64,000 nt of DNA from the IMG/VR virus record IMGVR_UViG_3300043449_002688, positions 64,001 to 128,000 of that record. One strand, 5' to 3'. Below are positions 1 to 64,000 of this stretch, one piece after another (the first letter of the stretch is position 1; each line of letters starts with the position of its first letter). This DNA is from a virus. The notes under the pieces were generated by a model. The model was not told the origin of the DNA. It was given only the letters and a program-made list of their open reading frames with translations, and searched no databases. The translations under genes and the position numbers were made by a program.

Positions 1-48
1 TGGAGTCCTTGGTACTCTTATTTTGACTAAATACGAAGGCCAATCCCA

Positions 49-240
49 GTGATTCAAAATAAGATGCTGTTTCTAAGCATTGGGTTGTTTGTTCTTTTAG
101 CAGACTTTATGCTAACAATAGCAATATTAACTTTGCTTAAAACTCCTAATAATTTAATTATTCCAATTGCTATTTTTGGAAATATTGGCGCTATAATTTT
201 ATTGTATCACAAAACAAAAAACGGAGGATCAAATGAATAA
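49..240 (+). CDS. small two-helix membrane protein, hypothetical
   Basis: Two hydrophobic stretches; GTG start; 3' end contains the GGAGG RBS of the next gene. Confidence 0.55.
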   Translation: MIQNKMLFLSIGLFVLLADFMLTIAILTLLKTPNNLIIPIAIFGNIGAIILLYHKTKNGGSNE

Positions 241-565
241 ATTTATGGATTTTGACGAAGAAGAAGTGGTTTTGCCGGTAGGAAAAGCAATGAGCGCAGT
301 AAGTGTAAATGCGGCAAAAGCAAATGATTTGGTAACAGAAAGCAAAAATGTAATGCCTACTGTTAAATCGCAAGATTTGGTTTCATTAGCTGAAATGGAA
401 CGAATGCATATTATGAATGTATTAAATCATACAAATGGCAATAAATCAGAAGCTGCCAAAATTTTAGGTATTACGATTAAATCAGTTTATAATAAACTGC
501 ATGAATATGAAAGCGCTGGGCATGCGCTTGGCGTTGCTGCTATTAATGCTAAATCAAGCAAATAA
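233..565 (+). CDS. stand-alone Fis-type HTH (HTH_8) DNA-binding protein
   Basis: SLAEMERMHIMNVLNHTNGNKSEAAKILGITIKSVYNKLHEY matches the C-terminal Fis-type HTH of NtrC-family sigma54 activators; no AAA+ domain; GGAGG RBS. Confidence 0.85.
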   Translation: MNKFMDFDEEEVVLPVGKAMSAVSVNAAKANDLVTESKNVMPTVKSQDLVSLAEMERMHIMNVLNHTNGNKSEAAKILGITIKSVYNKLHEYESAGHALGVAAINAKSSK

Positions 566-575
566 GTTTTAACAT

Positions 576-620
576 AAAGCCTATACTAGCAAAAATAACG
601 CAGTATAGGCTTTTGCTTTT
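576..620. terminator. intrinsic terminator between convergent genes, probably bidirectional
   Basis: AAAGCCTATACT (576-587) / AGTATAGGCTTT (602-613) stem followed by a T-rich run. Confidence 0.75.
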
Positions 621-627
621 TAATCAA

Positions 628-3321
628 TTATTCTACAGGTCCAAGTCTTATCGCTACACCAGTTCTAGCATTTACAGTAAGAACGCCAGTAGTAACTTTT
701 ACGTAAACTCTTAACTGTTCCGTTCCGTTAAAATCTATAGTCCCTAAAGTGTTTAACCCTAAAGTAAAGTTAGAAGCAACCGACTGAACAACCCTTTCTG
801 TATTGGTTATAATTGTGCCATCTTTATATAAAGCTACATAGTTGAGAGAGTTGTTGTTTGTAGATGTCGCTGAACAATTAAAAAATACAGCGTATTTACC
901 TGCGGCTGGAGTTACAACGAAATCGGTTATTTGCTGATAAGTATTTGTTGCAGTAGTTGCGAAAGCCGTTGTTGCGCTTGCATTATAGTTTGAGATACCA
1001 GCAGCTTGAGCAACTTCCACAGAAAAAGGAGAATACATACCTTTTTGAGTAGAGTTGTCTTGTAAAATCAAAGATGAAACAGATTCTGAACTTAAAATTC
1101 CAATTGTTGTTCCATCAAAATACTTTAAAGTAATTGGGCTTGGAGTTCTGTTATAAATTTCATAATTAGTTCCAATATCTAAAGTTGTTGAATCAGGAAA
1201 AACTACGCTAAAGTTTGCAGCAGTTCCAGTTAAAAAGTGAACGCTAGAAGAAGAATTGGATAAATTTAAAGTGCCGCTATTTGTTACCGTAGTAAATGTA
1301 GGAGTTGTAACCAAAATCTTTTTAACAGATTTATTTATACTTGTTATATTAAAGTTATTTAAATTTAAACTTCCAGACATTGAACGAGTACCGTCCAATT
1401 TTAAGAAAGTTAAATCTTCTGCAATTCTAGAACTTGCTTCTGCAGAAACTGCAGTAGCTAAGCTAGAATCAGCAGAAATTCTAGCAGATGTTTCACTTGA
1501 AATTTTTGAATCTAAACTTGAATCAGCAGAAATTCTTGAAGAAACTTCAGTCGAAACAGATGCAGAGATATCAGCTATAGAATAACCATTTATCGTATTA
1601 ACATTTGTAATATTGTTAGAGTTCATGTTTAAATGGCCGCCCATTGGACGAGTACCATCAATTAAAAGATACTGAGTGTGGTCGTCATTTCCTAGGCCAG
1701 AAAGGTTAGCATGATCTCCGTTAAATACTGAAGCTGAAACTTGCCTATCGGCTCCCCAACGAATATCTAAGACAGATTTCATTGCTGCTTTAGGTGTGTT
1801 GGTGTAAGCAGAAGAAGTTTCATAAAACAAAAGATATAAAAGCTTCATTTCTTGAGCAGGAAGATCGCCAAAGCTAATTTTATCCCATGTACCATTTGCT
1901 TTAGCATCATCTAAATCAGAAAACTCAGCTTGACCAAGCAAAGCTATTACTGGTTCCTCTACATTTGTTGTAGCAAAAATATAACTAACTAAATATTTTC
2001 CATCAGCAGAAGCATCTTCTAAAGACCAAACCCCTGCTGTATTTTTATTGTATTGCGCCCTAACAGTGCCTTGGGACATAGGAAATTCTGTAGCTGTAGC
2101 TCTTTTCCATTCTGAGCCAACTCTATAAACTACAGGAATATTTGCAATTGGACTTAAAATTTGTTGAAACGGAGCAGAAGGCGAGGCGCTATTAGTAATA
2201 TTTACGGTTATGTCTTCGTCTCTGATTTGCATATCCGTAAGAGCTATTTGTGTATCAGAATCCGCAGTCCCATCCCCAGCTATATCAAAAGTAATTGATG
2301 CGCCAGAGCTAATCTGAGTGCCGCGAGTTGTATGTAAATAAGAATGCGTTGTACCGTCCATAGTAATTCCATGACGTTCTTCTCCAAATGCCACAGCTTG
2401 ATTGTCAGTAGAATTCCAATGGATAAAAGCAGTATAAGCAACTCCTGTTAAAAGAGCTGGATTAAAGGTTGTATAATAATCTAAAGCTCCGCTTGTATTG
2501 ATATATAAAAAATAATTTCCAGAAATATCGGGGATTTGTTTGGTCAAAGTAGTGGTAATTGTTTGTTTTACCCCTGAAGTATATATATCAAAGCTAGTAA
2601 TTGCTGGAGCAATAGAAAAAGTTCTTGTACTTTCATCAAAAGAAATAATAGACTGAGTTCGATCTGCGTGTCCAGTAGGTTCTTTCATGTCAACAAGAAC
2701 CGTCTTGTCTACTTTTTGATTTATTTCAGATTCAAGGCTAGAATCTGCGGCAAGACGTACTGATTCTTCCGTAGAAATACGAGTAGTTAAGCTAGAATCA
2801 GCAGAAACTCTAGCAGATGTTTCAGTAGAAAGGTCTAAAGTTAAACTTGCATCAGCAGAAGCTCTAGCAGATGTTTCAGTAGAAATTTTAGTATCAAGTG
2901 AACTATCTGCAGATACTCGTGCAGATGTTTCAGAAGAAATTAAAATAGAAACACTTGAGTCAGAAAAAATACGACTAGATTCTTCTGTAGAAATACGAGT
3001 AGTTAAACTAGAGTCGGCAGAAATTCGTGTAGATTCTTCTGCAGAGATTGCAGAAGCTAACGAGCTGTCCGAAGAGATCCTAACGGATTCTTCTGCAGAA
3101 ATTGCCGTAGCTAAACTTTCATCTGAAGAAACTCGTGCAGATGTTTCAGACGAAAGATCCATGCTAGTTTGGCCATTCAAAGCATGCCATTCGCCATTTT
3201 CATATCCATAAAATTTATCCGTTGTTTCATCGTAATAAATTTCACCATTTTGAGGATTAGAAGGGGCAGAAGTTGGTTTTAGCACCAACGATTTTGATAT
3301 TTTAAAACTATTTTTGCTCAT
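628..3321 (-). CDS. tail fibre-like protein with Ser/Ala-rich coiled-coil repeats
   Basis: N-terminal PSNPQNGEIYY module, (S)AETSARISADSSL repeats, DGTRxMxGxLNM fibre motifs, beta-rich C-terminus. Confidence 0.7.
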   Translation of the reverse strand: MSKNSFKISKSLVLKPTSAPSNPQNGEIYYDETTDKFYGYENGEWHALNGQTSMDLSSETSARVSSDESLATAISAEESVRISSDSSLASAISAEESTRISADSSLTTRISTEESSRIFSDSSVSILISSETSARVSADSSLDTKISTETSARASADASLTLDLSTETSARVSADSSLTTRISTEESVRLAADSSLESEINQKVDKTVLVDMKEPTGHADRTQSIISFDESTRTFSIAPAITSFDIYTSGVKQTITTTLTKQIPDISGNYFLYINTSGALDYYTTFNPALLTGVAYTAFIHWNSTDNQAVAFGEERHGITMDGTTHSYLHTTRGTQISSGASITFDIAGDGTADSDTQIALTDMQIRDEDITVNITNSASPSAPFQQILSPIANIPVVYRVGSEWKRATATEFPMSQGTVRAQYNKNTAGVWSLEDASADGKYLVSYIFATTNVEEPVIALLGQAEFSDLDDAKANGTWDKISFGDLPAQEMKLLYLLFYETSSAYTNTPKAAMKSVLDIRWGADRQVSASVFNGDHANLSGLGNDDHTQYLLIDGTRPMGGHLNMNSNNITNVNTINGYSIADISASVSTEVSSRISADSSLDSKISSETSARISADSSLATAVSAEASSRIAEDLTFLKLDGTRSMSGSLNLNNFNITSINKSVKKILVTTPTFTTVTNSGTLNLSNSSSSVHFLTGTAANFSVVFPDSTTLDIGTNYEIYNRTPSPITLKYFDGTTIGILSSESVSSLILQDNSTQKGMYSPFSVEVAQAAGISNYNASATTAFATTATNTYQQITDFVVTPAAGKYAVFFNCSATSTNNNSLNYVALYKDGTIITNTERVVQSVASNFTLGLNTLGTIDFNGTEQLRVYVKVTTGVLTVNARTGVAIRLGPVE

Positions 3322-3358
3322 ATAATTCCTTTTTCACTATCCAAAGGCTTTATTAAAA

Positions 3359-3371
3359 AAGATTAGGGTTA
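3359..3371 (-). promoter_or_regulatory. putative late promoter motif TAACCCTAATCTT
   Basis: Conserved motif upstream of the 897-aa fibre gene; one of 11 copies seen. Confidence 0.7.
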
Positions 3372-3430
3372 TTAATAATATAACACTGTTTTTTTGTAAA
3401 TTAAAGATACCGTAAAATAAATATAACAAT

Positions 3431-3460
3431 AAAAAGGGCCTAAACTTTCGTTTAGACCCT
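3431..3460 (-). terminator. intrinsic terminator after the 1038-aa fibre gene
   Basis: Minus strand AGGGTCTAAAC-GAAA-GTTTAGGCCCT then T run; the G.U pair supports minus orientation. Confidence 0.8.
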
Positions 3461-3487
3461 GGAAAAGCTTAATAATTTTTTATTTTA

Positions 3488-6400
3488 TTAAGCCAAGAAC
3501 TTTTTCACATCAGCTCGCATTGTAGCCGTAGTAGCGCCAGAAGTATATTTTACTTCTACGTTAGCTCCGTTAACCGCTGCAGTAAACGAAATTCCAAGAT
3601 CTGCACTATCGGCAAAGGTATCTACAACAGTAACGTCTGTACCGTTTGTAGCTACACGAAGAGTACCGATACGAACAGCACCAGCAGAATCTTTCATTTT
3701 GTAAGTAATTTCAACACCTTCTACGCTTGCATGTGCAAAAGTAAAGCTTGAAATAACTGCATTAGTTTGGCTGGCTGAAAGAGAAACACCATGAATGTAT
3801 TCTTCTTCAACAAAACCTGTTTTAGAGGCTTGCTTAGCCCGCTTAACAGAGTTTTGACCTGCCAACATAATGTCACTAGAAACGCCTTCGATATCGTTTC
3901 CGTTAACATCAAGATCTCCGCCAAGTTGAGGAGCCGCATCGTCAACGACAGCATTTAGCTTGCCATCCAACTGTTCTTGAACGTTTGAGTCAAGGCCAGT
4001 AAGGTAGCCAAGTTCAGTAGCCGTAACTGTAGAAGCAATTACTACTCCGCTTGCATCGCTAACAAGAGCTTTGCTGGCAGTAAGAGCTGCCATCTTAGAG
4101 AAGGCAATGCCTGCGCTAGCAGAAACTTGCGTATTAGTAATCCCACCATCAGCAACTTTAACACCCGTTCCTGATTTAGAAAGTGTAGAACCGTCAAGCT
4201 TTAAGCTAAGTTGAGCTGCAGAAGCTCCCGAATCGCTTGTACCATCAACAGTAAGATGTAAGCCTGAAGAAGTATAAAGATCGATACCAATTTCATCGGT
4301 AGGAAGTTCTTTAATACCTGCGCCAACCATTACGTTGAGAGTATTGCCATCCCACTGCAAGCCTGTACCTGCATTAGTAGCACCAGGACCACCAAATTCT
4401 ACCCACTCTGTTCCGTTGTAATCGTAAGAATGGCCAAAATGCGAAGAATTGTCATTATCAACATAAACCGCTTGGTTATTAACTGGAGCAGTAAAGCTGT
4501 AAACAATCGCACCGACTGTAGCATTAGTGATTTCTGCAATTTGATCGTCTTTACCAAGCAAACCACCTTGGGCAGCACCAATGTTAAGGTACATGCTGAC
4601 ACCAAAACGGTCGCCAATAGCTACTGGACGATCAAACAAATCTATCCAAGTAGATCCGCTCCAATAAAGAGCGTGTCCTGCTTTTCCAGACCAATCGCCT
4701 GTAGGAGAAACGCCGACAATGTAAACCGCTTTTGTAACAGGAATTCCAGGAGGAGTAGACAAGCTATCGTCATACAAGTTTGGATCTGCAATAGGTCGCA
4801 ACCAAACTGCACCACTAATCAATGCATCAACATAAGATTTGCGAACAGCATCGCCATCATTAACTGGAGCTGCTAGGTTGATAGGAAGATAACTTCCACC
4901 AAAATTTAAATCTCCAGTCATCGTGTCGCCAGCTTTGCTGACTTTAGTGCTAATATCAGAAGCTAAGCTTGCTTCAGCAGATTGAGCACGAGATGTTTCA
5001 GAAGAAACTTTAGTATCAAGTGAGCTATCAGCAGATACTCTTGCAGATGCCTCAGAAGAAATGCTAGTTGCCAGCGAAGACTCTGCAGCTTGAGCACGAG
5101 ATACTTCAGTAGAAAGGTCAGAAACTGTAGAAGAAATTGCAGAAGCTAATGAACTGTCAGCAGAAGTACGTACAGATACTTCAGTAGAAAGATCTCCAGC
5201 TACGTTAGCAATTGATCCAGCAAGTGAGCTATCAGCAGAAGTAAGTGCAGATACTTCAGTAGAAATTTTAGCATCTAAACTTGCATCAGCAGAAATTCTT
5301 GCAGAAGCTTCTGCAGAAACTGCAGCAGTTGCTTCAGTAGAAATTAAAGTAGCTAATGAACTTTCAGCAGATAAAGCACGAGATGTTTCAGTAGAAACTT
5401 TGCTATCTAAACTTGCATCAGCAGAGACTCTTGCAGATTCTTCTGAAGAAACGGCAGTAGTTAAACTAGACTCTGCAGCAGAAGCACGAGATGTTTCAGT
5501 AGAAATTTTAGTATCAAGTGAACTATCTGCAGATACTCGTGCAGATGTTTCAGAAGAAACGGCAGTAGTTAAACTAGACTCTGCAGCAGAAGCACGAGAC
5601 GTTTCAGCAGAAACTTTAGAATCTAAGCTTGCATCGGCAGATACTCTTGCAGAAGTTTCAGCAGAAGCCGCAGTAGCTAAGCTAGATTCCGCAGCAGAAG
5701 CACGAGATGTTTCAGTAGAAATTTTAGTATCAAGCGAGCTGTCTGCAGCGATTCGTGCAGATGCTTCAGAAGAAACAGAAGTAGAAACTAAAGTAGCAAG
5801 TGAGCTGTCTGCAGAAGCTCTAACGCTTTCTTCTGTAGAAATGCGAGTAGTTAAGCTAGAGTCAGCAGAAACTCGTGCAGATTCTTCTGCAGAGATCATA
5901 GTAGCTAAGCTTTCGTCTGCAAAAAGTCGTGTAGAAGCTTCAGAAGAAATTTCGCTTGAAAATTTTGTTTCCAAACTTTCATCAGCAAAAATACGATTAG
6001 AAGTTTCCGCAGAAAGTTTAGTACCTAAGCTTTCATCTGCAGAAATTCGTGCAGAGGCTTCAGCAGAAACTGCAGCAGTTGCTTCACTTGAAATAAGAGA
6101 AGCAAGAGAAGCTTCACCTGAAACTCGCGCAGATGCTTCAGCAGAAACTGCAGTAGCTAAGCTAGATTCTGCAGAAGAAGCACGAGATGTTTCAGTAGAA
6201 ATTTTGCTATCTAAACTTGAATCAGCAGAAACTCTAGTAGATGTTTCGCTTGAAACTTTAGAATCAAGTGAAGATTCCGCAGCAGATGCGCGAGAAGTTT
6301 CCGCAGAAATTTTAGTATCAAGTGAACTATCAGCAGCAATTCGTGCAGATGCTTCAGAAGAAATCTCACCACTTACATAGGCTTTAACAGCAGATACTGA

Positions 6401-6604
6401 TGGCGCTTTATCTGTTTCATTTCCAGATAAAGTATTTACAACGGTATTCAACCCAACTTCTTCAAATTGAGCGTTCGTAACATTGTACATGTAATACTTA
6501 GCTGTAACAGTGTTATAATAAATATAACCAGCCTGTGGATTAGAAGGGGCAGAAGCAAGTTTACCGATTTGCAACGCTCCCGAAATTTTGAAAATATTGT
6601 TCAT
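3488..6604 (-). CDS. long tail fibre-like protein with extended Ser/Ala/Glu/Thr coiled-coil repeat
   Basis: PSNPQAGYIYY N-module, ~470 aa of 18/22-residue repeats, KAGDTMTGDL and DAVRKSYVD fibre motifs, shared ~90-aa C-terminal module. Confidence 0.75.
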   Translation of the reverse strand: MNNIFKISGALQIGKLASAPSNPQAGYIYYNTVTAKYYMYNVTNAQFEEVGLNTVVNTLSGNETDKAPSVSAVKAYVSGEISSEASARIAADSSLDTKISAETSRASAAESSLDSKVSSETSTRVSADSSLDSKISTETSRASSAESSLATAVSAEASARVSGEASLASLISSEATAAVSAEASARISADESLGTKLSAETSNRIFADESLETKFSSEISSEASTRLFADESLATMISAEESARVSADSSLTTRISTEESVRASADSSLATLVSTSVSSEASARIAADSSLDTKISTETSRASAAESSLATAASAETSARVSADASLDSKVSAETSRASAAESSLTTAVSSETSARVSADSSLDTKISTETSRASAAESSLTTAVSSEESARVSADASLDSKVSTETSRALSAESSLATLISTEATAAVSAEASARISADASLDAKISTEVSALTSADSSLAGSIANVAGDLSTEVSVRTSADSSLASAISSTVSDLSTEVSRAQAAESSLATSISSEASARVSADSSLDTKVSSETSRAQSAEASLASDISTKVSKAGDTMTGDLNFGGSYLPINLAAPVNDGDAVRKSYVDALISGAVWLRPIADPNLYDDSLSTPPGIPVTKAVYIVGVSPTGDWSGKAGHALYWSGSTWIDLFDRPVAIGDRFGVSMYLNIGAAQGGLLGKDDQIAEITNATVGAIVYSFTAPVNNQAVYVDNDNSSHFGHSYDYNGTEWVEFGGPGATNAGTGLQWDGNTLNVMVGAGIKELPTDEIGIDLYTSSGLHLTVDGTSDSGASAAQLSLKLDGSTLSKSGTGVKVADGGITNTQVSASAGIAFSKMAALTASKALVSDASGVVIASTVTATELGYLTGLDSNVQEQLDGKLNAVVDDAAPQLGGDLDVNGNDIEGVSSDIMLAGQNSVKRAKQASKTGFVEEEYIHGVSLSASQTNAVISSFTFAHASVEGVEITYKMKDSAGAVRIGTLRVATNGTDVTVVDTFADSADLGISFTAAVNGANVEVKYTSGATTATMRADVKKFLA
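4950..6370 (-). repeat. degenerate 54/66-bp coding tandem repeats (SAETSARVSADSSLDTKI-type)
   Basis: Recurrent gcacgagatgtttcagtagaaatttt-type blocks; related blocks at about 1430-1570 and 2740-3150. Confidence 0.85.
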
Positions 6605-6684
6605 TTCGATCTCCTTAGTTCAAAGCCAATAGGCTGTCTTTTTTAATTTACAAATTAAAATACAGATTAACTGTTTATGTTCAA

Positions 6685-6697
6685 TAGATTAGGGTTA
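6685..6697 (-). promoter_or_regulatory. putative late promoter motif
   Basis: TAACCCTAATCTA directly after the upstream gene's stop codon. Confidence 0.65.
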
Positions 6698-8527
6698 TTA
6701 AGACCATTTTCTGGCAGAAAATTTAAAAATTCCGTTTGCGCCAGTTAAAGTAGAAGTATAAACTATTTCTACGTTTAATCCGGAAACTTGAGCTTGAAAA
6801 TTTACGCCTGAAAAAGCTGTTTCGGTATAATCGTCGTTAAATCCGACATTTGTACCGTCATTTGTTATAAGAAAGCGTCCAACTCGATAAATACCGCTTT
6901 TTTGTAAAGAATATTCAACAATTACAAAGCGATGCAAAGATTTATTAAAAGAAATTAAACTTTGCCAAGAGCTTTGATCGTCATTAACTAATAAAGGCAA
7001 ACTTAAAACTTCATATTTTAAAAGCCCTAACCCAAGTTCTTTTTCGCCAGAATCCCAAGTTAAGTCAGCATCGCCAGCCAAAGCGTCTAAGTTATTGAAT
7101 TGTATAGAAGAATTTGGCCCTGAAGCACCTGTAGCTCCAGCTCCAATTGCGTTTTGAATTATGCTTGATTGAGTTATAGGCTCAATAGTTCCGCCAACAT
7201 TTGAAAGCAAAACTTGCCCTAACTGTATAGAATTAGGAGCATATGGCGCTTTTAAGGTTGTAGAATCGGCTGTAGCCGGAAGAATATTTAAAGTTAAAGG
7301 TATTTCATTATCTAAATTAGCTGCTCCTGGAACTAACGAAACTGAATACCATCTAGAAAAACCGTCTAAAATTAAAGTGTTAGGCGCAGTAAAGGTAGAA
7401 AGTAAAGTCACGCCTGAGTAATCAAAAATTTCGCCAGTATTCCAATTAATTTTAGCCCCATCAAAAGATACATCTAAGTTTTTGACAGACAAAGATCTTT
7501 GAGTTTGATCAATCGCAATTTTATTTGCTGGAGTAATAAAAGTAAATTCAGTAAAACCAGATGGAGTAAGAGCTTTTTCAGCTAAAATTCTAAGCTGTCC
7601 TTCTTTGTCTTTCCAATCCGTTGCCCCAATAATGGAAAGATTTTCTACCGAAATTCCTTCTCCTAAAGATTTAATTTGATTTTCAGACAATTTATCGCCA
7701 GTACAAAGAATAAGATCTGTGCCAGTATTTGTTGCAATAACAAAAGAATCTAAAGGAAGGCTAGTTTCAATTGGTACGTTTAGCGGCGTTAGAGTTTGAA
7801 TAGTGTTAGTTCTATTTAGAACAACGTAAAGAATTTCATTTGCGTCAATAGTATAGGCTGAAGCTTCAATTTTATTTGCCGCTAAAGGCAAACCAGGAAT
7901 GTTAACGTAAGAATCATTTTCAAAGATTAAATTATTGTTTTGATAAAAAACTTTTCCGTCGCCAACAAGTTTTAAATTAAAATTTTGATTATCGTATCCT
8001 CGAACAAAAGTATCTAAAGATCCTTTGTCTCCAGAAATTAACGGCAATCTGTTATTGATAATAACAGTAGTTCCAATACAGCGAGCTAAAATAAGTCTGT
8101 CTGAATTAAAAGTTAAAGCATTAATGTTAGAAATAGCAGGAGTTAAAGTAGTCGGAGTAGCCGTTCTGTTTACGTCTACATAAACTACTTCCCCATCTAA
8201 AAGAGTGAAAGTGTTTGGTTCAATTTTATTAGAAGTTTTAGGTAAGCCTGGAAGCTGTATATAGGCGTCTTGAGAAAAAGATAATTCACTTGCAGGATTA
8301 TTAAGAGTATTATCCCAAACCCCGCCTTCTGTTAATAGAGCATTTTTATCTTGAAAAGGTAAAGTTGATTCACCAATAACTGTCCAAGTTGGTGCTGAGT
8401 TAATGCAAAGTTTTAGTGCATTAATCGAAGTATTATAATAAATTTCGCCAACTTTTCCAGTAGCAGGATCTGCATTAAGCTTTGGGTAAAGCCTAATCAT
8501 TTCAAAATGTTTCGATGGGTTTGACAT
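6698..8527 (-). CDS. virion fibre/connector protein
   Basis: GEIYYN N-module, two internal repeats (AYIQLPGLPKTSNKIE / SYVNIPGLPLAANKIE), shared C-terminal module. Confidence 0.65.
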   Translation of the reverse strand: MSNPSKHFEMIRLYPKLNADPATGKVGEIYYNTSINALKLCINSAPTWTVIGESTLPFQDKNALLTEGGVWDNTLNNPASELSFSQDAYIQLPGLPKTSNKIEPNTFTLLDGEVVYVDVNRTATPTTLTPAISNINALTFNSDRLILARCIGTTVIINNRLPLISGDKGSLDTFVRGYDNQNFNLKLVGDGKVFYQNNNLIFENDSYVNIPGLPLAANKIEASAYTIDANEILYVVLNRTNTIQTLTPLNVPIETSLPLDSFVIATNTGTDLILCTGDKLSENQIKSLGEGISVENLSIIGATDWKDKEGQLRILAEKALTPSGFTEFTFITPANKIAIDQTQRSLSVKNLDVSFDGAKINWNTGEIFDYSGVTLLSTFTAPNTLILDGFSRWYSVSLVPGAANLDNEIPLTLNILPATADSTTLKAPYAPNSIQLGQVLLSNVGGTIEPITQSSIIQNAIGAGATGASGPNSSIQFNNLDALAGDADLTWDSGEKELGLGLLKYEVLSLPLLVNDDQSSWQSLISFNKSLHRFVIVEYSLQKSGIYRVGRFLITNDGTNVGFNDDYTETAFSGVNFQAQVSGLNVEIVYTSTLTGANGIFKFSARKWS

Positions 8528-8553
8528 AATAGTTCCTATATTTAATTAGTTTT

Positions 8554-8566
8554 AAGATTAGGGTTA
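8554..8566 (-). promoter_or_regulatory. putative late promoter motif
   Basis: TAACCCTAATCTT about 27 nt upstream of the start codon. Confidence 0.7.
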
Positions 8567-8572
8567 AACACA

Positions 8573-9712
8573 CTAATCATTTGTTGCTACTGTAATGGTT
8601 TTTGAGCCAGCAACTCCAGGGTTGCCATTTATGCCATCGAAGGCTGCCACTCCTCCATTAACATTGGCTCCTTTAATTCCTCCAATGCCGCCCTCTCCCC
8701 GATTTACTAAAATATTTGATAAAGATATAAATTGATAGCGAGTTTTGATTTCGATCTTCCCACCACTGCCGCCAGAGCCACCACCGCCGCCGCCGCCTCC
8801 GCCGCCAACGCCAACATTGCCAAATTTACCAGCATTACCGCCATTCCCGCCATTAAATCCATTTTGTCCTGAAAAATTAAAAATACCGTTACCAAAAACA
8901 ACTCTTGATTTAAGATACATAGCAAGCCCATGTTTTCCTCTCATTCCACCACCACCGCCGCCGCCCATACCAAGACCGCGATATGTTGGAAAATAATTCT
9001 CATAATTCCCAGGACCTGCACCCCCGCCGCTACCGCCGCCATCTCCACCTCGGCCTTTTATCATTCCAGTTATTATGCTTCCAGATGTAGTAAAGCTTAC
9101 GGATGTTCCATTAGCTCCAGCTCCTTTAGTAAAATTACCTGTACCTCCAGAAATATTACCGCCAGTATTAGAAGTAGTTGGATAACCATTTCCGTTATTA
9201 AAACCGCCATCTCCGTTAATACCGCCAGTAGTCGTATCGGAACCTTCTCCCCCGCCACCACCACCGCCGAATCCATTAGTTCCGGCTCCACCTGTACCAA
9301 CGAAAGCAATATTGTCTGTTCCACCTTTTCCTCCTGCTCCGCCCAATGGCTGAGCAATAGAGTAAGAAACAGTAAAATTCGGAGGATATAAGCTATTAGA
9401 AGGAAAAGCCGTTGTTTTAGACCAAGTTCCAGCCAAACTAACAGTTTGTTGTACTGCTAAGTCAGAAATTTGCCCAATCACAGTGCCTTCGTTTGTAAAT
9501 TTATCTCGACATCCAACAATTACAGGTGTCCTGTTATTTATATTACTTGGATCGTCTACCTTTAATGTTCCACCAGCATTTATAGTTATATTACGATAAT
9601 CGTAAATTGTACCTGGAGTTAAAAGTACAGTTTGCCCGCTATTAACAACTAAATCACCGCCTGTACCAAAAGGCCATCTTGTATTTTGAAAATTAGCAAA
9701 AGGAACCATCAT
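8573..9712 (-). CDS. glycine-rich adhesin-like virion protein
   Basis: Multiple GGGGG/GxGG runs separated by variable loops, reminiscent of polyglycine-II adhesins such as T-even gp38. Confidence 0.55.
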   Translation of the reverse strand: MMVPFANFQNTRWPFGTGGDLVVNSGQTVLLTPGTIYDYRNITINAGGTLKVDDPSNINNRTPVIVGCRDKFTNEGTVIGQISDLAVQQTVSLAGTWSKTTAFPSNSLYPPNFTVSYSIAQPLGGAGGKGGTDNIAFVGTGGAGTNGFGGGGGGGEGSDTTTGGINGDGGFNNGNGYPTTSNTGGNISGGTGNFTKGAGANGTSVSFTTSGSIITGMIKGRGGDGGGSGGGAGPGNYENYFPTYRGLGMGGGGGGGMRGKHGLAMYLKSRVVFGNGIFNFSGQNGFNGGNGGNAGKFGNVGVGGGGGGGGGGSGGSGGKIEIKTRYQFISLSNILVNRGEGGIGGIKGANVNGGVAAFDGINGNPGVAGSKTITVATND

Positions 9713-9714
9713 AA

Positions 9715-10059
9715 TTATGCCATTCCATCTACTACAGTTACATAAGTTTTGTTGTTAATTCTAATAAAAGTATAAATATTTTCCTTACCAGAATTAATTG
9801 CATTAACATAATAAGCTGATACTAAAGTAGGAAAATCAACTGTTATTGTGCTAGCAGAAGTATTTTTGATAGCCAAAATAATCATTTGCCCTTCAATTAA
9901 ATTAGCAAAAGTATAAGTTTTATTGGCGTTAATTTCATTGTAAAAAATAGTATTAACGTCCCAGTCTATAACCGTTCCAGTCTCTAAGTTAGTTGGAACT
10001 TTATAAGCATTATTTACATCTCTGCCTAATGCATTTGTATCGCCAGCAATTTTTGGCAT
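9715..10059 (-). CDS. small fibre-associated beta protein
   Basis: IDW...TYTFANL...G...L.I pattern typical of phage fibre C-terminal domains; GGAG RBS. Confidence 0.5.
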   Translation of the reverse strand: MPKIAGDTNALGRDVNNAYKVPTNLETGTVIDWDVNTIFYNEINANKTYTFANLIEGQMIILAIKNTSASTITVDFPTLVSAYYVNAINSGKENIYTFIRINNKTYVTVVDGMA

Positions 10060-10068
10060 AAATACTCC

Positions 10069-13000
10069 TTAATCTTCAAATAAGCTGTCTACGTCAGCGT
10101 TATCAGTATAGCCATTAACATAATTAATGGCAGTTCTTTGCTGAGCCGTTAAAACGCCCTTAAACCAAGACTCATAAATACGGCAATTATTTGCTTCGAC
10201 TCTAATACCAGTAACATTTGCTGCCGAAATAAAGGTAGAACCATCAGCAAAAATAGAAGTAAATTTACTAAGTCCAGTTGTAGATTTATAGCTTATAAAT
10301 GCTCCACCTAAAAGTATATTTAAAGCATTTTCTAATACTGGATTGCCACTTCCAGCTTGAAAAGCAATAGCGCTTAAAGTTGATGCAATTTTATTTCCAT
10401 CAACTGCATTAATCATAAAAGAATTGTCGGCATTTGTATCGCTAGAAATTCTAGCCAAACGGTTTCTACCTGTTGCACCACCATAATTTGTAAATGCCCC
10501 GCCGACATAAATATTGTTGCTTGAATCAGCAGCAATAGTTCGAACAGAGCCATTAAATTTGTTATCATAAGTATTAACAGGCGTAAGAGAAATTAGATCT
10601 AAGGCAGTAAAGTAACTTCGAGTAGAAACTCCACCAAAGTTAGTAAAATCTCCGCCAATTAAAAGTTTATTATCAGCTATTTTCAAAGACCTAATTGTAT
10701 TATTAACTGCCCCCACTAATGAAGGTTGTTCTGTAGAAAAGGTTCCATCACTTTTAAGAGCCAACAGCTTGCTATTGTTGGCAGCTCTATAATTAGTAAA
10801 ATCTCCACCAATAAAAAGATCAGAGCTAGGACTAGTTGTTTTAGTTAAAATAGAAAAAATAGAATTATTAAAAGCGCCTTCGCTAGAAAAACTATAAGTT
10901 GTTGACAAAACAGAACCAATATTACCAGCATTAACATGAATAAAGCTTTGAGCCATCGAAGTAGTGATAGAAGAATTGGCCTGTATTCTTGTAGTAAAAA
11001 TAGTTCTTAAACTATTTCCTAAAATTAAATATCTTAATCCATTTGTATCGCTAATAATTAAATTATCGGTCGAAACATCTCTGCTAATTCTATCAGGAGA
11101 TGAAAAAGTAGCCGTTCCAAGTCCAGGAATATTATCTACCAAATTTCCATCTTGCCAAGAGCTTTGTCCATTGCCCGCCAACCAACCAGCAACTCCAGTT
11201 CCACTAGCAGGTACGGTTACTGTCCTAATCCGATTGTTAGTTTTGTCGGCTACATATAGAGTGCTTTCGTTTTGGCTTAAGCAAACATCGTAAGGGCCAT
11301 TAAATTGATAAATAGGGGCAGTAGAGCCTCCATTTGTATAACCAGAGGTACTCCCAGCAAGCAAACTAACTGTGCTAGTAGCTGCAGTAGCTCCAATTAA
11401 TATTCTTCTAATTCGATTATTAAATGTATCAGCAATATATAGCTTAGCATTTGCAGAATCTATACAAATTCCATAAGGTTCCTTAAAGGTAGCAACGTTC
11501 CCTGCTCCATCGGCATATACAACACTTCCAGTTCCTGCAATCAAACTAGTTGTTGTAGTTCCATCAGTTGGAACTTTTCTAATTCTATGGTTTGCTGTAT
11601 CAGCGACATATAAATTAGTGTTAGTTGAATCTATACAAATACCACTAGCAAAATTAAATCTTGCAGAAGAACCTATGCCTTCTTGATATGTAGGTGAATT
11701 TGTTACACCAGGTGCTCGTCCGGCCAAAGTAGAAACAACGCCGGAAGAAATAATTACCTTTCTAATAACACTATTTCCTGAATCGGCAACATATAAGTTA
11801 GTTCCGGTAGAATCTATACAAATGTCCCAAATATCGCCAAATCTTGCAGAAGATCCGGTAGCATTTATATAATCAATAGCTCCAATTTCTCCAGCTAAAA
11901 CAGAGCAGGTTCCATATTTTGTCATTTTTAAAATAGCATTTGGTGTTGCAATAAATAAAGATCCGTCTACCGGACTTCTAATTGCTTTTCTAATAGTGTT
12001 ATTTACAGTGCTAAAGCTATCGGGATATATATGAGTAAATCTTCCGCCGACATAAGCAGTTCCATCGCTCAATGTAGAAATTGCATTAATAATATTGCTA
12101 GGAGTAAGTTGTATGCCTGCTGCAGTAGTAGTTATAAATGGTTTTATTTTATAAGATACGCTAGCATTAAATGTGCTATTAGGAACACCTGTAGTAGAAA
12201 TTTTAATTAAATAATCTGATGCATTTATACCGTTATAATTAGTAAAATCTCCACCAACTAAAATATTATTTGTTGAGTCCAAAGCTAGTTTAGTAACTTG
12301 GCCATTTAATTTATTATCTACCGCATTTTGGCAAAATACTGTATCTAAAGTACCGTTTGCGTTAAATTTAACTAAAAAACTTCTTCCAATTGTGCCGTTG
12401 TAATCAGTAAAAGATCCGCCAACTACAACTGAACCATCTAATAAAGGCAAAATATCGTTTACTGTTCCATTTGCAAATTTATTACTAATAGAAGAATTAG
12501 CATTGTAAGTAGTCATTAAATCCACTGCAGGCCGATCTTCAGAATCAACAACATTTATAAACACGTTTCTGACTTTAGCTCGTTTACCTCCATTCATGTG
12601 AATAGCATTTCCAGTCCAATCAGATGCTGTAATAATAGAAAAATCTTTTAATTCTGCATTTTCTTGCAATTCAAAACTACCACCATTTAGCAAAGTTATG
12701 GCAGTTTTTTTGCCTCGACCTAAAATAGTAATATTTGGTCCTACAGTTATTTTTTCGTCAATATTAAAAGGTTGTGCAGGATCTTTCACTAAAAGAATAA
12801 CGCCGCCGCCAACTCCGTTTAGGTTTGCAATCGCAGTTTTTAATCCCAATTGGCTTTCAACGAAATATTCAGGAATAGGAGTAATGCCATCGGTTAATAC
12901 AGCGCCAAGAGGCGATTCAGTATTTGCAGGCCAAGTAATTCCATGTGGAATCCAATGAATACTAGAGCCGCTTCTGTAAGCCACAGGAATATAATAAGTA

Positions 13001-13524
13001 GTAGATGTACTGCCATTAACTGGACTTACCAACTGAGGCATTCCGCCAGTTGTTGAATTTATTTTTCTTAAAGTTTTACCGAAAACACTAGAATTGCCGC
13101 CTACGCCATTTTCAATAATTATATTGTTAGATGTTAAATTTGCTGGATCAATTTCTAAATAAATCAATTCATTATCGGCTAAACTAATTGAATTAAATTC
13201 CGTGGTAGTATTTGCAGTTCCACCAATCATTTGCAAAGAAATTTTTCTATGCGTAGCATGGTCTGTTTGAAGAATATCAACAACCATATTAATACCAACG
13301 CCTAATTTAATATTACCTAAAGCATCCCAATTAACTGAACCAGTAGATCTTAAAAAGAAATTTTGCCTTCTTAAAAGATCGGCAGTAACTTTTAAAAGCT
13401 GTTCTGTAACTCTAAGCGCTGAGTCGTGAATAGGGGAATCCAACAAAGGTGAGGGAGTATCCATAGAAATTTCAGAAAGCTTAGTGCTGCCAATATTTGT
13501 TGGAGTTGGATTTTTATAACTCAT
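10069..13524 (-). CDS. receptor-binding protein with Delta-60-type and NHL beta-propeller repeats
   Basis: Seven xxGGxF repeats, six LY(V/I)AD..N.RIR-type NHL repeats, beta-helix-like segments flanking them. Confidence 0.75.
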   Translation of the reverse strand: MSYKNPTPTNIGSTKLSEISMDTPSPLLDSPIHDSALRVTEQLLKVTADLLRRQNFFLRSTGSVNWDALGNIKLGVGINMVVDILQTDHATHRKISLQMIGGTANTTTEFNSISLADNELIYLEIDPANLTSNNIIIENGVGGNSSVFGKTLRKINSTTGGMPQLVSPVNGSTSTTYYIPVAYRSGSSIHWIPHGITWPANTESPLGAVLTDGITPIPEYFVESQLGLKTAIANLNGVGGGVILLVKDPAQPFNIDEKITVGPNITILGRGKKTAITLLNGGSFELQENAELKDFSIITASDWTGNAIHMNGGKRAKVRNVFINVVDSEDRPAVDLMTTYNANSSISNKFANGTVNDILPLLDGSVVVGGSFTDYNGTIGRSFLVKFNANGTLDTVFCQNAVDNKLNGQVTKLALDSTNNILVGGDFTNYNGINASDYLIKISTTGVPNSTFNASVSYKIKPFITTTAAGIQLTPSNIINAISTLSDGTAYVGGRFTHIYPDSFSTVNNTIRKAIRSPVDGSLFIATPNAILKMTKYGTCSVLAGEIGAIDYINATGSSARFGDIWDICIDSTGTNLYVADSGNSVIRKVIISSGVVSTLAGRAPGVTNSPTYQEGIGSSARFNFASGICIDSTNTNLYVADTANHRIRKVPTDGTTTTSLIAGTGSVVYADGAGNVATFKEPYGICIDSANAKLYIADTFNNRIRRILIGATAATSTVSLLAGSTSGYTNGGSTAPIYQFNGPYDVCLSQNESTLYVADKTNNRIRTVTVPASGTGVAGWLAGNGQSSWQDGNLVDNIPGLGTATFSSPDRISRDVSTDNLIISDTNGLRYLILGNSLRTIFTTRIQANSSITTSMAQSFIHVNAGNIGSVLSTTYSFSSEGAFNNSIFSILTKTTSPSSDLFIGGDFTNYRAANNSKLLALKSDGTFSTEQPSLVGAVNNTIRSLKIADNKLLIGGDFTNFGGVSTRSYFTALDLISLTPVNTYDNKFNGSVRTIAADSSNNIYVGGAFTNYGGATGRNRLARISSDTNADNSFMINAVDGNKIASTLSAIAFQAGSGNPVLENALNILLGGAFISYKSTTGLSKFTSIFADGSTFISAANVTGIRVEANNCRIYESWFKGVLTAQQRTAINYVNGYTDNADVDSLFED

Positions 13525-13709
13525 TATTCTTCCCTCTTACCACATTTACATTTTTTATTTTGACAAAAATTTAATTCTTTTTTAGGTTCAGTATTTAATA
13601 TTAAACTAGGAATTGAACGTAAAGCCTCTAGCTCTTTAATTCTTAAATCTTTTAATTCTAAAAGTTTTGTTAATTCAACTATTTGTTCTCTTAAAAGATG
13701 CTCATTCAT
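13524..13709 (-). CDS. hypothetical protein, coiled coil with Cys-rich tail
   Basis: Stop overlaps next start; CQNKKCKC tail. Confidence 0.5.
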   Translation of the reverse strand: MNEHLLREQIVELTKLLELKDLRIKELEALRSIPSLILNTEPKKELNFCQNKKCKCGKREE

Positions 13710-13712
13710 AGA

Positions 13713-14360
13713 TTAACCCCATTTTTTTAGTAAATAAGTAAAGGTTATCAATTCGTTTTCTAAGTCAGAGGTATATTGCAGTTCTACTGTTCCAGCGTTA
13801 ATCACAGGAGTAATCCATACATTAACATCATTTCCAATTTCCATAAATTCATGGTCGTAACTTAACCCTAAGTTACCATCGTTTAATATATTCATACTTC
13901 CGGCTCTTTTACGAACTTCACCGCTACCTCTTTTTATTGTGTATTCTAATTTAGAATAATAAGAAGTGTTTCCGATAAAAGTTATTGCAGGCGTAGGGGT
14001 CGTTTGGCCATCTACTAGATTAACAGTTATAGTATTTTCTTTATAAGCTTCCCAGATTCCATTAATTCTTTGTAGAATATTTGAACTAATGCCATCAAAA
14101 GAAAGACAGATATCTCCGTCTTTTACGTTTTTATAAACAAGTTGCCAATTAGCATTTGTAATGGCAGGAACTGAATTAAAATTTGAAGTAACGCATCTCC
14201 AGATAGAATTAGAATATTCTACTGTTTTATCTGGGGTATAAGTTTCAGTTGAAGACCAACTTGAGACGTTTCCTGCTGAGGAAAACACAACTAAAGACCT
14301 TAAATGGTCGGGCAAAGCCCCTATCCCAAGCGATAAAGCTTCCGTTTTTTGTACAGCCAT
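13713..14360 (-). CDS. virion protein with CBM5/12-like module and shared C-terminal module
   Basis: WSSTETYTPDKTVEYSNSIWRC...W carbohydrate-binding-like motif; ATG at 14360 preceded by AGAGGG. Confidence 0.6.
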   Translation of the reverse strand: MAVQKTEALSLGIGALPDHLRSLVVFSSAGNVSSWSSTETYTPDKTVEYSNSIWRCVTSNFNSVPAITNANWQLVYKNVKDGDICLSFDGISSNILQRINGIWEAYKENTITVNLVDGQTTPTPAITFIGNTSYYSKLEYTIKRGSGEVRKRAGSMNILNDGNLGLSYDHEFMEIGNDVNVWITPVINAGTVELQYTSDLENELITFTYLLKKWG

Positions 14361-14380
14361 AAATAACCCTCTATGCAAAA

Positions 14381-14389
14381 AAGATTAGG
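14381..14389 (-). promoter_or_regulatory. putative late promoter motif CCTAATCTT
   Basis: About 21 nt upstream of ATG 14360 at the head of a structural operon. Confidence 0.65.
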
Positions 14390-14463
14390 ATTTCATATAA
14401 TTAATCGATTTTATTTGAAATTATCAAAAAAATATTTTACAATTTAATAAATACGGAGGAAGA

Positions 14464-15072
14464 ATGCTAACGGCAATTGGCGATGTAATGCGAAAATGTT
14501 ACGAAAAAGGCTGGATTACTACCAGAGATGGGAATGTAAGTCTGCGAAAAAAGGGAAGTAATTTCCTTTACATTACTCCATCCGGCGTAAGAAAAAATAA
14601 GATTGAAGTTGAAAATATTGTAAAAATAAAAATTGAAAACAACAAATTAGTTATACCTGACGGTAAAACTCCATCAGGCGAACTTCACATGCATTGGCTT
14701 TTACAGTCTGTAAATAATACACAAACCAGAGCAGTTTTGCATGTTCACGCCACAAATATCGTAGCGGCAATGTATGCGGGCTGGAGCTTAATGGAAATTG
14801 CTATGTTTTTTCCAGAAGTTAATAGATACACCAAAGTTGGACCAAATGTGCCTGCTTTACCTGCAACTTCAAAAGAATTAGGGGATGCTACTTTTCAAGC
14901 AATGACCCAATTTAATCCTACAGATTCAAGTATATCTATTACTTATGATATAGTTGGTCAGGCTTATCACGGCGTATGTGCGATAGCTAGACATCCTTGG
15001 GAAGCTTACGAACATGTAGAAAGATTAGATCATATTTGTGAAATAGTATTAAAAAGTGGAGTTAAGCCGTGA
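14464..15072 (+). CDS. class II aldolase/adducin family protein (FucA/MtnB-like)
   Basis: DGNVS, ITPSG, PSGELHMH, VLHVHA, HGV metal-binding motifs. Confidence 0.9.
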   Translation: MLTAIGDVMRKCYEKGWITTRDGNVSLRKKGSNFLYITPSGVRKNKIEVENIVKIKIENNKLVIPDGKTPSGELHMHWLLQSVNNTQTRAVLHVHATNIVAAMYAGWSLMEIAMFFPEVNRYTKVGPNVPALPATSKELGDATFQAMTQFNPTDSSISITYDIVGQAYHGVCAIARHPWEAYEHVERLDHICEIVLKSGVKP

Positions 15073-15542
15073 AAAAAGCCATTGGATTAAGCTTTGCTAT
15101 ACATTTAATGGTATTTTTATTTTTGGGATTAGAGTTCTCTAAAAAAGAATTACAGCAGCAAATTCCTGAAAATAATACAAAACCTGATTTGGTCGTCGAA
15201 GTAGTGGAAAAGCCTAAAAGCTCTGAATCGAAATCAGAAACAAATATTATCAGTAACGATGAAGTTCCTATTCCAAAAAAAGATTCTGAAGATAGTTCCT
15301 GCGATTCTTATTATGGCGGAATTGGTATTTCTCAAGACTATAGAACAGGAATGCTAACAGAAATTTTTAATGGTTATGCTGCCGAACGAGCTGGACTTTT
15401 AGTTGGAGATATAGTTAGGTCGGTTACAGGCGAAGAGATTCGCGGTGAAGTTGGAACTGTTTTAGAGTTAAAAGTCTACAGAAACGATCAAGTTTTTTCT
15501 TTAAGTTTGACAAGAGAAAAAATTTGCTATAACAATATCTAA
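15069..15542 (+). CDS. membrane-anchored PDZ domain protein
   Basis: N-terminal TM with SxxxH, charged linker, YGGIGI...AAERAGLLVGD...IRGEVGT.L.L.V.R PDZ signature. Confidence 0.8.
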   Translation: MKKAIGLSFAIHLMVFLFLGLEFSKKELQQQIPENNTKPDLVVEVVEKPKSSESKSETNIISNDEVPIPKKDSEDSSCDSYYGGIGISQDYRTGMLTEIFNGYAAERAGLLVGDIVRSVTGEEIRGEVGTVLELKVYRNDQVFSLSLTREKICYNNI

Positions 15543-15553
15543 AAGAGGATTTT

Positions 15554-15835
15554 ATGCATAAAAATGGGGATAGAGTAGAACTTTGCCAAACTATTGTTGG
15601 AAAATATAGTGATGGTAAATATAAAATTAGGCTTGGAACGAATGTTTTTGTTGATGCAGAAGAAAAAGATTTACTGCCTATTGTAAAGAAAAAAGGAACT
15701 GATTTAGCAAAACCAACAGCAATCATTACAGTTGGGGTAATGGGGCTGTTTAGCTCTTTATATTTTGAATCTTTTGAGCCTGTACTTATTTTTGCACTAA
15801 TAGTGTTATACATAGCGTCTATTTCTAAAAAATAG
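15554..15835 (+). CDS. hypothetical protein with two C-terminal TM helices
   Basis: GAGG RBS; hydrophobic C-terminus. Confidence 0.6.
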   Translation: MHKNGDRVELCQTIVGKYSDGKYKIRLGTNVFVDAEEKDLLPIVKKKGTDLAKPTAIITVGVMGLFSSLYFESFEPVLIFALIVLYIASISKK

Positions 15836-15860
15836 TTAATACCACGATTAAGGTAATTTA

Positions 15861-16088
15861 ATGAAGCGAAGCGAAATGGTCCAAGCAATTGCGAGTCAGA
15901 TTATTATTGTTTTAAATGACAATTTTGATGATATTAATGTAGATTGGCAAAAAGCTACAGATATGGCTGATCATATGCTTCGTAATTTAGAGCTGCAAAA
16001 AATCATTATACCTCCTCCTGTCCATTCTTTAACCGTTAACGGCATTTCTCTTAATGGAAAAAATATTTGGGAGCCTGAAGACCTCTAA
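15861..16088 (+). CDS. MKRSEM-family paralogue 1
   Basis: MKRSEM start, PP, NIWEPED end. Confidence 0.75.
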   Translation: MKRSEMVQAIASQIIIVLNDNFDDINVDWQKATDMADHMLRNLELQKIIIPPPVHSLTVNGISLNGKNIWEPEDL

Positions 16089-16099
16089 AAGGAGGCTAT

Positions 16100-16957
16100 A
16101 TGCCTAAGCTTGAGCTTGTTAAAGATAGTGGGATTAAAACCGTCAATATGACTGGCGCTAACTGGAGCGAACTAATTGTCGAATCTTTTAAAAAAAGTGG
16201 TTTTGCAGTTATAACAAATCATGGCATTGATATGCAAAAGGTCAACGACCTTTATGATCAATGGAAAGTTTTCTTTGATTCTGATAAAAAATATGATAAA
16301 AAAACTGTTGATGGAGTTAAAGGATTTTTTCCTTTTAAAAGTGAAAATGCAAAAGGAAATCCAGTTAAAGATTTGAAAGAATTTTACCACGCTTTTTATC
16401 CTTTTAAAAATTTACCAGATGGCATTAGTGAATACTTAACTTTTAACGTAACAGAAGATTTACTTGGTATCGCAAGGCACATTTTATTTATTCTTCAACC
16501 TCATATACCAAAACATCTAGTTGATATTCAAAACGAACCTTTACATAAAATGGCTAGAGGTTCAAATAGCACTTTGCTTAGAATTCTACATTATCCGCCA
16601 GTAATTGAAATGGAAAAAGGAGCTGTTCGAGCCGCCGCCCATGAAGATATTAATTTAATTACTCTGCTTCCTTCTGCAACTCAACCAGGACTAGAGGTAT
16701 TAGATTTGGAAGGTAATTGGCATAAGGTGGAATGTGATCCTGGTTCAATTGTAATTAATGTCGGAGATATGCTGCAGGAAGCCAGCGGAGGGCTTTTTAA
16801 AAGCACAACTCACAGGGTAGTTAATCCAAGTTCAGAAAATATTTCTAGATATTCCATGCCGCTATTTGTCCATCCTAAGCCAAATTCTGTTTTAAGTAAA
16901 AAATATACTGCTGACCAATACCTCAATGAAAGACTAAAGGAAATTGGACTAAAATGA
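16100..16957 (+). CDS. 2-oxoglutarate/Fe(II) oxygenase, isopenicillin-N-synthase-like family
   Basis: GFAVITNHGI, LRILHYPP, HED (HxD), NVGDMLQ, HRV, RYS motifs. Confidence 0.93.
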   Translation: MPKLELVKDSGIKTVNMTGANWSELIVESFKKSGFAVITNHGIDMQKVNDLYDQWKVFFDSDKKYDKKTVDGVKGFFPFKSENAKGNPVKDLKEFYHAFYPFKNLPDGISEYLTFNVTEDLLGIARHILFILQPHIPKHLVDIQNEPLHKMARGSNSTLLRILHYPPVIEMEKGAVRAAAHEDINLITLLPSATQPGLEVLDLEGNWHKVECDPGSIVINVGDMLQEASGGLFKSTTHRVVNPSSENISRYSMPLFVHPKPNSVLSKKYTADQYLNERLKEIGLK

Positions 16958-17163
16958 AAAAAAGCGAAATGGTCAAAATCATTGAAAAAGTAATTAAAAG
17001 TAATGAATTTAGTGTAAGCAAAAAATTAGGTTTTATTAAAAAAAGATCGGATGTAGCTTTAGATATTTTAAAAGCTATAGAAGCTGCTGGAATGCTACCT
17101 CCGACTAAAGCTTTAACGAAAGATAATAAAGAAGTTCTTGTAGCCGTTTGGGAAAAAGAATAA
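16954..17163 (+). CDS. MKRSEM-family paralogue 2
   Basis: MKKSEM start, IEAAGMLPP, VWEKE end. Confidence 0.7.
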   Translation: MKKSEMVKIIEKVIKSNEFSVSKKLGFIKKRSDVALDILKAIEAAGMLPPTKALTKDNKEVLVAVWEKE

Positions 17164-17295
17164 AGGATCATATGAATTTATTAAAATATTTAAGTGCTGT
17201 AGCTTTTACTGGAATTATTGCTTATTTTTTTGTTTTACTAGTTCTTGGTATTGGATGGAGTTTTTCTTATAGCTGCTTCTGTTTAAGGAGTTTAA

Positions 17296-17499
17296 ATGAG
17301 CGTAATTAAAAAACCAAAGCCCCTAAAACTTGTTAATCCTGCTTTTGGGGAAGGGCAAAAACTGTGCGTGAAACAATATGATACAGGCTATTACGTTTAT
17401 TTGAATTATCAAGAAATTCCTTTTAATGATTTGGATGCTGTGATAGACTGGTTAAACCAAGTACGGGAGTGGTCAAAGGCAGGGAAGCCTAATAATTAA
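17296..17499 (+). CDS. hypothetical protein
   Basis: AGGAG RBS, ATG. Confidence 0.6.
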   Translation: MSVIKKPKPLKLVNPAFGEGQKLCVKQYDTGYYVYLNYQEIPFNDLDAVIDWLNQVREWSKAGKPNN

Positions 17500-17523
17500 C
17501 CTTAACCCTTGAAAGGGGTTTTT

Positions 17524-18051
17524 ATGGTTAAAATTATTGTTATCCTCATTCTGAGCTTTTTGACTACATCTTGTGGCCAGCTTTTAAATCAAGATCCGCG
17601 AAGATTTACTTCACTTGATCCTACATTTAAACCTCAACTAGAAGTATTTGAATCTTTGTATGGCAGACCTGTTTACGATATTGCCATTGGGTTTGCAGAC
17701 CTTCAAGAGCCTAAAGTAGGTCTCTGTATTCAATGGTCTAGCGGCCATTGGGAAATTCATATTGATAAAAAATATTGGGCTAGAGCAACTCCAGAAGCAA
17801 GATTGGGACTTGTTTTGCATGAACTTGGCCATTGTGTCCTAAAAAGAGACCATGTTTCTAAGCGAAAATATTACGAAGGACAGCATGTACTTGGAGAAAT
17901 CCCAGTTAGCCTAATGTATCCTTATAATTTTTATTCTTATAGCTTTTCAGAACTTGAATCTTATTATCTAAAAGAATTGTTTAATCCATCAAGTTCTGGT
18001 AAATTTGAAGATAATGTTACTCAAAAAACTTATGAGTGCGATGAACATTAA
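17524..18051 (+). CDS. lipoprotein zinc metallopeptidase (metzincin-like)
   Basis: Signal peptide with lipobox LTTSC; HELGHCVLKRDH; SLMYP Met-turn. Confidence 0.8.
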   Translation: MVKIIVILILSFLTTSCGQLLNQDPRRFTSLDPTFKPQLEVFESLYGRPVYDIAIGFADLQEPKVGLCIQWSSGHWEIHIDKKYWARATPEARLGLVLHELGHCVLKRDHVSKRKYYEGQHVLGEIPVSLMYPYNFYSYSFSELESYYLKELFNPSSSGKFEDNVTQKTYECDEH

Positions 18052-18065
18052 TATAAGAGGGTAGA

Positions 18066-18320
18066 ATGAAACAACTGTTTTTAACCATAACCGCATTAAT
18101 TGTTTTTTATCTTTGGTCTTTAAATTCTATAATGAAAACAGCTACTATGACTATTAATTCTCAAAATTACACCATGATAGAAATTGCAAAAAATTCTTAT
18201 TCAGCAGGATGCTTAACAGAAAGGTTTCCGCAAGAAAGCAGAGAAAATCAGGTTATTCGTTGTAAAGTTTTTGCTAAACATTATTCAGATCAAATTAAAC
18301 AAATTATGGGAATGGAATAA
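18066..18320 (+). CDS. hypothetical membrane-anchored protein
   Basis: N-terminal TM, two Cys. Confidence 0.55.
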   Translation: MKQLFLTITALIVFYLWSLNSIMKTATMTINSQNYTMIEIAKNSYSAGCLTERFPQESRENQVIRCKVFAKHYSDQIKQIMGME

Positions 18321-18321
18321 T

Positions 18322-18834
18322 ATGACTTTTAATGAATTCGCTCAACAATATCGCCCAGCGATGGTTAAGTTTGCAAACTCTTATAATCTTTCACAGTTTG
18401 AAAAAGATGAAGTTATTCAAAAAGGGCTAATTCATTTAATGTTTAATTGGCAAAAAGTTGATCTTAATAAAAATTTAAATGCATTATGCAAAACAGTAGT
18501 CATGCATCATGTAAAAATGGAAACAAGAGGTAGTCGGTCAAAATATTTTGATTCCCAGATTTATATTGACCAAGAATATGGCGAAGATGAATTAACTTTT
18601 GAAATCCCAACTGAAGCAACTCAAGAAGAAGACGTTGAATCTCAGCAGGTAAACAAAAACCTTAATAAGGCTTTAGGAAAAATGTCAAAAGACTACCCTG
18701 AGCATGTTACTGTTATTAGGCAAACTCTTGAAGGAAAACCTTTAGTTGATATTGCAAAAGACTTAAAAATGGAATATGATAAGACTAAAGATCTTTTAAG
18801 ATATGGCATAGTTGTTTTAAAAAAACAAAAATAA
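18322..18834 (+). CDS. ECF/sigma70-like RNA polymerase sigma factor
   Basis: Region-2-like FNEFAQQY...DEVIQKGLI.L and region-4-like EGKPLVDIAKDLKM....K..L..G...LK; about 170 aa. Confidence 0.7.
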   Translation: MTFNEFAQQYRPAMVKFANSYNLSQFEKDEVIQKGLIHLMFNWQKVDLNKNLNALCKTVVMHHVKMETRGSRSKYFDSQIYIDQEYGEDELTFEIPTEATQEEDVESQQVNKNLNKALGKMSKDYPEHVTVIRQTLEGKPLVDIAKDLKMEYDKTKDLLRYGIVVLKKQK

Positions 18835-18859
18835 CTAAGCTTTTTTTTGAATTTAGTGC

Positions 18860-18932
18860 TGGGTTGTAGCCAAGTTGGTAAGGCAGCACACTGTTAATGT
18901 GCCCACCGCAGGTTCGAATCCTGCCAGCCCAG
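18860..18932 (+). tRNA. tRNA-Asn (GTT), no encoded CCA
   Basis: Acceptor TGGGTTG/CAGCCCA, anticodon arm GCACA-CTGTTAA-TGTGC, T arm GCAGG-TTCGAAT-CCTGC, discriminator G. Confidence 0.9.
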
Positions 18933-18966
18933 CAGTAAATTCACTGTTTTTAAAAGAAAGTTTAAT

Positions 18967-19344
18967 ATGCTTGTAAGAGCAAAAACTTTAGCACAAAAAA
19001 TCAGTCAAAAATCTGACCATCCTGCATTTAAAATGGGAGCTTGTGTTTATTACAAAAACCATATTTTATCGGCAGGGTTTAACAGCTCTAAGACTCACCC
19101 TTTAGTTAAACATTATTCCCCATACAAAACCCTTCATGCAGAAATGCATGCTATCATAAGAGCTGGCTTAAATAATGTAAAAGGTACAAGCATAGTCGTA
19201 TATCGTTCTTTAAAATCAGGACAAATGGCAATGGCAAGACCTTGCCCAATTTGTTTGAAAATAATGAAACAATATGGGATAATGAGTGTAACTTATACTA
19301 CAGAAAATGGATGGAAAACAGAGTTTGTTAACGAAATGGAATAA
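18967..19344 (+). CDS. zinc-dependent cytidine/dCMP deaminase-fold protein
   Basis: HAEMHAI and RPCPIC motifs. Confidence 0.85.
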   Translation: MLVRAKTLAQKISQKSDHPAFKMGACVYYKNHILSAGFNSSKTHPLVKHYSPYKTLHAEMHAIIRAGLNNVKGTSIVVYRSLKSGQMAMARPCPICLKIMKQYGIMSVTYTTENGWKTEFVNEME

Positions 19345-19353
19345 GGAGTTTTT

Positions 19354-19722
19354 ATGAAAAAGAAACTGTCTCTAAAACATAAATGTCAAAAATTGGTTCT
19401 TGCACTTAAAGCAAAAGTTTACCAATGGACAGGGCTTTATCTAGCCCAAGAAGAAGAAAGACGAATGCTTCGTAGCTCATTTTTTTGGAAACAATTTAAT
19501 TCATTTCCTCCTAAAAATAATTTGACAGATAAAGAAAAACAAGATTTTGTAGTTGCTGTTTGGAAAGCCCACAGAGGATTCCATCAACTAAGCAAGCTTT
19601 ATGTTTTAGAAATCTTGGTACGAGCAAAAGCTAAGAAGCTTACCAAAAATGTTAATCATAAGCTTAGTAAACTTGTGCGTAAGGTTAGTAAATTGGTCAA
19701 GCAATTGGTGAGGAAAAAGTGA
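19354..19722 (+). CDS. hypothetical basic protein
   Basis: AGGAG RBS, ATG. Confidence 0.6.
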   Translation: MKKKLSLKHKCQKLVLALKAKVYQWTGLYLAQEEERRMLRSSFFWKQFNSFPPKNNLTDKEKQDFVVAVWKAHRGFHQLSKLYVLEILVRAKAKKLTKNVNHKLSKLVRKVSKLVKQLVRKK

Positions 19723-19943
19723 AAAATAAAGTTCGGCCATTTGGTCATGTATTGCTTGATCTAGAAAAAATTATGCTTGAAATGACGGATCAGCATGACC
19801 TTCAATGGGGCGATATTTTAAATTTAGTTCGAGGATATTTAGAAGTTCATTGTCCGGAAGCTAGAGAAGAATATACTGCTGGTGGACATCCTGAATTTTA
19901 TTATGGGCCAGCTAAAAATGAGGTAAAAAATGACGTTGAATAA
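19719..19943 (+). CDS. hypothetical protein
   Basis: GTGA overlap with the previous gene. Confidence 0.6.
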   Translation: MKNKVRPFGHVLLDLEKIMLEMTDQHDLQWGDILNLVRGYLEVHCPEAREEYTAGGHPEFYYGPAKNEVKNDVE

Positions 19944-20133
19944 AGCTAGAGCTATTTTTATTGGTTCAGTATTTACTGGCCTAATTTTAGGTGGAGTGTT
20001 AAGTAATTGGAGTTCTACCTACGCTTACGCTTACTTCTTTGGCGTTTTAAGCGGCACAGGTGGAAGTTTAGCTTATTTAATTTACATCATGGAAATGATG
20101 GATTCTAAAAGAAAATCATTAAATACAAAATAA
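19930..20133 (+). CDS. two-TM membrane protein
   Basis: Two hydrophobic helices; GAGG RBS; 14-nt overlap with previous gene. Confidence 0.6.
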   Translation: MTLNKARAIFIGSVFTGLILGGVLSNWSSTYAYAYFFGVLSGTGGSLAYLIYIMEMMDSKRKSLNTK

Positions 20134-20135
20134 AG

Positions 20136-20180
20136 AAAACAAAACCCCAAAATCGTCCTGAAATTGGGGTTTTTGTTTTT
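20136..20180. terminator. bidirectional intrinsic terminator
   Basis: AAAACAAAACCCCAA / TTGGGGTTTTTGTTTT between convergent genes. Confidence 0.8.
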
Positions 20181-23100
20181 AAGATGGAGAGCCTATTGCT
20201 TGCCAGTCCATACCAATAGCCCATTCAACTGATGCGCTTGGTGCTCCGTAGACAGCTAAGACAACATTTGTGCCTTGGATACCAAAAGCTGCGGCGTAAT
20301 TATATCCATCGCCAGTGCAACCATTGATAACAGAAACCGGAGAACCTGCGGCATAAACAACTCCTCCAGTCATATAGAACGTCCCTTCCAGGACAAAACT
20401 AGATACTCCTAAAGTGCCATCACTGCGACGAGCAACAGCATTTATGCGAATTCGATAAGCTTGACCTTCTGCTAATGCAATAGCAGATCCAGTAATTATT
20501 GTGGCAGAATCGCCAATTACTGTCTGCGCAGCAGTAGCTCTTTTCCAAGCTGAATTTGGATAAGAAGAATGAGATTTAACGGCATCAAGACCAGACCAAA
20601 CTTCTTTTGGTTTATTAGTTTCTTTACCTATAACAAAGCCTTGGTCAGTCGAACCTTCATTGAAAATTCCGCCAATGCCGCTGCTACCATTAATTTCTAA
20701 AGAACCTCTAATAATCTCGGCAGTTTCACCTGTGCTTGCATTTGCAGCAGTAATTTGAACAGGTCTATTAGGTGAATTTAATATAGTAGCGCCAACATTG
20801 TAAGCTGATTGTAATGAAGCATCGCCTGCTTTTGCTGCAACTGCTGAACCGTAGCTAGATTGAACCCTAAACCTCATTCGAGTATTAGGCGGAAGAGTTC
20901 TAATTAATTTAATTTTAGCTTTTGGTCCACCAAAAGTTTCTCGATAATCAATTCCGGCATGTCTAATGCCATCGTTAACTATTACTAGAAGCTCTTCGCC
21001 CATAAGCTCAATTTCGCCGCTTTGCTTGTACGTAGAATGAGTAGGCCAAACTACATAGCCAGCGCCAAACACTTGAGTTCTTTTGTTCGGAGGCAAGACG
21101 AGTTCGGTGCCTGTAGTTGTACCGTTTCCACCAGGAATTTCTGGCGAAGAAACAGAGCTAACCGAACGAGACACTCCGCCAACAATTGCCCCTTGATAAA
21201 CGGTATCGCTAACTGCAAAAGTACCAAATATTATATGAATAATCGCTGAGTTAGACCCAAAATCTCCCCCAGGCATTTGTTCACTGCTTTCAGCAAAAAG
21301 ATCATTAGTATTATTAGTTCCATGTAAAACCCAAGCAAGAGCAGTAGGATTATTAATGTCAGTGCCTTTCCAAATATACTCGCCTGATTTAATTACTCCA
21401 GTTCCATTAAATGTTATTTGCTGCAAATAAACATTTTCATCATAAATAGGTCGGTTAAGCACAGTATCAACATAACCGACTTGACGATCTTCTTTTCTTA
21501 AAGCAAGGGTTAAATTATCTTGATCTTCAATAAATCTATTAACTCTTTCATAAGTTATAGAACTTCCAATATAAACGCCAACGCCAATAGGCTCGTTTAC
21601 AATTACAGTTCTAGTAGAAAGAACAGATTTGACCGTATAATAAACAAGATTTTCATCAATTAAAATATCATTTACTTGGAATCCTTTTTCTGGACCATCA
21701 GTAACGGTAATCATTCTAGTTTGAGAATGCAAAAAACTTACTGTTAACTCTTTTACAAATGCAGTTTCGCCGCTACCGCTTGTTGAATAATTTGGGACAG
21801 TAGATCCTTCATTAGCGGCACCAATGTAAGTTAAAATATTACTGTTAACCGTATCGCTAATTTGCCTTACTTCACCAGCTTCAATTTCTAGCCCTCTAAA
21901 ATATACTTTAGATTTATTTTGACTATCTCTACGAACAGCAATCCAATAAACATCTGCTGTTACATCTACCAAACTATGTTTTTTGACATAAAGCTTATCA
22001 TAAATGCCTTTGCAGTAAACTATTGGCCCAGACTTGGCAGGTCGAATAATATCATTAGGCGCTTGGCCATTTTCAAGCTCTAAAACTACCTGTGAAGTAG
22101 TAATGGTTTTAATGCGAAGCCATTTGCTTTCATCTTCATCTTGCCATTTAATCCAATCTCCAGGCTCTAACAAAACCTCATTCTTATCTGTCAAAGCAGT
22201 TGGTGTAGAGAAAATTTGGCCGCCGACAGTTGAATAAACAGCTCCGTTTGAGGCTAAAATATTTCTTTCAAGTTTAGCAAAAAGGACTTCACCATCTTGA
22301 AGATAAGCAGTACCTGTAGTATTAACATTAAAGCGATCTGCTAAAGGACTAACGTCAGGGTCTTCATTTATGCTAACCATTGTTGCAGATTGCGGAATAA
22401 CAAATCCAATTTCTCCAATAATTCCTTTAATTAGAATATCGCCTGTCCATTCAACCGGACCAGAATATGGATTATCTAAAAATCTAGAATATACCTGATT
22501 AATTCCTGTAGGGTTTTCGTAATCAGGTATAGGACCACCAAAGGCAGTGTTTACATCGCCCGCAGTTAATTTATAAATTTTATTTGTTAATGCTACAACA
22601 GTAACATTATCATAAGTTCTTATTAAAGGAGAAAGAGACGAGTTTCCATAAATTGTAATAACTTGTCCTTGTCCATTAATAACATTATGCTCAGTAAATG
22701 TTTCTATAATAACTTCTTTTAAAGTATGATCATAGGTAATTTCTTTAACCAAAACTGGATCTAAAACAGTTGCTGTAGCAATTATAGCATCAAAAGATAA
22801 AGAGCCAGATGCAGGATCTAAAGGCGGTAAAGTATCAGGACCAAGAACGTAAGTAAAATCTCCACCACCGATAATCAAACCTTTTACGTTTTCTGCATTA
22901 TAATCTGTTTGATTTGCACCAGAAACAGAAACAACCGTTTCAAATAAAATAGGCTCAATGCTTGCAGAATTTAAATTAATTACTAGGGGAGCATTGTTAG
23001 CAAGAGTTACAACAATTTCTCTTTGAGAAGTTATAAGATCAATCGTAAACATGCCGTTGAGTTCGTCTTCGGTAACTCCAGTTGCAGACAAGCCTTTTAT

Positions 23101-24930
23101 CATTACCATTTCGCTAAATGTAGCAGCAAGGCTTCCGTTTTGGGCTGGGTTACTTGAAATTTCAATTTCAGTAGTAGAGTTTATTTGAACTACAATTGCA
23201 TCAATATCAGCATTTTTAATCTTCATGCCAACTTTTAAAGTTGAAGTATCAGAAACAGTTACTACCCGACTGCTGGAAGTATAAGTTACAGCTAAGCTTT
23301 GAGGAGCAACAAAAACATGTTCTTTTGCTTCGATTTTTAATTGATTAGAAGAATATGGAACACAACTGCTAATAACGTAAAACGGAGAATGAGGCTCTCT
23401 TAAAGAACCGTCAAGACTTGCCGCAGCGCTTGTTGCAGAAGTTGTACCGCTAAGATAAAGTCCAGTAGCGAAAGTAAATTGTGTAATAACGCCGCCAACT
23501 TTAGCAACGCTAAGAACTTGATGAACGCCATTTGGAGCTTTTGAACCTGTAATAGCAAGGCCAGTTACTTCTACCCAATCCCCAACTTTATAAGGATGAG
23601 CAGTGCTTGTTGTTACAGTTACTAAACTGTAGAGATTAGTAGTTGCAGTAGATTTTATATCAAAAGTCCAAGAAGAAATAATTGTGCTATTTGAGCTGCT
23701 AAATGCTTTTCTTGAAAGTATTCCATATTTGTTTGGACTAAAATCAAAATTATCTAAAGTCCAATCGACCGCTAAAGGCTGATATACTCGTCTTACTTGA
23801 AGAGTTTCAGGATGAATAAAAGCAGCAGAAGTAAGGGAATTGATAACTAATTGAGAGTTATTATATGAAACAAGAGTAGCTTTAGTTCCAGAAGTTAATC
23901 CTTTAACATAAAGCTCACCAATTCTAATACTAGGATCAGCAACAACTGATTGGAATTTACCAGTGCTAGGAACGCTAGTTTCTAATATAAGGTTATAAGA
24001 AATTTCTCCAGCGCCAGTAAATACTGAGCCAGCAGTATCCCACCAAGTATTAAAACTATTTGGAGCATTTCCAGTAAACTTAGAATTTACATACCAGTAA
24101 TCTGAGCCATCAATTTCTTTAAATCGGCTCATTACTGCGTCCATCCATTGCTTAAAATTAGTGATAGCAAAATCACCATAATTAAACGCATCAGGAGATG
24201 CAGACATTCCAACTGTTAAAGGATTTGAATTAAGTGTACCATCAGTATTAACCCACTCTCTTCTTGGATTAATACCGTTTTGCGTATTATTATAGTTACC
24301 CCAATTAAAAGTATTTTGAGGATTAGGGTTAGAACCTCCGCTGCCTAAACGGAATAAAGAAGGGACAGCTTTTGTAGCCCATTCAAATTGATTTGCTCCG
24401 TTGATTTTAACAGTATAAAGAGGTAAGTTAGTTCCAAAACCATTTGAAGTAATTACAAAACGATAATCTAAAATTTTACCAATTGGTACTGATCTTTGAA
24501 ACTCTAATCCTTGCGAAGGAGACCAACCTGCTGTTTGATCTACTGTTGCGGTATCGGTAATGCGACGATAATCAAGGGCAACGTAGTTTACTACTCCAGG
24601 CTGAAAAGAACCGATAACTTTAGAGTTTGTTGCAGCATTTAAAACTTCTGAAGATAATCCTGGAGGGGTAATTAAGATAGTTCCTGATTCAGTAGCAGAA
24701 GAATGTAAAACAACTGAATCAGCTACCTTAATACTAATATTTTGAGCAGTAGTAACAACTTGAGGAATTATTAAATCAAACCCTCTAACTAGATAAGGTT
24801 GATTAATTCCAGTAAAAAGTCCTCTTAATAAAGAGTCAAAATCATATGAAGTTGCTGACTCAATTGATCTTAAATGGGGAATATCAAATCGCATTCCTGA
24901 ATAAGCGTTTAACCGTCTACCTACTGCCAT
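20179..24930 (-). CDS. large virion structural protein (baseplate periphery / fibre attachment)
   Basis: 1583 aa, beta-rich, VTT..AH...GD modules; late-promoter motif upstream. Confidence 0.65.
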   Translation of the reverse strand: MAVGRRLNAYSGMRFDIPHLRSIESATSYDFDSLLRGLFTGINQPYLVRGFDLIIPQVVTTAQNISIKVADSVVLHSSATESGTILITPPGLSSEVLNAATNSKVIGSFQPGVVNYVALDYRRITDTATVDQTAGWSPSQGLEFQRSVPIGKILDYRFVITSNGFGTNLPLYTVKINGANQFEWATKAVPSLFRLGSGGSNPNPQNTFNWGNYNNTQNGINPRREWVNTDGTLNSNPLTVGMSASPDAFNYGDFAITNFKQWMDAVMSRFKEIDGSDYWYVNSKFTGNAPNSFNTWWDTAGSVFTGAGEISYNLILETSVPSTGKFQSVVADPSIRIGELYVKGLTSGTKATLVSYNNSQLVINSLTSAAFIHPETLQVRRVYQPLAVDWTLDNFDFSPNKYGILSRKAFSSSNSTIISSWTFDIKSTATTNLYSLVTVTTSTAHPYKVGDWVEVTGLAITGSKAPNGVHQVLSVAKVGGVITQFTFATGLYLSGTTSATSAAASLDGSLREPHSPFYVISSCVPYSSNQLKIEAKEHVFVAPQSLAVTYTSSSRVVTVSDTSTLKVGMKIKNADIDAIVVQINSTTEIEISSNPAQNGSLAATFSEMVMIKGLSATGVTEDELNGMFTIDLITSQREIVVTLANNAPLVINLNSASIEPILFETVVSVSGANQTDYNAENVKGLIIGGGDFTYVLGPDTLPPLDPASGSLSFDAIIATATVLDPVLVKEITYDHTLKEVIIETFTEHNVINGQGQVITIYGNSSLSPLIRTYDNVTVVALTNKIYKLTAGDVNTAFGGPIPDYENPTGINQVYSRFLDNPYSGPVEWTGDILIKGIIGEIGFVIPQSATMVSINEDPDVSPLADRFNVNTTGTAYLQDGEVLFAKLERNILASNGAVYSTVGGQIFSTPTALTDKNEVLLEPGDWIKWQDEDESKWLRIKTITTSQVVLELENGQAPNDIIRPAKSGPIVYCKGIYDKLYVKKHSLVDVTADVYWIAVRRDSQNKSKVYFRGLEIEAGEVRQISDTVNSNILTYIGAANEGSTVPNYSTSGSGETAFVKELTVSFLHSQTRMITVTDGPEKGFQVNDILIDENLVYYTVKSVLSTRTVIVNEPIGVGVYIGSSITYERVNRFIEDQDNLTLALRKEDRQVGYVDTVLNRPIYDENVYLQQITFNGTGVIKSGEYIWKGTDINNPTALAWVLHGTNNTNDLFAESSEQMPGGDFGSNSAIIHIIFGTFAVSDTVYQGAIVGGVSRSVSSVSSPEIPGGNGTTTGTELVLPPNKRTQVFGAGYVVWPTHSTYKQSGEIELMGEELLVIVNDGIRHAGIDYRETFGGPKAKIKLIRTLPPNTRMRFRVQSSYGSAVAAKAGDASLQSAYNVGATILNSPNRPVQITAANASTGETAEIIRGSLEINGSSGIGGIFNEGSTDQGFVIGKETNKPKEVWSGLDAVKSHSSYPNSAWKRATAAQTVIGDSATIITGSAIALAEGQAYRIRINAVARRSDGTLGVSSFVLEGTFYMTGGVVYAAGSPVSVINGCTGDGYNYAAAFGIQGTNVVLAVYGAPSASVEWAIGMDWQAIGSPS

Positions 24931-24957
24931 AACATCTCCAATTTATTGAATATCTTA

Positions 24958-24970
24958 AAGATTAGGGTTA
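24958..24970 (-). promoter_or_regulatory. putative late promoter motif
   Basis: TAACCCTAATCTT about 28 nt upstream of ATG. Confidence 0.7.
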
Positions 24971-25426
24971 TTATATTGTTAATCCAGGAGTAACTAAAAT
25001 TCCATCAAAATTAAGATTTACTTGAACTATACCTTTTGCCGCAATATTTAAGCTGTACGATCCAACTTTACAATATTCGCAAGAAACTACCAAATTTGAA
25101 GTATCTCTATCGTAAATATCAAAAGCTAAATATTTAGACGCGGCCATTAAATTTTCTCCAGCCCCACCTTGTCTCATAGGGACCAAACCTAATGATTCAG
25201 GAGTTGTTCCTTTAGGCAAATATATAGTTAAATTGCCTCGAACCTGCGAAGGTCCGGCAGATTGGGCTATTTCTGCAGGCAACGGACTATCTACTGTATA
25301 AATAGCTTTTTGTCCTTGAGTAACAGTATAAGAAAAAGAAGAAGCATACCCGATAACTTTGCTGTTCCCATCTTCATACCTAACTTTAAGTAAAAGACTT
25401 GCTGCTGTATGCAATAAAGATTTCAT
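24971..25426 (-). CDS. tail-tube-fold baseplate protein (putative)
   Basis: IGYASSFSYTV...IYTVDS.LP.EI......V.G.L pattern resembling tube proteins; baseplate context. Confidence 0.5.
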   Translation of the reverse strand: MKSLLHTAASLLLKVRYEDGNSKVIGYASSFSYTVTQGQKAIYTVDSPLPAEIAQSAGPSQVRGNLTIYLPKGTTPESLGLVPMRQGGAGENLMAASKYLAFDIYDRDTSNLVVSCEYCKVGSYSLNIAAKGIVQVNLNFDGILVTPGLTI

Positions 25427-25666
25427 TTATGTATTTCCTGTAATATTTGCAAAATAAAAAACTTTAAAATCTTTTATGCCATATTTTTTAGCAGAATAAT
25501 TAATCATTTTCATTTTAGTTAAAAACCTTAAATGGATGCTGCTGGTCTCTTTTTGTTTCCAACTTTTATCTTCTACTAAATAAATATCTTGAAGAACTTC
25601 TAAATAATCATATAAAGTTTTTTCAACCATTAAATTGGCTTGAATTTGCATTTCTTTAGTAGACAT
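25427..25666 (-). CDS. hypothetical protein
   Basis: Tightly packed between structural genes. Confidence 0.5.
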   Translation of the reverse strand: MSTKEMQIQANLMVEKTLYDYLEVLQDIYLVEDKSWKQKETSSIHLRFLTKMKMINYSAKKYGIKDFKVFYFANITGNT

Positions 25667-27900
25667 TAGCTTTCACCCCAAATATTAACTTTATCGCTTA
25701 CTGGAGGATTATCAATATCAGAACCTAATCCCATATTGCCAAGATTTTTATCAGAAGGATAAATTATAATTATCTCTAAGCGAATCCCAACCGCAACAAT
25801 AGAGCGAATTAATTCTTCCGCAAAAATTCTACCATCTGCGGTTCCAGTTAAATATACTCCATAATCAGTCCCATCTTCTTGAGGCTGGTAAGCTTTTGAA
25901 TCGCTTAAAACAGTTACATCTGATAAAGAATCGTGACTATATTTAAAAGAATATGAAGGATCAAGAACTAAAGTTGTAAGAGCGTTTTCTATAACAGGAA
26001 TACAAGTGCCAGAAGTTTCATAAGCAGTTGCAGAAGGAAATTTTGTAAATGTAAAAACATTGGTAGAAGGAGTTCCAATAACAGTCCAACTTCCGTTGAA
26101 GTTAACGGTGTTTGAAATTAAAATATTTTCTCCGGCAATAGCGCCATGAGAGCCTATTGTGGTGACAGTAACAGTATTTCCTACTTGAGAAATAGTTGAA
26201 ATATCTACAGGCGTTAAATTAGAAATACTTTGCGCATTTAAATATGTTACTGGACCTTCTTGAGTTTCTTTATTTAAATCAAAAAGCAAATATCCTCCTT
26301 CCGAAGGAAAATTTCCTTCTGCTAAAAGAGTAGTTTTAATTTGCCCACCTATAATTTTTTCCCTAATTGTACCGTAAAAACTAGTTAAAGTATAAGGCGC
26401 TGCAGGATCTATAATATAAGGTCCAGGAAAAGGAGTATCAGGATTATCTTCCGGCATGTTAGCGACATTTACAGAAACTATTTCGTCTGAAATAATTCTA
26501 TTCCATTGATCAACAACTCCGGTTAGTCCATGCGGCTCAAGGCAAACTACAGTGGTGTACCCATTTTCTCTAAAAATATAATCAATAGGAGTTGAGTTTA
26601 AAGTTCCACCAAAACCCGCTGCATCGCTACCGTTTTGTTTATAACGAACAACTCTATCATTTACGATTTGTATTTTATTTTCAATTTCAGTTGTAGAACC
26701 CCAACTTCCATTAAATTCACCTTTACCGTACAAAAAATGTAAATGGGAAGCTCCAATCAAAGCTCGCTTAACAACTTTAGTTGTTGCTGGCATATAAACT
26801 TTTAATAATTTTGAGGTAGGTTCCCAAGCTAATGCATATCTGGCCTGAGAATAAGGAGTATTTTTTCTTGGTAAAAAGAATTTTAAATCATCAAAACTGC
26901 TTTGAGTTACTCTAAATCTATAATCGTTTGATTCAGGAGGGTCTATATCGGGAGCTGAAGATTTCAGCGCAGTAAAATCTGGTATTTCTATCTCAAAATA
27001 TCCTGCATTACTGGCTACTGTACTTAAAGGTGGAAATCCTGATGTAGAAGGTGGAGCAATTTTTGTAACTTCAAAAGTCCCTTCAATGCCATAGCTTTGA
27101 AAACCTTGGCCATAAATCATAACATTATCGCCAACAAAAGCTTGATCTAACTTAGGTTTTGGTCCAGATATCCAACGAAATCTATAAGTCGAACCTACGT
27201 TTCGAGTAATTTCCCAAACTGTAGTATTGCCTTCTTCTAAAAAAGTATCTCTTATGATAGGGAATTCTAATTGATTTTGAATTCTGCCGCCAAGAATTTG
27301 TATATAAGAATATGGGCCTTTGGCTCCGCCATAAATGCGAACATATTCTAATCCTGATTCTGGGTCAATAATAACTTCTGCGTACCCATTTAACCCAAAG
27401 CTTCTGATAAAGTTAGTAATAACATTTGCCAATTCTGGGGCAGTTGCCTGTTGAATGTTTTCAAATTCTGCTTCAGAAATAACTAATGTGAGGATTTGAT
27501 CATTTTCTAATGCAAAAGTTAAATCATCTCCATCAGCTAATTGATATGGACCTGCAATACTAGAAGTGCAATGCGCTCTAACGGCTTCATCTCCGTAAAA
27601 AGTGCTTAAAATTGCATGAATTGATTCGGTAATTTGTTTTTGGGCGTTTACTTGTATGCCCATTTGCTTAAAGGCTAGATCTTCCATCCCAAGCTCTGGT
27701 GGTCTAACAATACCAAGAGCTGACATGTTTTTATCTAAATAAACGCCAGAAGAGGCAGTTATAGTTAATTGGTCGTTAACGGCAATGGAAAGCTGTTCTT
27801 GTTTTTCAGCTTCATCAGCAAGAGCGCCAAGAATAGCATCGAAATTTTCCCCTTGAATAAAGGGGCTAATAAACTGTCTAAGAAACGCCTTTTTGTCCAT
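25666..27900 (-). CDS. baseplate wedge subunit (putative)
   Basis: QLTITASSGVYLD...GIVRP..LGMED..F.. N-terminus and LIRSIVAVGIRL C-terminus typical of gpI/gp7-like wedge proteins. Confidence 0.6.
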   Translation of the reverse strand: MDKKAFLRQFISPFIQGENFDAILGALADEAEKQEQLSIAVNDQLTITASSGVYLDKNMSALGIVRPPELGMEDLAFKQMGIQVNAQKQITESIHAILSTFYGDEAVRAHCTSSIAGPYQLADGDDLTFALENDQILTLVISEAEFENIQQATAPELANVITNFIRSFGLNGYAEVIIDPESGLEYVRIYGGAKGPYSYIQILGGRIQNQLEFPIIRDTFLEEGNTTVWEITRNVGSTYRFRWISGPKPKLDQAFVGDNVMIYGQGFQSYGIEGTFEVTKIAPPSTSGFPPLSTVASNAGYFEIEIPDFTALKSSAPDIDPPESNDYRFRVTQSSFDDLKFFLPRKNTPYSQARYALAWEPTSKLLKVYMPATTKVVKRALIGASHLHFLYGKGEFNGSWGSTTEIENKIQIVNDRVVRYKQNGSDAAGFGGTLNSTPIDYIFRENGYTTVVCLEPHGLTGVVDQWNRIISDEIVSVNVANMPEDNPDTPFPGPYIIDPAAPYTLTSFYGTIREKIIGGQIKTTLLAEGNFPSEGGYLLFDLNKETQEGPVTYLNAQSISNLTPVDISTISQVGNTVTVTTIGSHGAIAGENILISNTVNFNGSWTVIGTPSTNVFTFTKFPSATAYETSGTCIPVIENALTTLVLDPSYSFKYSHDSLSDVTVLSDSKAYQPQEDGTDYGVYLTGTADGRIFAEELIRSIVAVGIRLEIIIIYPSDKNLGNMGLGSDIDNPPVSDKVNIWGES

Positions 27901-27909
27901 TATTTCAAT

Positions 27910-27918
27910 AAGATTAGG
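27910..27918 (-). promoter_or_regulatory. putative late promoter motif
   Basis: CCTAATCTT only 9 nt upstream of ATG 27900. Confidence 0.6.
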
Positions 27919-27921
27919 CTA

Positions 27922-28143
27922 TTAAAATCTAACCTTTGCAGCTAGTTTGGCAAAATAAACTCGTGCTTCTAAAGAGAATTTAGAGTCTACAGCAAGCAGA
28001 ATTAAAGCCTTGTCTAGGCTTAAGTTATGTTTATGCCTGTAAGCTTCAACTACAGCCCTCAAGTTCTTTTCCATTTCTAAGCCAATTTCACCGAATTTTG
28101 TTATTTTTTGCTGCTCCACTACGGGACACTGTAATTTGTTCAT
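27922..28143 (-). CDS. hypothetical protein
   Basis: ATG overlapping the stop of an upstream short ORF. Confidence 0.55.
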   Translation of the reverse strand: MNKLQCPVVEQQKITKFGEIGLEMEKNLRAVVEAYRHKHNLSLDKALILLAVDSKFSLEARVYFAKLAAKVRF

Positions 28144-28280
28144 TCTTCTTCCACCTTAATATACCCAATTTCTTCAGAAATCATAACAATTTTAAGTAAT
28201 TCCGACTCTTGCTCGACTAAAGAAGAAATAACTTCATTGCCAACTGAAGTAATTAAAAGCTCGACTTGCTCTTTAGTCAT
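28140..28280 (-). CDS. hypothetical 46-aa acidic protein (not in ORF track)
   Basis: MTKEQVELLITSVGNEV...; ATGA overlaps on both sides. Confidence 0.5.
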   Translation of the reverse strand: MTKEQVELLITSVGNEVISSLVEQESELLKIVMISEEIGYIKVEEE

Positions 28281-28513
28281 GTATTTTCCTTTGCTTGGTT
28301 TAATTTTTCTTCTAAGTCTTTAACAATTTTTCTTAATTGGACAATTTCTTCAATTAGAGCACAATATAAATGGGCGTCATTATCGACCAAATTTGTATAT
28401 CTTGTAACCGTTACTTGAAATGTGCTATCTTTAGCTAAGATAACTTCATCGAAAAAATTTGGTTTTGCAGGAACAACAAAAGTGGTTTTATTTTCTGTTT
28501 TTGGATCTTCCAC
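28277..28513 (-). CDS. hypothetical protein with C-terminal coiled coil
   Basis: GAGG RBS before GTG. Confidence 0.55.
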   Translation of the reverse strand: MEDPKTENKTTFVVPAKPNFFDEVILAKDSTFQVTVTRYTNLVDNDAHLYCALIEEIVQLRKIVKDLEEKLNQAKENT

Positions 28514-28530
28514 AATTACCTCAAAAAGTT

Positions 28531-28595
28531 AAAAACGTAGGGAACAAGTTTGTTAGAATTCCGTCTTTTTAAATTAACCTGTCCCCTACATTTTT
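28531..28595 (-). other. 20-bp RNA hairpin (ncRNA, processing site or terminator)
   Basis: Minus strand AAAAATGTAGGGGACAGGTT pairs with AACTTGTTCCCTACGTTTTT using G.U pairs. Confidence 0.6.
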
Positions 28596-28606
28596 GTTAA
28601 TTGTAA

Positions 28607-28780
28607 TTAATTTAAAAGAAAAGCCAATTTCATCATTACAGCTATAAATACTGGGGAAGTAAAGGCTATTATTGCTGATGAGACAACAAAATTTGCAATA
28701 TCTGTTTCTGGCTCAGAAATATATTCATTACCTTCTTTGTCCACAAAAATATAGTCTTCTTTGCAGTATTCTTTAAACAT
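28607..28780 (-). CDS. hypothetical 57-aa membrane peptide (not in ORF track)
   Basis: MFKEYCKEDYIFVDKEG... with hydrophobic C-terminus; AAGG RBS. Confidence 0.45.
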   Translation of the reverse strand: MFKEYCKEDYIFVDKEGNEYISEPETDIANFVVSSAIIAFTSPVFIAVMMKLAFLLN

Positions 28781-28856
28781 AAAAACCTTTCTGTTTAAAA
28801 GGTACTTATTTAGTGTAGCTTATATTTTTATAAAAACAACAAAAAATAAATAAAAG

Positions 28857-28931
28857 CGCGGCAAATAACGGTTAACGGTCCTTTTACTCTTATATGGGTT
28901 GAAGGTTCACCAAATTTTACGTTACTGCCGC
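28857..28931 (-). ncRNA. tRNA-sized structured RNA / degenerate tRNA-like element (unit C)
   Basis: Ends pair GCGGCAGTAACG / CGTTATTTGCCGC; shares leader TAATATTATTTT with unit B and trailer N-CTTT with units A and B. Confidence 0.5.
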
Positions 28932-28951
28932 AAAAATAATATTAACAAAAG

Positions 28952-29107
28952 TGTGGTAGGCAGGGCGCGATTCCTGCTCTAATCGTCATTAGTCAACCGC
29001 ATCGGAACGTCTCCGAGTCTAGGTTAGCGTGTCTCCAGTGGCGGTTCAATTTATTGTTTATAACTGGCTGCCGCCCCAGTCACCACAGCTTTCCACGCCG
29101 CTACCAC
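28952..29107 (-). ncRNA. expanded tRNA-like ncRNA (unit B, about 156 nt)
   Basis: Acceptor GTGGTAG/CTACCAC, D-like stem GCGTG/CACGC, T-like arm GCAGG-AATCGCGC-CCTGC. Confidence 0.75.
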
Positions 29108-29126
29108 AAAATAATATTAGCTAAAG

Positions 29127-29319
29127 CGAGACCAGCCAGACGCGACCCTGGCTACGAGCGTACTGAGGTTCAACAGCTACCAGGGACGTATCCCATGCAA
29201 GTGATTACCCTCGTCTTCGGCTCCGAGTATTGTCTTCTCTCTGCGTGTCCCAGAGTGAGCAGCTAACGCATCTCCTGACGAATTCTGTTCACCACTCAGC
29301 GACTTCACGCCTTGGTCTC
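29127..29319 (-). ncRNA. expanded tRNA-like ncRNA (unit A, about 193 nt)
   Basis: Acceptor GAGACCA/TGGTCTC, D-like stem GCGTG/CACGC, T-like arm GCCAG-GGTCGCGT-CTGGC. Confidence 0.75.
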
Positions 29320-29331
29320 AAGAATAAACTA

Positions 29332-30294
29332 TCACAATCTGCTACCATTTTCAAGAGCAGTATTACTACTAACTTGAACAACAACAGCTTTTTCTCTAAA
29401 TTCTCTAATATTGCTTGCGCCTACATAAGTAAAAGCACTTCGAATTCCGCCTTCAATGTCTTGCATTACATCTTTAACAGTAGAGGTAACTTTAACATGC
29501 CCAGAAACACCTTCTGCCGTTCTCCAGTCAGCCAATTTATTTTGAACAGCATAAGATTCTTGGGAAGCACTGCCCCTATATGTTTTATGTCCATTGATAT
29601 TAGGTGCAGCAGATTCTTCTGTTTGGGCAAGCATTTTGCCTACCATTACAGCTTCAGCTCCTGCGGCTAAAGCCTTTACTACATCGCCTGCAGACTTGAT
29701 TCCGCCATCAGCAATAACGTAATGCACTTTAGCGCATTCTTTTACGGCACTAAATTGCGGCATCCCTACGCCAGTTTTAATTCTAGTAGTACAAGCCGCT
29801 CCAGGACCAATTCCAACCTTAAAAGCAGTAATGTTATACCCTTTGCTGCGTTTCAAAAATTCTTCTACGGAAGAAGCGGTAGCAAAATTGCCTACAATTA
29901 ATTCTACGTCATAACGATCTAATAGCCATTTTGCTTGATCTACAACCTGTTGTTGTGCCCCATGAGCTACATCAATAATAAAACGATAAGCTCCACTAAC
30001 TGCTAAAGCAGCGGCTCGCTCTCGCTCTAATTCTCCCATACCGATTGATACCCAAGTTTCTTTAGGAGAGTTTTTATATAAATTTATGTTTTCTTTAATA
30101 TCGGCAAAACGATGAAGGCAGCCCACACCTCCGGCATTTGTCATAGCATGAGCCATATTAGGTCCAGTAACAGAATCCATATTGGCTGAGATTACTGGTA
30201 TTTTTAAACCAAAACTACTAACGTCTACATCTTTTCTTGAGTTTATTTCTGAAAACTGTGGCAAAATTAGAACATCATCATAGGTCAAAAGCAT
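29332..30294 (-). CDS. IMP dehydrogenase / GMP reductase family protein lacking CBS domains
   Basis: LTYDDVLILP, ISANMDSVT, DVAHG, KVGIGPGAACTTR, IADGGI, YRGSAS, AEG motifs; guaB versus guaC not resolved. Confidence 0.93.
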   Translation of the reverse strand: MLLTYDDVLILPQFSEINSRKDVDVSSFGLKIPVISANMDSVTGPNMAHAMTNAGGVGCLHRFADIKENINLYKNSPKETWVSIGMGELERERAAALAVSGAYRFIIDVAHGAQQQVVDQAKWLLDRYDVELIVGNFATASSVEEFLKRSKGYNITAFKVGIGPGAACTTRIKTGVGMPQFSAVKECAKVHYVIADGGIKSAGDVVKALAAGAEAVMVGKMLAQTEESAAPNINGHKTYRGSASQESYAVQNKLADWRTAEGVSGHVKVTSTVKDVMQDIEGGIRSAFTYVGASNIREFREKAVVVQVSSNTALENGSRL

Positions 30295-30345
30295 TGAAGC
30301 TCCAATGAGGTTAGGTTTGGTTAAAAAGTCAAAGAACTGTTTTTA

Positions 30346-31500
30346 TTATTTCACTGAGGTCATTGCATTTTCAATCAAAACTTCATACTTGGAAATATTT
30401 TCAGGATTGTTTATCATATATCTGTAAGCAAATTCTCGTGACTTCTTAAGATACTTTTCATTTGGATGCTCAACGCTATCAAAATGCTTAGCAATATAAT
30501 TTATATGCTCTACAGCAATAACGGAATTGTTTTCTGGATAATACCAGCCTAAATCTTTCATCATAGGGCTGTTGTGAACTACAGGCCAGCCAAGCCAAGC
30601 AGCATCAAGATAAAGATAATTTAATTCGCAACCATTTTGATGGCAAAGTAAAATATCTACGTGTTTATACAGTGACCAAACAACTGGATATCGTGCTTCG
30701 AATGTCATCTTTTTGGCTTTATAAATATCTAGCCCAATAGCAAAGTTAATTAGGTCTTTTTTCTTTTTAACTTCTGCTGCACCAAATACTTTCATGTCGC
30801 CAACTGATTCAGGATATTTTCTGTATAATAATTCCGCAGTAATGATAGGAACTGAGCAAGTTTTAACCATATTTAGGTTGGGCTCCATAGTTGCTATTTT
30901 CTTTGCTTGAACCCCATTTGGCGCATAAACTCCATTGTAATCTGAGTTTTCTTTTTTTAAGACTTCAACGTGATGTTGGATAAACCTTGGGTCCCAGATA
31001 TATGGTCCTTCTAAAACTGGACAATCAAACATTGCTTCAAAAAAGTAACGATCTCGATCATAAAAATGGCCGCTCATCCAAATAGCGCTCAAATGAGGGT
31101 TTCTTGAATAAATCCCACTAGTAGGAAGATTAAATAACATAACCTCGTTAAACATATTAAGTTCTGCTCCAAGAACTTGCTTAACGATTTTTTTACCTTT
31201 GCTTTTAAAGTGAGCATATTCATCTAAATGTAAACTGCCATGACAAACTACAATTAGATCGCACTTTTCTTCAATCTCTTCTAATGGAATTATGTAATCA
31301 GCGTAAGGCTCCCAAGACGTATTTTTAAAACTTTCTTTTGTTACGTTGGGATGGGCATTGATGATATATGCATTGTTGACGTTTTTACATTTAGAATACA
31401 TTTCTCTAAGCAAAATAACATTTTGCCTAATGCCATTGCTAAATAACGAATCTTCTTTAGGGTTTTTAATAATTATTGTAATGCCAACATTATATTTCAT
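30346..31500 (-). CDS. DUF2827-family protein (glycosyltransferase-like)
   Basis: NGIRQNV N-terminus, PYIWDP, EPN.NMVK, HQ....LNYLYLDAAWLGWPVVHNS signature. Confidence 0.75.
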   Translation of the reverse strand: MKYNVGITIIIKNPKEDSLFSNGIRQNVILLREMYSKCKNVNNAYIINAHPNVTKESFKNTSWEPYADYIIPLEEIEEKCDLIVVCHGSLHLDEYAHFKSKGKKIVKQVLGAELNMFNEVMLFNLPTSGIYSRNPHLSAIWMSGHFYDRDRYFFEAMFDCPVLEGPYIWDPRFIQHHVEVLKKENSDYNGVYAPNGVQAKKIATMEPNLNMVKTCSVPIITAELLYRKYPESVGDMKVFGAAEVKKKKDLINFAIGLDIYKAKKMTFEARYPVVWSLYKHVDILLCHQNGCELNYLYLDAAWLGWPVVHNSPMMKDLGWYYPENNSVIAVEHINYIAKHFDSVEHPNEKYLKKSREFAYRYMINNPENISKYEVLIENAMTSVK

Positions 31501-31614
31501 TTTGCCGCCTTAGATTGTGTTTATTTATAATTAATATACTTGCAAAAAGACTTAAAATCAAGTTTAATTGTCTTTAATGAGAATATCTAAAATTGATACA
31601 TTTGTAAAAAATAC

Positions 31615-31642
31615 TTGATTATTTTTGTTAGTATGATATTCT
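31615..31642 (+). promoter_or_regulatory. sigma70-type early promoter
   Basis: TTGATT-16 nt-TATTCT with extended -10 TG; same architecture as the 35.6/36.1 kb repeats. Confidence 0.75.
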
Positions 31643-31670
31643 ATGTTTGTACCTAACCAAAGGAGCTTTT

Positions 31671-31907
31671 ATGTTTAAGGCAATGGAAGATCTAATTGAA
31701 GAAGGTAAAACTGTTGATTTGCGCCTTCGCCCTTCTTATCGTCTTGGTTTCCTTAAAGGTGCAACTATGGTTACAAAAATTCAGCTTGAAACTCTTATGG
31801 AGAAAATCCAAAGAGGTGACAGCAAAGAAAGCCTTGAAAGATATGTGACTTCTATTTTGGCTGATTTGGCTAGGACTGAAGAAGCTGTAGAAAAAATGGG
31901 TTCTTAA
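31671..31907 (+). CDS. hypothetical early protein
   Basis: AAGGAG RBS then ATG 31671. Confidence 0.7.
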   Translation: MFKAMEDLIEEGKTVDLRLRPSYRLGFLKGATMVTKIQLETLMEKIQRGDSKESLERYVTSILADLARTEEAVEKMGS

Positions 31908-31919
31908 AAAGGAGCATGT

Positions 31920-32117
31920 ATGTCACGTATAAAATGTGCCGTATGCAATAAAAACCCAGTTAAAACTAAAATTTCTAAGCACTGGAAAACAAATAAGATT
32001 ATTAAACTTTACGAAGCTACTTGCAATGGCTCTGATTGCGTTAACCAGTATAACGAAGTTTTAGCCGAGCTTTCTTTTCAAGAAGTATATTTTAGTTCGG
32101 AGTCTAACAATGGATAA
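31920..32117 (+). CDS. hypothetical zinc-finger-like protein
   Basis: CAVC and CNGSDC; AGGAG RBS. Confidence 0.6.
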   Translation: MSRIKCAVCNKNPVKTKISKHWKTNKIIKLYEATCNGSDCVNQYNEVLAELSFQEVYFSSESNNG

Positions 32118-32358
32118 CTGCCCTAATTGCAAGTCTAGCTGGATTGGTGAGCCAATTCCTGAAGTCCTTCGTCAGCATTACGGCGATGAAACTCATTGGC
32201 GCAGAGAAATAAACATTGACGGTGGCTACATGGGCATTTATGATGGAATAGTCGCAGTTATATGCCCAGACTGCAAAGAAGAATTTCCCCGAAACGATAG
32301 TTCTTGGGCGTTAGAAATGTTTAAGAAGTACCAAGAGGCTGTAAATGAGAGTAAATAA
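32110..32358 (+). CDS. zinc-ribbon protein
   Basis: CPNC ... CPDC. Confidence 0.65.
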   Translation: MDNCPNCKSSWIGEPIPEVLRQHYGDETHWRREINIDGGYMGIYDGIVAVICPDCKEEFPRNDSSWALEMFKKYQEAVNESK

Positions 32359-32947
32359 AGAAATAATCTCAAAATTAGGTCCATGTAAAAATAGGTTCGA
32401 TAATTATTTAGAATATTACTCTGACTTTGATGGAACCTTACAAGAATTTATTTTGCTAGATAAAATTACTCATAAAGACAAAATTTGGGTAATTACAAAG
32501 CTTTTTGATGACAAGCAAAAAAGTAAATGGGCTATTAAATGTGCTTTTAGCGTTTTATATATATACGAAAAGAGTTTTCCGTCTGACGATAGACCAAGAA
32601 AAGCTATAGAAGCCGCACAGGAATGCCTAAGTAATCCTGCTGCTCGTGCTGCTGCTTATGCTGCTGCTGATGATGCTGCTCGTGCTGCTGCTTATGCTGC
32701 TCGTGCTGCTGCTTATGCTGCTGCTTATGCTGCTTATGCTGCTGCTTATGCTGCTGATGATGATGTTACTCGTGCTGCTCGTGCTGCTGTTGATGCTGCT
32801 CGTGCTGCTGCTTATGCTGCTGCTGATGATGCTGCTCGTGCTGCTGCTTATGCTGCTGATGATGATGTTACTCGTGCTGCTGCTTATGATACGCAAAAAC
32901 AACTTAATTTAAAGTTTGCTATCGAGGTCTTAAATGAAACGAAGTGA
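32345..32947 (+). CDS. Imm5-like (putative immunity) protein with Ala-rich repeat
   Basis: VL.IYEK.FP.DDRPRKAIEAA motif followed by AARAAAYAA repeats. Confidence 0.7.
   Translation: MRVNKEIISKLGPCKNRFDNYLEYYSDFDGTLQEFILLDKITHKDKIWVITKLFDDKQKSKWAIKCAFSVLYIYEKSFPSDDRPRKAIEAAQECLSNPAARAAAYAAADDAARAAAYAARAAAYAAAYAAYAAAYAADDDVTRAARAAVDAARAAAYAAADDAARAAAYAADDDVTRAAAYDTQKQLNLKFAIEVLNETK
32639..32890 (+). repeat. low-complexity (GCT)n-based coding repeat
   Basis: Built only from T-ending codons GCT/CGT/TAT/GAT/GTT/ACT. Confidence 0.95.
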
Positions 32948-33167
32948 AATGATTGACCATATTGTCGCTGAGATGGTAGATGCTGAAGCCAATAGAAAAT
33001 ATAGCAACGAAGCAGGCGAAGCTTATTTTAAGCGTAGAGCGGTTAGCTTACTAGATATGATTGAAGGGTTCGGTATGCTGCCTCCAGAGGTTCCGACTCT
33101 GACTATCAATGGCGTCTCTTTTATAGCTAAAAATATTTGGGAGCCTGAAGATGAAAGCACTAAATGA
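32934..33167 (+). CDS. MKRSEM-family paralogue 3
   Basis: MKRSEM...GMLPP...NIWEPEDE. Confidence 0.8.
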   Translation: MKRSEMIDHIVAEMVDAEANRKYSNEAGEAYFKRRAVSLLDMIEGFGMLPPEVPTLTINGVSFIAKNIWEPEDESTK

Positions 33168-33606
33168 AGCATTGAATGAACTATCTTGGCAATTAAAAAA
33201 AATTTCGCCATCTTTTAGTCAGGAAATTGATAGGTGTTTAACTGATTGGGCAGAAAAGAATTTTGATGTAATGTCTATCACTACGCATTTAAGCCAAGAA
33301 ATGGAGAATAGCGCTGCTGATCCCAGTTCTTTAAAAGCGCATTTATTGCAAAAAGCTCTATACGAGTCTGCAATTCAAATTGGTGCCAAATACGGTTTTG
33401 GGCAAGAAGAAGTAAAAATGCCTTGGAATCATTTAAGTAGGTCTACCGACTATTATGCTACATGGAAAGTAAATCCACATCAATATTCAAAAGAATTGTC
33501 TTTATCATTTGTTGTTTTGAAAAGACATCCTACATCATGGGGTTCTAATGAAAGCACAAGTGATTGGGTTAAAAAAATAGTAGGGGCTAAAAATGAAACG
33601 AAGTGA
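33151..33606 (+). CDS. hypothetical protein within the MKRSEM array
   Basis: Starts at the GGGAGCCTGAAG-ATG junction; ends NETK overlapping the next start. Confidence 0.7.
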   Translation: MKALNEALNELSWQLKKISPSFSQEIDRCLTDWAEKNFDVMSITTHLSQEMENSAADPSSLKAHLLQKALYESAIQIGAKYGFGQEEVKMPWNHLSRSTDYYATWKVNPHQYSKELSLSFVVLKRHPTSWGSNESTSDWVKKIVGAKNETK

Positions 33607-33838
33607 AATGATTGAGCATATTGCCGCTGAGATGGTAGATGCTGAAGCCAATAGAAAATATAGCAACGAACCCAAGCAAGATTATTATTTACGTAAAGCT
33701 ACCGGACTATTAGATATGATTCAGGGATTTGGTATGCTGCCTCCAACTGTAGATGGAATTATTGAAGTTGAAAAGACTAATGATGAGGGCCTAGCCTTAA
33801 AGCTTTGGAGTTGGGAGCCTGAAGATGAAACGAAGTGA
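33593..33838 (+). CDS. MKRSEM-family paralogue 4
   Basis: First 78 bp differ from paralogue 3 at 2 positions; WEPEDETK end. Confidence 0.8.
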   Translation: MKRSEMIEHIAAEMVDAEANRKYSNEPKQDYYLRKATGLLDMIQGFGMLPPTVDGIIEVEKTNDEGLALKLWSWEPEDETK

Positions 33839-34262
33839 GATGGTTACATATCTTCATAATTTATTAAATACGTTTGAAAATTGCAGTCTAGATCGAGCAG
33901 CAGTAGATGAAATCCTAGAAGGATTAGAGAGCATGGGCATGCAACTAGTTGAGCAGTTAGAAGTAGTCCCTTGGGAGCCTGAAGAAGGCTGGGATATATA
34001 CTTACAAAAACAAGACGAAAAAGCCGAAGCTCGTGACTTCCATATCGCACCTAGACTGAATCCTTATAAAAACACCTATGATTATGAAATGACTACTCCC
34101 ATGATAATAGCTAATAGGTATTTATGGGGAGAATCTATTAAAGATCTTGCTAACGCATATAATGTGCCTCGTGAACGAATTAGGCAAATAATAGCAAAAG
34201 AACGGCGTAGATATCAAAATTGGAAAAAAAGCCAACAAGGGTCTGAAGATGAAACGAAGTGA
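33825..34262 (+). CDS. MKRSEM-family paralogue 5 fused to sigma70 region-4-like HTH
   Basis: MKRSEM...WEPEE then SIKDLANAYNVPRERIRQIIAK. Confidence 0.75.
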   Translation: MKRSEMVTYLHNLLNTFENCSLDRAAVDEILEGLESMGMQLVEQLEVVPWEPEEGWDIYLQKQDEKAEARDFHIAPRLNPYKNTYDYEMTTPMIIANRYLWGESIKDLANAYNVPRERIRQIIAKERRRYQNWKKSQQGSEDETK

Positions 34263-34515
34263 AGTAGTAAAACAATTAACCGAACGATTTGAGCAAATGG
34301 ATTTGAATATTACTCCAGGCGTACTGGCAGAAATCGCTATGAGGATTGTTGAAGATGCAGGCATGCAACCTCCAAACATTACACTAAAAGAAATGTTCCC
34401 CGACTCGCCATTGCTTACAGCAGAAAATCATTATTATGGTGTTTGGGAAGAAGAAGATCTAAGCAGCTATCCTTCAATGACTGAAGATATCGACGACGTT
34501 CCTTTAAAAGGATAA
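34249..34515 (+). CDS. MKRSEM-family paralogue 6
   Basis: MKRSEV...EDAGMQPP...VWEEED. Confidence 0.75.
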   Translation: MKRSEVVKQLTERFEQMDLNITPGVLAEIAMRIVEDAGMQPPNITLKEMFPDSPLLTAENHYYGVWEEEDLSSYPSMTEDIDDVPLKG

Positions 34516-34517
34516 TT

Positions 34518-34736
34518 ATGAACAAACGTGAGCAAATTTTACTTGATTATGTTATTCAAAAAAGCTACACTGATCCAGAAGCTCAAGAAGTTTTAAATCA
34601 ATATGATGCTGAAAGAACAGGGCAAGAGTACAGCTCTGTAGCTTTAGTTAATTCCCTTATTAGAGATGGAAACATCAAGCTTGCTGAGCGAATTTTACAG
34701 TGTATGACTGGCGGAGATTATAAATATGAAACTTAA
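34518..34736 (+). CDS. hypothetical protein
   Basis: AAGGA RBS; operon packing. Confidence 0.6.
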   Translation: MNKREQILLDYVIQKSYTDPEAQEVLNQYDAERTGQEYSSVALVNSLIRDGNIKLAERILQCMTGGDYKYET

Positions 34737-34938
34737 AGAGCAATTAGAACTACAAAAAGACATCGAAGTTCCTTGGCATGTTTTTAGGTTTTTTGATGGT
34801 AATACAAAAAAGATTGTTTTGGCTGGAGATCAAGCAAGTTTATCTTCAGAAGGCGATTTTGGCAGCTTACAAGAGCTACAAAAAGCCGTACAATGGTATG
34901 TAGAGCAACTGGGCGGTAAAGTTAAGTGGGATAAATAA
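34726..34938 (+). CDS. hypothetical protein
   Basis: GGAG RBS; overlap with previous gene. Confidence 0.6.
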   Translation: MKLKEQLELQKDIEVPWHVFRFFDGNTKKIVLAGDQASLSSEGDFGSLQELQKAVQWYVEQLGGKVKWDK

Positions 34939-35001
34939 TCCAAGCTAAACATCTAATATTAATAGTTTATTCTATATTGGAATATGGAATAAGAACAGAG
35001 T

Positions 35002-35262
35002 GTGGTAATTAATATGGAAAGCGTACTTTGGCTATTTACAGGTACATTCTATTCTGGAGTATTGTTAACTGTAGGCTTGTTTGTATATAAGATTATTAAA
35101 AATCAACCTTCTAAAAAGCTGTTTATTAATTTCTTAAAAATCTTAGGGATTGGGTTTGTTGCTTCTATGTTTCCTTGGCTTTTGTTTGGATTACTAGGGT
35201 TCCCTTCTGTTTTAGTAGCGAGTATAGCTGTTACCTTTGTCTTTCAAAAAGAACTTTCGTGA
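35002..35262 (+). CDS. multi-TM membrane protein
   Basis: Three hydrophobic segments. Confidence 0.55.
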   Translation: MVINMESVLWLFTGTFYSGVLLTVGLFVYKIIKNQPSKKLFINFLKILGIGFVASMFPWLLFGLLGFPSVLVASIAVTFVFQKELS

Positions 35263-35392
35263 GGCTTTATGGAGCTTTTAATTGTTAGCCCTGTAATTCT
35301 TTTCTGTACTTTAGTTTTAGCAGTTGGCTTTTTAAAGTTAACTGAACATTTCGATTCCGAAGATTAATCTTTTAAAAATTAAAGGCAATAAA

Positions 35393-35617
35393 ATGAAAAC
35401 AAAGTTTTATGCAAAAGATACAAGTAACGGCGATTTTTTTCCAGAACCTAAATTAATCCAAGCCGATATGGGCATTCTTATTGAGTATGGAAACAAAAAA
35501 TTTACTATTCAAGAAGATAATTTCGGCAGGCTCATTCTAACGTCTGTCGGTTCAGGATTAGGTTTGGTTTTAACGCCCAGAAGCTGGAATTCTGTTGTTA
35601 TAAGTTCTGAAGATTAA
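35393..35617 (+). CDS. hypothetical protein
   Basis: ATG with AAGG RBS. Confidence 0.55.
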   Translation: MKTKFYAKDTSNGDFFPEPKLIQADMGILIEYGNKKFTIQEDNFGRLILTSVGSGLGLVLTPRSWNSVVISSED

Positions 35618-35702
35618 ATCTCAAAACAATACATATATAAAAAATACTTGATTATTTTTATAGTCATGGTATTCTGTATTTGTAAGTAGGTAATTAACTG
35701 AA
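35617..35702 (+). repeat. 86-bp direct repeat copy 1 containing an early promoter
   Basis: Identical to 36117-36202 except one base; contains TTGATT-16-TATTCT with TG extension. Confidence 0.9.
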
Positions 35703-35872
35703 ACTAGACATTTTTATTTGATGTGGTGATTAGTGGAGATTTATTTTGGCATCGGTTTTGGGGTTTGGCTGGGTTTATTCTCTTACCGACTTAAAAGAGA
35801 CAAGTTTAAGTATATTATGTACCATGTAACCCCTATAAGTTTTTTGAGGGGTTTTATAGGTGCGGTTTTATT

Positions 35873-36151
35873 TTGGCCCATTTGCATATTTTTAATCCAG
35901 GAGTGATTAGAAAAAATATCCAGCGTCCTCCCTGTCCGTTTAATGATTTTGGTAAAAATCGTAATCCAGAAAATGATATGATCGAAAGTTCTGGTGGTCT
36001 TTGTGGCGTTAAGCCTGGACTTAAAAGCATTGGTTGGGATTTTGAAAATCATATTGACAATTCAAAATTTGAAGTTACTTGCCCTAAATGCAAGAAGAAG
36101 CTCGAAAAGTTAGTTGAATCTCAAAACAATACATATATAAAAAATACTTGA
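35873..36151 (+). CDS. hypothetical Cys-containing protein (start uncertain)
   Basis: LCG...VTCPKC motif; runs into repeat copy 2. Confidence 0.45.
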   Translation: MAHLHIFNPGVIRKNIQRPPCPFNDFGKNRNPENDMIESSGGLCGVKPGLKSIGWDFENHIDNSKFEVTCPKCKKKLEKLVESQNNTYIKNT

Positions 36152-36202
36152 TTATTTTTATAGTCATGGTATTCTGTATTTGTAAGCAGGTAATTAACTG
36201 AA
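36117..36202 (+). repeat. 86-bp direct repeat copy 2 containing an early promoter
   Basis: Exactly 500 bp after copy 1; followed by GGAGG and ATG. Confidence 0.9.
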
Positions 36203-36212
36203 GGAGGACCCA

Positions 36213-36371
36213 ATGATCAAAGTAACTTATAAAAGCAATTATAAAGTTAAAGAAGGTCGTAAGTGGGTCGAAAAAACTTCTCAGTGGGATGAAGTGATTA
36301 AAACTGAAGCCGACGCTAGATTGCGAGCTTTGGCCCTTAACTGGCAAATCGTTAAGGTGGAGTCTGTATGA
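36213..36371 (+). CDS. hypothetical 52-aa early protein (not in ORF track)
   Basis: AAGGAGG RBS; MIKVTYKSNYKVKEGRKW...; ATGA overlap with next gene. Confidence 0.75.
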   Translation: MIKVTYKSNYKVKEGRKWVEKTSQWDEVIKTEADARLRALALNWQIVKVESV

Positions 36372-36634
36372 AAAATTTAGCACAAATGATGCAAAGAGTT
36401 TTTCAAATTAAAAAGGGCGATATTTTAACTAAAGGCGACCTTTATATAATGAATCAAGCAACTGATCAAATTTTGTCCGAATATGATACCTTAAATCCTG
36501 ATTCTTTTGATGATTCACAAAAATTAGACGAATATGATTATTTTTTGGATTATTGTGAAGAAAGTCTAACTGATAGCCTAAAAAAGGCTAGGATTAGAGA
36601 GAGTGGTTTAAAGCTCGTAGTCAATAATTCTTAA
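36368..36634 (+). CDS. hypothetical acidic protein
   Basis: GGAG RBS; ends GLKLVVNNS. Confidence 0.65.
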   Translation: MKNLAQMMQRVFQIKKGDILTKGDLYIMNQATDQILSEYDTLNPDSFDDSQKLDEYDYFLDYCEESLTDSLKKARIRESGLKLVVNNS

Positions 36635-36663
36635 AAAACAATTTTGTCGAATTTGGATATCAT

Positions 36664-36819
36664 ATGAAAAAACAAATTGATAAAAAAGTCAGAGCAAAAG
36701 CTTTAAAGGATTTGACTAAAAACGGCAAAAACCGTTATATGATTGCGCAATTAGACCGTCTCATGTCAGACAAAGAGACCCTAGAAATCCTCAACGCTTT
36801 ATTTGCTGCGACAAATTAA
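36664..36819 (+). CDS. hypothetical 51-aa protein (not in ORF track)
   Basis: MKKQIDKKVRAKALKDL... Confidence 0.5.
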   Translation: MKKQIDKKVRAKALKDLTKNGKNRYMIAQLDRLMSDKETLEILNALFAATN

Positions 36820-36856
36820 TATTGCTTTTTTAATTAAACTTTGACAGAATACACAT

Positions 36857-36933
36857 GGACACTTAGCTTAGCTGGTGAAAGCATCCCGCTCATAACGGGA
36901 GGATCGTAGGTTCGAGTCCTACAGTGTCCACCA
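36857..36933 (+). tRNA. tRNA with CAT anticodon, probably tRNA-Ile2 (lysidine type); elongator Met possible
   Basis: GGACACT/AGTGTCC acceptor with paired G1-C72 (not initiator), TCCCG-CTCATAA-CGGGA, GTAGG-TTCGAGT-CCTAC, ACCA end. Confidence 0.92.
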
Positions 36934-37199
36934 TTTTTCGCTGGAGTTTTTATGCTCTTACTTATGACTTATTTCGTTGCTATCCATACTGCCGCAGTCG
37001 TAATTGATTTGTGTAACAAATCGTTAAATTAAAGAGTTATAGCGCCTCAATTTGAGACATGGAGTTTAAGGATCTTTGCTTTTAAGCCAAAATATAGATC
37101 GAAACTCTAGTTTTAGGTCTATTTTTAAAGAAAATGGAGCGGTCTCTTTAGAAAAGAGCTAATATATAGACTAGTAACAAATGATATTTAGGAGATATT

Positions 37200-37415
37200 A
37201 TGGCAATGGGTATATTAAAATATAAACTGCCGGAAGAAAAATCAGAATTTGAATTGGCTCAAGCTGCCGGAGGTCTTTATTCAGATATTTATACCTTTGA
37301 ACAGTGGCTTCGTTCAGTATGGAAATATTCAGACAAAAAAGAGCTTACAGTTCAAGAAATTCGTGATAAATTTTACGAAGTAATGCAAACGTATCAAAAC
37401 ATAGAAGAAGATTAA
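37200..37415 (+). CDS. hypothetical phage protein
   Basis: AGGAG RBS; L.Y.LPEE..EF..A pattern common in phage ORFs. Confidence 0.7.
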   Translation: MAMGILKYKLPEEKSEFELAQAAGGLYSDIYTFEQWLRSVWKYSDKKELTVQEIRDKFYEVMQTYQNIEED

Positions 37416-37487
37416 AAGGTGTTGATATGAACGGTGTATTGGTGTTATTATTAGTAGTGTTAATCCTCATCTCTCTATCTGACTAAG

Positions 37488-37721
37488 GTGGTAAGTATGA
37501 AGCAAGGTTGGGTTCTTATTAATTGGACTGGCAATCGTTGGGTTACTAATGGGCCAAAAGTTTATGAGGACTTAAACGAAGCTAAATACGAAGCTAAGCA
37601 AGCTGAATTGCCGTACACAAGAACTCTACATATTACTTGGTTAGATTGCCTGGAAGAATGGCCTGAACCTGACTTTTTCCAAAAACTAGAAAAAGAAAGA
37701 TTAATCAATGAAAAAGAATAA
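37488..37721 (+). CDS. hypothetical protein
   Basis: ORF with probable ATG at 37497. Confidence 0.55.
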   Translation: MVSMKQGWVLINWTGNRWVTNGPKVYEDLNEAKYEAKQAELPYTRTLHITWLDCLEEWPEPDFFQKLEKERLINEKE

Positions 37722-37881
37722 TGTTTATTACATGTCTGCTTTTATTAGCCAAACTCGTGAAATGGCAGTAAAACATTCCTCTCTTTTGAAAAACATAAAA
37801 GACTATGCTGAGACTGGCGAAAACAAATATTTGGATAAATCTAAAATGCGCAAACCTAATGGGTCTTTACCTAAGCGCTAA
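37708..37881 (+). CDS. hypothetical 57-aa basic protein (not in ORF track)
   Basis: MKKNNVYYMSAFISQ...; 14-nt overlap with previous gene. Confidence 0.5.
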   Translation: MKKNNVYYMSAFISQTREMAVKHSSLLKNIKDYAETGENKYLDKSKMRKPNGSLPKR

Positions 37882-37939
37882 TATTTATCTTACGCAAATG
37901 CCGTAAGATTTTACGCAATCTTAATAAAACAATTTAATT

Positions 37940-37981
37940 TACAATCCCTTGCAGATGGATTTGCGAGGGTTGTACCCTTTT
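37940..37981 (+). terminator. hairpin / probable terminator
   Basis: TACAA-T-CCCTTGCAGA / TTTGCGAGGG-TTGTA stem with G.U pairs, T run shortly after. Confidence 0.55.
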
Positions 37982-38002
37982 GATACGTTCATAAAAATAT
38001 AT

Positions 38003-38031
38003 TTGCAAAAGTTACACAGCAATCATATACT
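38003..38031 (+). promoter_or_regulatory. sigma70-type promoter
   Basis: TTGCAA-17 nt-TATACT upstream of AGGAGG RBS. Confidence 0.6.
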
Positions 38032-38059
38032 GATTATGCACTAACCAAAAGGAGGAATT

Positions 38060-38341
38060 ATGCGTATCGCTCTAGACAATAATTGCCCAAGCTGTGTAAT
38101 TAAAAAACTAGAAAAAAATGGCCACACTGTAGTTTTATATGCTAGACATGAAATGGATGAAGATTGGGTAAGTACAGCTCTTTCTCTTGGCGCAGATCTA
38201 TTTATATCAAATGATCTAGATATCGTTAATATGCTTGATCGTTGGAATGAATCAGCAGCTTTCATTGAGTTGCCTCAACGAGTATCTGGCTACAGACTTT
38301 CAGAATGGATTGTCAAACAAGTAAAACTTTTGGCTGCATAA
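38060..38341 (+). CDS. PIN-like domain protein (DUF5615/Mut7-C type)
   Basis: MRIALDNNCP..V...L...GH.V....DEDW...A......ISND pattern. Confidence 0.7.
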   Translation: MRIALDNNCPSCVIKKLEKNGHTVVLYARHEMDEDWVSTALSLGADLFISNDLDIVNMLDRWNESAAFIELPQRVSGYRLSEWIVKQVKLLAA

Positions 38342-38436
38342 TAATTGTCTTGTTTTGATATAATTGTAAAAATATAATTGTTTTTGAAATAAAAGTATAA
38401 TAATATAAATAAAGAACACAAACAGAGGAGTTTAGA

Positions 38437-39387
38437 ATGGCACATGAAGTAGAAAATATGATGTACGTTGGTTCACGCCCTTGGCATGGTCTTGGCCGCG
38501 CTTTCGAGGTTCCACCTACGTTAGAAGAGGCTATCATTGCTGCTGGACTCAACTGGAATGTCGGTCTGAGAAAGTTACAGACTGTAGACACTATGGAAGC
38601 TGTTTCAGCTATGGCGACTTACCGAGAGACCGATAACCGTATCCTTGGGGTAGTAGGCCCTAATTATCGCCCGCTGCAGAACTCAGAAGCTTTTGATTTC
38701 TTCCGTCCGTTTATTGATGCTAACGAAGCTTCAATTGAGACTGCAGGCTCTTTGCGTGATGGTCAACGAGTGTTTGTTTTAGCTAAAATTAACCGTGACC
38801 CAATGGTTGTAAAAGGTAATGACGTAGTAGACAAATACGTTCTACTTTCTAACTCACATGATGGCACTTTGGCCGTTAGAGTTGGGTTTACGCCAATCCG
38901 AGTAGTTTGCAATAATACTTTGACTTTGGCTCATAACGACAAAGCATCAAGACTACTTCGCGTCAAGCATAGTGGTAATTTGGTACAAAACTTGGAAAAA
39001 ATCCAAGAAGTAATGAACTTGGCTAACGCTGAGTTTGAAGCTACTGCAGAACAGTACAGAGTTTTGGCTTCTAAGCAAATTAGCTCGCAAGATCTGGAAA
39101 AGTACGTTAAAATCGTATTTGCCCAGAAAAAGACTCTGGAAGAAAAGTCTGTAGAAGAAATTAATTCACGAGTTATTAGCAGCGTACTTCCTTTGTTTGA
39201 GCAAGGTCGTGGAAACGACATGCAAGAGATTAAAGGCACTTACTGGGCTGCGTACAATGCAGTAAATGAATACCTTCAATATGAGCGTGGAGAAACAGAG
39301 CAAAGCCGATTTGACAGCTTGTGGTTTGGTTCTTCTGCACAGTTGAACAAAAAAGCTTTGGAAACAGCTTTGATAATGGCTGCTTAA
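38437..39387 (+). CDS. DUF932-family phage/plasmid protein (TIGR03299-like)
   Basis: MAHEVE, PWHGLG, Y.PLQNSEAFDFF, ETAGSL..G, NSHDG, TPIRVVCNNTL, GTYWAAYNAV.EY. Confidence 0.9.
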   Translation: MAHEVENMMYVGSRPWHGLGRAFEVPPTLEEAIIAAGLNWNVGLRKLQTVDTMEAVSAMATYRETDNRILGVVGPNYRPLQNSEAFDFFRPFIDANEASIETAGSLRDGQRVFVLAKINRDPMVVKGNDVVDKYVLLSNSHDGTLAVRVGFTPIRVVCNNTLTLAHNDKASRLLRVKHSGNLVQNLEKIQEVMNLANAEFEATAEQYRVLASKQISSQDLEKYVKIVFAQKKTLEEKSVEEINSRVISSVLPLFEQGRGNDMQEIKGTYWAAYNAVNEYLQYERGETEQSRFDSLWFGSSAQLNKKALETALIMAA

Positions 39388-39459
39388 TTAATTGATTTTT
39401 AAAATGTGATGGATTACACTAAACCCATGGATGGGTTTTTAATTAATGAGGTAAAAAAA

Positions 39460-39651
39460 ATGAGCGATAAGGTTCCAGATTTTAATCCAGAAGATGCAGT
39501 TGAACTAAGCGAACAGGAATCGGCTGCATTTGGAAATTTAGTTAAACAAATGGATGAAGCTATGAAAGCTGGCGATGATGAGCTTTTGGTATCATTGAGA
39601 GGTCAAATGGACGAGTTCTTCAAGCAAGTTTCTGAAAGCAGAACAAAGTAA
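39460..39651 (+). CDS. small acidic helical protein
   Basis: GAGGT RBS, ATG 39460; QMDEAMKAGDDELLVSLR. Confidence 0.65.
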   Translation: MSDKVPDFNPEDAVELSEQESAAFGNLVKQMDEAMKAGDDELLVSLRGQMDEFFKQVSESRTK

Positions 39652-39697
39652 TATGGCTAAACGCGCCTTTGAAGTTTCTTCTGTTTTCGGAGTTTTC

Positions 39698-39892
39698 ATG
39701 GGGAAAGTTATTTCATTGGATGAGTTTAAACGCCTCAAGGAACGAGGCGAATCTATTCAGAAGCTACTAAAAATAGCCATGGAAGCGGCGGAGAACGGTA
39801 ACGAAGAGCTACTTTTGGCCATGGAAGATGAGCTAGAAGAATTATTAGAATTAGAATTAGAATTAAATTTAATTAAAGACAAGGATGAATAA
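39698..39892 (+). CDS. small acidic helical protein, similar to the preceding one
   Basis: GGAG RBS, ATG 39698; GKVISLDEFK start; AMEAAENGNEELLLAM. Confidence 0.65.
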   Translation: MGKVISLDEFKRLKERGESIQKLLKIAMEAAENGNEELLLAMEDELEELLELELELNLIKDKDE

Positions 39893-39967
39893 CAGGGAGC
39901 AAGGAAGCTCCCGTTGTAAGCATTTAGCAGGACGCTATTTTGAGCAGGACGCTCAGTGCTTATGGTT

Positions 39968-39996
39968 CCCCAGCTCCGTAAAAAGAGCTGGGTTTT
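39968..39996 (+). terminator. intrinsic terminator
   Basis: CCCAGCTC / GAGCTGGG then TTTTT. Confidence 0.85.
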
Positions 39997-40001
39997 TATT
40001 T

Positions 40002-43000
40002 TTAATTTGAAATTAAACTAACTGTAATATCTGCTGTAGGGTCAACAATGTAAGCTTTTTCAAATGCAGCAACTGGTATTAGATCATTTGCAGAAGAGTA
40101 GGACGGAGAAGTTACAGCTACTGCTACAACGCCAGGAATATAGTTGGCTGCAGATACCATTTCGCTGATAGAAACAGATTGACCTACTCCAAGAGCATTA
40201 ACATAACCAGCAATTGCAGCTTTTACGTTTTCTCTAATTTCAGAGAAAGGTACTCCAGTTTTAACTCGAACTGTAAATGCAGCAGTAATTCTACGAACAA
40301 TTGCTTGTTTAATATCAATGTCAGTACCTGCTGCCCTAACACCAGGATAAGTTAATGGATCTGATGAATCGCCATAAATAATACGGTTAAGCTCTTTAAC
40401 AAGACCTTGATAATAAATATAAGAATCTATACCAAAATTAAGCGATTGATTAAATCCAAGCTTTCCAGATACAGACAATGTTGCACCTAAAGAAGCACTG
40501 ACTTTATCCATCAGTTCTGGGGTATTAAAAAGAACTGTAGCTTGAGAAGCATTGGTCGGTCCAACTGCAAAGACTTTTTTGTATAAAGTTATCGGATCTT
40601 TTTCTTCTACATTTACATTTAAATATTCTCCGCCCAATGCAGCAGAAATGCTTTGGTTGAAAGTAGGAGATATGTAAATTCTACTAGGAGTTGGGAATGG
40701 AGTGTTATTATCTGCAGGTCCCAATACTGTATATCTGCCATAGTTTTGTGGACTCAAAATGTTTGTAGCAATATTTAAAACATCTCCTGGCATAACTGAA
40801 TCGTATGAATAAAAATTGATATTGTTTACGTCGCCAACTTGAGCAATTTCTTCTACGCCATTGTCGTTTTTAATCCAGAAGGCATTTCCAAACACTCGAA
40901 CAACTTGGAAAGTTCCTAGATTGCCTTTGTTGAATTCGCGCTTTTCCCAATAAGTGCTATTTGCAGCATCAGGAAGATTGCCAATATTTCCGTTAACGAG
41001 AGAAGCATAGATAGTTCCAGCATAGAAAACTCTTTGATCAACTGCATAAGTAGTAGAATTAGACCAATCAGTTGTAGCGTTTTCTTCTGAAATTCTTACC
41101 CAATCACCTTCTTTTACTCCGCCAGCTAGCAAACCAAGAGAACTTCCAGCGATTGGAATATAAGCCATGAAGTCGCCATGTTTTTCTATCTTAAACTTAA
41201 CAGTAGTATTTAGAGTAATAGTGCGTTTAGTCTGGAAAGTACCAGGACCAGTGATATCGACCCATCCTCCGGCGTTATTTAAAGAAAGGGTTGTTGTGGT
41301 GTCAAACCCAAGAGATTTGTTTTGTCGAACTGTATTTTTTATAGTTACCCATTGATTAGGCAACAAACCTTTTTTAGTTTCAAAAGGTACTTGTATTGCA
41401 CCAAGTTTATTGTTAACTTTTCGGCCTGAGCCTGAAGTAGCGATTTCAACTCTATTAGAAGTTCCACCAGCAATTTGAATGCTGCCAGTTGTACCAAATG
41501 TTTTAGTAGAAATCTGTAATTGCTTTCCGTATTTTGAAAGATTAATATTAGCTACATTTGAAAGACCAGTAACTGATAGTTTATTCCAAAACCTAACAAG
41601 TTGTTCAGATGTAACTGCTACAAGTCTAATTTCTTCGCCAATTTCAGGCTCTGTTACCCAAGATTTTTTAACCTGGAACATTGGGTCATATTGAGCGGCA
41701 GCAAGGTTAGTAGTTTTGATCGAGTTTTCGCCATCGCTCATCATTAAATATTTAGTTGAACCGATTACAGTTCCAACAATAGTATTCGTAGAACTGCTCG
41801 TAGCAATTATTGAAGATTGAGTCTCTATAATGTTTTTAGCTAAAGCAGGGTCATAATAAGAATCTATAACCACATAGCTGCCACTATAAGATTGATAAGA
41901 AGGTGTGGCTATTGTTATCTTAATATCTGCTCCTTTTGGAAGCAGAGTATTTGTTGCAAATCTTACAAATCTAGAGCTAGATCTAATGTAGAGATTTGTA
42001 ACCGTAGTGCTTATGTATCCGCTAGAAAGTAATATATCTTCAGTAGAAAGATCTATTATATCTTCTGTCGTTCCATCAGGGCCGATTTCTGCCAAAGCTC
42101 TATTTGGTAAATAAGTTGCTACATAATCTACTATATCTTGAGCTGTAGTGTTACATGAACCAAACTGTAGGTTTTCGTCAGCTTGCCCGCCTAAACATCT
42201 AGCTAGATAACCTTGATCTACACATTCACCGTAAGTACCTCCAGTAGCCGAAGCATTTCCACCAACTGGGTAAGTAAATGTAAACATGCTTGAGTTGTAA
42301 GTATTTACTGTAAAAGTTCCATTCAAAGATTCAACAGTAGTTTGCCAGTAAGCAGTTGCAGAACTTGGTATGTTGTTTGTGTTGCTTGCCTGTAATGAGA
42401 TATAAGTTTGGCCTAAATATTCAACTAAATCATTAACTCCATAAGTTGTAGCACTACTCCAATCCGCCAAATCACTATTACTAATACGAACAATATCTCC
42501 AACTAATAGACCTACAGTTGAAGCTGTATTAACTGTAACAGTATTACCTACTTTAGTAATAGAAGTAATATTTGTTAGCGCAGAAGGTGCTTTAGATTGG
42601 AAGTCTACTCGTCCAGTGTTAATGCTTCCAGCAGTAGATCCAGGTTTAATGTACTGAAATTGATTTGTTCCCAAAACTCTATAAACTGCAGTTAATCCAT
42701 TATAAGGAGTGCCTGCATTTGAGACTAAAATAACATTTCCTTCGCTTAAATTATGGGCCGTAGAAGTTGTAATAGTTACAAGATTGTTGGAATGAACACC
42801 GTAAGTAATGTTACTTCCAATTCCTAAACTAGGAGCTTTAACTGTGAACTTAGTTGAGTTTACTATACTGTCAATAGCATAAGTTCCATTAATTGGGCTA
42901 TTAATTCCATCAGAAAGTACAGTGCCTGCTAAGCCAATTCTTTGTCCTTTTATAGCATTGTGAGCAGCAGTTGTTTCTACAGTAATAACCCCATTTTTAT

Positions 43001-46000
43001 TTTCTAAGCTAGTAAAGTATAATTTATCAGAAACATAATCGCCAGTTGGAACTTCAACAGTAAATGAAGTTGGGGTAACATTTGTAACTTTACCTGTAAT
43101 ATTTTTATTAGCAGCTAAGAAATCCGTTGTTCCGATATTAACGACATCGCCTACATGAACTTCTGCTGCGCCAACGTCAAATCCAGTGAATGTACCTACT
43201 TCATAAGTAAAGGTAAGAATATCTTTTGCTCCGCTAGTAGTTTTTTCTATAGTAAAGGCTGTAGTATTATCCCAATTTGGAAGTCTTGGCTCTACGATTG
43301 GTAATGTAATGGCTAAATCAATTACTTCTGAAGCAGTAAGAGTATGAGTAAGTCCGGTTACATCGTTTGATTTAGGGTAAATAAAGCCTACTCGCATTTT
43401 ATTGCCAGAAGGACCAAAGTCTGCTGCCTTCATCTTCAAGCTAAAAGTATCTCCTGTAAGATTTACATTTGCTTGTCTAAATACTTTAAAGTTATCAAAA
43501 ACAAATCCATTAAAAGAAGATGGACTGTTTAAGGGTAAGTTTGATTCTAAGTCTGTTGCTGAAAAATCTTGTTGCGTAGGAGCTGAATTACCTGATACTA
43601 AAAGTTTACGTGAAACTGGTAAAGTATAAGTTTTAACTTGAGCGTCTTGATCGGCAACAACTAAAGAAGAATCTTCAGAATCAAATTTATAAGAAGACCT
43701 TAAGAAATACCTGTCAGAACTTTGTATATATGATCTTTTAGCAAAATTAGGTAAATTACTGTTATATGTACTAGGAACCAAATTTGGATTTAAATATGAA
43801 GGTGGTAAATAATTCAAATAATTATTAGCATCGTTATATTCAACTGCAAAAATCCTTTCATTTTTATTGCTTTCAGGAATAATAGTTTCAGTTGTAGTAT
43901 TATTTTTTGGAACTATTTCCAAGAAGTCTGCTTCATCTCCACCTAAATTTTTGTAATTAGAAACAGTAATAGTTGTTCCGTCAATTCCAGTCCCAAGCGT
44001 ACCATATGTAAATGACGGAAACCCAACTTCAGAATCTGTTTTTGCCACAAATCCGTAATGTGATGGGATGTTTTTTCTAGCCACATTTAATGGTAAGTTC
44101 AATGCTTGTCCGCCTTGATCCATTGCTGCTATAAAAATTTCACCATTTGAATCTAAACTTATTGTAGAAAATCTAATTTTAGAGCCAATGATTTCTGCAT
44201 CTACTCCAGATAGCTGTATTTTTGTTTCATTAATAAAATCAACTAATGACCCTGGAGTAAAGTTAAGCTCTTGCATAGGGGCAGAAGATCTAATGATAGC
44301 TATTCGGTTTGTATTAACAGTAACAGAGCCAGAAATTGGGCGAGAAACTGCACCGTCATCAACAATAATTTGACCTAATGAAGCTTCTTCTATTCTCCAG
44401 AATCCTTGAAAATTTTTTAAAACAGTTGGATCATCTGGATTAGCCCAAACTAATAACCAATCATTTTTTTCTGCTAGATCAAATCCTTCAGGAGAACCGC
44501 CCAATGATTCAGAATTAATAGTAAGTTTTGTTCCTGATTTACTAAAAGTAAGAGTAGAATTTATATTTAATTTATTTGGAATATTTACACTATCGCCATC
44601 CATCAAAAACCATATTCTACCATAAGAAGAAATACCATTTAAAGGTGCGCTAGTTACATTTCCTCTTGCGTATTGAGACCCAGCAGTAATTTTGTCTTTT
44701 GGTTCTAATGGAATAGTAAATCCGATTTGCCCAGTTTGTTTGTTAAGAGTAAAATCTGATTGTTGGCCTGTTGAGCTTAAATCTGCTTCAGCATTAAAGA
44801 TTTGAGGTAAGAGTGTTCCGCCTGTAAAAAGTAAAGAAGCTTCACTGCTAACTCCTCTGGCAGAAGTAAATGCCAATCTCTCACCTACTATTGTTGTAAT
44901 AACCCCAGGCATTTTAGCGTTAAATACTTTAGCCCAAGTTTCCAGAGAAGTTGTTGATGAAACAGAAGCTTGTGGATCAATTTTTTGAAAATCTACGTTA
45001 TTAAATGTAACTGTAATTTCTTCTGTATTATCTACAATATAAGAAAGAGTTACACCGGCTGAAATACCTACTAACCAATCTGATTTTAAATTAGTATAAA
45101 TTCTAGCAACTTTGCCATCTTGGAATAAAGGTATGTCATTTTTATAAAGTCTGATTGTTAAAATTTCTTCTTTTGGAAAATTAAAGATGTCGTTAGCATC
45201 TTCGCCTTGTGTATAATCTACAACTTTAATTGAGTTAACGTCTCTGTCTCTTGGATAAAGTGCTAGGCTAGTTCCACCATTTAATGTAGCAGCGTTAAAG
45301 TTTAGTGAAGTATTTCCATTAATACTGGACATAACTTCAAAACAAGTTGCAGAACTTGGTACTGTAAAGTCTGCAATATTAAAATTATGCACAGTTTGAA
45401 CGCCGTTTATTTCTACTGCTAAAGAAGGTGAGTTTTCTAAATTATAAGGACCTGGAGTATAATTTTGTACAGTAGCTTGAGCGATTGGTTTTTGTCGAAG
45501 CTGAACTTCTATTTCTCCACCTACAGCTTCATCTACTACCGTTTCAAATTTTGAACCAACAAAATTAGGCTCGTATCCAGTTCCGTCATCAAATATTAAT
45601 GCTGCTGTAGAATCAGGATATTCAATTACTTTTGCTGAAGCGACTTTTTTTAGCTCATCTTTAGCGATTACTCCAATTGAATAATATTCAATTGCAGAAA
45701 TAATGCCTTTTGCTTTTGCTTGTTCATAGCTTTTAATTCTAGCTCTAATATCGTCATCAGTATCAGCATCTTTACCGTTAATAAATGCATTTTCGTTAAA
45801 AATAGAAGCAGAGAAAGACATTCCAACAGCTTCTTTAATTGCACCGCGAGGTACATTCCCTGATGTTCCTGGTTGTTCACATTTTACAGGAACATTCGTT
45901 ATGGTAGTTTCTCCATCAATGATTGTAACTTTTGTAGTTGTTTTAAATACAGAAGGACTACCATTAACATCAGGTGCAGTTCTAACAGAAGCTCCTACAT

Positions 46001-46577
46001 TAATAATTCTATTTCCGCCTTGAGCTAAAACTACAGCCTCTCCAATATTATGAAATTTAGTAGTAGGAGAAGTTGGGGCAAGGTTAATAGACCAGAAAGC
46101 GCCGCCTGATTCAGGTTGTGCGCTTATGTAATCTAAAGGACCTTCAGAGTTAGCTGTTCCGCGTCCTATGTAAATTTTTCCAGTAGGACTAAAAGTAGAT
46201 GCATCAGAAACGTATATAACAGATGAGCCAGCAATTGGAGCTGGTTGACCTGAATAAACTCTAGTGCTTCTTTTTTGAAAAGATGTATCTGTAATAGTTA
46301 CTTGGCCAGTAGCTGCAGTTGCGGCAAAAATTGGCACTTTTTTATCAGAAGCCAATCTTTGTAAAGCTTCACCACTAGCTCGATCTACTGAAAGAGCATC
46401 GATCATCCCAATCATGTCTGCCGAAGCCTTGAACATATTTTGAGAAATTGCTTCTATAAGCTGAGCAAGAACTGAACTTTGGTTAAGGTCAATATCTTTT
46501 CTAAGTCTCGCAAGAATTCCGTCAATTAAATCGCCTGCAATTTGTTCTTTAGACCGTAGCTGTGGAATTTCAGACAT
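40002..46577 (-). CDS. giant baseplate J/gp47-like wedge protein with inserted beta and carbohydrate-binding-like modules
   Basis: ASGEALQRLA, AATGQVTI, C..PGTSGNVP.GAI, NGKDADTDDDIRAR at the N-terminus; YVNALGVGQSV.ISE....IPGV at the C-terminus; two W...TTY..D.V.Y.G..Y modules. Confidence 0.85.
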   Translation of the reverse strand: MSEIPQLRSKEQIAGDLIDGILARLRKDIDLNQSSVLAQLIEAISQNMFKASADMIGMIDALSVDRASGEALQRLASDKKVPIFAATAATGQVTITDTSFQKRSTRVYSGQPAPIAGSSVIYVSDASTFSPTGKIYIGRGTANSEGPLDYISAQPESGGAFWSINLAPTSPTTKFHNIGEAVVLAQGGNRIINVGASVRTAPDVNGSPSVFKTTTKVTIIDGETTITNVPVKCEQPGTSGNVPRGAIKEAVGMSFSASIFNENAFINGKDADTDDDIRARIKSYEQAKAKGIISAIEYYSIGVIAKDELKKVASAKVIEYPDSTAALIFDDGTGYEPNFVGSKFETVVDEAVGGEIEVQLRQKPIAQATVQNYTPGPYNLENSPSLAVEINGVQTVHNFNIADFTVPSSATCFEVMSSINGNTSLNFNAATLNGGTSLALYPRDRDVNSIKVVDYTQGEDANDIFNFPKEEILTIRLYKNDIPLFQDGKVARIYTNLKSDWLVGISAGVTLSYIVDNTEEITVTFNNVDFQKIDPQASVSSTTSLETWAKVFNAKMPGVITTIVGERLAFTSARGVSSEASLLFTGGTLLPQIFNAEADLSSTGQQSDFTLNKQTGQIGFTIPLEPKDKITAGSQYARGNVTSAPLNGISSYGRIWFLMDGDSVNIPNKLNINSTLTFSKSGTKLTINSESLGGSPEGFDLAEKNDWLLVWANPDDPTVLKNFQGFWRIEEASLGQIIVDDGAVSRPISGSVTVNTNRIAIIRSSAPMQELNFTPGSLVDFINETKIQLSGVDAEIIGSKIRFSTISLDSNGEIFIAAMDQGGQALNLPLNVARKNIPSHYGFVAKTDSEVGFPSFTYGTLGTGIDGTTITVSNYKNLGGDEADFLEIVPKNNTTTETIIPESNKNERIFAVEYNDANNYLNYLPPSYLNPNLVPSTYNSNLPNFAKRSYIQSSDRYFLRSSYKFDSEDSSLVVADQDAQVKTYTLPVSRKLLVSGNSAPTQQDFSATDLESNLPLNSPSSFNGFVFDNFKVFRQANVNLTGDTFSLKMKAADFGPSGNKMRVGFIYPKSNDVTGLTHTLTASEVIDLAITLPIVEPRLPNWDNTTAFTIEKTTSGAKDILTFTYEVGTFTGFDVGAAEVHVGDVVNIGTTDFLAANKNITGKVTNVTPTSFTVEVPTGDYVSDKLYFTSLENKNGVITVETTAAHNAIKGQRIGLAGTVLSDGINSPINGTYAIDSIVNSTKFTVKAPSLGIGSNITYGVHSNNLVTITTSTAHNLSEGNVILVSNAGTPYNGLTAVYRVLGTNQFQYIKPGSTAGSINTGRVDFQSKAPSALTNITSITKVGNTVTVNTASTVGLLVGDIVRISNSDLADWSSATTYGVNDLVEYLGQTYISLQASNTNNIPSSATAYWQTTVESLNGTFTVNTYNSSMFTFTYPVGGNASATGGTYGECVDQGYLARCLGGQADENLQFGSCNTTAQDIVDYVATYLPNRALAEIGPDGTTEDIIDLSTEDILLSSGYISTTVTNLYIRSSSRFVRFATNTLLPKGADIKITIATPSYQSYSGSYVVIDSYYDPALAKNIIETQSSIIATSSSTNTIVGTVIGSTKYLMMSDGENSIKTTNLAAAQYDPMFQVKKSWVTEPEIGEEIRLVAVTSEQLVRFWNKLSVTGLSNVANINLSKYGKQLQISTKTFGTTGSIQIAGGTSNRVEIATSGSGRKVNNKLGAIQVPFETKKGLLPNQWVTIKNTVRQNKSLGFDTTTTLSLNNAGGWVDITGPGTFQTKRTITLNTTVKFKIEKHGDFMAYIPIAGSSLGLLAGGVKEGDWVRISEENATTDWSNSTTYAVDQRVFYAGTIYASLVNGNIGNLPDAANSTYWEKREFNKGNLGTFQVVRVFGNAFWIKNDNGVEEIAQVGDVNNINFYSYDSVMPGDVLNIATNILSPQNYGRYTVLGPADNNTPFPTPSRIYISPTFNQSISAALGGEYLNVNVEEKDPITLYKKVFAVGPTNASQATVLFNTPELMDKVSASLGATLSVSGKLGFNQSLNFGIDSYIYYQGLVKELNRIIYGDSSDPLTYPGVRAAGTDIDIKQAIVRRITAAFTVRVKTGVPFSEIRENVKAAIAGYVNALGVGQSVSISEMVSAANYIPGVVAVAVTSPSYSSANDLIPVAAFEKAYIVDPTADITVSLISN

Positions 46578-46612
46578 AAGCCTCTCGTTTTAATTTAGTG
46601 TGGAATACTAAA

Positions 46613-46621
46613 AAGATTAGG
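46613..46621 (-). promoter_or_regulatory. putative late promoter motif
   Basis: CCTAATCTT about 36 nt upstream of baseplate J ATG. Confidence 0.65.
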
Positions 46622-49600
46622 TTTTATTTTTTTTTGAAGTAACAGTAATTCTTGGTAATTCTGCCGAAATTGGCAATCTTATATCAGTATTTGTAATATT
46701 TAATAAACTGTTAATTGTAATAGCAGGACCGCTTTTTTGAATTTCTACCGCTACCAATCCTGCAAATCTAGGATCATTCTTAAAGCTTTCGTTTATTGAA
46801 TCAGCTATAGATTGAGCTTTAACTTCTGAAGTATTTTGTCCAATAAGATCTGGAATACCAAAATTAGGATCTTGCAATAAAGAATTTGAATTAGTTTTAA
46901 GAATCATGGTTGCTGCTTGAACTATATTCGTTAATCCTGCTGCGTATTTTATATCTCCTCCGCCAGTAAGAATTAAATCACCTTCGCTATTTAACAAAAA
47001 ATCTATTTTTGCTATTTTTGCTAAATTGTTTAAATCTTTTAATTCTGGGGTTATTTTATAAATAGGCTCTTGATCGGGAGGAAGATTAGATGGCATTGCT
47101 ATTATCATGTCTGAATTAACAGTATGGGGCTGATAAATTCTTATATAAGCATTATCTGACGGTTTGTAAGAGGTTATTGGAGTAAAATTGCCCGCTTCAA
47201 AAGTTATAAAAGTTTGAGCAGTATTAATTATATCGATTGATTTAATTTTTCTTATGCTTATCGTAGAAGTATTTGACCCAATTTTAACTATTTGTCCTAC
47301 ATAAAGCTTTTCCCCAGAAGGTATAGAGATAGTATCTCCACTAAATGAGGCTAAAATTTTAACTTTTTTTCCTTCTTCATCTACGTATGGAGCTTTTAAT
47401 TGATTTAATGCTGCTATTTCAATCCATTTTTCAGGATCTCCCAAATATTGGGTAGCTAATTGCTCTAAAGTTGCATTATAAGGAAAAGGAACATAAATTT
47501 TTGAAGTATATTCGCCTGAAAAAGTTAAACCTTCATTAGTAGCAAGATCTTTGTAATATGTATAATAATCTTCTTTATATTCTGAATTAGCAGAATCCAT
47601 TAATTGAACAAAAGAATTTAATTGCATTATAATATTATTAAAATAGGAAAGCAGTTCAATGTCATTGGTTGATAATTTTTTCTTTACCAAAGGAGTTGAA
47701 ACTAGATTAACCCTGTTATAAGTTTTAGAAGCTCCACCCAATGCAGCAGAAATATAAGCGGCAAAGTTAGATGATTGTTTGATTAGGTTAATAAGATCTT
47801 CAGTTGTTTTATCTTTTGCGGCCTCAATTGCTTTAGTTATAGAAGCTCTTTGCTCGTCCGTAAGAGGCAATTCATCTATATTAATTTCTTCTAATAACGC
47901 TGCATTTGCAGTGGGGTCATCAAATATTTTTGATAAAGGGTCTGCTGTTTCCTGCTCTTTGCTTTCTTTTGGCACATTAGTAGGCTTATTTGATTCCTCG
48001 GCTTCCGCAGATTGATTTGCGCTAGCTTGTGCATTAGCTTCGTCGGTTTTTCCATTATCACTTGGAATACTTTCCCCAGTTTTAGTTTTAGCTTTGGGTA
48101 TTTTTACTGTAAATAATATAGGATTTGTAATTTTTTCTTTTAATCCACTATTGTAATATCCTTTAATTCTTAAATAATAAACACCGTTATCTTCTAATTG
48201 ATTGTCGGGGATTTCACTTTCGTTTATATTTTCCCAACCATTAATAGTTCCTTTATAAGTTGCAAAAAAACCAGTTGTTGTTTTTTTTCTCCAGTAGCTA
48301 TTAAATTGAATATTTTTTGAAATTTCAACATAAAAAAAATTAAAAGCACCTATTGCAGACCATTTAAAAGTTGGAGTTAAGCTTTCAACAATACTATTAG
48401 GAATAGTTATACTTACTGAATTTGTTTTATCCGCTTCAAGTTCTGCAATAGTTTCTGTACTGTAGCTAAGTCTAGTTCCTATAGGCTTAGCTTTAGGGTT
48501 ATTTTTAACATACTTATCCAATATTGAAGAATTTTGATTTATATATTTGCCAATTGGATCTGAAAGATCTTTAATAATACTTTCTTTAAAATCTCCTACA
48601 GAAAGTGCTACACCGGCTATATCTTTCATAAGAAGTAAAACTTCGCCTATAGGATTAATAAAAGTTTGCTTAATATCAGATCTTATTCCAGAAAGAATTT
48701 GTAATGAAGAAGATATTGCTCTACGGGCTTGGCTTATTCCAGCGATAATATTAGAAAGCTTATTTTTGTCAGTTGTAACAGACGATAAACGAGGTTTTAC
48801 AAAAATATCTCCTGTTAATGGCGCTCGTCTCCAAGCTGTCAATTCAATACTATAGTTGTATTCTAAAGATCCTGCTACTTTTTGAATAGAATAGCTGTTT
48901 AATGTACAATAATATTTTTCACGATCTTTTTTCATCCAAAAAGTTAAACGCCATTTATTGTTTTTGCTTTCTTTTTTTGCCGATATGTAAAAATCAAGAA
49001 ATCTTTTTAGATCATGAACAGTTGCAAATCCTGTTGATTTTAAAACTTCAGCATTTGCAGTAAACTTTCTAGTTAAAGGAGAGTTATAAAGATTTTGTTG
49101 TGGTCCCCCCTCCTCAAAAGCTGCAAACTTTTTAAATTGATTTACGGTATTCCCAGCAGCTTTTATAGTATTTTTAAAAGCATATTCTAAAATTGGAAAA
49201 TCAGAACTATTAGTGCTAGAAGAGCTTTTTAAAATCGGCCAAACCCCTGTAGTTCCGCTAATGCTAATTTTTCTTAAAGGAGCACCATTATGTGTTTCTA
49301 CAATACCTTTCATGGTAACTTCTGTTAAAGTTGCGGTAGGGGTTTGAATGCTGATTGCTGATGGATTTATAGGAAATGTATAAATTGCTGGAATCTTTTC
49401 TATTTGAACAGTAGAGCCGTTTTGTTCAATCTGAAAACCATAACCATAGTCTGCATTAAAATCGTTTAAATCTAATTTAGCATAATTAAAAAAGTATGCT
49501 GCGTCAGAAAATCCATTATAATTAGGTCCAGTAACTATGCCAGTAAATGAATCTTCAAGAGGATTTTTTCCATATATAATGCCGTCTTTTTTGCTGATTG

Positions 49601-49652
49601 CATTTGCGCCAGTCGGAATTTGTGGTGGTATTCTTGAAATATCGATTGCCAT
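46617..49652 (-). CDS. baseplate protein: tube-initiator-like N-terminus, LysM-like domain, gp25-like C-terminus
   Basis: FPINPSAISI...ISISGTTG; TLEQLATQYLGDPEKWIEIAALNQL; GDL.....GLTNIVQA......L.QDPNFG....DPRF. Confidence 0.7.
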   Translation of the reverse strand: MAIDISRIPPQIPTGANAISKKDGIIYGKNPLEDSFTGIVTGPNYNGFSDAAYFFNYAKLDLNDFNADYGYGFQIEQNGSTVQIEKIPAIYTFPINPSAISIQTPTATLTEVTMKGIVETHNGAPLRKISISGTTGVWPILKSSSSTNSSDFPILEYAFKNTIKAAGNTVNQFKKFAAFEEGGPQQNLYNSPLTRKFTANAEVLKSTGFATVHDLKRFLDFYISAKKESKNNKWRLTFWMKKDREKYYCTLNSYSIQKVAGSLEYNYSIELTAWRRAPLTGDIFVKPRLSSVTTDKNKLSNIIAGISQARRAISSSLQILSGIRSDIKQTFINPIGEVLLLMKDIAGVALSVGDFKESIIKDLSDPIGKYINQNSSILDKYVKNNPKAKPIGTRLSYSTETIAELEADKTNSVSITIPNSIVESLTPTFKWSAIGAFNFFYVEISKNIQFNSYWRKKTTTGFFATYKGTINGWENINESEIPDNQLEDNGVYYLRIKGYYNSGLKEKITNPILFTVKIPKAKTKTGESIPSDNGKTDEANAQASANQSAEAEESNKPTNVPKESKEQETADPLSKIFDDPTANAALLEEINIDELPLTDEQRASITKAIEAAKDKTTEDLINLIKQSSNFAAYISAALGGASKTYNRVNLVSTPLVKKKLSTNDIELLSYFNNIIMQLNSFVQLMDSANSEYKEDYYTYYKDLATNEGLTFSGEYTSKIYVPFPYNATLEQLATQYLGDPEKWIEIAALNQLKAPYVDEEGKKVKILASFSGDTISIPSGEKLYVGQIVKIGSNTSTISIRKIKSIDIINTAQTFITFEAGNFTPITSYKPSDNAYIRIYQPHTVNSDMIIAMPSNLPPDQEPIYKITPELKDLNNLAKIAKIDFLLNSEGDLILTGGGDIKYAAGLTNIVQAATMILKTNSNSLLQDPNFGIPDLIGQNTSEVKAQSIADSINESFKNDPRFAGLVAVEIQKSGPAITINSLLNITNTDIRLPISAELPRITVTSKKNKT

Positions 49653-49705
49653 AATAATCTAAATCCTACAAACCCTTAAATACTTTAATTAATTGTTTAA
49701 TTCAT

Positions 49706-49718
49706 AAGATTAGGGTTA
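49706..49718 (-). promoter_or_regulatory. putative late promoter motif
   Basis: TAACCCTAATCTT overlapping the upstream gene's TAA. Confidence 0.7.
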
Positions 49719-50273
49719 TACTGGGATAAGGCATTTGCATAAATCAAAAACTGCCTCCCCTAAAGCTAAAGAAAGCGAATTCATGGCTGCGGCTGGCAAT
49801 CCCAAGCTTGCTCCAGCGCTTATAATAATACCTTTTATAGATCCTAAACTGGGTAATTTAGGAGAAAGGCCAATTATTGAATTGATTATTTCTGTAAATA
49901 TTTTAAAAGGTATCATTGCAAAAAGTTCCAACATTTTCGGTATAGCAACTGGATTAAAATTTAAAATATTAGGAGTATTTAATGGACCAATTTTACCTAG
50001 ACTTACAGGGCCAACTGCTAAATTAGGAATAATCGCTGGAATTGCTAAAGTAGAAAGAAATGGTTTTAAAAACAAATCAAAGCTTGGTAAAGATGGTAGG
50101 TTTTCTGGGTTTGGAGGTAAAAAACTTAGAACGTAGCTAGCTCCAGCAGAAATAGACATAAAAAGACCGGCACATAAACTTGGTAATCCTGGTTCAGATA
50201 TTGAAGGAAAGGTAAAAGTAGGATTCATTTTTACTGTTATTTTGGAAACAAAACCATCTAAAGTACAATTCAT
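49716..50273 (-). CDS. Pro-rich hydrophobic protein downstream of the spike gene
   Basis: Packed directly after the spike gene in the baseplate operon. Confidence 0.55.
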   Translation of the reverse strand: MNCTLDGFVSKITVKMNPTFTFPSISEPGLPSLCAGLFMSISAGASYVLSFLPPNPENLPSLPSFDLFLKPFLSTLAIPAIIPNLAVGPVSLGKIGPLNTPNILNFNPVAIPKMLELFAMIPFKIFTEIINSIIGLSPKLPSLGSIKGIIISAGASLGLPAAAMNSLSLALGEAVFDLCKCLIPV

Positions 50274-50275
50274 AT

Positions 50276-51016
50276 TTACTCCGTTTTAACTTTTTTGCTC
50301 AAAGCAGAATTTGGCATTGGTGTCATCGGTGGAGACGTAGGTGCTCCTAGATTACCAATGTGTGTATGGCTATCAAAAATAGCCTTAAAGCTTTCTCCTT
50401 TAACTAAAGATTCTGCCGCTGCTTTTCCTAATTTAATGGAAGATCCTTCTATATTTGTATTACCTTTTGCAGTTATATTACAATTGCCATTGATTGTAAT
50501 ATTTGTATCGCCGCTAACATTTACTGTCCATTTATTTGCATTTATTGTTATACTCTTAGCTTCTTTATCTAAAACTATGTTATCTCCCGTAGAGTCATCT
50601 ATTACTATCTTATTAGTATTAACTTGAAAATTTGGCCCAGAATCCGATTTTACAGAATAATTAAAATTTTTATCAATACCAAATTCTACTTTGTTAAATC
50701 TAGTTAAAAGATATTTTCCTTTACTAGAATCTTGAGATTTAGGGTAAAATCTTCCTCCTCCCATAATTACGCCCATGTTTGGGTCTCCTTTTGGGAAAAG
50801 CACGAATACATTTGTATTAACTGATAGAATTGCATCGGTATAATCATCTGCAGTAGCAAATTCATCTATACGGATTGCTCTGCAAGGCATTTGAGCATAG
50901 CTATCTCCAGTTATTAAAACTTCATATTCAGTTTGGTATTTAGTTCGGTTATTAACATGATTTATTGGAAAAACTTTGGTTATTTTACCAAAATAAAATT
51001 CATTCATTCTTACCAT
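50276..51016 (-). CDS. baseplate central spike (gpV/gp5-like)
   Basis: OB-fold-like N-terminus, beta-helix repeats (VNVSGDTNITINGNCNITAKGN), apical HTH motif FDSHTH.GNLG.PTSPP. Confidence 0.85.
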   Translation of the reverse strand: MVRMNEFYFGKITKVFPINHVNNRTKYQTEYEVLITGDSYAQMPCRAIRIDEFATADDYTDAILSVNTNVFVLFPKGDPNMGVIMGGGRFYPKSQDSSKGKYLLTRFNKVEFGIDKNFNYSVKSDSGPNFQVNTNKIVIDDSTGDNIVLDKEAKSITINANKWTVNVSGDTNITINGNCNITAKGNTNIEGSSIKLGKAAAESLVKGESFKAIFDSHTHIGNLGAPTSPPMTPMPNSALSKKVKTE

Positions 51017-51028
51017 AAGTTATTCCTT

Positions 51029-53131
51029 TTACTTTTTCTTATCGGTATTTGGGATTTTTTCACCAAAATCATCTCTATCTTTGGCTTCCCCAGTATTTTG
51101 AACGTCTGTTCTACCTTTTAGGTCATAAATTGCATTTACAGAATCTGTAAATTGGCCAAAATTTCTTGGATATTGAGGTTGATCGTTTGGAGATTTTAAT
51201 GACCTTGCTAATATACCATTTTCTACTTCTAAAGTGGTAATAAAACTTTTTATTCCATTAGCATTTAAAGACGCTTGATGGTTGACTCCAGTAATATGAA
51301 AAACGATACCATTAAATTCAATATTATCACCTTCGCATATAGGTTCTTGAATCCCCATTAAAGTTATTGTTCCAGAAGGTTTTAAGTGACCATTAAATAG
51401 CCAATCAGCTCTCATTCTTGCAAAAACATTAGAAAGTGAACCAGTTTCACCAATTCTTATGTCATAAAGAGTTTCTTTAACATCAGCTCTTAATCCGCTT
51501 CTAGCTATATCTGATTCATCAGCAACAAAATTTTTATTAAAATATTGGGCTTGTTTAAACGTTTCTTGGTCCCAAATTTGTCCTACTGAATATTCTACAG
51601 ATGAAGCTCTTCCCCAAACTTGCACAAAATTTACTCGCCTATTTTCGTCTAATACAAAACTAAAAGATATAATTTTTTCGTCAGGTACAGTCCATCTAGG
51701 TAAATTACAATAAAAAGCTCTTTGCTTTAAAGGCAATCCAGCCCTAACTTCTTCTTCTTGCAATTGTTGTTTTTTTTCTGATTGTTCAATTAATTTTTTA
51801 TTTTTTTCTCGGTTTTCATCTAATTTTTTCTTTAAGGCATCAACATCTGGGCTTTTTTCTGTTCCTTTTGGCAAAGACTTAAGCGAAAAGGTAGTGGCTT
51901 TTCCATCTAATTTGTTATACATTCCAGTTCCAAAAGGCTTTTCTCTAACTATTAATGTAGGAACAATTTCATTAAATTTATTAACTCGTAAACAAGTGTA
52001 CATTTCATTTACGACATCATTCAAAAATGAAGACATAATTTGCCATAAACTTCTGTTGTCCCAAATTGGTGGAATTTGCAAAGGAACAGAGCCTTTTGTA
52101 GAAAAAGGCGTTTTAAAAAAAACACTTGTTCTTCCTAAATTTGCAGAATCTGAATCTAAATTAGGAAAAAGAGACCGATGAAGCTCTTTATTTGTTTGGT
52201 AGGTTTGTAAACCAAGAATTACATTGTACATTTGCCACAGCTTGGTTTTATTTGGTCTTTTTAATATTTTAGCTACTTCTTTTGGAACTCCTATTGCATC
52301 GCTGAAGCTGCCGCTTAATCCTTGGATAACATTCACTACAGAATCTTCTTTATCTACTCCCATTATCAAAATAAACATTAAAGCTATCATTTCTTCTGGA
52401 GCGACTGCACCAGAACTTTTTGCTATACCTAAAAATTTATCAGCTATATTAGTCATAGCCTTTTCCATTCCATTTTTACCTTCTTGCTTAGAGTCAATTC
52501 CTAAAGATCTTAAATTTTGCTGGGTTAAAGCTTGAGAGCCTTCAGCTTTATTATCCGGATTTCCTCCAGTCATTAGTTCTTGTGCAATATAAGTATAATA
52601 AACGGAATTAGCCATTTCTAAGAAAGCTTGACAAGAAACGTTTTGAGTTATGCTTATAACGCCATTTGATTGAACAGAAATAGCACTTCCTAATCCAATT
52701 ACTCTACCAACAAATTTTAACCCAGAGTTATAATGATTTGCAGACAACTTTTCATCATTTCTAACACTTTTGGCTAAAGTATAAACAATGTTCATTATAT
52801 CGACCGATTCTTGCCTTGAATTAACCATCCAAACAAAAACCCAATCGCCAGGAGAAACAGCATTTTGATACCAAACCTCTCCAGTTCTCATGGTTAGATT
52901 ACAAGTTTTCGCAAAAGAAGATTTTTTATTGCTTATTGTAAGATTTATGCAATCGTTTTCTACGACCAAAAGTTTTTCAGTTGTTTTAAAAGCTTCACTG
53001 CTTTTACCAGAATACATAGCGCAAGGTTCTTCGAATCTTACAAAACAAACAATCCAATGCGGATTACGATTTACAACAGAAATCTCTCTATCTGAATTTT
53101 CTGAAGGTATGTTAATTTCTGGTCCGTTCAT
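51029..53131 (-). CDS. baseplate hub protein (gp27/gpD-like)
   Basis: Between tape measure and spike; PGDWVFVW, GTIT..GI.E.I..GDNI.....FHI.GV.H......F.TTL.V. Confidence 0.7.
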   Translation of the reverse strand: MNGPEINIPSENSDREISVVNRNPHWIVCFVRFEEPCAMYSGKSSEAFKTTEKLLVVENDCINLTISNKKSSFAKTCNLTMRTGEVWYQNAVSPGDWVFVWMVNSRQESVDIMNIVYTLAKSVRNDEKLSANHYNSGLKFVGRVIGLGSAISVQSNGVISITQNVSCQAFLEMANSVYYTYIAQELMTGGNPDNKAEGSQALTQQNLRSLGIDSKQEGKNGMEKAMTNIADKFLGIAKSSGAVAPEEMIALMFILIMGVDKEDSVVNVIQGLSGSFSDAIGVPKEVAKILKRPNKTKLWQMYNVILGLQTYQTNKELHRSLFPNLDSDSANLGRTSVFFKTPFSTKGSVPLQIPPIWDNRSLWQIMSSFLNDVVNEMYTCLRVNKFNEIVPTLIVREKPFGTGMYNKLDGKATTFSLKSLPKGTEKSPDVDALKKKLDENREKNKKLIEQSEKKQQLQEEEVRAGLPLKQRAFYCNLPRWTVPDEKIISFSFVLDENRRVNFVQVWGRASSVEYSVGQIWDQETFKQAQYFNKNFVADESDIARSGLRADVKETLYDIRIGETGSLSNVFARMRADWLFNGHLKPSGTITLMGIQEPICEGDNIEFNGIVFHITGVNHQASLNANGIKSFITTLEVENGILARSLKSPNDQPQYPRNFGQFTDSVNAIYDLKGRTDVQNTGEAKDRDDFGEKIPNTDKKK

Positions 53132-53139
53132 TTTATGCC

Positions 53140-55557
53140 TTATTGTTTTTTGCCTGTTGAATTATTTGTCGTATTATCTTGTGGAGGGTTAAGAACAGGG
53201 CTAACAGTAGTAGGAGAGACATTGGGGAAAAAAGTATTTTGTAAAGCATTTTGTACGCCTTCAATAAGACCTGTGCTTTTTTTAGAATTAAATAAAAAGC
53301 CACCTGCAGAAGCGATTTGGTCGCTCATATTTCTAAATCCATCTACAGTTGCCTGCCTAATAATATTTGCAACAGAAGCTCCTTGTTCATTTGCTAATTT
53401 TTGCATGACAGCTTCTATATCTGCCGAAATCTGCGCTCTAAGGCCAGATTTTTCATCTTCTACCGAGATACCACCTTGAACTTTCGTGGTATCTATTTTA
53501 GTTTCTTTTTGACTCATAAACTCTTGATAAGCTTTATCTGCTGTCATATTACCAAGAAATACATCTGCGGCCAATTTTTTATTTCTCGTTAGTAACCAAG
53601 TTTTTGGGTCTAATTTAGCTTTTTTAAGTTGCTCCCAAGCTTCTGATCCTTCTTTGATTCCTGTAGTTTCGCCGATTGCTTGATTTTCAGCTTGAGTTGC
53701 TTCATCTAAAATAGCATCTACATCAACTCCTTCTGCTACCATTTCTTTAATACTGTTTCTTACATCTTTATTATTTAATCCTTGCTCAATTAATGCGGTT
53801 TGAACAAAAGGACTAGTTATACCCATTTTTGATAAAGCCATTTTTAATAAAGTATTAGTTATACCGCCAGATCTTGTTTGTCTTTCTCTAAATACGTTTG
53901 AAAGGTCTACGGCAGTTGTTGCTGCTACTTGTGAAGGAAGATTTGCTCCAATTGCAGATGCTATATTTGCTGCTCCAGCTCCGGTATAAGAAACGCTTGT
54001 TTGACCAAATCCTTGTTGTAAGGCTAATTGAGAAGCGTAATCAGCTAAAATTTGTCTTCCTGGCATTGATTCTTGTGAAGAAAATCCTGCTCTTGCAGCT
54101 AAATCCTTATAACTTTCTATTGCAAAATATTCACCAGCTTTTCCGCCTCCCAAAGCGGCAGCAGTTCTTGCTAATTGAGATTTAGCTGCTTCAGAAGACA
54201 TACCGTATCTTTCAGAAAAAACCCCAAATGTAGCGTCTCGCATTTCTCTTATTCCATATTGCCCAAGCCTATTCCTCATATCAGCCAAATCTGACATATC
54301 TGCAACTTTTTGCTGCATTAAGTTTGCAGTATTAATGTGAGTCTGATCTATGCCAAACATTCTTTGCAAATTACCATGCAATGAACTTTCTTGATCTAAA
54401 TTTCTTCCAGCTTGACCTAAAGTAATATCATAAAGTTGTTTATCTTTTTCAGCTAATTGTGAAATTCTTTTAGCATAAGCTTCTTGTTGACTGATGGGCT
54501 TAGCAGACATATATCCATATGTGCCTCCAACAGCCACACCAGCCGCAATAAGAGGTAAAGCTACTCCGCCAGTAGCTACTGTAGCTAATCCAGCTACCCC
54601 TAGTTTAGCAAGAAGTGCGGCAGTTCCTACTACTCCTGCTACACTTGCTCCACCTAATAAACCGCTTATTGTTGCTTGAAATCCTCTACTGCTCAATGTG
54701 CTTTCTGCTCTATCTGCCATTAATCCAGAAGGAGAAGATGCCTCTCTTGCTTCTACGCCCAAACCAGCTCTTCTTAAAATTGCATTTGTGTAATCTCCTT
54801 GAATTGCTGCAGCAGTATATTGTTGTACAGCTCTTTGAGCCAATAACTGATTGGCTGGCTGGAGAGATCTTTCGTAAGATTCCATTCCATAATAAGCTCC
54901 AGGAAGTTGTATGCCTGTTTTGAGAGCAGAAGCTGTGGAAGCCATTAAAGCCCCAGCTAGGCCAAATCCTGCAACATTTGTCATAGCACCTAATTGAGCA
55001 CCAGGACCACCAAATTTACTTAGAAAATTAATAGCATTTTGGTTAAAAAAAGGTGATTGTTGCCAAATTTGATTTTGAGCTTTTACTAAATCAACTGTAG
55101 CTGCAATATTTTGAGATTTTAATTTATTAAGATTGTTGGCCCAAACGGTTTGGTTTGCAATGTCTTCTTTTGTTAAAGAATCTTTTCTTCTGTTTTCAAA
55201 TTCGCCTAATTTTTTTTGAAGCTGATCTATCTGAGTTTCATTAGTTTTAATAAAAGATTCTAAATCTTTAGACTTATCTTTATAAGCGTCTAGAATTTTC
55301 ATTCTAGTCTCGCTTGTAGCCTTATAAGCTTTAGTCGAAATATCGTCAAAAAGTTTAGATACGCCGCCTAAACCTGATTGCTGTTTTGCTAAATATTGAA
55401 GGGAGGTTTCAAAATCTTTTAAAGAGCGGTTTAACGCATCAAATGCTGTTCCACCAGATTCACCAAGTCCTTTTGTTTTAGCCTCTATTTTAGATAGAAC
55501 TTCAAGGAGCTTTTCTCCTCCTTCTATCTTGGCTTCAAAAGTTAACTTACTGTTCAT
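53140..55557 (-). CDS. tape measure protein
   Basis: Helical, Ala/Gly-rich with hydrophobic TM-like segment; follows tail chaperones, precedes hub. Confidence 0.75.
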   Translation of the reverse strand: MNSKLTFEAKIEGGEKLLEVLSKIEAKTKGLGESGGTAFDALNRSLKDFETSLQYLAKQQSGLGGVSKLFDDISTKAYKATSETRMKILDAYKDKSKDLESFIKTNETQIDQLQKKLGEFENRRKDSLTKEDIANQTVWANNLNKLKSQNIAATVDLVKAQNQIWQQSPFFNQNAINFLSKFGGPGAQLGAMTNVAGFGLAGALMASTASALKTGIQLPGAYYGMESYERSLQPANQLLAQRAVQQYTAAAIQGDYTNAILRRAGLGVEAREASSPSGLMADRAESTLSSRGFQATISGLLGGASVAGVVGTAALLAKLGVAGLATVATGGVALPLIAAGVAVGGTYGYMSAKPISQQEAYAKRISQLAEKDKQLYDITLGQAGRNLDQESSLHGNLQRMFGIDQTHINTANLMQQKVADMSDLADMRNRLGQYGIREMRDATFGVFSERYGMSSEAAKSQLARTAAALGGGKAGEYFAIESYKDLAARAGFSSQESMPGRQILADYASQLALQQGFGQTSVSYTGAGAANIASAIGANLPSQVAATTAVDLSNVFRERQTRSGGITNTLLKMALSKMGITSPFVQTALIEQGLNNKDVRNSIKEMVAEGVDVDAILDEATQAENQAIGETTGIKEGSEAWEQLKKAKLDPKTWLLTRNKKLAADVFLGNMTADKAYQEFMSQKETKIDTTKVQGGISVEDEKSGLRAQISADIEAVMQKLANEQGASVANIIRQATVDGFRNMSDQIASAGGFLFNSKKSTGLIEGVQNALQNTFFPNVSPTTVSPVLNPPQDNTTNNSTGKKQ

Positions 55558-55559
55558 CT

Positions 55560-56057
55560 TTAATCCTCATCAAAAGTCGGAGGCGGATCGTCAAACTCTA
55601 CAAATTCTTTATCTTTTGCATTATCTGTTTTATTAAGATTAGGCTCTTGATTGTTTTTTAAGTTAGCGTTTTTATTTTCTTTTTCTTCAAATTGCTTGTT
55701 AAGCTTTTCTATTTCTTTTTCATACCATTCATCATCTTCTTTTTCTCGTTGAGATTTTTCCATTTCAGCTTCTAATGGATTGGTTTTAAATCTAACCAAA
55801 GACTCTATTTCCTCTTGGATAGCCTTTTGAGCATTTTCTTCTGAAGAATTGATTAATTTATAAAAAACATCATCATAATATGTCTTTAAGACTACTTCAG
55901 GTGGCATTTCTTCTACTTGAAGTAATGGTGTATAAAAATTACGAGAATACCATCTACAAATATTTGAATACCAAGATTTAAAGCCGTTTTCAACGGCTTC
56001 ATTTAGGCTTAAAGTTTTAATATTACTAATGTTTTCAAAATTAAATAGTTTACTCAT
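55560..56057 (-). CDS. tail assembly chaperone, second ORF (gpT-like)
   Basis: ICRWYSRNFYTPL.QVEEMP motif; directly upstream of tape measure; ATG 56057 overlaps previous stop. Confidence 0.6.
   Translation of the reverse strand: MSKLFNFENISNIKTLSLNEAVENGFKSWYSNICRWYSRNFYTPLLQVEEMPPEVVLKTYYDDVFYKLINSSEENAQKAIQEEIESLVRFKTNPLEAEMEKSQREKEDDEWYEKEIEKLNKQFEEKENKNANLKNNQEPNLNKTDNAKDKEFVEFDDPPPTFDED
55635..55643 (-). promoter_or_regulatory. putative internal late promoter motif for the tape measure operon
   Basis: CCTAATCTT about 78 nt upstream of ATG 55557, inside the preceding gene. Confidence 0.5.
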
Positions 56058-56442
56058 TTTTTGAAACTTTTTTAGCAAGCGTTTTAACGGCTTTGTCAGC
56101 TTCTTCTTTTAAAGACTGAGATCTTTCTTGTTCTTTTTGCATAGTTAATTCAAATACTTCTGCGATTACATTAGTATCTTCAAGATCTAATCCGTTATCA
56201 GAATCTGTCCAAAATTTAGGAGCTTCCAAGATTCTTACATAAAGCTGCCCAAAAAGATAAGCTTCCCCCTGTACGGTGGGAGTTGCTGCCTGTGCGTTTG
56301 CTCCGAGAATCATTCGGCGGCGTTCATCTGCTGTAAAATAATCTCTGCGAGAAATGACTGTTTTTACCAAAAATTTTCCAGTATAAACTCGACCTGTATT
56401 TTCGCCAACCGTATTGATAGTAAAAGTAGCTGTGGTTTCCAT
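56050..56442 (-). CDS. tail assembly chaperone (gpG-like)
   Basis: G..TG..YTGKF.VK...L.V.I.EAP.FW pattern; position before tape measure; AGGAG RBS. Confidence 0.65.
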   Translation of the reverse strand: METTATFTINTVGENTGRVYTGKFLVKTVISRRDYFTADERRRMILGANAQAATPTVQGEAYLFGQLYVRILEAPKFWTDSDNGLDLEDTNVIAEVFELTMQKEQERSQSLKEEADKAVKTLAKKVSKNE

Positions 56443-56524
56443 TATATTCTCCTAAAAGTAAATTAAAATGGCAAAAATACCATTTTGATACTTATTTTAA
56501 CACTATTTTTTTTGGATTACAAGC

Positions 56525-56533
56525 AAGATTAGG
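56525..56533 (-). promoter_or_regulatory. putative late promoter motif
   Basis: CCTAATCTT upstream of the chaperone gene. Confidence 0.6.
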
Positions 56534-56593
56534 CTTGTTTTTAAAAAAATATAATGCTAAAATAAAGCGTAACTCATTAATAAAAGGCAAATT

Positions 56594-57031
56594 ATGCAAG
56601 AAAATCAAACATATCATGTTCTTGGTTTAACTTCCAGAGAACAAGTCGCTTTAAGGGCGCTTCTTTTTAATTCTTTTGCAGGTTGGATAGATAAAACCAT
56701 TAGAGAAGTGGTTGATTCTACTGAAGAAAATGCTCAAAATAAAGCTTCTTATACTTATAAATTATTTTGTAAATATAACGACATTATTGATTTGTTAATT
56801 AGCGAAGATTCTTTAGGAAAGGCTAAGCCTACTTTTTTGCTTATTACAGCAGATACAATGAAACTTTTAAATATTGCAATACGAGCATTTGATGAAAAGA
56901 ACAACTTAATGGGTCCTAAAAAAACTCAGCAAGTTAAGCTCTGCTTTATGGATTTATCTAAAAAAATTTTGCAATCCTCACAATATCTATACACAAAAGC
57001 TGAAATAGATTTGGTTAAACGAGAAAAATAA
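56594..57031 (+). CDS. hypothetical protein
   Basis: TAATG coupling to the exonuclease gene. Confidence 0.6.
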   Translation: MQENQTYHVLGLTSREQVALRALLFNSFAGWIDKTIREVVDSTEENAQNKASYTYKLFCKYNDIIDLLISEDSLGKAKPTFLLITADTMKLLNIAIRAFDEKNNLMGPKKTQQVKLCFMDLSKKILQSSQYLYTKAEIDLVKREK

Positions 57032-57927
57032 TGAAAAAACTTTTAATAATTGATGTAAGTAATTTATTTTATAGATGTTTTTACGGATCAACTCCATTGA
57101 TTACATCTAAAGGCATACCAGTTCAAGCTTTGCATGGATTTGTTCGAGGTATGAATTCTTTAATTAAAGAACGTGCTCCAGATTACATAGCTTTAGCCAT
57201 GGAAGGGTCTGGCCCGTCTTTTAGGAAAGCTATAGAGCCTCTTTATAAGGCAAATAGATCTGAACTACCTAACGAATTAAAAGGACAGCTTAAGTTGCTT
57301 CCGGACCTTATCGAAGCTTTAGGGTTTAAGTCTTATCGCTATCCTGGATTTGAAGCTGACGATGTAATTGGTACTTTAGTTATTGAAGCAAGAAGAAAGT
57401 TTCCTGATATTGAAGTAGAAATTGTATCTTCTGATAAAGACTTTTCGCAATTAGTAGATGAAAAAGCTAATATTTTTGATTTAGCAAAAAATTTAACATT
57501 AGGTGTAAAAGAAATTCATAATAAATATGGTATTTGGCCGGAACAGTTTGTTGATTATTTGGCTATTGTCGGAGATACTTCTGATAATATTAAAGGAGTT
57601 CAGGGTATTGGACCAAAAGGAGCTTTAAAGCTTTTGCAGCAGTTTAAAACACTAGAAGGAATATACGTTAACTTATCTTCTATTAAAACTTCTATGCAGG
57701 TAAAACTTCTTCAATCTAAAGACGAGGTTTTTAAAGCTAAAAAGCTAGCTAAAATTAACACAGAAGTTCCTTTAACTTTAGATTTAAACGAAGTTGAATA
57801 TCAGGGTCCCATAGAGCCTAAATTACGTAAAATGTTCAGAGAGCTTGAATTTAAAGATTTAGAAATTTCAATGTTAGGACCAGGAGTACAAATTCTAGGT
57901 GGAATTGAAATAGGAGTAAGATCATGA
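57031..57927 (+). CDS. 5'-3' exonuclease / flap endonuclease (PolA N-terminal domain-like)
   Basis: LLIID.SN..YR, FRK...P.YKANR, GFEADDVIGT, SSDKDF.QL, GDTSDNIKGV.GIGPK.A..LL. Confidence 0.95.
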   Translation: MKKLLIIDVSNLFYRCFYGSTPLITSKGIPVQALHGFVRGMNSLIKERAPDYIALAMEGSGPSFRKAIEPLYKANRSELPNELKGQLKLLPDLIEALGFKSYRYPGFEADDVIGTLVIEARRKFPDIEVEIVSSDKDFSQLVDEKANIFDLAKNLTLGVKEIHNKYGIWPEQFVDYLAIVGDTSDNIKGVQGIGPKGALKLLQQFKTLEGIYVNLSSIKTSMQVKLLQSKDEVFKAKKLAKINTEVPLTLDLNEVEYQGPIEPKLRKMFRELEFKDLEISMLGPGVQILGGIEIGVRS

Positions 57928-58412
57928 AGCAAATTTTGATTAAAGAAACAAATACTATTGATAAGATGGCTGGAACAAAATTTTCTCTTTTAATTAGCAA
58001 AAATATTTGCCCTAATTTAATTTTTAATGCAAAAAATATAACTAAAATTGAAATTCCTTTAGATTTAAAAGTTTTAGCTGGAGGCGAAGATTGGTCTCTT
58101 GTTTTTAACATTACTCCCATTCTTGCTGAAAATGGAATTGCTTTGCTTTCTGCTGAAAAAACTAAAGATAAAGTAAATGCCGTTTTTATGAATCTTACAG
58201 ATACAGATATTTCTTTAGAAGAAGGATTGCCTATTGTTGAAGTTACTCTAGCTCAATTAGTTTCTTTTAGACAAATTAAAGAAATGTCTAAGGTTGGAAA
58301 TGGATCTGCAGTGGCTATTTTTGATGCAGATGGAATCGCTAAAATTCAAACAGTAAAAGAAGAAAGAAGATCTGAAGCTCAGGCTAAAAAGACAAAAAAG
58401 AAGAAAGATTAA
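57924..58412 (+). CDS. degenerate trimeric dUTPase-fold protein (putative)
   Basis: LAENGIALL...VNAVFMNLTDTDISLEEGLPIVEV aligns by eye with the dUTPase scaffold but RSG and GxIDxDYRG motifs are missing. Confidence 0.45.
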   Translation: MKQILIKETNTIDKMAGTKFSLLISKNICPNLIFNAKNITKIEIPLDLKVLAGGEDWSLVFNITPILAENGIALLSAEKTKDKVNAVFMNLTDTDISLEEGLPIVEVTLAQLVSFRQIKEMSKVGNGSAVAIFDADGIAKIQTVKEERRSEAQAKKTKKKKD

Positions 58413-58717
58413 TCTTCATCTTTTGAATTAAGTTCTATAGATTTGTCTTCTAAAGAAATTTTTGCGTTATCTAGTTTTCTTATCCTATAAAACACATAAG
58501 AAAGAACCCAAAATAGCATGGCAAAAGAAGTTGGTATTACCGATTGCGGCTTATAATGAAGCCATAACACAGAAGCTACTGTTATATAAAGCGCAATATA
58601 ATATGTAAGTAGGGTTACAGAAGGTTTTTTGTTTACCGGGTCATGAGCAAAAGGAAATTTTAATCCTTTCTCACATGCTTCGTCAATCCATTGTGCAATT
58701 TTGTAAAAAAAATTCAT
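58409..58717 (-). CDS. two-TM holin-like protein
   Basis: Two TM helices, charged C-terminus, late-strand location. Confidence 0.5.
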   Translation of the reverse strand: MNFFYKIAQWIDEACEKGLKFPFAHDPVNKKPSVTLLTYYIALYITVASVLWLHYKPQSVIPTSFAMLFWVLSYVFYRIRKLDNAKISLEDKSIELNSKDED

Positions 58718-59145
58718 TACATAATACCAAAAAATTTAACTAAGGCAGCGACACTTAGTATTGCTGCCGAAATTGCTCCAATCCATTTAATAAAAACACC
58801 AGTTGTTTGTATCCATTTGATTGGTTTTTCTGCAATATCTAAACGCTGAGACCATTCTTTTTCTCTTAGCGCGTTTTCTTCTCTTATTAGTTGGTTTTGT
58901 GTTTTAAGCTCTTGAACGCCTTGAATATGAACTTTTAATTGATGATTGTATTCAGATAGTCTCTCATTAACTTCTGTTAACGCAAAATTAATTTGATCTT
59001 GTTGTTTTGTATAAATACTGAGAATTGCTTTTTGGGTAGCTAATTCCTCTTTTACTTCTGTTAAAGCTAGCGTTTGAGAATCTTGCTTTTCGTGAAGTAA
59101 ATCTAAAGATCGACCGACTTTTCCGTTTTGCTCTGAATTGCTCAT
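58717..59145 (-). CDS. coiled-coil protein with C-terminal TM helix (possible lysis accessory)
   Basis: Heptad coiled coil then hydrophobic tail; ATG 59145. Confidence 0.55.
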   Translation of the reverse strand: MSNSEQNGKVGRSLDLLHEKQDSQTLALTEVKEELATQKAILSIYTKQQDQINFALTEVNERLSEYNHQLKVHIQGVQELKTQNQLIREENALREKEWSQRLDIAEKPIKWIQTTGVFIKWIGAISAAILSVAALVKFFGIM

Positions 59146-59185
59146 AAAACCCCAAAACCTTAATGATAACAAAGACGTGTTATAT

Positions 59186-59194
59186 AAGATTAGG
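59186..59194 (-). promoter_or_regulatory. putative late promoter motif
   Basis: CCTAATCTT about 41 nt upstream of ATG 59145. Confidence 0.6.
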
Positions 59195-59250
59195 AAATGT
59201 TTTTAAAAAACAATAATATAAACCAAAAAGTGCTTAAAATATTAGAATTA

Positions 59251-60948
59251 TTAAACTATTTCACGCCATTGAAGGCTTACAGCTACGTTAGCAGTAGCAT
59301 TTGCTTGCGAAGAAAGGGTTCTAGCTAAAACTACATAAACTTCTGAATCTGTAGAATCCATGTTTTGGTATATGATATTTTTGACAGCGGAAGAAAGCGA
59401 AGTTGCAGAAGCTGATGTTGTAGAGTTTTGACTGGTTCCTGCTGTAATAAATCCAGTAGATAGAGGATCTAAAACAACAGGAAGAAGGCTTGTAGCATTT
59501 AAACAGTATTCGGTAGCGCTTACATTTGGCTCTGTAGAAGTCCAAACGAGACCACCTGGGGCAGTAGTTGCAAGATAGCTTGCATTAGGTATTTTAACTA
59601 TTACATATTCTATGCTGGTAACTTCTGCATAAATAGAAGAATTAATAATTTTTACTCCAATTCTGTTTGGAAGCCCATTATAAGTATTGCTAAGTCTAAC
59701 GGCCAAAACGGGCAAATAAGTGCGGCCTGGAGTTAATGTAGTTCTTATTCCAGTTGAAGCAGAAAAGTCTTTTCCTGCCTCGATATATCCACCTTCACTT
59801 ATAACCGTAGAGCATATTTGTTCCATTTTACCGCCAGCAGTTTCTCCTGTATTAAAAATTTCACATCTGACAGGTAGATTTGGATTGCTTAAATATGGAG
59901 TTTCCAAAACATTTGAATGATAATATTCATGAGCTACAATTACTTGTCCATTGTGAACAAAACCGCATCGAACTCTACCAACTCCTAACCATTGAAAGTC
60001 AATATAAATAAGTTGCGTTTTGCTAGTATTAATATTGAATTTACTAGGGCCAGTCCCATCACATCTATCTATATTCCAATTTTGTTGAGGAACCCTTCTT
60101 AAATAAGAACCTATGTTAGCTTCGCTTGGAGTGCCGCCTATCTTAGATCTAATGACAAAATTAAGTTGACCGTTATCGGTTTTATTTGAAGTGTTTGAGC
60201 CAACTTGTTCAAAATAAATTCCATTATTATTATCAAAATATCCAGTTCTTTTTGTTACATTTTTTTCAGCATATCCAAAACAAATAGAAGAATAAATTAA
60301 TTGAGATTTCCCAGGCTGATATGGATGATATGCTTTGGTTTGATGTTGAACCGAGGAAGCAGGGTTACTGCTTGTTGTTAAAGTTACTGAAGCATTATTG
60401 GCAGTTGTTGTTGCTGTTCCGCCATTTAAGGTTTTTACATTATGATCTGTATCGTCGTATATATGTTTGTAATCGCCAAGAGAAAATACTTCTGAAATTC
60501 TAGTTCTTCCAAAGGCATCGTCATTTGATGGTTTTGAAATTATTGGAAAAAAATTATTAGAATTATAATATCTTCCAAATTCATCTACAAGAACATTTCT
60601 TAAAGCAACAGTAGGTTCTTCATCGTAAACTGCACGAATTATAAGTTCAGAACCCATCTTATTGCGTTCTTGTTCGTACATTTCTAAAGAACCGCCATCA
60701 TATTCTGTTGGGTTTTCTAGTCGATTAAATTGAGGGTCTATTAAGCCAATTTGCAGTTGAGTGTCCGATAAAACTCTTTTAATTACATAATTTTTTGCTA
60801 CAATTCCAGTTTTCTTTAAAGTAACAATTTGCCTAACTTTAAGCCCAACTGTAGAAGTTACAGTTATAATATGATTAGAAACAAAAATAGGAGCAAGCAA
60901 TATAGTTGGCCACTTGCTTTCTAATACAGAATACAAAGTTGACTGCAT
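59251..60948 (-). CDS. virion protein with lectin/beta-sandwich-like domain
   Basis: DAFGRTRISE, YQPGKSQL, IDFQWLGVGRVRCGF, PNLPVRCEI motifs familiar from aquatic phage structural proteins. Confidence 0.6.
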   Translation of the reverse strand: MQSTLYSVLESKWPTILLAPIFVSNHIITVTSTVGLKVRQIVTLKKTGIVAKNYVIKRVLSDTQLQIGLIDPQFNRLENPTEYDGGSLEMYEQERNKMGSELIIRAVYDEEPTVALRNVLVDEFGRYYNSNNFFPIISKPSNDDAFGRTRISEVFSLGDYKHIYDDTDHNVKTLNGGTATTTANNASVTLTTSSNPASSVQHQTKAYHPYQPGKSQLIYSSICFGYAEKNVTKRTGYFDNNNGIYFEQVGSNTSNKTDNGQLNFVIRSKIGGTPSEANIGSYLRRVPQQNWNIDRCDGTGPSKFNINTSKTQLIYIDFQWLGVGRVRCGFVHNGQVIVAHEYYHSNVLETPYLSNPNLPVRCEIFNTGETAGGKMEQICSTVISEGGYIEAGKDFSASTGIRTTLTPGRTYLPVLAVRLSNTYNGLPNRIGVKIINSSIYAEVTSIEYVIVKIPNASYLATTAPGGLVWTSTEPNVSATEYCLNATSLLPVVLDPLSTGFITAGTSQNSTTSASATSLSSAVKNIIYQNMDSTDSEVYVVLARTLSSQANATANVAVSLQWREIV

Positions 60949-60969
60949 TGCTCGCTCCTTTTAACTTGA

Positions 60970-63657
60970 TTATGCTATAGCATTATCTTTAACTGCTATA
61001 AATCTTTGATAAATAGTGTTATACATAGAGAACGTTCCACCAATGCAAACTTTTCCATCATTTTTTACAAGCACAGCATTAACTATACCGATAATTTTTC
61101 CGCCATCAACTATAGCAGTCATGAATGTAGAATCAAGCACACCAGAACTGTTAACTTTAATTAAACAGTTTCTATTAGTTGCGCCTGGATATCCTGTAAA
61201 TCCTCCACCAACGTAAATAACATTATCTGAATCAAGAACTATAGAGTTAACAGCTCCATTAACAATCTTACTTCCATCAACTGCATTGGTCATAAACGTA
61301 GTGTCAAGATTTCCAGAGCTATCAGCTTTAATTAAGCGACTTCTTCCAACTGTACCGCCATAAGTAATAAAATCTCCTCCAATGTAAACGTTGTTGTTTG
61401 AGTCTGCAATAATCGCATAGACGATATTGCTAAACTTTGTGCCATCAACTGCATTGGTCATAAATGTAGTATCAAGTACACCAGAGCTATTAACTTTAAT
61501 TAAACGATTTCTTCCTGATGTACCAGCATAAGAAGTAAATGCTCCTCCAATGTAAACATTGTTGTTTAAATCTTTAGCAATTGCAAAAACCGTACTACTA
61601 AATTTTGTGCCATCGACTGCATTAGTCATAAATGTAGTATCAAGCACACCGGAGCTATTAACTTTAATTAAACGATTTCTTCCTGATGTATTGTTATAAT
61701 TAGTAAAAGCTCCACCAATGTAAATATTGTCATTTGAGTCAATTGCTATTGCTCGAATAGTGCTGCTAAATTTATTTCCATCAACTGCATTAGTCATGAA
61801 TGTAGAATCAAGCACACCAGAGCTATTAACTTTAATTAAATAGTTTCTAAAATTTGTTCCACCATAAGTAATAAAATCTCCACCAATGTAAACATTGTTG
61901 TTTGAATCAATAGCAATAGAATAAATTTGATTATTAAATTTACTTCCATCAACTGCATTAGCCATGAATGTAGCATCAAGCACACCAGAACTATTAACTT
62001 TAATTAAACGATTTCTTCCTGATGTATTGCCATAATTAGTAAAGTTTCCACCGATGTAAACGTTATTGCTTGAATCTGTAGCAATGGCAGAAATTTGGTT
62101 ATTAACAAAAGAAATCCCAATAACATTTGTTACAAAAGGTTCAGATAATACTCCGCTAGTTGAAACTTTAGTTAAATAATTAAAAAACAATCCGCCTATA
62201 TAGATATTATCGTTTAAATCTTTAACAACAGTGAAAACTGTATTATTTAATTTAGCTCCATCAACTGCGTTGGTCATAAATGTAGTATCAAGTACACCAG
62301 AGCTATTAACTTTAATTAAACGATTTCTGTTAGTTGTGCTGGCGTAGTTAATAAAATCTCCTCCAATGTAAATGTCGTTGTTTGAGTCAATTGTAATAGA
62401 ATTAATTACTGCACTGATCTTGCTTCCATCAACTGCATTAGTCATAAATGTAGTATCAAGCACCCCAGAGCTATTAACTTTAATTAAACGATTTCTTCCT
62501 GATGTACCAGCATAAGAAGTAAAGTTTCCTCCAATGTAAATATTAGAATTTGAATCTACAGATATGGCAAAAACAGCTCCTCCAACAAATTTAGCTCCAT
62601 CAACTACATTAGTCATGAATGTAGAATCAAGAGTACCAGAGCTATTAACTTTAATTAAATAACCTCTACCTGAAGTTCCTCCGTAAGAAGTAAAAGCTCC
62701 ACCAACATAAACATCATTGTCAGAAAGGATAAGGACTTTGTTAACCCCAAAATTAAATTTACTTCCATCAACTGCATTAGTCATAAATGTAGTATCAAGC
62801 ACACCGGAGCTATTAACTTTAATAAGACTATTTCTACCTGCTGTACCACCATAAGTAATAAAATCTCCACCAATATAAACGTTATCGTTTGAATCAATAG
62901 CTATAGTAGCTACCAAACGGTTAACTGCTCCAGGAAACTTTCCGCCATCAACTGCATTAGTCATGAATGTAGAATCAAGCACACCAGAACTGTCAACTTT
63001 AATTAAACAACTTCTGTTAATTCCGCCGTAGTTAGTAAATTGTCCACCAATGTAAACATTATCGTTTGAATCAATAGCAATAGAATAAATTTGACCATTA
63101 AATTTAGCTCCATCAACTGCATTGGTCATAAATGTAGTATCAAGTACACCAGAGCTATTAACTTTAATTAAATAGTTTCTAAAAGTTGTATTATTGTAGT
63201 TTGTAAACCCTCCACCGATATAAACGTTACCATTTGAATCAGTAGCAACAGCCCGAACGGTACTGGATATCAAAGATTTTCCCGCAATGGCTTGAGTAAA
63301 AGTAATTAAACTTTCAAGCTGCATAGTTAGCCCAGGAGGAATATCTGACTTACTAACAGCAAAAGATCCACCATCAAAATCCACTAAGATAATTTTTAAA
63401 ACATTAAATTGTGCTCTGGCTTTTTGCGAAAAAAGTATAAAAGTTTCAGGAGTAGCTTGAGACAAATCAAAGATAATATTTTTAAGCTGTTCGCCTTCAG
63501 AGGACTTATAGATTACTTTTGCAAGTTTAACGTTTTGTGGATCTGAAAAATAACTATCTGCAACAACTGACGCTAAATCAAATAATGCAGTTTTATCTAG
63601 TGTTACAGAAAACACTACGTTTTTAGCTGCAGACTCTGTTCCGTTTATTAATGCCAT
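60970..63657 (-). CDS. Delta-60-type repeat beta-propeller receptor-binding protein
   Basis: 14 repeats of about 57 aa (I..DSNNNVYIGG.F..Y....RNRLIKVNSSGVLDTTFMTNAVDG.KF) after a 115-aa N-domain. Confidence 0.85.
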   Translation of the reverse strand: MALINGTESAAKNVVFSVTLDKTALFDLASVVADSYFSDPQNVKLAKVIYKSSEGEQLKNIIFDLSQATPETFILFSQKARAQFNVLKIILVDFDGGSFAVSKSDIPPGLTMQLESLITFTQAIAGKSLISSTVRAVATDSNGNVYIGGGFTNYNNTTFRNYLIKVNSSGVLDTTFMTNAVDGAKFNGQIYSIAIDSNDNVYIGGQFTNYGGINRSCLIKVDSSGVLDSTFMTNAVDGGKFPGAVNRLVATIAIDSNDNVYIGGDFITYGGTAGRNSLIKVNSSGVLDTTFMTNAVDGSKFNFGVNKVLILSDNDVYVGGAFTSYGGTSGRGYLIKVNSSGTLDSTFMTNVVDGAKFVGGAVFAISVDSNSNIYIGGNFTSYAGTSGRNRLIKVNSSGVLDTTFMTNAVDGSKISAVINSITIDSNNDIYIGGDFINYASTTNRNRLIKVNSSGVLDTTFMTNAVDGAKLNNTVFTVVKDLNDNIYIGGLFFNYLTKVSTSGVLSEPFVTNVIGISFVNNQISAIATDSSNNVYIGGNFTNYGNTSGRNRLIKVNSSGVLDATFMANAVDGSKFNNQIYSIAIDSNNNVYIGGDFITYGGTNFRNYLIKVNSSGVLDSTFMTNAVDGNKFSSTIRAIAIDSNDNIYIGGAFTNYNNTSGRNRLIKVNSSGVLDTTFMTNAVDGTKFSSTVFAIAKDLNNNVYIGGAFTSYAGTSGRNRLIKVNSSGVLDTTFMTNAVDGTKFSNIVYAIIADSNNNVYIGGDFITYGGTVGRSRLIKADSSGNLDTTFMTNAVDGSKIVNGAVNSIVLDSDNVIYVGGGFTGYPGATNRNCLIKVNSSGVLDSTFMTAIVDGGKIIGIVNAVLVKNDGKVCIGGTFSMYNTIYQRFIAVKDNAIA
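61020..63270 (-). repeat. about 171-bp coding tandem repeats with near-identical cores
   Basis: ccatcaactgcatt(a/g)gtcat(a/g)aatgtag(t/a)atcaag...gagctattaactttaattaaa recurs with few changes. Confidence 0.9.
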
Positions 63658-63703
63658 TTTAAAATTCTCCCTATATTTTTAATAATAATGTTAATGTTAC
63701 AGA

Positions 63704-64000
63704 TTAAAAAGTGATGTTTAATCCTGAAGGAATTTGAGCGCCTTCTAAAGATAAAATATCTTTTTCGTAATCAATTAAAACAATCTTTTCTACCTCAAAA
63801 GAACTTCTTGCTTTTATTGAAAAAAGTATTTGACAAGAAGGAGTTGCTTCTGCCAGATTAAAGGTAAAGGCTTTTTTTTGATTTCCTTGAGTTGATTTAT
63901 ACATTATTCTTACGGATTTTACATTTGTTTGACTAGAAAACCAGTCATCTGCTAAAACTCCAGAAAGGCCAAATAGAGTTGTTTTATCTAGAGTTACTGT
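63704..64000 (-). CDS. partial ORF, paralogue of the N-terminal domain of the 895-aa propeller protein
   Basis: Frame is open to the window edge: TVTLDKTTLFGLSGVLADDWFS...YKSTQGNQ vs SVTLDKTALFDLASVVADSYFS...YKSSEGEQ. Confidence 0.75.
   Translation of the reverse strand, partial: TVTLDKTTLFGLSGVLADDWFSSQTNVKSVRIMYKSTQGNQKKAFTFNLAEATPSCQILFSIKARSSFEVEKIVLIDYEKDILSLEGAQIPSGLNITF

Follow-up and report, generated by a model that had tools for sequence, protein, structure and literature searches.

Dual-coding gene ends in an array of small phage paralogues, with evidence for reshuffling at conserved patches

The array and its gene family

The source genome, that of an uncultured freshwater phage (154,801 bp, ~155 kb), carries a compact plus-strand cluster of small genes packed by short overlaps. 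The cluster is probably an early or accessory operon, and it holds an array of paralogous genes (Table 1). We refer to the 64,000-nt stretch of this genome that was analysed as the window. A preliminary description of the window had listed six paralogues with a common start, core, and end. A whole-genome scan (154,801 bp) returned exactly the same six, all within the window, with family HMM E-values of 2.9e-29 (p1), 1.7e-30 (p3), 7.7e-7 (p4, whole ORF), 1.8e-13 (p5), 3.8e-18 (pA), and 5.4e-15 (pB). The one departure from that description is p4, a fusion in which only the first ~54 codons belong to the family. Successive overlaps through the array are 14, 17, 14, 14, and 14 nt. A promoter and terminator scan of positions 31400-40100 placed neither at the junctions between genes, and its counts were not above those of shuffles. 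The only tRNAs encoded by the genome are tRNA-Asn and tRNA-Met. An alternative code reading TGA was considered and dropped: an out-of-frame read past the TGA meets several more TGAs and a TAG within 60 nt.

Table 1. Features of the array, its cluster, and the two distant paralogues (window coordinates)
Feature	Position	Strand	Basis and remarks
Paralogue pA, 75 aa, 17 kb from array	15861..16088	+	ORF, HMM; exact 15-mer, but next gene has its own RBS
Paralogue pB, 69 aa, MKKSEM...WEKE	16954..17163	+	ORF, HMM; overlaps preceding 2OG-Fe(II) oxygenase gene by ATGA
Promoter-like site, head of plus-strand cluster holding the array	31502..31531	+	10/12 to sigma-70 consensus; consensus match only, frequency not above shuffles
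CPNC zinc-ribbon small gene	32110..32358	+	ORF; weak zinc-ribbon Pfam matches; 3' end overlaps next gene by 14 nt
Imm5_like gene, Ala/Tyr-rich repeat, unrelated to family	32345..32947	+	PF21805 E 9.8e-8, 32.4 bits against a cut-off of 25
Paralogue p1, 77 aa, mosaic (5' part p3-like, 3' part pA-like)	32934..33167	+	ORF, HMM
3' junction of p1	33137..33156	+	WEPED codons contain GGAG (33140-33143), 7-nt spacer, ORF151 ATG (33151); repeat family D5
ORF151, unrelated inserted gene, belonging to no family	33151..33606	+	ORF; starts in p1 tail (17-nt overlap), ends ETK-stop in p3 start (14-nt overlap)
Paralogue p3, 81 aa	33593..33838	+	ORF, HMM
Undivided family-to-family junction ("empty site") p3/p4	33811..33838	+	WEPEDETK-stop of p3 in one frame; GGAG, spacer, and MKRSE of p4 in another
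p4, whole ORF (fusion)	33825..34262	+	Family domain plus HTH extension
Family domain of p4, 54 codons, ends WEPEE	33825..33986	+	
In-frame p4 extension, Sigma70_r4-like HTH	33987..34262	+	PF04545 E 1.2e-5, 25.1 bits against a cut-off of 24.1
Paralogue p5, 88 aa, last in array	34249..34515	+	ORF, HMM; longer acidic tail, no embedded downstream start
Terminator-like hairpin, end of plus-strand cluster	39969..39992	+	

The non-family genes differ in how far they can be traced. The CPNC gene resides in such arrays in relatives, with 51-61% identity to copies at L005 3754-4014, L005 4682-4942, and L012 1997-2242. The Imm5_like gene, whose final codons (ETK-stop) fall within the p1 start, has a homologue at L005 2999-3565 (60% identity). 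ORF151 had no Pfam or PHROG match and only one relative in IMG/VR, which is weak and partial. The HTH extension of p4 ends in SEDETK-stop within the p5 start.

The family is an abundant group of structurally novel, unnamed small phage proteins. It comprises 2,474 clusters at 50% identity (E<=1e-3), with 29 metagenomic matches in a separate search, and is found in metagenomic phage contigs, often as arrays. Profile searches against Pfam (134 members searched), PHROGs, and PDB gave no match above noise, and the ESM Atlas returned no usable name; DNA and protein searches of INPHARED with the array had no match. As the preliminary description had proposed, an HMM was built and a fold predicted. 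The AF2 model (pLDDT 82) has helices at residues 3-21 and 28-45, and Foldseek against PDB and BFVD gave no usable fold match to it. The N-terminal ~50 residues, from MKRSEM to GMLPP, are thus predicted to form a conserved helical hairpin. A hypervariable stretch of 10-45 residues and then a WEPEDE tail follow, in proteins that are small (60-95 residues) and acidic. As a guess, the protein could serve host takeover or anti-defence by binding a target that its variable stretch determines.

Junction anatomy and codon constraint

Both repeats and the gene overlaps of the preliminary description were recovered, the repeats exactly and in place. The 14-mer that encodes the MKRSE start occurs exactly at 32934, 33593, 33825, and 34249, with a 2-mismatch copy at 15861; at <=2 mismatches, 0/100 shuffles gave five matches (shuffle mean 0.55). 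It doubles as the ETK-stop of the preceding gene, as had been claimed: each of the four array genes shares exactly 14 nt with the ORF before it, including where that gene is unrelated (Imm5_like, 32345-32947, and ORF151). The 15-mer encoding WEPED is exact at 16067, 33137, 33811, and 33971, against 0.14 expected. At 33151 and 33825 it does supply the GGAG ribosome-binding site, 7 nt upstream, together with the A of the next ATG. GAGG or AGGG motifs stand at the same distance ahead of 32934, 33593, and 34249, so that the array starts have a Shine-Dalgarno inside the upstream coding sequence at working distance. The 15-mer is also kept where no downstream start makes use of it (in pA and inside p4), which points to a protein role for WEPE. 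The pA start uses the synonymous codons AAG and AGC, and therefore has no out-of-frame TGA.

To follow junction use among relatives, we compiled 48 distinct genes from 27 IMG/VR loci and the window. The upstream gene (47 genes) uses the AGT-GA stop in 20 cases and ATGA in 12, is separated by a gap in 13, and overlaps the family gene in 32/47. A downstream ATG lies inside the family tail in 30/48, with none embedded in 18/48. Ser4 is encoded by AGT, creating the out-of-frame TGA, in 41/45 genes; in the background, AGT makes up 19% of Ser codons and 59% of those of the AGY type (binomial 7e-7). The Glu codon that follows Trp is GAG, which completes GGAG, in 29/40 genes, where the background frequency is 24% (1e-10). 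The counts at both codons are phylogenetically non-independent. AGT is present in 30/31 genes with an overlapping upstream gene and in 9/13 with a gap. It is also retained in 11/12 genes whose upstream neighbour ends at ATGA, where the second stop is unneeded. GAG is used in 22/27 genes with an embedded downstream ATG versus 7/13 without, and the second Glu is at background. At the GMLPP motif, all synonymous choices are used, though the motif is equally conserved. The preliminary description had asked whether protein constraint alone could explain the junction DNA. These counts speak against that and support a constraint on the junction DNA beyond protein need, with AGT and GAG favoured while the GMLPP codons vary.

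The junctions are nonetheless the ends of one gene family, and much of their conservation is ordinary protein conservation together with dual-coding constraint. Because MKRSEM and WEPEDE are conserved as protein family-wide, most of the junction identity needs no special explanation. Searches of metagenome contigs with the exact 27-nt family-to-family junction gave 0 matches, and a 19-nt junction search gave 18 loci. Six of these are real family junctions (L044, L049, L050, L054, and L056, plus duplicates), and the remaining matches are chance, with no family gene. In many phage contigs the junctions join the family to unrelated genes.

A possible but rather unlikely reading of these data is an ordinary tandem paralogue array. 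Junction identity would then be a by-product of conserved protein termini and of phage early-gene compaction and coupling, and the junctions would have no role in recombination or gene gain. The conservation of the termini as protein in 2,474 clusters fits this account, as do the 8-17-nt overlaps that are common in the cluster and also join non-family genes, both here and in L005. AT-rich out-of-frame sequence stops quickly, so an upstream gene that lost its stop would end nearby in any case. What such an array does not predict is that synonymous and spacer positions should be conserved while the codons of the equally conserved GMLPP are saturated. Nor does it predict that junctions should be closer within genomes than between them (identity 0.87 vs 0.81, permutation p 0.01) when protein bodies are not (0.26 vs 0.25).

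Evidence for reshuffling

Further observations against the ordinary array come from sharp changes in identity at conserved patches. The p1 and p3 genes are identical at 73/75 nt from the start and then break, and the last ~45 nt of p1 resemble pA. In L005, ~3651-4015 is ~91% identical to a segment 928 nt downstream, and the segment runs from GMLPP to the next MKRSEM. These comparisons show the paralogues to be mosaics with breakpoints at conserved patches. Some breakpoints are intragenic (at GMLPP or codon ~25), so that they are not confined to the termini. Gene order is not fixed among relatives either, a point on which the preliminary description had staked its reading. The window and its nearest relative, L005, have the Imm5_like, CPNC, family, and ORF72 genes in common and differ in their order and number, at a protein identity of only 45-75%, too distant to map single events.

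Local variants of the family tail were also found copied at the ends of unrelated genes, which an ordinary array would leave unaccounted for. Two unrelated genes in L050 end with the tail variant of the L049 family gene (26/27 nt), and in L009 the local WEDEE variant closes an unrelated gene. On these alignments, unrelated inserted genes carry the local family-tail variant. In array genomes, GAAG precedes the ATG behind 3/11 non-family upstream genes, against 0/13 elsewhere (15/770 ORF starts overall), an array versus single-copy contrast that is weak on its own (Fisher p 0.08).

We searched for direct traces of movement. No joint across junction repeats was seen in the contigs of the one run holding the phage, contigs being prone to drop rare variants; this result sits comfortably with an ordinary array. 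The single joint in that run's contigs lies in the Ala/Tyr repeat, which together with the junctions makes up all the repeats of the region. The loose contig ends at 33812-33830 correspond to L005-like phages from that sample rather than to variants of the source phage. When the 565-aa virion protein was used to look for a close strain, no relative exceeded 48% identity. The tyrosine-recombinase integrase PF00589 is absent from the 154.8-kb genome, with positive controls, which bears out the earlier label of "integrase-free". The proposal of a cassette array with insertion, duplication, and swapping of genes gains from the mosaics, variable order, and shared tail variants. It is only partly supported, because these searches turned up neither an excision or deletion joint, nor a close strain, nor a mobility event.

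We consider it fairly probable that both ends of the family gene are dual-coding coupling modules and that the arrays are reshuffled by recombination at three patches. At the 5' end, ATGA gives a stop in one alternative frame and AGT-GA in the other; with stops in both, any upstream gene terminates within 14 nt of the family start, and the family gene has its own Shine-Dalgarno within the final codons of that upstream gene. At the 3' end, GGAG is spelled by the Trp-Glu codons, and the next gene's ATG comes from the Asp-Glu codons. Arrays may then grow and reshuffle via recombination among the 5' junction, the GMLPP core, and the 3' junction. A crossover at a junction would always restore two intact coupled genes, because the family tail is the next copy's 5' leader. 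Genes would stay translationally linked during reshuffling, because the first and last family codons are the upstream stop and the downstream ribosome-binding site and start. The idea of a self-contained junction that keeps genes coupled agrees with the anatomy, the codon constraint, and the joins to unrelated genes. That translation is actually coupled, that recombination caused the rearrangements, and that any cassettes are excised or inserted is what we infer from them and from the mosaics, gene order, and shared junction variants.

An unrelated gene or domain caught between two family genes would come to have 7-12-nt direct junction repeats on either side. ORF151 is flanked by a 12-nt direct repeat (33145-33156, in the p1 3' junction, vs 33587-33598; 10/12), and the HTH segment of p4 is bounded by an 11-nt imperfect direct repeat (33975-33985 and 34239-34249; 9/11, spacing 264 nt). 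These repeats are short for homologous recombination. A fuller version of the proposal, an integrase-free cassette system at the level of translation, is unlikely in our estimate. In it, portable dual-frame junctions would recombine within a genome or between co-infecting phages and excise or insert cassettes, perhaps as small circles, with every product in frame and coupled.

Two-gene modules are a less probable alternative, to which we would give little weight. In such modules the family protein would act as a shared adaptor, chaperone, or inhibitor, with the downstream gene as its variable partner; whole pairs would duplicate, and the junctions would reflect obligatory co-translation. Strict alternation of family and non-family genes is seen in L005 and L050, the segment duplicated in L005 spans the C-half of a family gene and the CPNC gene, and one paralogue is fused to an HTH domain. 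Direct family-to-family junctions in the window (p3-p4-p5), L049, L006, L007, L008, and L014 weigh against such pairs. The downstream partners are also very diverse, the 18/48 family genes noted above have no embedded partner, and two L050 copies with the same variable region precede different genes.

It is highly improbable that the genes encode precursor peptides of a ribosomally made modified product (leader, hypervariable core, follower) or targets of a diversity-generating retroelement. A conserved ~50-residue N-part, hypervariable middle, and fixed tail, with a 2OG-Fe(II) oxygenase gene between pA and pB, would suit them, yet no modifying enzyme adjoins the main array (its neighbours are Imm5_like, zinc ribbon, HTH, and orphans), the N-part is predicted to be folded, no reverse transcriptase (PF00078) is present in the genome, and the differences among the variable regions lie in length and exchanged segments rather than in adenine-specific substitutions.

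Significance and relation to known systems

Host-takeover and anti-defence genes arise in the plastic regions of large phages. How genes enter such regions without breaking expression is poorly understood, and the array offers a concrete and widespread case (thousands of metagenome clusters). The coding ends of one family are fitted, down to the choice of synonymous codon, to ending any gene before them and starting any gene behind them; should recombination at these ends prove frequent, they would offer a natural design for plug-in cassettes whose genes are translationally coupled. Its abundance, hypervariable segment, and novel structure also flag the family for functional study.

Integron cassettes are promoterless small genes in an array served by one upstream promoter, with a repeated junction between them and attC-type structured sites. 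The phage array shares the layout of promoterless small genes behind one promoter, here a promoter-like site, with a repeated junction between them. It has neither an integrase (PF00589) nor attC-type structured sites, and its repeats are coding. Translationally coupled overlapping genes of the ATGA type, with the ribosome-binding site inside the upstream gene, are established in phage and bacterial operons. The array resembles these on both counts, with the upstream stop overlapping the next start on the same strand and the Shine-Dalgarno in upstream coding sequence. It differs from ordinary overlaps in that the module is a conserved, portable end of one family with stops in both alternative frames, and in being conserved at the codon level across hundreds of diverged family members. 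In the linker or boundary model of Susskind and Botstein, short conserved sequences at gene borders are said to be preferred crossover points that keep recombinants viable, with alleles reportedly exchanged between phages at intergenic borders. The patches of the array belong instead to a multi-copy family in one genome and include the internal GMLPP patch.

Polymorphic toxin and immunity loci (Zhang et al. 2012, PMC3482391) pair a conserved N-part with a variable C-part that is diversified by recombination with nearby cassettes. The array is similar in its conserved N-part and variable part, the latter probably diversified in a like manner, and in holding an Imm5_like gene. It has no toxin, secretion, or pre-toxin domain; its proteins are of 60-95 residues and phage-encoded, and its junction logic is translational.

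A further close comparison is with the promoter-early stem-loop (PeSL) cassettes of the T4-type phages RB49 and phi1, whose ~100 bp intergenic repeats hold a sigma-70 promoter and a stem-loop terminator (Arbiol et al. 2010, PMC2839356) and for which mini-circles were demonstrated experimentally (PMC2839356). The array repeats are 14-27 nt, coding in two frames, translational (stop, ribosome-binding site, and start), and the ends of one family; its junctions have no promoter or terminator repeats, and its contigs gave no circle and no joint there. Much as in PeSL cassettes, short repeated expression signals seem to border small orphan genes in a probably plastic region that has no integrase, and recombination between two repeats would delete or insert a gene and leave a working signal. 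Junction repeats lie on either side of ORF151 and of the HTH segment, and the window and L005 differ in order and content, with L005, at 45-75% protein identity, too distant for single events to be mapped. By analogy, the array may be a translational-level counterpart of PeSL shuffling, and if recombination at the family ends is frequent, it would be a second guided route of gene shuffling beside the transcriptional one.

Anatomy of the junction array

The repeats and genes listed in the preliminary description (the 14-mer, the 15-mer, ORFs, 14-nt overlaps, ETK-stop ends, and GGAG) are all present. Exact copies of the 14-mer, which combines a family gene start (MKRSE) with the ETK-stop of the preceding gene, and of the 15-mer, which carries the WEPED tail codons, GGAG, and the A of the next ATG, are both far more numerous than chance would give. 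All four array genes overlap the preceding ORF by 14 nt, with that ORF ending in ETK-stop, and this extends to two unrelated upstream genes, the Imm5_like gene (PF21805) and the family-less ORF151. The ATGs at 33151 and 33825 have GGAG 7 nt upstream, supplied by the 15-mer. A whole-genome scan found these six paralogues only; one, p4, fuses a 54-codon family domain to a Sigma70_r4-like HTH.

Features of the array and its surroundings (window positions)
Feature	Position	Description
p1	32934-33167	ORF, array paralogue
ORF151	33151-33606	ORF; no family
p3	33593-33838	ORF, array paralogue
p4	33825-34262	ORF, array paralogue
p5	34249-34515	ORF, array paralogue
pA	15861-16088	ORF, distant paralogue
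pB	16954-17163	ORF, distant paralogue
14-mer	32934, 33593, 33825, 34249	exact copies
15-mer	16067, 33137, 33811, 33971	exact copies
Promoter-like site	31502-31531	cluster head
Terminator-like hairpin	39969-39992	cluster end
Imm5_like gene	32345-32947	PF21805
Ala/Tyr/Asp/Arg repeat	32599-32938	coding, within Imm5_like gene
2OG-Fe(II) oxygenase gene	16100-16957	exactly between pA and pB
PIN-like small ORF	38060-38341	weak match
DUF932 gene	38437-39387	E 3.4e-58

The source record is a 154,801-bp IMG/VR virus (96% complete; the window is its bases 64,001-128,000) from a freshwater metagenome, with ~35% GC, two tRNAs, and large virion genes on the minus strand. The array sits in a cluster of small, tightly packed plus-strand genes whose far end carries the DUF932 gene and the PIN-like ORF. 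The oxygenase gene between pA and pB (PF03171 E 3.6e-18, plus DIOX_N) is overlapped by pB through ATGA; that it acts on the family's Pro-Pro motif is pure speculation. The coding repeat in the Imm5_like gene has 9- and 12-nt periodicity, with 20 copies in register, and also occurs in homologues of two other phages (L005 3319-3507, L008 4705-5232). In the source metagenome this repeat reaches a k-mer depth of ~790, about 20 times the 34 of its flanks, which means that it is present in many other genomes of the sample.

The protein family

A word-indexed search returned 29 unnamed metagenomic relatives, and a full profile search, at E<=1e-3, representatives of 2,474 clusters. In alignments, the N-part is conserved from MKRSEM to LLDMIEGFGMLPP; 10-45 hypervariable residues follow, and the proteins close with a WEPEDE tail. 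The AlphaFold2 model, a confident one (pLDDT 82), pairs a helical hairpin with a small beta hairpin; no fold match to it was found in PDB or BFVD, and Pfam, PHROGs, PDB profiles, and the Atlas gave no family match either. With 2,474 clusters and no match in any of these libraries, this is an abundant family that is carried by phages and not described in the libraries searched. Protein P0077 (172 aa, full profile search) consists of two fused family domains, the expected outcome if a junction stop were lost. Other C-terminal extensions occur in P0098 (235 aa) and P0067 (125 aa).

Junction use and codon constraint

An HMM run over 27 IMG/VR loci found 51 family ORFs, 48 distinct, with arrays in the nearest relative, L005 (6 copies), and in L007, L009, L011, and L012. 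Upstream genes end at the Ser4-Glu5 TGA (14-nt overlap) in 20 genes and at ATGA in 12, with a gap in 13; the head thus has a stop in each foreign frame. The tail holds an RBS and start, since 30/48 downstream ATGs fall inside it. Met6, kept in 37/45, begins 1 nt past the out-of-frame TGA (32945-32951 in the window, and likewise in most family genes). A stop followed so closely by a start is classic spacing, and from this placement ribosomes finishing the upstream gene might restart at Met6 as well as Met1. Certain database members start at Met6.

The preliminary description had allowed that protein constraint alone could explain the conserved junction DNA, an explanation that codon use contradicts. 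Ser4 is AGT in 41/45 genes, against a share for AGT of 19% among Ser codons and 59% among AGY codons at the same loci, while the neighboring Lys, Arg, and Glu codons vary and the equally conserved GMLPP motif takes every synonymous codon. GAG encodes the Glu that follows Trp in 29/40 vs 24% background, and the second Glu of the tail follows background. These counts are phylogenetically non-independent, with contrasts drawn within the same genes: AGT occurs in 30/31 with an overlapping upstream gene vs 9/13 without, and GAG in 22/27 with an embedded downstream start vs 7/13 without. Judged by codon choice, conservation of the junction DNA exceeds protein constraint alone. WEPE is retained without a following start in pA and inside p4, so the tail also serves the protein.

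Mosaics, gene order, and proposed cassette mobility

p1 and p3 agree at 73 of their first 75 nt and diverge sharply thereafter, and the p1 tail resembles that of pA, 17 kb off. A repeat in L005 runs from GMLPP of one copy, through the zinc-ribbon CPNC gene, to the next MKRSEM; its second copy lies 928 nt downstream (~91%), the two family genes concerned being unrelated in their N-halves. L050 has the same pattern. Similarity of junction codons is higher inside a genome (0.87) than across genomes (0.81; permutation p 0.01), and protein bodies show no such excess (0.26 vs 0.25).

The window and L005 share Imm5_like, CPNC, family, and ORF72 genes, which differ between the two in arrangement and copy number; only the window has ORF151 and the HTH segment of p4. 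Family and non-family genes alternate strictly in L005 (2800-5331) and L050 (1587-2825), which could reflect two-gene functional modules instead of mere packing. The non-family members of this alternation are small genes (zinc ribbons, orphans). The local family tail is copied at the ends of non-family genes: in L050, two unrelated genes finish with sequence that agrees with the family tail of L049 at 26/27 nt, and in L009 an unrelated gene closes with the WEDEE variant found in that phage. In the window, repeats border both ORF151 (12 nt long, 10/12 matching) and the HTH segment (11 nt long, 9/11 matching, spaced 264 nt apart and in frame). Crossover within either repeat would leave an undivided junction like that at 33811-33838.

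The proposal that self-contained junctions let genes be inserted, duplicated, or swapped as an integrase-free cassette array agrees with the codon constraint, mosaics, variable order, copied tails, and the absence of an integrase; neither that nor a reverse transcriptase was found in the genome. No joints at junctions were seen in contigs of the one run with the phage, a form of data in which rare variants are dropped. We infer cassette mobility and put it no more strongly because of that result, because DNA and protein searches found no strain-level relative, because the spacer contrast between arrays and single copies was weak alone (p 0.08), and because short gene overlaps (8-17 nt) are widespread throughout the plus-strand cluster. 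Loose contig ends at 33812-33830 from the same freshwater sample match L005-like phages, so junction-sharing phages co-occur in one sample. From gene positions, a large rearrangement is apparent between the window phage and L005: the L005 homologue (26-166) of window gene 14464-15072 lies merely ~2.6 kb from the family array, and in the window a ~14-kb minus-strand virion gene block lies between the pA/pB region and the main array (region compared: 32110-34736).

The nearest described system is the shuffling mediated by PeSLs, promoter-early stem-loop cassettes of T4-type phages (PMC2839356). The logic is the same; however, PeSLs lie between genes, measure ~100 bp, act as transcription signals, and have yielded mini-circles in experiments (PMC2839356), features that set them apart from the array here, which is therefore not a PeSL.

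Follow-up and report, generated by a model that had tools for sequence, protein, structure and literature searches.

CsrA/RsmA is a global regulator of carbon use and motility. The sponges CsrB, CsrC, RsmX, RsmY and RsmZ (clan CL00106) are non-coding and display many closely spaced GGA loops. Titration of CsrA by one of its own mRNA targets is known as well, the Salmonella fim leader being an example. The flaA mRNA of Campylobacter jejuni is likewise dual-function, both targeted by CsrA and able to titrate it: its sites are located in the 5' leader, the reported CsrA motif is AAGGA placed in a hairpin loop, and experiments demonstrated binding, repression and titration (PMC4894983). CsrA/RsmA regulates CRISPR-Cas in some bacteria (PMC8450108), and CsrA/RsmA proteins encoded by phages and plasmids have been described (PMC8450108, PMC7366521, PMC9928087). 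A different kind of element, the PeSL (promoter-early stem-loop) cassette, was described in the T4-type phages RB49/phi1. It is composed of an AT-rich upstream region, a sigma70-like early promoter, a terminator or attenuator stem-loop within or beside this promoter, and a small orphan gene (PMC2839356).

The locus described here belongs to an uncultivated freshwater myovirus with a genome of 154.8 kb and 33.5% GC, from which a stretch of 64,000 nucleotides (the window) was analyzed. All coordinates refer to the window and, unless indicated otherwise, to its + strand. Comparison of the DNA with phage records using blastn returned no match. A search of sequencing runs listed a single DNA run containing it, a freshwater metagenome that may be its source, and no RNA run. 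The phage polymerase is of the DnaE type and not T4 gp43, the replication genes are not T4-type, and csrA is absent from the gene content of the 154.8-kb genome. Two small genes, ORF1 and ORF2, sit behind a DUF932 gene within an island of small + strand genes (the early island). We interpret this locus, with a probability of about one half, as an early-gene cassette combining a PeSL-like module, a GGA count of compositional origin and an overlay of non-random GGA-loop hairpins.

The orphan gene pair and its leader

ORF1 (39460-39651, 63 amino acids) is preceded by the Shine-Dalgarno sequence (SD) GAGG at 39448-39451, and ORF2 (39653-39892, 79 amino acids) starts 1 nt past the ORF1 stop codon. 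The start codons at 39406, 39409 and 39427 were considered for ORF1 and dropped, as only the one at 39460 has an SD; an alternative start of ORF2, preceded by GGAG, is present at 39698. Both ORFs score as coding, with values of 0.43 for ORF1 and 0.26 for ORF2 against an off-frame mean of -1.33 and an off-frame 99th percentile of -0.49. The two products are acidic and are predicted to fold as helical hairpins. Single-sequence AlphaFold2 modeling of ORF1 (pLDDT 87.6) places helices at residues 18-37 and 40-62, and the structure predicted for ORF2 (pLDDT 66) has helices at residues 22-47 and 51-76. A turn motif, G-(D/N)-(D/E)-E-L-L, was found by alignment to be common to both, and BLASTP detected no significant similarity between the two proteins; the case for their possible paralogy consists only of the shared predicted fold and this motif.

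Homologues of ORF1 and ORF2 were searched extensively. None was found in viral contigs, and a search of 5.8 billion proteins returned only the proteins themselves, as did an exhaustive HMMER search with ORF2 of 1.84 billion representatives. ORF1 had no match above 0.79 in the ESM Atlas, neither protein gave anything significant in Pfam or PHROGs, and a fold search with the ORF1 model retrieved generic helical hairpins only, none of them at E < 0.001. By these searches, ORF1 and ORF2 are strict orphans. In the nearest relative of the phage, the DUF932 gene is directly followed by a terminator and then by other genes, and the ORF1-ORF2 pair is absent. The pair therefore behaves as a movable cassette.

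The 72-nt spacer between the DUF932 gene and ORF1 contains a promoter-like site, TTGATT-N17-TACACT (39392-39420), which may act as a promoter. The early promoter repeated in this phage is TACTTGATTATTTT...TGGTATTCT (repeat families D2 and D5), and the -35 hexamer of the leader site is identical to that of the repeated promoter. The match as a whole is weak (8/12, under the threshold of the consensus scan), and the repeat finder, at its own threshold, did not group the leader with family D2 or D5. The pattern TTGA[TC][TA]-N16-18-TAnnnT occurs 59 times in the genome; 16 of these matches, including the leader site, are located in intergenic DNA, which represents 6.5% of the genome, and the pattern is thus enriched about four-fold there.

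The three hairpins reported by the first-pass annotation were all recovered at their positions (39405-39418, 39421-39438 and 39731-39749). Hairpin 1 (TGTG-ATGGAT-TACA, 39405-39418), which overlaps the -10-like hexamer, is unstable. Its energy of +0.1 (as a hexaloop) to -0.6 kcal/mol (as a tetraloop) is thermodynamically negligible, it does not appear in the minimum-energy fold calculated for the leader, and its GGA has an unpaired probability of 0.77. Hairpin 2 (AAACCC-ATGGAT-GGGTTT, stem-loop at 39421-39438, reaching 39443 with its T run) is stable, its energy being -6.2 kcal/mol if folded with a hexaloop and -6.7 kcal/mol if the stem has 7 bp and closes a UGGA tetraloop. It displays UGGA/AUGGAU with a GGA unpaired probability of 1.0, and is retained in both the minimum-energy and the centroid folds of the 600-nt RNA. 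This hairpin begins 1 nt past the -10 of the promoter-like site, and TTAATT is found 3' of its stem, after the GGGTTTTT run. It probably attenuates or terminates transcripts reading through from the DUF932 gene. No exact copy of the hairpin 2 18-mer occurs in viral contigs.

The 72-nt module can be briefly summarized as follows: an upstream stop in AT-rich DNA, a promoter-like site of the early type, a stem-loop and its U run, the SD GAGG and the ATG. Followed by two adjacent genes for small acidic proteins, it would work like the PeSL cassettes found beside orphan genes in T4-type phages. What is shown for the locus is where its elements lie, their statistics, that the ORFs have coding character and that one hairpin is built from rare codons; that the promoter is used, that a terminator functions and that any protein binds is what we infer.

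GGA-loop hairpins of the early island

The hairpin CGCCTC-AAGGAAC-GAGGCG (39731-39749), located within ORF2, is stable (-9.1 kcal/mol) and exposes its GGA with an unpaired probability of 1.0. It is built of the rare synonymous codons CGC, CTC, AAG, CGA and GGC, which in the long genes account for 6.7% of Arg, 1.3% of Leu, 12% of Lys, 12.7% of Arg and 26% of Gly codons, respectively. Compared with synonymous resampling, this hairpin has a P of 0.002 or 0.005, and of 0.009 when the codon usage of the early island is employed; GC3 is raised over the whole of this island, which makes the rare-codon argument somewhat weaker. A second, imperfect hairpin of 11 bp with one bulge (39812-39839) is also contained in ORF2, where it displays the GGAAG of an Ala-Met-Glu codon run. 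It is part of the minimum-energy fold of the 600-nt RNA, and its GGA has an unpaired probability of 0.99.

The coding region is followed by a structured 3' region (39893-39995, fold z-score -4.4) comprising GGGAGC-AAGGAA-GCTCCC, a pair of hairpins with AGGAC loops and, at 39969-39992, an intrinsic terminator. A search with the paired AGGAC motif of this region matched 14 viral contigs, all of them through unrelated coding repeats of GC-rich phages. At the gathering score, Rfam identified only two tRNAs in the window and no family of clan CL00106, and at E values up to 10 it returned nothing within 39405-39892. A full-length rsmX alignment was obtained at 39888-39995 with a sub-threshold score of 16.4 bits, the gathering score being 56.

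The whole + strand contains 18 stable GGA-loop hairpins, six of which fall in the 2.1 kb at 37946-39956 (hypergeometric P 1.1e-5), where dinucleotide-shuffled sequences contain 0.34 on average and never more than 3 in 400 shuffles; these cluster statistics are post hoc, having been computed once the region was already flagged. According to the local-fold method, any other 2.1-kb segment of either strand holds at most two such hairpins, and the cluster is unique in the genome. The segment 39388-39892 accounts for two of them, compared to 0.13 in dinucleotide shuffles (P 0.007). The cluster region is richer in GC (38.6% versus 33.5% for the genome) and in hairpins of any kind (17 versus a mean of 6.5 per 2.1 kb); GGA is carried by 6/17 of these local hairpins versus 3.75% genome-wide. 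A comparable cluster was not found in the related phage fragment G006.

Two members of the cluster lie upstream of 39405-39892. The first, an intergenic hairpin of 9-10 bp with an ATGGAT loop (37946-37969, -13.3 kcal/mol), has a terminator-like hairpin on one side and the next promoter-like site on the other, and two G-U pairs restrict it to the + strand. The second is a small GGAA-loop hairpin within the DUF932 gene (39206-39219, -5.1 kcal/mol). The closest relative has the same GRGND motif written with other codons and no hairpin at the corresponding position, and this member of the cluster is probably due to chance. The same island contains, at 34966-34993, a further intergenic hairpin with a UGGA loop. 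The CTTAC...GTAAG palindrome at 37889-37907 was inspected by eye as a candidate GacA box and rejected, its half-sites being in the wrong order.

The hairpins might be gene-boundary elements and nothing else, that is terminators or attenuators, 3' stabilisers or PeSL-type recombination hot spots, with the GGA of the loops resulting from shared ancestry or chance and no protein reading them. Three hairpins of the cluster indeed follow stop codons, namely those at 37946 (stop at 37879-37881), 39421 (stop at 39385-39387) and 39895 (stop at 39890-39892). The segment 39912-39895 reads on the - strand as a terminator for a convergent gene of 2191 aa, in the relative a true terminator similar in sequence (GAGC-AAGG-loop-GCTC) closes the DUF932 gene, and the intergenic hairpin at 34966-34993 would fit the same role. 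A boundary function nevertheless leaves unexplained the high share of GGA among the local hairpins, as well as a rare-codon hairpin located in the middle of ORF2 and devoid of a U run. In addition, the hairpins of the cluster differ in their stems and share their loops, as would be expected if the loops are recognized. We consider boundary function by itself an unlikely explanation.

The cassette with overlaid hairpins is the reading that we prefer. The overlay would consist of the stable GGA-loop hairpins at 39421-39438 and 39731-39749 and probably of the imperfect one at 39812-39839, and their loops would be read by an RNA-binding factor, for which a host protein of the CsrA/RsmA type is the only known candidate. 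The loops AUGGAU, AAGGAAC and GGAAG fit CsrA-type sites, and binding of CsrA/RsmA to these hairpins is plausible from their sequence and predicted structure.

Recognition of the loops by something other than CsrA appears improbable. The reader could be a phage factor, such as a PIN-like protein of 93 aa acting as a loop-specific RNase, or the ribosome itself by anti-SD pairing, as in the STAB-SD mRNA stabilisers, where the ribosome pairs through its anti-SD with an SD-like sequence. Five bases of the SD, which this phage uses heavily (GGA is found upstream of 87/163 starts), are matched by the AAGGAA loops, but the AUGGAU and AGGAC loops resemble it poorly. The 93-aa protein, encoded at 38060-38341 in the same island, matches PIN_10/DUF5615 weakly (E 1e-3), under the Pfam threshold, and no homologue of RegA, Hfq, ProQ or CsrA is encoded by the phage. 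Cleavage sites of the T4 RegB type were considered as well and discarded, GGAG being present in none of the loops.

GGA counts, codon composition and translation

The first-pass annotation had proposed, as an alternative to a decoy, that ORF1 and ORF2 are translated under the control of CsrA as a sensor of host state. In a specific form of this reading, considered here, a CsrA dimer would bridge the two ATGGAT sites of the leader and repress or activate initiation. The leader ATGGA motifs start at 39409 and 39427; this distance of 18 nt falls within the spacing of about 10-60 nt expected of two A(N)GGA sites, the sites are located 22-50 nt upstream of the start codon, and the second is carried by the loop of a stable hairpin. 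The arrangement around the ribosome binding site, however, does not favor such a control. The SD GAGG contains no GGA, neither it nor the start codon is overlapped by a GGA site, and the closest GGA hairpin (ending at 39438) stops 10 nt upstream of the SD. Site 1 is not part of a stable hairpin, and the whole 72-nt leader folds no better than its shuffles (z -0.84). Moreover, transcription from the promoter-like site at 39392-39420, if it takes place, would begin within hairpin 2 and yield an RNA devoid of site 1.

The host offers only a hint in this matter. The phage Map gene is most similar to that of a Pseudobdellovibrionaceae MAG (51% identity), followed by SAR86 and Planctomycetes, which is not decisive for the host, and this MAG contains no match to the phage capsid protein. 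CsrA is present in 4/5 of the genomes holding the closest cellular Map relatives. Regulation of ORF1-ORF2 initiation by CsrA is very unlikely.

The 13 ANGGA/CAGGA sites counted by eye in 39400-39960 by the first-pass annotation were confirmed; they comprise 10 A.GGA and 3 CAGGA, with 9 sites inside 39405-39892 and 4 in the 3' element. The density described as high is so in raw terms: this 560-nt stretch is the genome-wide maximum of the + strand, with 10 A.GGA compared to a mean of 1.6 (sd 1.6) and 17-18 GGA compared to a mean of 5.2 (sd 2.7). Among 163 genes, ORF2 ranks first and ORF1 second in sense-strand density, the rank of ORF1 being counted from the ATG at 39409 and thus including both leader ATGGAT sites. 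Once codon composition is accounted for, this excess does not stand within the ORFs. They contain 6 A.GGA versus 4.4-5.4 expected from codon-preserving nulls (P 0.17-0.42) and 12 GGA versus 9.4-10.7 expected (P 0.13-0.30). Comparison with codon-preserving shuffles was the check set beforehand by the first-pass annotation, which had regarded a density no higher than theirs as refuting its proposal; no excess was found in the ORFs (P 0.13-0.42), and for motif density the proposal is therefore refuted on its own terms.

These counts can be traced to the protein sequences. Glu and Met represent 17% and 5.6% of the residues of the two proteins, compared to 6.5% and 2.0% in the long genes, and 10/12 of the ORF GGA span a codon ending in G and the following Asp or Glu codon (G|GA). 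The ORFs owe their high ANGGA count to Met/Lys-Asp/Glu dipeptides, and this count does not reflect an array of binding sites. Base pairing was also considered. Three of the 12 ORF GGA lie in hairpin loops and have an unpaired probability of at least about 0.7, and five, at an unpaired probability of 0.31 or less, are paired for the most part, so that the arrangement typical of a sponge, in which most GGA occupy hairpin loops or single-stranded linkers, was not found within the ORFs. Raw ANGGA counts are thus misleading in acidic, Met-rich genes, and an energy-based count of the hairpins presenting the motif, together with synonymous resampling, separates signal from composition.

Although dual-function mRNAs titrating CsrA are known, such as flaA of Campylobacter jejuni (PMC4894983), and although the adjoining 3' element is strongly folded, carries GGA loops and gives a weak rsmX-like match, it is most improbable that the whole 600-nt transcript, with its approximately 13 ANGGA/CAGGA sites, is a coding mRNA acting at the same time as a multivalent CsrA decoy in the manner of CsrB/RsmZ: the density argument is already refuted, 3/12 ORF GGA only are presented in loops and 5/12 are mostly base-paired, none of the Rfam families attains its threshold, the strict-orphan status of ORF1 and ORF2 leaves no homologue in which conservation could be seen, and the phage has no csrA. 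The broader suggestion of a dual-function mRNA survives in part, as the rare-codon hairpin and the unique cluster indicate an RNA carrying more than coding information; the portion built on a 13-site decoy does not.

Comparison with known systems

Should the loops be read by CsrA/RsmA, the phage would manipulate or sense a global regulator through RNA and not through a protein copy. The contribution of the mRNA would then be some two or three sites on top of those in the 3' element, and not thirteen. A more specific proposal, in which the early DUF932-ORF1-ORF2 mRNA and the 3' element together form an antagonist or a client of host CsrA/RsmA produced by the phage, a portion of the coding sequence being recoded with rare codons in order to produce GGA loops, is tentative and unlikely. 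If true, it would provide an instance of a coding sequence recoded to hold regulatory hairpins and a phage RNA ligand of the Csr system. The literature search retrieved no report of such a phage-encoded ligand, which would be without precedent in the publications covered; CsrA proteins of phages are already known. These proteins of mobile elements constitute a precedent for tampering with the Csr/Rsm system. Their carriers bring a protein, whereas the present phage, which is without csrA, would bring an RNA ligand.

With sponges of the CsrB/RsmZ type, the locus shares several GGA in hairpin loops of one transcript and an end formed by an intrinsic terminator. It differs by having only 2-3 well-presented GGA over the 490 nt of coding RNA at 39405-39892, and the sole hint of a relationship is the 16-bit rsmX alignment in the adjoining 3' element. 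The likeness to flaA consists of a coding mRNA with (A)AGGA motifs in hairpin loops. The best sites are nevertheless distributed differently, being located in a single hairpin of the leader, in one or two of the coding sequence and in the 3' region, and the cassette has no site overlapping the SD.

The PeSL cassettes are T4-type elements, whereas the replication genes of this phage are of another type. Its leader only weakly resembles the promoter family repeated in its own genome and is not a member of a repeated motif of about 100 bp, and its promoter and terminator roles are putative. We know of no GGA motif common to PeSL loops. The likeness is otherwise one of architecture: the leader displays, in this order, an upstream stop in AT-rich DNA, a promoter-like site, a stem-loop, an SD and the start of an orphan gene, its stem includes a C run and a G run, and the orphan pair occupies a plastic early region in which the nearest relative carries other genes instead.

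Motif density in ORF1 and ORF2

The two + strand ORFs that follow the DUF932 gene, ORF1 (39460-39651, 63 aa) and ORF2 (39653-39892, 79 aa), have the features of genes. In-frame codon scores of 0.43 for ORF1 and 0.26 for ORF2 fall in the range of genuine coding segments and far above off-frame values (mean -1.33, 99th percentile -0.49). A Shine-Dalgarno (SD) sequence, GAGG, is located 8 nt ahead of the ORF1 ATG at 39460, and ORF2 starts one base past the ORF1 stop. Both products are modelled by AlphaFold2, used without alignment, as helix-turn-helix hairpins (pLDDT 87.6 for ORF1 and 66 for ORF2) and have a G-(D/N)-(D/E)-E-L-L turn in common. The 3' end of ORF2 (39840-39866) is made of short tandem GAATTA units encoding Glu-Leu repeats, a low-complexity tail modelled with lower confidence than the protein core.

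The first-pass annotation had proposed that about 13 ANGGA/CAGGA sites turn this ~600-nt mRNA into a CsrA decoy, or that CsrA controls its translation. The 13 sites in 39400-39960 are confirmed (10 A.GGA and 3 CAGGA), and the three hairpins described with them match exactly at 39405-39418, 39421-39438 and 39731-39749. The raw density is real and not marginal: both A.GGA (10 per 560 nt; mean 1.6, sd 1.6) and GGA (17-18 per 560 nt; mean 5.2, sd 2.7) reach their + strand genome maximum here, and ORF2 and ORF1 rank first and second among 163 genes when ORF1 is scored from the ATG at 39409, which counts two leader sites in. Three codon-preserving nulls were computed, in which synonymous codons were resampled by phage usage, the synonymous codons of each ORF were permuted, or codon order was permuted. 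The ORFs contain 6 A.GGA against 4.4-5.4 expected (P 0.17-0.42) and 12 GGA against 9.4-10.7 (P 0.13-0.30), so that their density does not rise above the shuffles in any comparison (P 0.13-0.42). The counts are as expected from the amino-acid sequences, and the density is no evidence for a sponge; the first-pass annotation had itself named such an outcome as a refutation. Ten of the 12 GGA arise where a G-ending codon precedes GAx, in contexts including Gln-Met-Asp (twice), Ala-Met-Glu (twice), Lys-Glu and Lys-Asp; the two proteins contain 17% Glu and 5.6% Met. Five of the 12 are mostly base-paired in the partition function of the 600-nt RNA. Given this pairing and the shuffle-level density, it is very improbable that the whole transcript acts as a thirteen-site decoy.

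The leader and its promoter-like site

The two hairpins in the 72-nt leader differ in merit. Hairpin 2 (39421-39438) is stable, its hexaloop form (-6.2 kcal/mol) being nearly isoenergetic with a 7-bp stem closed by a UGGA tetraloop (-6.7 kcal/mol); hairpin 1 (39405-39418) is negligible (+0.1 to -0.6 kcal/mol) and is missing from the minimum-energy fold. The leader overall is not more stable than its shuffles (z -0.84). In the classical arrangement for CsrA repression a GGA site covers the SD; ORF1 instead has the SD GAGG and no such site over it, which disfavors the proposed control of translation.

A promoter-like site, TTGATT-N17-TACACT, occupies 39392-39420 (+). Its -35 is identical to that of the repeated early promoter of the phage (TACTTGATTATTTT ... 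TGGTATTCT; four copies in 31.6-36.2 kb), and matches to the pattern TTGA[TC][TA]-N16-18-TAnnnT are over-represented about four-fold between genes (16 of the 59 fall in the intergenic 6.5% of the genome). If the predicted promoter fires, the transcript would start inside hairpin 2 and lack hairpin 1; the leader hairpins would therefore be confined to RNA that reads through from the DUF932 gene. The repeated early promoter belongs to an 89-nt module found at 31581-31669, 35614-35702 and 36114-36202, two copies of which are 98% identical and 500 bp apart.

The GGA-loop hairpins and their candidate readers

A census of every perfect stem with a dG of at most -5 kcal/mol and a loop of 3-9 nt found a whole GGA in the loop of 18 of 480 hairpins on the + strand and 23 of 437 on the - strand. 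Six of the 17 hairpins in 37850-39960 display it (37946-37969, 39206-39219, 39421-39438, 39731-39749, 39895-39912 and 39940-39956, all +; hypergeometric P 1.1e-5). Local RNAfold, an independent method, finds at most two in any other 2.1-kb window of either strand. In 400 dinucleotide shuffles of the region the mean is 0.34 and the highest count 3; four hairpins remain against 0.34 without the structured 3' element (39893-39995), and 39405-39892 alone holds two against 0.13 (P 0.007). Although post hoc, and obtained in a region with above-average GC and hairpin content, these figures show an excess of GGA among the loops that chance does not easily account for. The ATGGAT loop is carried by three different stems, all intergenic, at 37946 (9-10 bp), 39421 (6-7 bp) and, weakly, 39405.

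Elsewhere in the early island (31500-40000, +), an intergenic UGGA-tetraloop hairpin (34966-34993, +; -7.9 kcal/mol) lies 27 nt past a stop codon and about 20 nt ahead of the next ATG. Of the four stable TGGA-tetraloop hairpins in the genome, three are intergenic, and all three belong to this island. GC3 is raised throughout the island, which contains many of the top-GC3 genes of the genome (0.33-0.45 versus a genome mean of 0.22), a pattern suggestive of recent acquisition or of a different selection regime for early genes.

The ORF2 hairpin at 39731-39749 (CGCCTC-AAGGAAC-GAGGCG) encodes Arg-Leu-Lys-Glu-Arg-Gly by CGC, CTC, AAG, GAA, CGA and GGC; in long genes, CTC accounts for 1.3% of Leu, CGC for 6.7% of Arg and AAG for 12% of Lys codons. 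In synonymous resampling with phage-wide usage, a GGA-presenting hairpin of this strength appears in 0.2% of cases; permuting the codons of ORF2 itself produces one in 0.5%, and resampling with early-island usage, which reflects a generally raised GC3, in 0.9%. A second, imperfect ORF2 hairpin (39812-39839) leaves GGAAG unpaired with a probability of 0.99.

In the best-supported reading the region has two layers. The first is ordinary: a putative boundary module of promoter and stem-loop, plus two orphan genes coding for small, acidic proteins predicted to be helical, whose composition generates most ANGGA motifs. The second consists of a few stable hairpins displaying (A/U)(A/U)GGA(A/U) at gene boundaries, in ORF2 and in the 3' region. 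Same or similar loops on unrelated stems, together with a recoded coding segment, point to loops recognised in RNA. To our knowledge, CsrA/RsmA is the only well-known reader of such loops; the probability that a CsrA-type protein binds these hairpins is put at about 0.3.

Alternatively, the hairpins may do no more than terminate or attenuate transcription or serve as recombination sites, with loops that carry GGA through common descent. Each of three cluster members comes after a stop codon, and 39912-39895 reads on the - strand as the terminator of a convergent 2191-aa gene: this hairpin (GGGAGC-AAGGAA-GCTCCC) scores as an intrinsic terminator because TGTTATTCAT follows it, and could end that late gene, a rival reading for the 3' element. 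In the nearest relative, a related phage fragment (L021) whose DUF932 protein is 64% identical, a true terminator stands immediately 3' of the DUF932 gene and unrelated genes come next, so that ORF1-ORF2 behave like a cassette that has been inserted or lost. The L021 terminator resembles 39895-39912, in an alignment too short to prove homology. Such boundary elements explain the rare-codon hairpin in mid-gene less simply than loop recognition does, and the same holds for another loop reader, which may be the ribosome's anti-SD, as in SD-like stabilisers, or a weakly PIN-like protein encoded at 38060-38341 (+). This 93-aa ORF, 1.2 kb downstream of a phage tRNA-Met, matches PIN_10 (E 1.1e-3) and DUF5615 (E 6.8e-3), both below Pfam cut-offs, and may specify a small PIN-like RNase in the early island of the GGA-loop hairpins. 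The L021 fragment also contains two tandem ORFs (2595-3025) that begin MKRSLKQKW and continue almost wholly as a GGTCTN-type hexanucleotide repeat with GS/WS/RS dipeptide runs, open in several frames; their MKRS start echoes the MKRSEM family of the window.

The phage and comparison with known systems

The window covers bases 64001-128000 of the phage record, which is single and linear (154,801 bp, 33.5% GC, CheckV completeness 96%), and one freshwater metagenome is the only public run containing it. The phage is myovirus-like (portal, major head protein, baseplate proteins), and one of its virion proteins shares 57% identity with a virion protein of cyanophage S-RIM32. The replication genes do not resemble those of T4 (split DnaE-type polymerase, DnaB, DnaG, RecA-like protein), and GroEL, two ClpP, Def and Map are also encoded. 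GGA precedes 87 of 163 predicted starts, with strong SD sites, and the host therefore initiates translation in an SD-led manner. No homologue of CsrA, RegA, Hfq or ProQ was found in the phage. The top cellular relative of its Map (genome 60995-61768, L004 995-1768) comes from a Pseudobdellovibrionaceae MAG at 51% identity, with SAR86 and Planctomycetes next (37-42%), a weak hint of host lineage and nothing more; CsrA is encoded in four of the five cellular genomes with the closest Map, which does not identify the host.

In C. jejuni the CsrA motif is AAGGA in hairpin loops, and one mRNA is both repressed by CsrA and titrates it (PMC4894983). Mobile elements that disturb the Csr/Rsm system are known to do so by encoding the protein (PMC8450108, PMC7366521), and no report of a phage carrying an RNA ligand of this system was found in the literature searched. 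Compared with sponge RNAs, 39405-39892 fails on Rfam match, motif density and GGA presentation; compared with CsrA-regulated leaders, that of ORF1 has the two-site spacing but not the overlap with the SD. In the PeSL of T4-type phages, a stem-loop ends upstream transcription and a promoter restarts it (PMC2839356). The leader resembles this anatomy (stop codon in AT-rich DNA, -35-like and -10-like hexamers, stem-loop with C/G runs and U tail, SD, orphan-gene ATG) and, by analogy, may work like a PeSL cassette, although it belongs to no repeated motif family and the phage genome is not of T4 type; the copies of the 89-nt promoter module form a repeat family of PeSL-like kind. The novelty is modest but genuine: a cluster of GGA-loop hairpins without a counterpart elsewhere in the genome extends into a coding sequence, and its setting is an orphan cassette carried by an uncultivated phage.

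What the first reader, a model, noticed from the sequence alone, without database searches (positions are those of the whole stretch)
39880..39996. Candidate phage-encoded CsrA/RsmA sponge RNA (3' GGA-hairpin cluster)
Seen: the GC-rich 3' UTR folds into GGGAGC-AAGGAA-GCTCCC (39895-39912), TAGC-AGGAC-GCTA (39925-39937) and TGAGC-AGGAC-GCTCA (39941-39955). The last two are enclosed by GTAAGCAT/GTGCTTAT, preceded by CAAGGATG and CAGGGAG, and followed by an intrinsic terminator. Known: CsrB/RsmY/RsmZ sRNAs are arrays of CAGGA(U/A/C)G-type motifs in short hairpin loops ending in a terminator, and they titrate the global translational regulator CsrA/RsmA. Inference: the phage makes its own CsrA decoy to rewire host post-transcriptional control. 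I do not know of a characterised phage-encoded CsrB mimic.
Basis: partly seen in the sequence, partly recalled or inferred. Interest (0 to 1): 0.88.

Follow-up and report, generated by a model that had tools for sequence, protein, structure and literature searches.

The report
Phage 3' RNA with CsrA-type hairpins
The last ~105 bases of an early-type gene cluster in an uncultured 155-kb phage fold into three hairpins that display the docking motif of the bacterial regulator CsrA, followed by a terminator. It therefore looks like a small virus-borne CsrA decoy, but it has no relatives and the host is unknown, so this remains an attractive, untested idea.

Summary
Window 39893-39998 (+) contains hairpins 39895-39912, 39925-39937 and 39941-39955. 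Their loops are AAGGAA, AGGAC and AGGAC. The last two hairpins are enclosed by an 8-bp stem, and a strong + strand terminator follows. The two AGGAC hairpins match the CsrB repeat CAGGA(U/C/A)G exactly and lie 17 nt apart.

The clustering is unusual. Seven CA(N)GGANG motifs fall in 530 nt, against at most three anywhere in ten strand-genomes of this phage and four relatives. Plain GGA richness, however, is explained by composition (P 0.09).

Of 4227 Rfam families, PrrB/RsmZ gives the lowest E-value (20.5 bits, gathering 44). rsmX shares the architecture (16.4 bits, gathering 56). Both are below threshold. A bacterial multi-GGA sRNA next to csrA, found here, carries the same GAGC-AGGAC-GCUC hairpin twice and is also missed by Rfam.

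Points against: there is no homologue anywhere, so no covariation test is possible. The upstream ORF is an orphan and the host is unknown. The predicted ensemble partly prefers another fold. The minus strand resembles Bacillaceae-1 RNA.

Verdict: a plausible CsrA-binding 3' module (about 0.35), not shown. This scan has flagged similar phage GGA-hairpin candidates in at least 44 other genomes.

The parts
39893..39998 (+). Whole 3' RNA module: HP1, a three-way junction holding HP2 and HP3, and the terminator. It starts 1 nt after the stop codon of ORF 39653-39892.
   Evidence: Best Rfam matches are PrrB_RsmZ at 39894-39997 (20.5 bits) and rsmX at 39888-39995 (16.4 bits). Covariance model R1 finds it once in the whole genome.
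39895..39912 (+). HP1: 6-bp G+C stem with loop AAGGAA. On the minus strand the same hairpin plus TGTTATTCAT is a candidate terminator for the baseplate gene.
   Evidence: Pair probability 1.0. Listed as a minus-strand terminator-like site.
39916..39963 (+). Outer 8-bp stem (39916-39923 / 39956-39963) enclosing HP2 and HP3. Two terminal G.U pairs form only on the + strand.
   Evidence: Pair probabilities 0.96-1.0. The minus-strand fold keeps only 6 pairs. The topology matches the rsmX model.
39925..39937 (+). HP2: UAGC-AGGAC-GCUA. Contains CAGGACG, which equals the CsrB repeat consensus CAGGA(U/C/A)G.
   Evidence: Alternative pairing with HP3 is predicted in isolation.
39941..39955 (+). HP3: UGAGC-AGGAC-GCUCA. 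The 11-nt core is identical to HP2. The flanking pair changes U-A to G-C, one compensatory difference between the two copies.
   Evidence: The same 13-nt hairpin occurs twice in a bacterial multi-GGA sRNA next to csrA (L378).
39969..40003 (+). Intrinsic terminator: 8-bp stem, 8-nt loop, T-run. It works on the + strand only, because there is no A-tract upstream.
   Evidence: It is the only strong + strand terminator after the gene array at about 31600-39892.
39880..39899 (+). Two further GGA motifs: CAAGGATG (end of the ORF) and CAGGGAG (its GGA is paired in the HP1 stem).
   Evidence: unpaired probabilities 0.81/0.45/0.44 for the first and 0.00 for the second.
39653..39892 (+). ORF P0001 (79 aa, acidic, helical-looking), an orphan gene. 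It holds hairpin 39731-39749 (CGCCUC-AAGGAAC-GAGGCG) and two CAUGGAAG motifs that come from an A-M-E peptide repeat.
   Evidence: (only itself among 5.8 billion proteins).
39460..39651 (+). ORF P0002 (63 aa), with SD GAGG 8 nt upstream of the ATG at 39460.
   Evidence: A weak phrog_17179 match was obtained on the longer reading.
39421..39438 (+). Terminator-like hairpin after the DUF932 gene: AAACCCA-UGGA-UGGGUUU plus a U-run. The loop context is CAUGGAUG.
40002..46577 (-). Convergent 2191-aa baseplate-J-like gene. The late-type motif CCTAATCT lies 37 nt upstream of its start. Its transcript would read antisense through the module.

Best explanation
The module is the structured 3' end of transcripts from the plus-strand array of small early-type genes (about 31600-39892). 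It ends at the only strong plus-strand terminator of that array.

It displays three apical-loop A(N)GGA sites. Two of them are exact CsrB-type CAGGACG hairpins spaced 17 nt apart, a distance a single CsrA dimer can bridge.

Most likely this is a docking module for a CsrA/RsmA-family protein of the host. As a nuclease-resistant 3' fragment, or as part of the abundant early mRNA, it would hold one or two CsrA dimers per molecule. That would lower free CsrA (decoy action). Alternatively it could use bound CsrA in cis to stabilise the phage message.

Shown: the motifs, the fold options, the terminator, the clustering, and the resemblance to RsmX/RsmZ.
Inferred: transcription, processing, CsrA binding, and any effect on the host.
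For: 1. All three non-terminator hairpins present A(N)GGA in the loop, and two equal the CsrB repeat consensus. CLIP-seq shows that CsrA binds A(N)GGA in apical loops (PMC5207318).
2. The motif cluster is a genome-level outlier. There are 7 CA.?GGA.G in 530 nt, against a maximum of 3 in ten strand-genomes. Local shuffles give 0.34. Three strict GGA-loop hairpins in 120 nt are unique.
3. In an unbiased scan of 4227 Rfam families the lowest E-value is PrrB_RsmZ (E 0.0032, full-length model). rsmX aligns with the same outer-stem-plus-two-GGA-hairpins topology.
4. A U-tract terminator and two G.U pairs favour the plus strand.
5. HP2 and HP3 keep an identical 11-nt core while the flanking pair covaries U-A to G-C.
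6. A Modicisalibacter genome has at least 7 paralogous ~130-nt multi-GGA sRNA genes. One lies beside csrA and one has a perfect TGTAAG-N6-CTTACA box. The csrA-adjacent copy carries GAGC-AGGAC-GCUC twice. Rfam finds nothing in that csrA-adjacent locus at E <= 0.01, so a sub-threshold Rfam score does not exclude the class.
7. The phage uses Shine-Dalgarno-led initiation (54% of starts against 9% for the control). csrA occurs in 36 of 81 sampled genomes of Myxococcota, the host phylum of the only cultured relative.
Against: - No homologue exists in 5 related phage genomes, 150+ related loci, IMG/VR, INPHARED, GTDB genomes or metagenomes. Conservation and covariation are therefore untestable.
- Closer relatives (DUF932 84% and 81% identical) carry other small genes instead.
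- Rfam scores are well below gathering thresholds (20.5 against 44; 16.4 against 56).
- There are only 3 exposed sites, and HP1 may simply be the minus-strand terminator.
- In the isolated RNA the two small hairpins have about 8% predicted occupancy.
- The raw GGA excess is compositional, and two of the upstream motifs come from a peptide repeat.
- The host is unknown. No csrA gene is present in the phage or in 5 relatives.
- No promoter of its own was found.
- In E. coli, lowering csrA protects cells from phages, so the benefit to a phage is not obvious (PMC7553319).
Confidence: 0.35

Rival explanations
1. This is an ordinary structured intergenic region between convergent genes. HP1 terminates the minus-strand (late baseplate) transcript and the 39969-39992 hairpin terminates the plus-strand transcript. 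The junction between them merely stabilises both 3' ends against exonucleases. The GGA loops are incidental.
For: The two genes converge and are 109 nt apart. HP1 plus TGTTATTCAT is scored as a minus-strand terminator, and the other hairpin works on the plus strand only. The structure is stable on both strands. The element is not conserved in any relative. This scan has raised the same idea in at least 44 other genomes.
Against: It does not explain two identical CAGGACG loops with a covarying closing pair. It also does not explain why this is the only place in ten strand-genomes with three GGA-loop hairpins. Only 9 of 113 terminator-like hairpins in the genome have GGA in or at the loop.
Confidence: 0.3
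2. The two identical AGGAC hairpins are tandem operators for a different RNA-binding protein, from the phage or the host, that controls stability or 3' processing of the early transcript. Examples would be a translational-repressor-like or coat-like hairpin binder.
For: There is an exact 11-nt duplication with structure-preserving flanks. It occurs in a single locus. It lies in a region of orphan genes that could encode the partner.
Against: No RNA-binding domain was found in the neighbouring ORFs, which are acidic. No other copy of the hairpin sits at any 5' leader in the genome. The motif is already an exact match to a known protein's site.
Confidence: 0.15
3. The functional strand is the minus strand. 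The 3' UTR of the late baseplate mRNA carries two CGUCCUG loops (UCCU, anti-Shine-Dalgarno-like), as in Bacillaceae-1 RNA. These would pair with SD regions, or with the plus-strand transcript.
For: Bacillaceae-1 (RF01690) scores 21.4 bits, E 0.035, with both loops matching the consensus. The minus-strand MFE contains both small hairpins and has the lower z-score. The baseplate stop codon is 9 nt from the hairpin at 39969-39992, which has no U-tract on that strand, so read-through is likely.
Against: The score is below gathering (35), and the outer-stem topology of that family is not matched. The two G.U pairs become A.C on the minus strand. The five further CA(N)GGANG motifs upstream are plus-strand features. 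The function of Bacillaceae-1 is itself unknown.
Confidence: 0.1
4. This is a DNA-level element: direct repeats bound by a DNA-binding protein, or a PeSL-like stem-loop cassette that mediates shuffling of orphan genes.
For: The region is hyperplastic: relatives carry different small genes here. PeSL cassettes flank orphan genes in T4-type phages (PMC2839356).
Against: PeSLs are repeated many times per genome and carry an early promoter. This element is single-copy and no promoter was found.
Confidence: 0.05

Closest known systems
RsmX (Rfam RF02144, Pseudomonas; clan CL00106)
   Same: About 110 nt long. It has a 5' hairpin with an AGGAA-type loop, an outer stem enclosing two GGA-loop hairpins, and a 3' terminator. 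It aligns end to end with the model.
   Different: The score is 16.4 bits against gathering 56. One model hairpin is missing. There is no GacA-box promoter. It lies in a 3' UTR of a 33.5% GC phage, not a stand-alone chromosomal gene.
PrrB/RsmZ (RF00166) and CsrB/CsrC
   Same: Repeated CAGGA(U/C/A)G in short hairpin loops, ending in a terminator. It gives the best E-value of all 4227 families.
   Different: The score is 20.5 bits against gathering 44. There are 3 exposed sites, against about 8 in RsmZ and 18-22 in CsrB (own knowledge). No binding data exist.
Multi-GGA sRNA genes of Modicisalibacter xianhensis (found here: L378-L384)
   Same: The hairpin GAGC-AGGAC-GCUC is identical to HP3 and occurs twice in the csrA-adjacent copy (L378). 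Length is about 130 nt and a terminator follows. Rfam finds no match in L378, the copy that was scanned.
   Different: These have 6 or more GGA sites, own promoters with a GacA-type box, at least 7 paralogues, and one lies next to csrA. No sequence similarity exists beyond the hairpin. Their function is itself inferred, not tested.
Bacillaceae-1 RNA (RF01690)
   Same: On the minus strand there are two hairpins with CGUCCUG loops, the reverse complement of the CsrA site.
   Different: The score is below gathering (21.4 against 35). The stem topology differs. The family is restricted to Bacillaceae and its function is unknown.
3'-UTR-derived sRNAs and CsrA-binding mRNAs/sRNAs (e.g. McaS, the 16 extra CsrA-bound sRNAs in Salmonella CLIP-seq, PMC5207318)
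   Same: A few GGA-loop hairpins on an RNA that shares its terminator with an mRNA.
   Different: Those are cellular RNAs. No phage example was found in five literature searches.
PeSL cassettes of T4-type phages (PMC2839356)
   Same: Stem-loops flanking orphan early genes in a hyperplastic region.
   Different: This element is single-copy, has no promoter, and is not a repeated sequence family in this genome.

Membership tests
Csr/Rsm decoy sRNAs (Rfam clan CL00106) | Several A(N)GGA motifs exposed in apical hairpin loops | tested here: met
   The loops of HP1, HP2 and HP3 are AAGGAA, AGGAC and AGGAC. Caveat: HP2 and HP3 have about 0.08 pair probability in the isolated RNA but are in the MFE in the 611-nt context.
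Csr/Rsm decoy sRNAs (Rfam clan CL00106) | Rho-independent terminator at the 3' end | tested here: met
   Stem 39969-39992 plus a T-run, plus strand only.
Csr/Rsm decoy sRNAs (Rfam clan CL00106) | Score at or above the curated gathering threshold of a member family | tested here: not met
   PrrB_RsmZ scores 20.5 against 44. rsmX scores 16.4 against 56. Nothing passes at gathering. A likely bacterial member is also missed.
Csr/Rsm decoy sRNAs (Rfam clan CL00106) | Stand-alone gene with its own (GacA/UvrY-dependent) promoter | tested here: not met
   The module starts 1 nt after a stop codon. No sigma-70-like site was found in 39400-39900 at the tool's threshold, and there is no TGTAAG-N6-CTTACA box.
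Csr/Rsm decoy sRNAs (Rfam clan CL00106) | Conservation of GGA loops with covarying stems in relatives | tested here: inconclusive
   No homologue was found anywhere. The only covariation is one compensatory pair between the two internal copies.
Csr/Rsm decoy sRNAs (Rfam clan CL00106) | Host encodes CsrA/RsmA | tested here: inconclusive
   The host was not identified. The phage uses SD sites. csrA is present in 36 of 81 Myxococcota genomes, the host phylum of the only cultured relative.
Csr/Rsm decoy sRNAs (Rfam clan CL00106) | High-affinity, GGA-dependent binding and titration of CsrA | not testable with these tools
   This needs EMSA or reporter assays.
Bacillaceae-1 RNA (RF01690) | Two hairpins with RUCCU loops, and a score at or above gathering | tested here: not met
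   The loops match on the minus strand, but the score is 21.4 against 35 and the long first stem of the model is not formed.
PeSL regulatory cassettes | Many near-identical copies per genome, each with an early promoter plus a stem-loop | tested here: not met
   Model R1 finds a single copy in the whole genome. There is no promoter.

The most novel reading that the evidence does not exclude
A lytic, Mx1-related environmental phage delivers a compact CsrA/RsmA decoy as the nuclease-resistant 3' end of its early operon. It would titrate the host's global translational regulator during takeover. This would be the first virus-borne Csr/Rsm-type sponge, and one that evolved independently of the bacterial sRNA families.
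Probability: 0.25. Interest if true: 0.8.

Novelty: new variant of a known kind. Interest (0 to 1): 0.5.

Why it matters
CsrA/RsmA controls carbon storage, motility, biofilm and virulence in many bacteria. In all known cases it is antagonised by chromosomal sRNAs or by proteins such as FliW.

A phage-encoded RNA decoy would add post-transcriptional takeover through a global RNA-binding protein to the list of phage strategies. It would also give a minimal (about 105 nt, 3-site) natural sponge for study.

The result also carries a methodological warning. Rfam's Csr/Rsm models miss a likely bacterial member, so absence of a match says little. Conversely, GGA-loop hairpins are proposed often by eye (at least 44 genomes in this scan) and need binding data.

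Tried and rejected
- Homologue searches:
  - Megablast and blastn against INPHARED found nothing.
  - An exact two-hairpin pattern in IMG/VR found nothing.
  - Blastn in 5 related genomes found only low-complexity hits.
  - Covariance model R1 over about 1.4 Mb of related loci found only itself plus two weak unrelated hits, which I inspected.
- The same pattern in GTDB genomes and metagenomes gave 99 and 120+ hits. Their gap lengths of 4, 7, 10 ... 19 nt show that most are in-frame tandem repeats of G+C-rich genomes. None is a homologue of this element, although one Modicisalibacter hit is a GGA-rich sRNA that shares the HP3 hairpin.
- Two Acinetobacter lwoffii hits are repeats upstream of a copper-ATPase promoter, not an Rsm RNA.
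- Synteny:
  - Relatives found through the baseplate C-terminus have other genes or a tRNA at this junction.
  - Relatives found through DUF932 (up to 84% identity) have different small ORFs downstream.
  - The 79-aa ORF has no relative at all.
- Host identification did not succeed:
  - The GMP-reductase-like gene has no close genome hit. Its best named homologue is 50% identical (Rickettsiales).
  - The Atlas look-alikes of the DUF2827 protein point only vaguely to Pseudomonadota and to viruses.
  - The NCBI and JGI relatives are metagenome contigs without names.
- A csrA gene in the phage or in 5 relatives: none.
- The idea that GGA loops are a general habit of this phage's terminators is rejected: 9 of 113.
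- A 1-mismatch copy at 18203 lies inside a coding region.
- The 41-aa ORF 39885-40010 has no usable SD and overlaps the terminator. I did not pursue it.

Full report
Context. The window is bases 64001-128000 of a 154,801-bp IMG/VR virus record, 96% complete and 33.5% G+C. The only cultured relative is Myxococcus phage Mx1. Its terminase is 34% identical over 98% of the length, its baseplate-J protein is 35% identical, and its DnaE is 30% identical. Several uncultured 155-160-kb genomes are more closely related.

The finding lies between two convergent genes. One is the plus-strand ORF 39653-39892 (79 aa). The other is the minus-strand 2191-aa baseplate-J-like gene 40002-46577. The minus-strand gene is preceded by one of eleven equally oriented CCTAATCT motifs that mark the minus-strand structural genes. 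The plus-strand side is the end of an array of small genes running from about 31600 to 39892. That array holds a sigma-like protein, an Imm5-like protein, a tRNA-Met and DUF932. Its only strong plus-strand terminator is the one in this finding.

Observation.
- HP1 at 39895-39912, loop AAGGAA.
- HP2 at 39925-39937 and HP3 at 39941-39955, both with loop AGGAC and an identical 11-nt core.
- An enclosing 8-bp stem, 39916-39923 paired with 39956-39963.
- A terminator at 39969-39992 followed by a T-run.

The stretch folds better than shuffles on both strands (z -4.4 on plus, -5.7 on minus). There is one correction. For the isolated 106-nt RNA the proposed fold (-42.9 kcal/mol) is 1.8 kcal/mol above the MFE, in which the two repeats pair with each other. 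HP2 and HP3 then have only about 0.08 pair probability. In a 611-nt context the MFE does contain both small hairpins. HP1, the outer stem and the terminator are predicted with probability near 1.

Is it more than chance? I used a literature-defined pattern, CA.?GGA.G. It covers the CsrB repeat CAGGA(U/C/A)G and the RsmE site CANGGANG.
- The plus strand of the genome has 35 matches, and 7 of them fall in 39426-39953.
- Dinucleotide shuffles of the local 611 nt give 0.34, and none of 3000 reach 7. For the 106-nt UTR alone the count is 3 against 0.10 (P 3e-4).
- On the minus strand of this phage and on both strands of four related genomes, the largest 600-nt cluster is 3.
- Three strict GGA-loop hairpins within 120 nt occur nowhere else in these ten strand-genomes.
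- Only 9 of 113 terminator-like hairpins in the genome have GGA at the loop.

Two cautions apply. The plain GGA count (18 against 14.1 +/- 2.5) is explained by local composition. And two of the upstream motifs come from an A-M-E peptide repeat in the ORF. The signal therefore rests mainly on the UTR hairpins. Supporting structures are the DUF932 terminator loop (39421-39438, CAUGGAUG) and a strong in-ORF hairpin with an AAGGAAC loop (39731-39749).

Comparison with known RNA families. Nothing reaches a gathering score.
- With permissive filters on 131 nt, the lowest E-value among 4227 families is PrrB/RsmZ. It scores 20.5 bits, E 0.0032, with the full model aligned at 39894-39997.
- rsmX scores 16.4 bits. 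It aligns end to end with the same topology: a 5' hairpin with an AGGAA loop, an outer stem enclosing two GGA hairpins, and a terminator.
- On the minus strand, Bacillaceae-1 RNA scores 21.4 bits (gathering 35). Its CGUCCUG loops are the reverse complement of the CsrA site.

So the RNA resembles Rsm decoys more than anything else in Rfam, but it is not a member of any family by Rfam's criteria. A by-product of the pattern scan shows how little that failure means. A Modicisalibacter xianhensis genome has at least seven paralogous ~130-nt genes, each with about six GGA motifs followed by a terminator. One lies beside a csrA gene and one has a perfect TGTAAG-N6-CTTACA box. The csrA-adjacent copy contains GAGC-AGGAC-GCUC twice, the same hairpin as HP3. 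Rfam reports nothing in that csrA-adjacent locus at E <= 0.01.

Which strand? Three points favour the plus strand:
- The U-tract follows the 39969-39992 hairpin only on that strand.
- The outer stem has two G.U pairs that would be A.C on the other strand.
- The extra motifs lie upstream on that strand.

The minus-strand baseplate transcript has no good terminator before HP1. It therefore probably reads through the module and ends at HP1 (GGGAGC-UUCCUU-GCUCCC followed by a U-rich tail). HP1 thus has a mundane second explanation, and both strands may be transcribed at different times.

Relatives. I found no homologue of the RNA. The searches are itemised under Tried and rejected. They covered INPHARED, IMG/VR, five related genomes, about 1.4 Mb of related loci with covariance model R1, and GTDB genomes and metagenomes. 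In the last two, the pattern hits were mostly unrelated in-frame tandem repeats.

Relatives found through the baseplate gene have other genes at this junction. Relatives whose DUF932 is 84% and 81% identical carry different small ORFs downstream. The 79-aa ORF is an orphan among 5.8 billion proteins. The element sits in a hyperplastic, orphan-gene region and is, as far as the data go, unique. The only structural covariation is the U-A to G-C exchange in the pair flanking the identical cores of HP2 and HP3.

Host. I could not identify it.
- The phage uses Shine-Dalgarno sites. An SD-like motif lies upstream of 54% of starts against 9% of controls. This argues against SD-poor hosts such as Bacteroidota.
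- Neither the phage nor five relatives encode CsrA.
- csrA is present in 36 of 81 sampled genomes of Myxococcota, the host phylum of Mx1. The one host lead does not exclude the hypothesis. However, the 33.5% G+C makes a Myxococcus-like host unlikely.

Mechanism proposed. Transcripts of the early-type array end at 39995-40003. The last ~105 nt are G+C-rich and closed by a terminator, so they would persist as a stable 3' fragment, as known 3'-UTR-derived sRNAs do. HP2 and HP3 present two optimal sites 17 nt apart, within the range one CsrA dimer can bridge (own knowledge of Mercante et al. 2009). HP1 and CAAGGAUG offer a second pair. Binding would sequester one or two dimers per RNA. I put the CsrA-docking reading at 0.35 and the strict decoy reading at about 0.25. 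The rivals are:
- a plain double-terminator junction (0.30);
- an operator for another RNA-binding protein (0.15);
- a minus-strand UCCU-loop RNA (0.10);
- a DNA-level or PeSL-like element (0.05). The PeSL reading is weakened because the element is single-copy and has no promoter.

Novelty. Five full-text searches found no characterised phage-encoded CsrA-sequestering RNA. In E. coli, csrA knock-down gives broad protection from phages (PMC7553319), so the direction of any benefit is not self-evident. Within this scan the same idea has been raised 46 times in at least 44 genomes, with follow-ups ranging from 'probably a decoy' to 'not supported'. As a pattern seen by eye it is common. What sets this case apart is the exactness of the two CsrB-type hairpins and the RsmX-like architecture. 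What it lacks is any comparative or host evidence.

Noticed in passing
window 39421-39438; L147 ~3727-3744; L152 ~3955-3978; L001 ~2276-2301; L150 ~3963-3980: The hairpin right after the DUF932 gene has GGA in its loop in 4 of the 5 closest relatives (loops UGGA, AGGAAU, UGGGAAACUG, AAGGGACG). The stems are unrelated. The 81%-identical relative L150 has AGUAA instead. Among more distant DUF932 loci only 5 of 54 show it.
   Followed up: partly
L378 1690-1835 (G006:C28 ~327890-328035) and L379-L384: Modicisalibacter xianhensis carries at least seven paralogous ~130-nt genes. Each has about six GGA motifs and a terminator. One is divergent from a csrA gene and one has a perfect TGTAAG-N6-CTTACA box. 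These are very likely Rsm-type decoys, yet Rfam gives no match at E <= 0.01 in L378, the csrA-adjacent locus that was scanned.
   Followed up: partly
window 39731-39749: There is a strong 6-bp G+C hairpin with loop AAGGAAC inside the orphan ORF 39653-39892. Its GGA is predicted to be fully unpaired.
   Followed up: partly
window 32637-32888: A 250-nt tandem array (period 12, consensus CTGCTGCTCATG, 22 copies, 73% matches) lies inside the Imm5-like ORF 32345-32947.
   Followed up: no
window 3360, 6686, 8555, 14382, 24959, 27911, 46614, 49707, 55636, 56526, 59187: AGATTAGG (CCTAATCT on the minus strand) occurs 11 times, all in one orientation, against 2.5 expected. None lies in the plus-strand array 31600-39900. 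This fits a late-promoter motif for the minus-strand structural genes.
   Followed up: partly
L001 2615-3010: A related viral contig has about 400 nt of GGTCTN hexamer tandem repeats downstream of its DUF932 gene. The repeats span two near-duplicate short ORFs.
   Followed up: no
L150 4540-4735: A 200-nt gene-free, G+C-rich stretch lies between small ORFs in the 81%-identical DUF932 relative. It may be another structured RNA. It was not examined.
   Followed up: no
whole record G000: The phage belongs to an uncultured clade of 137-160-kb genomes (35-53% G+C in the four genomes fetched in full). The only cultured member of this clade is Myxococcus phage Mx1. It encodes GroEL, a split DnaE, ribonucleotide reductase and a GMP-reductase-like enzyme.
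   Followed up: partly
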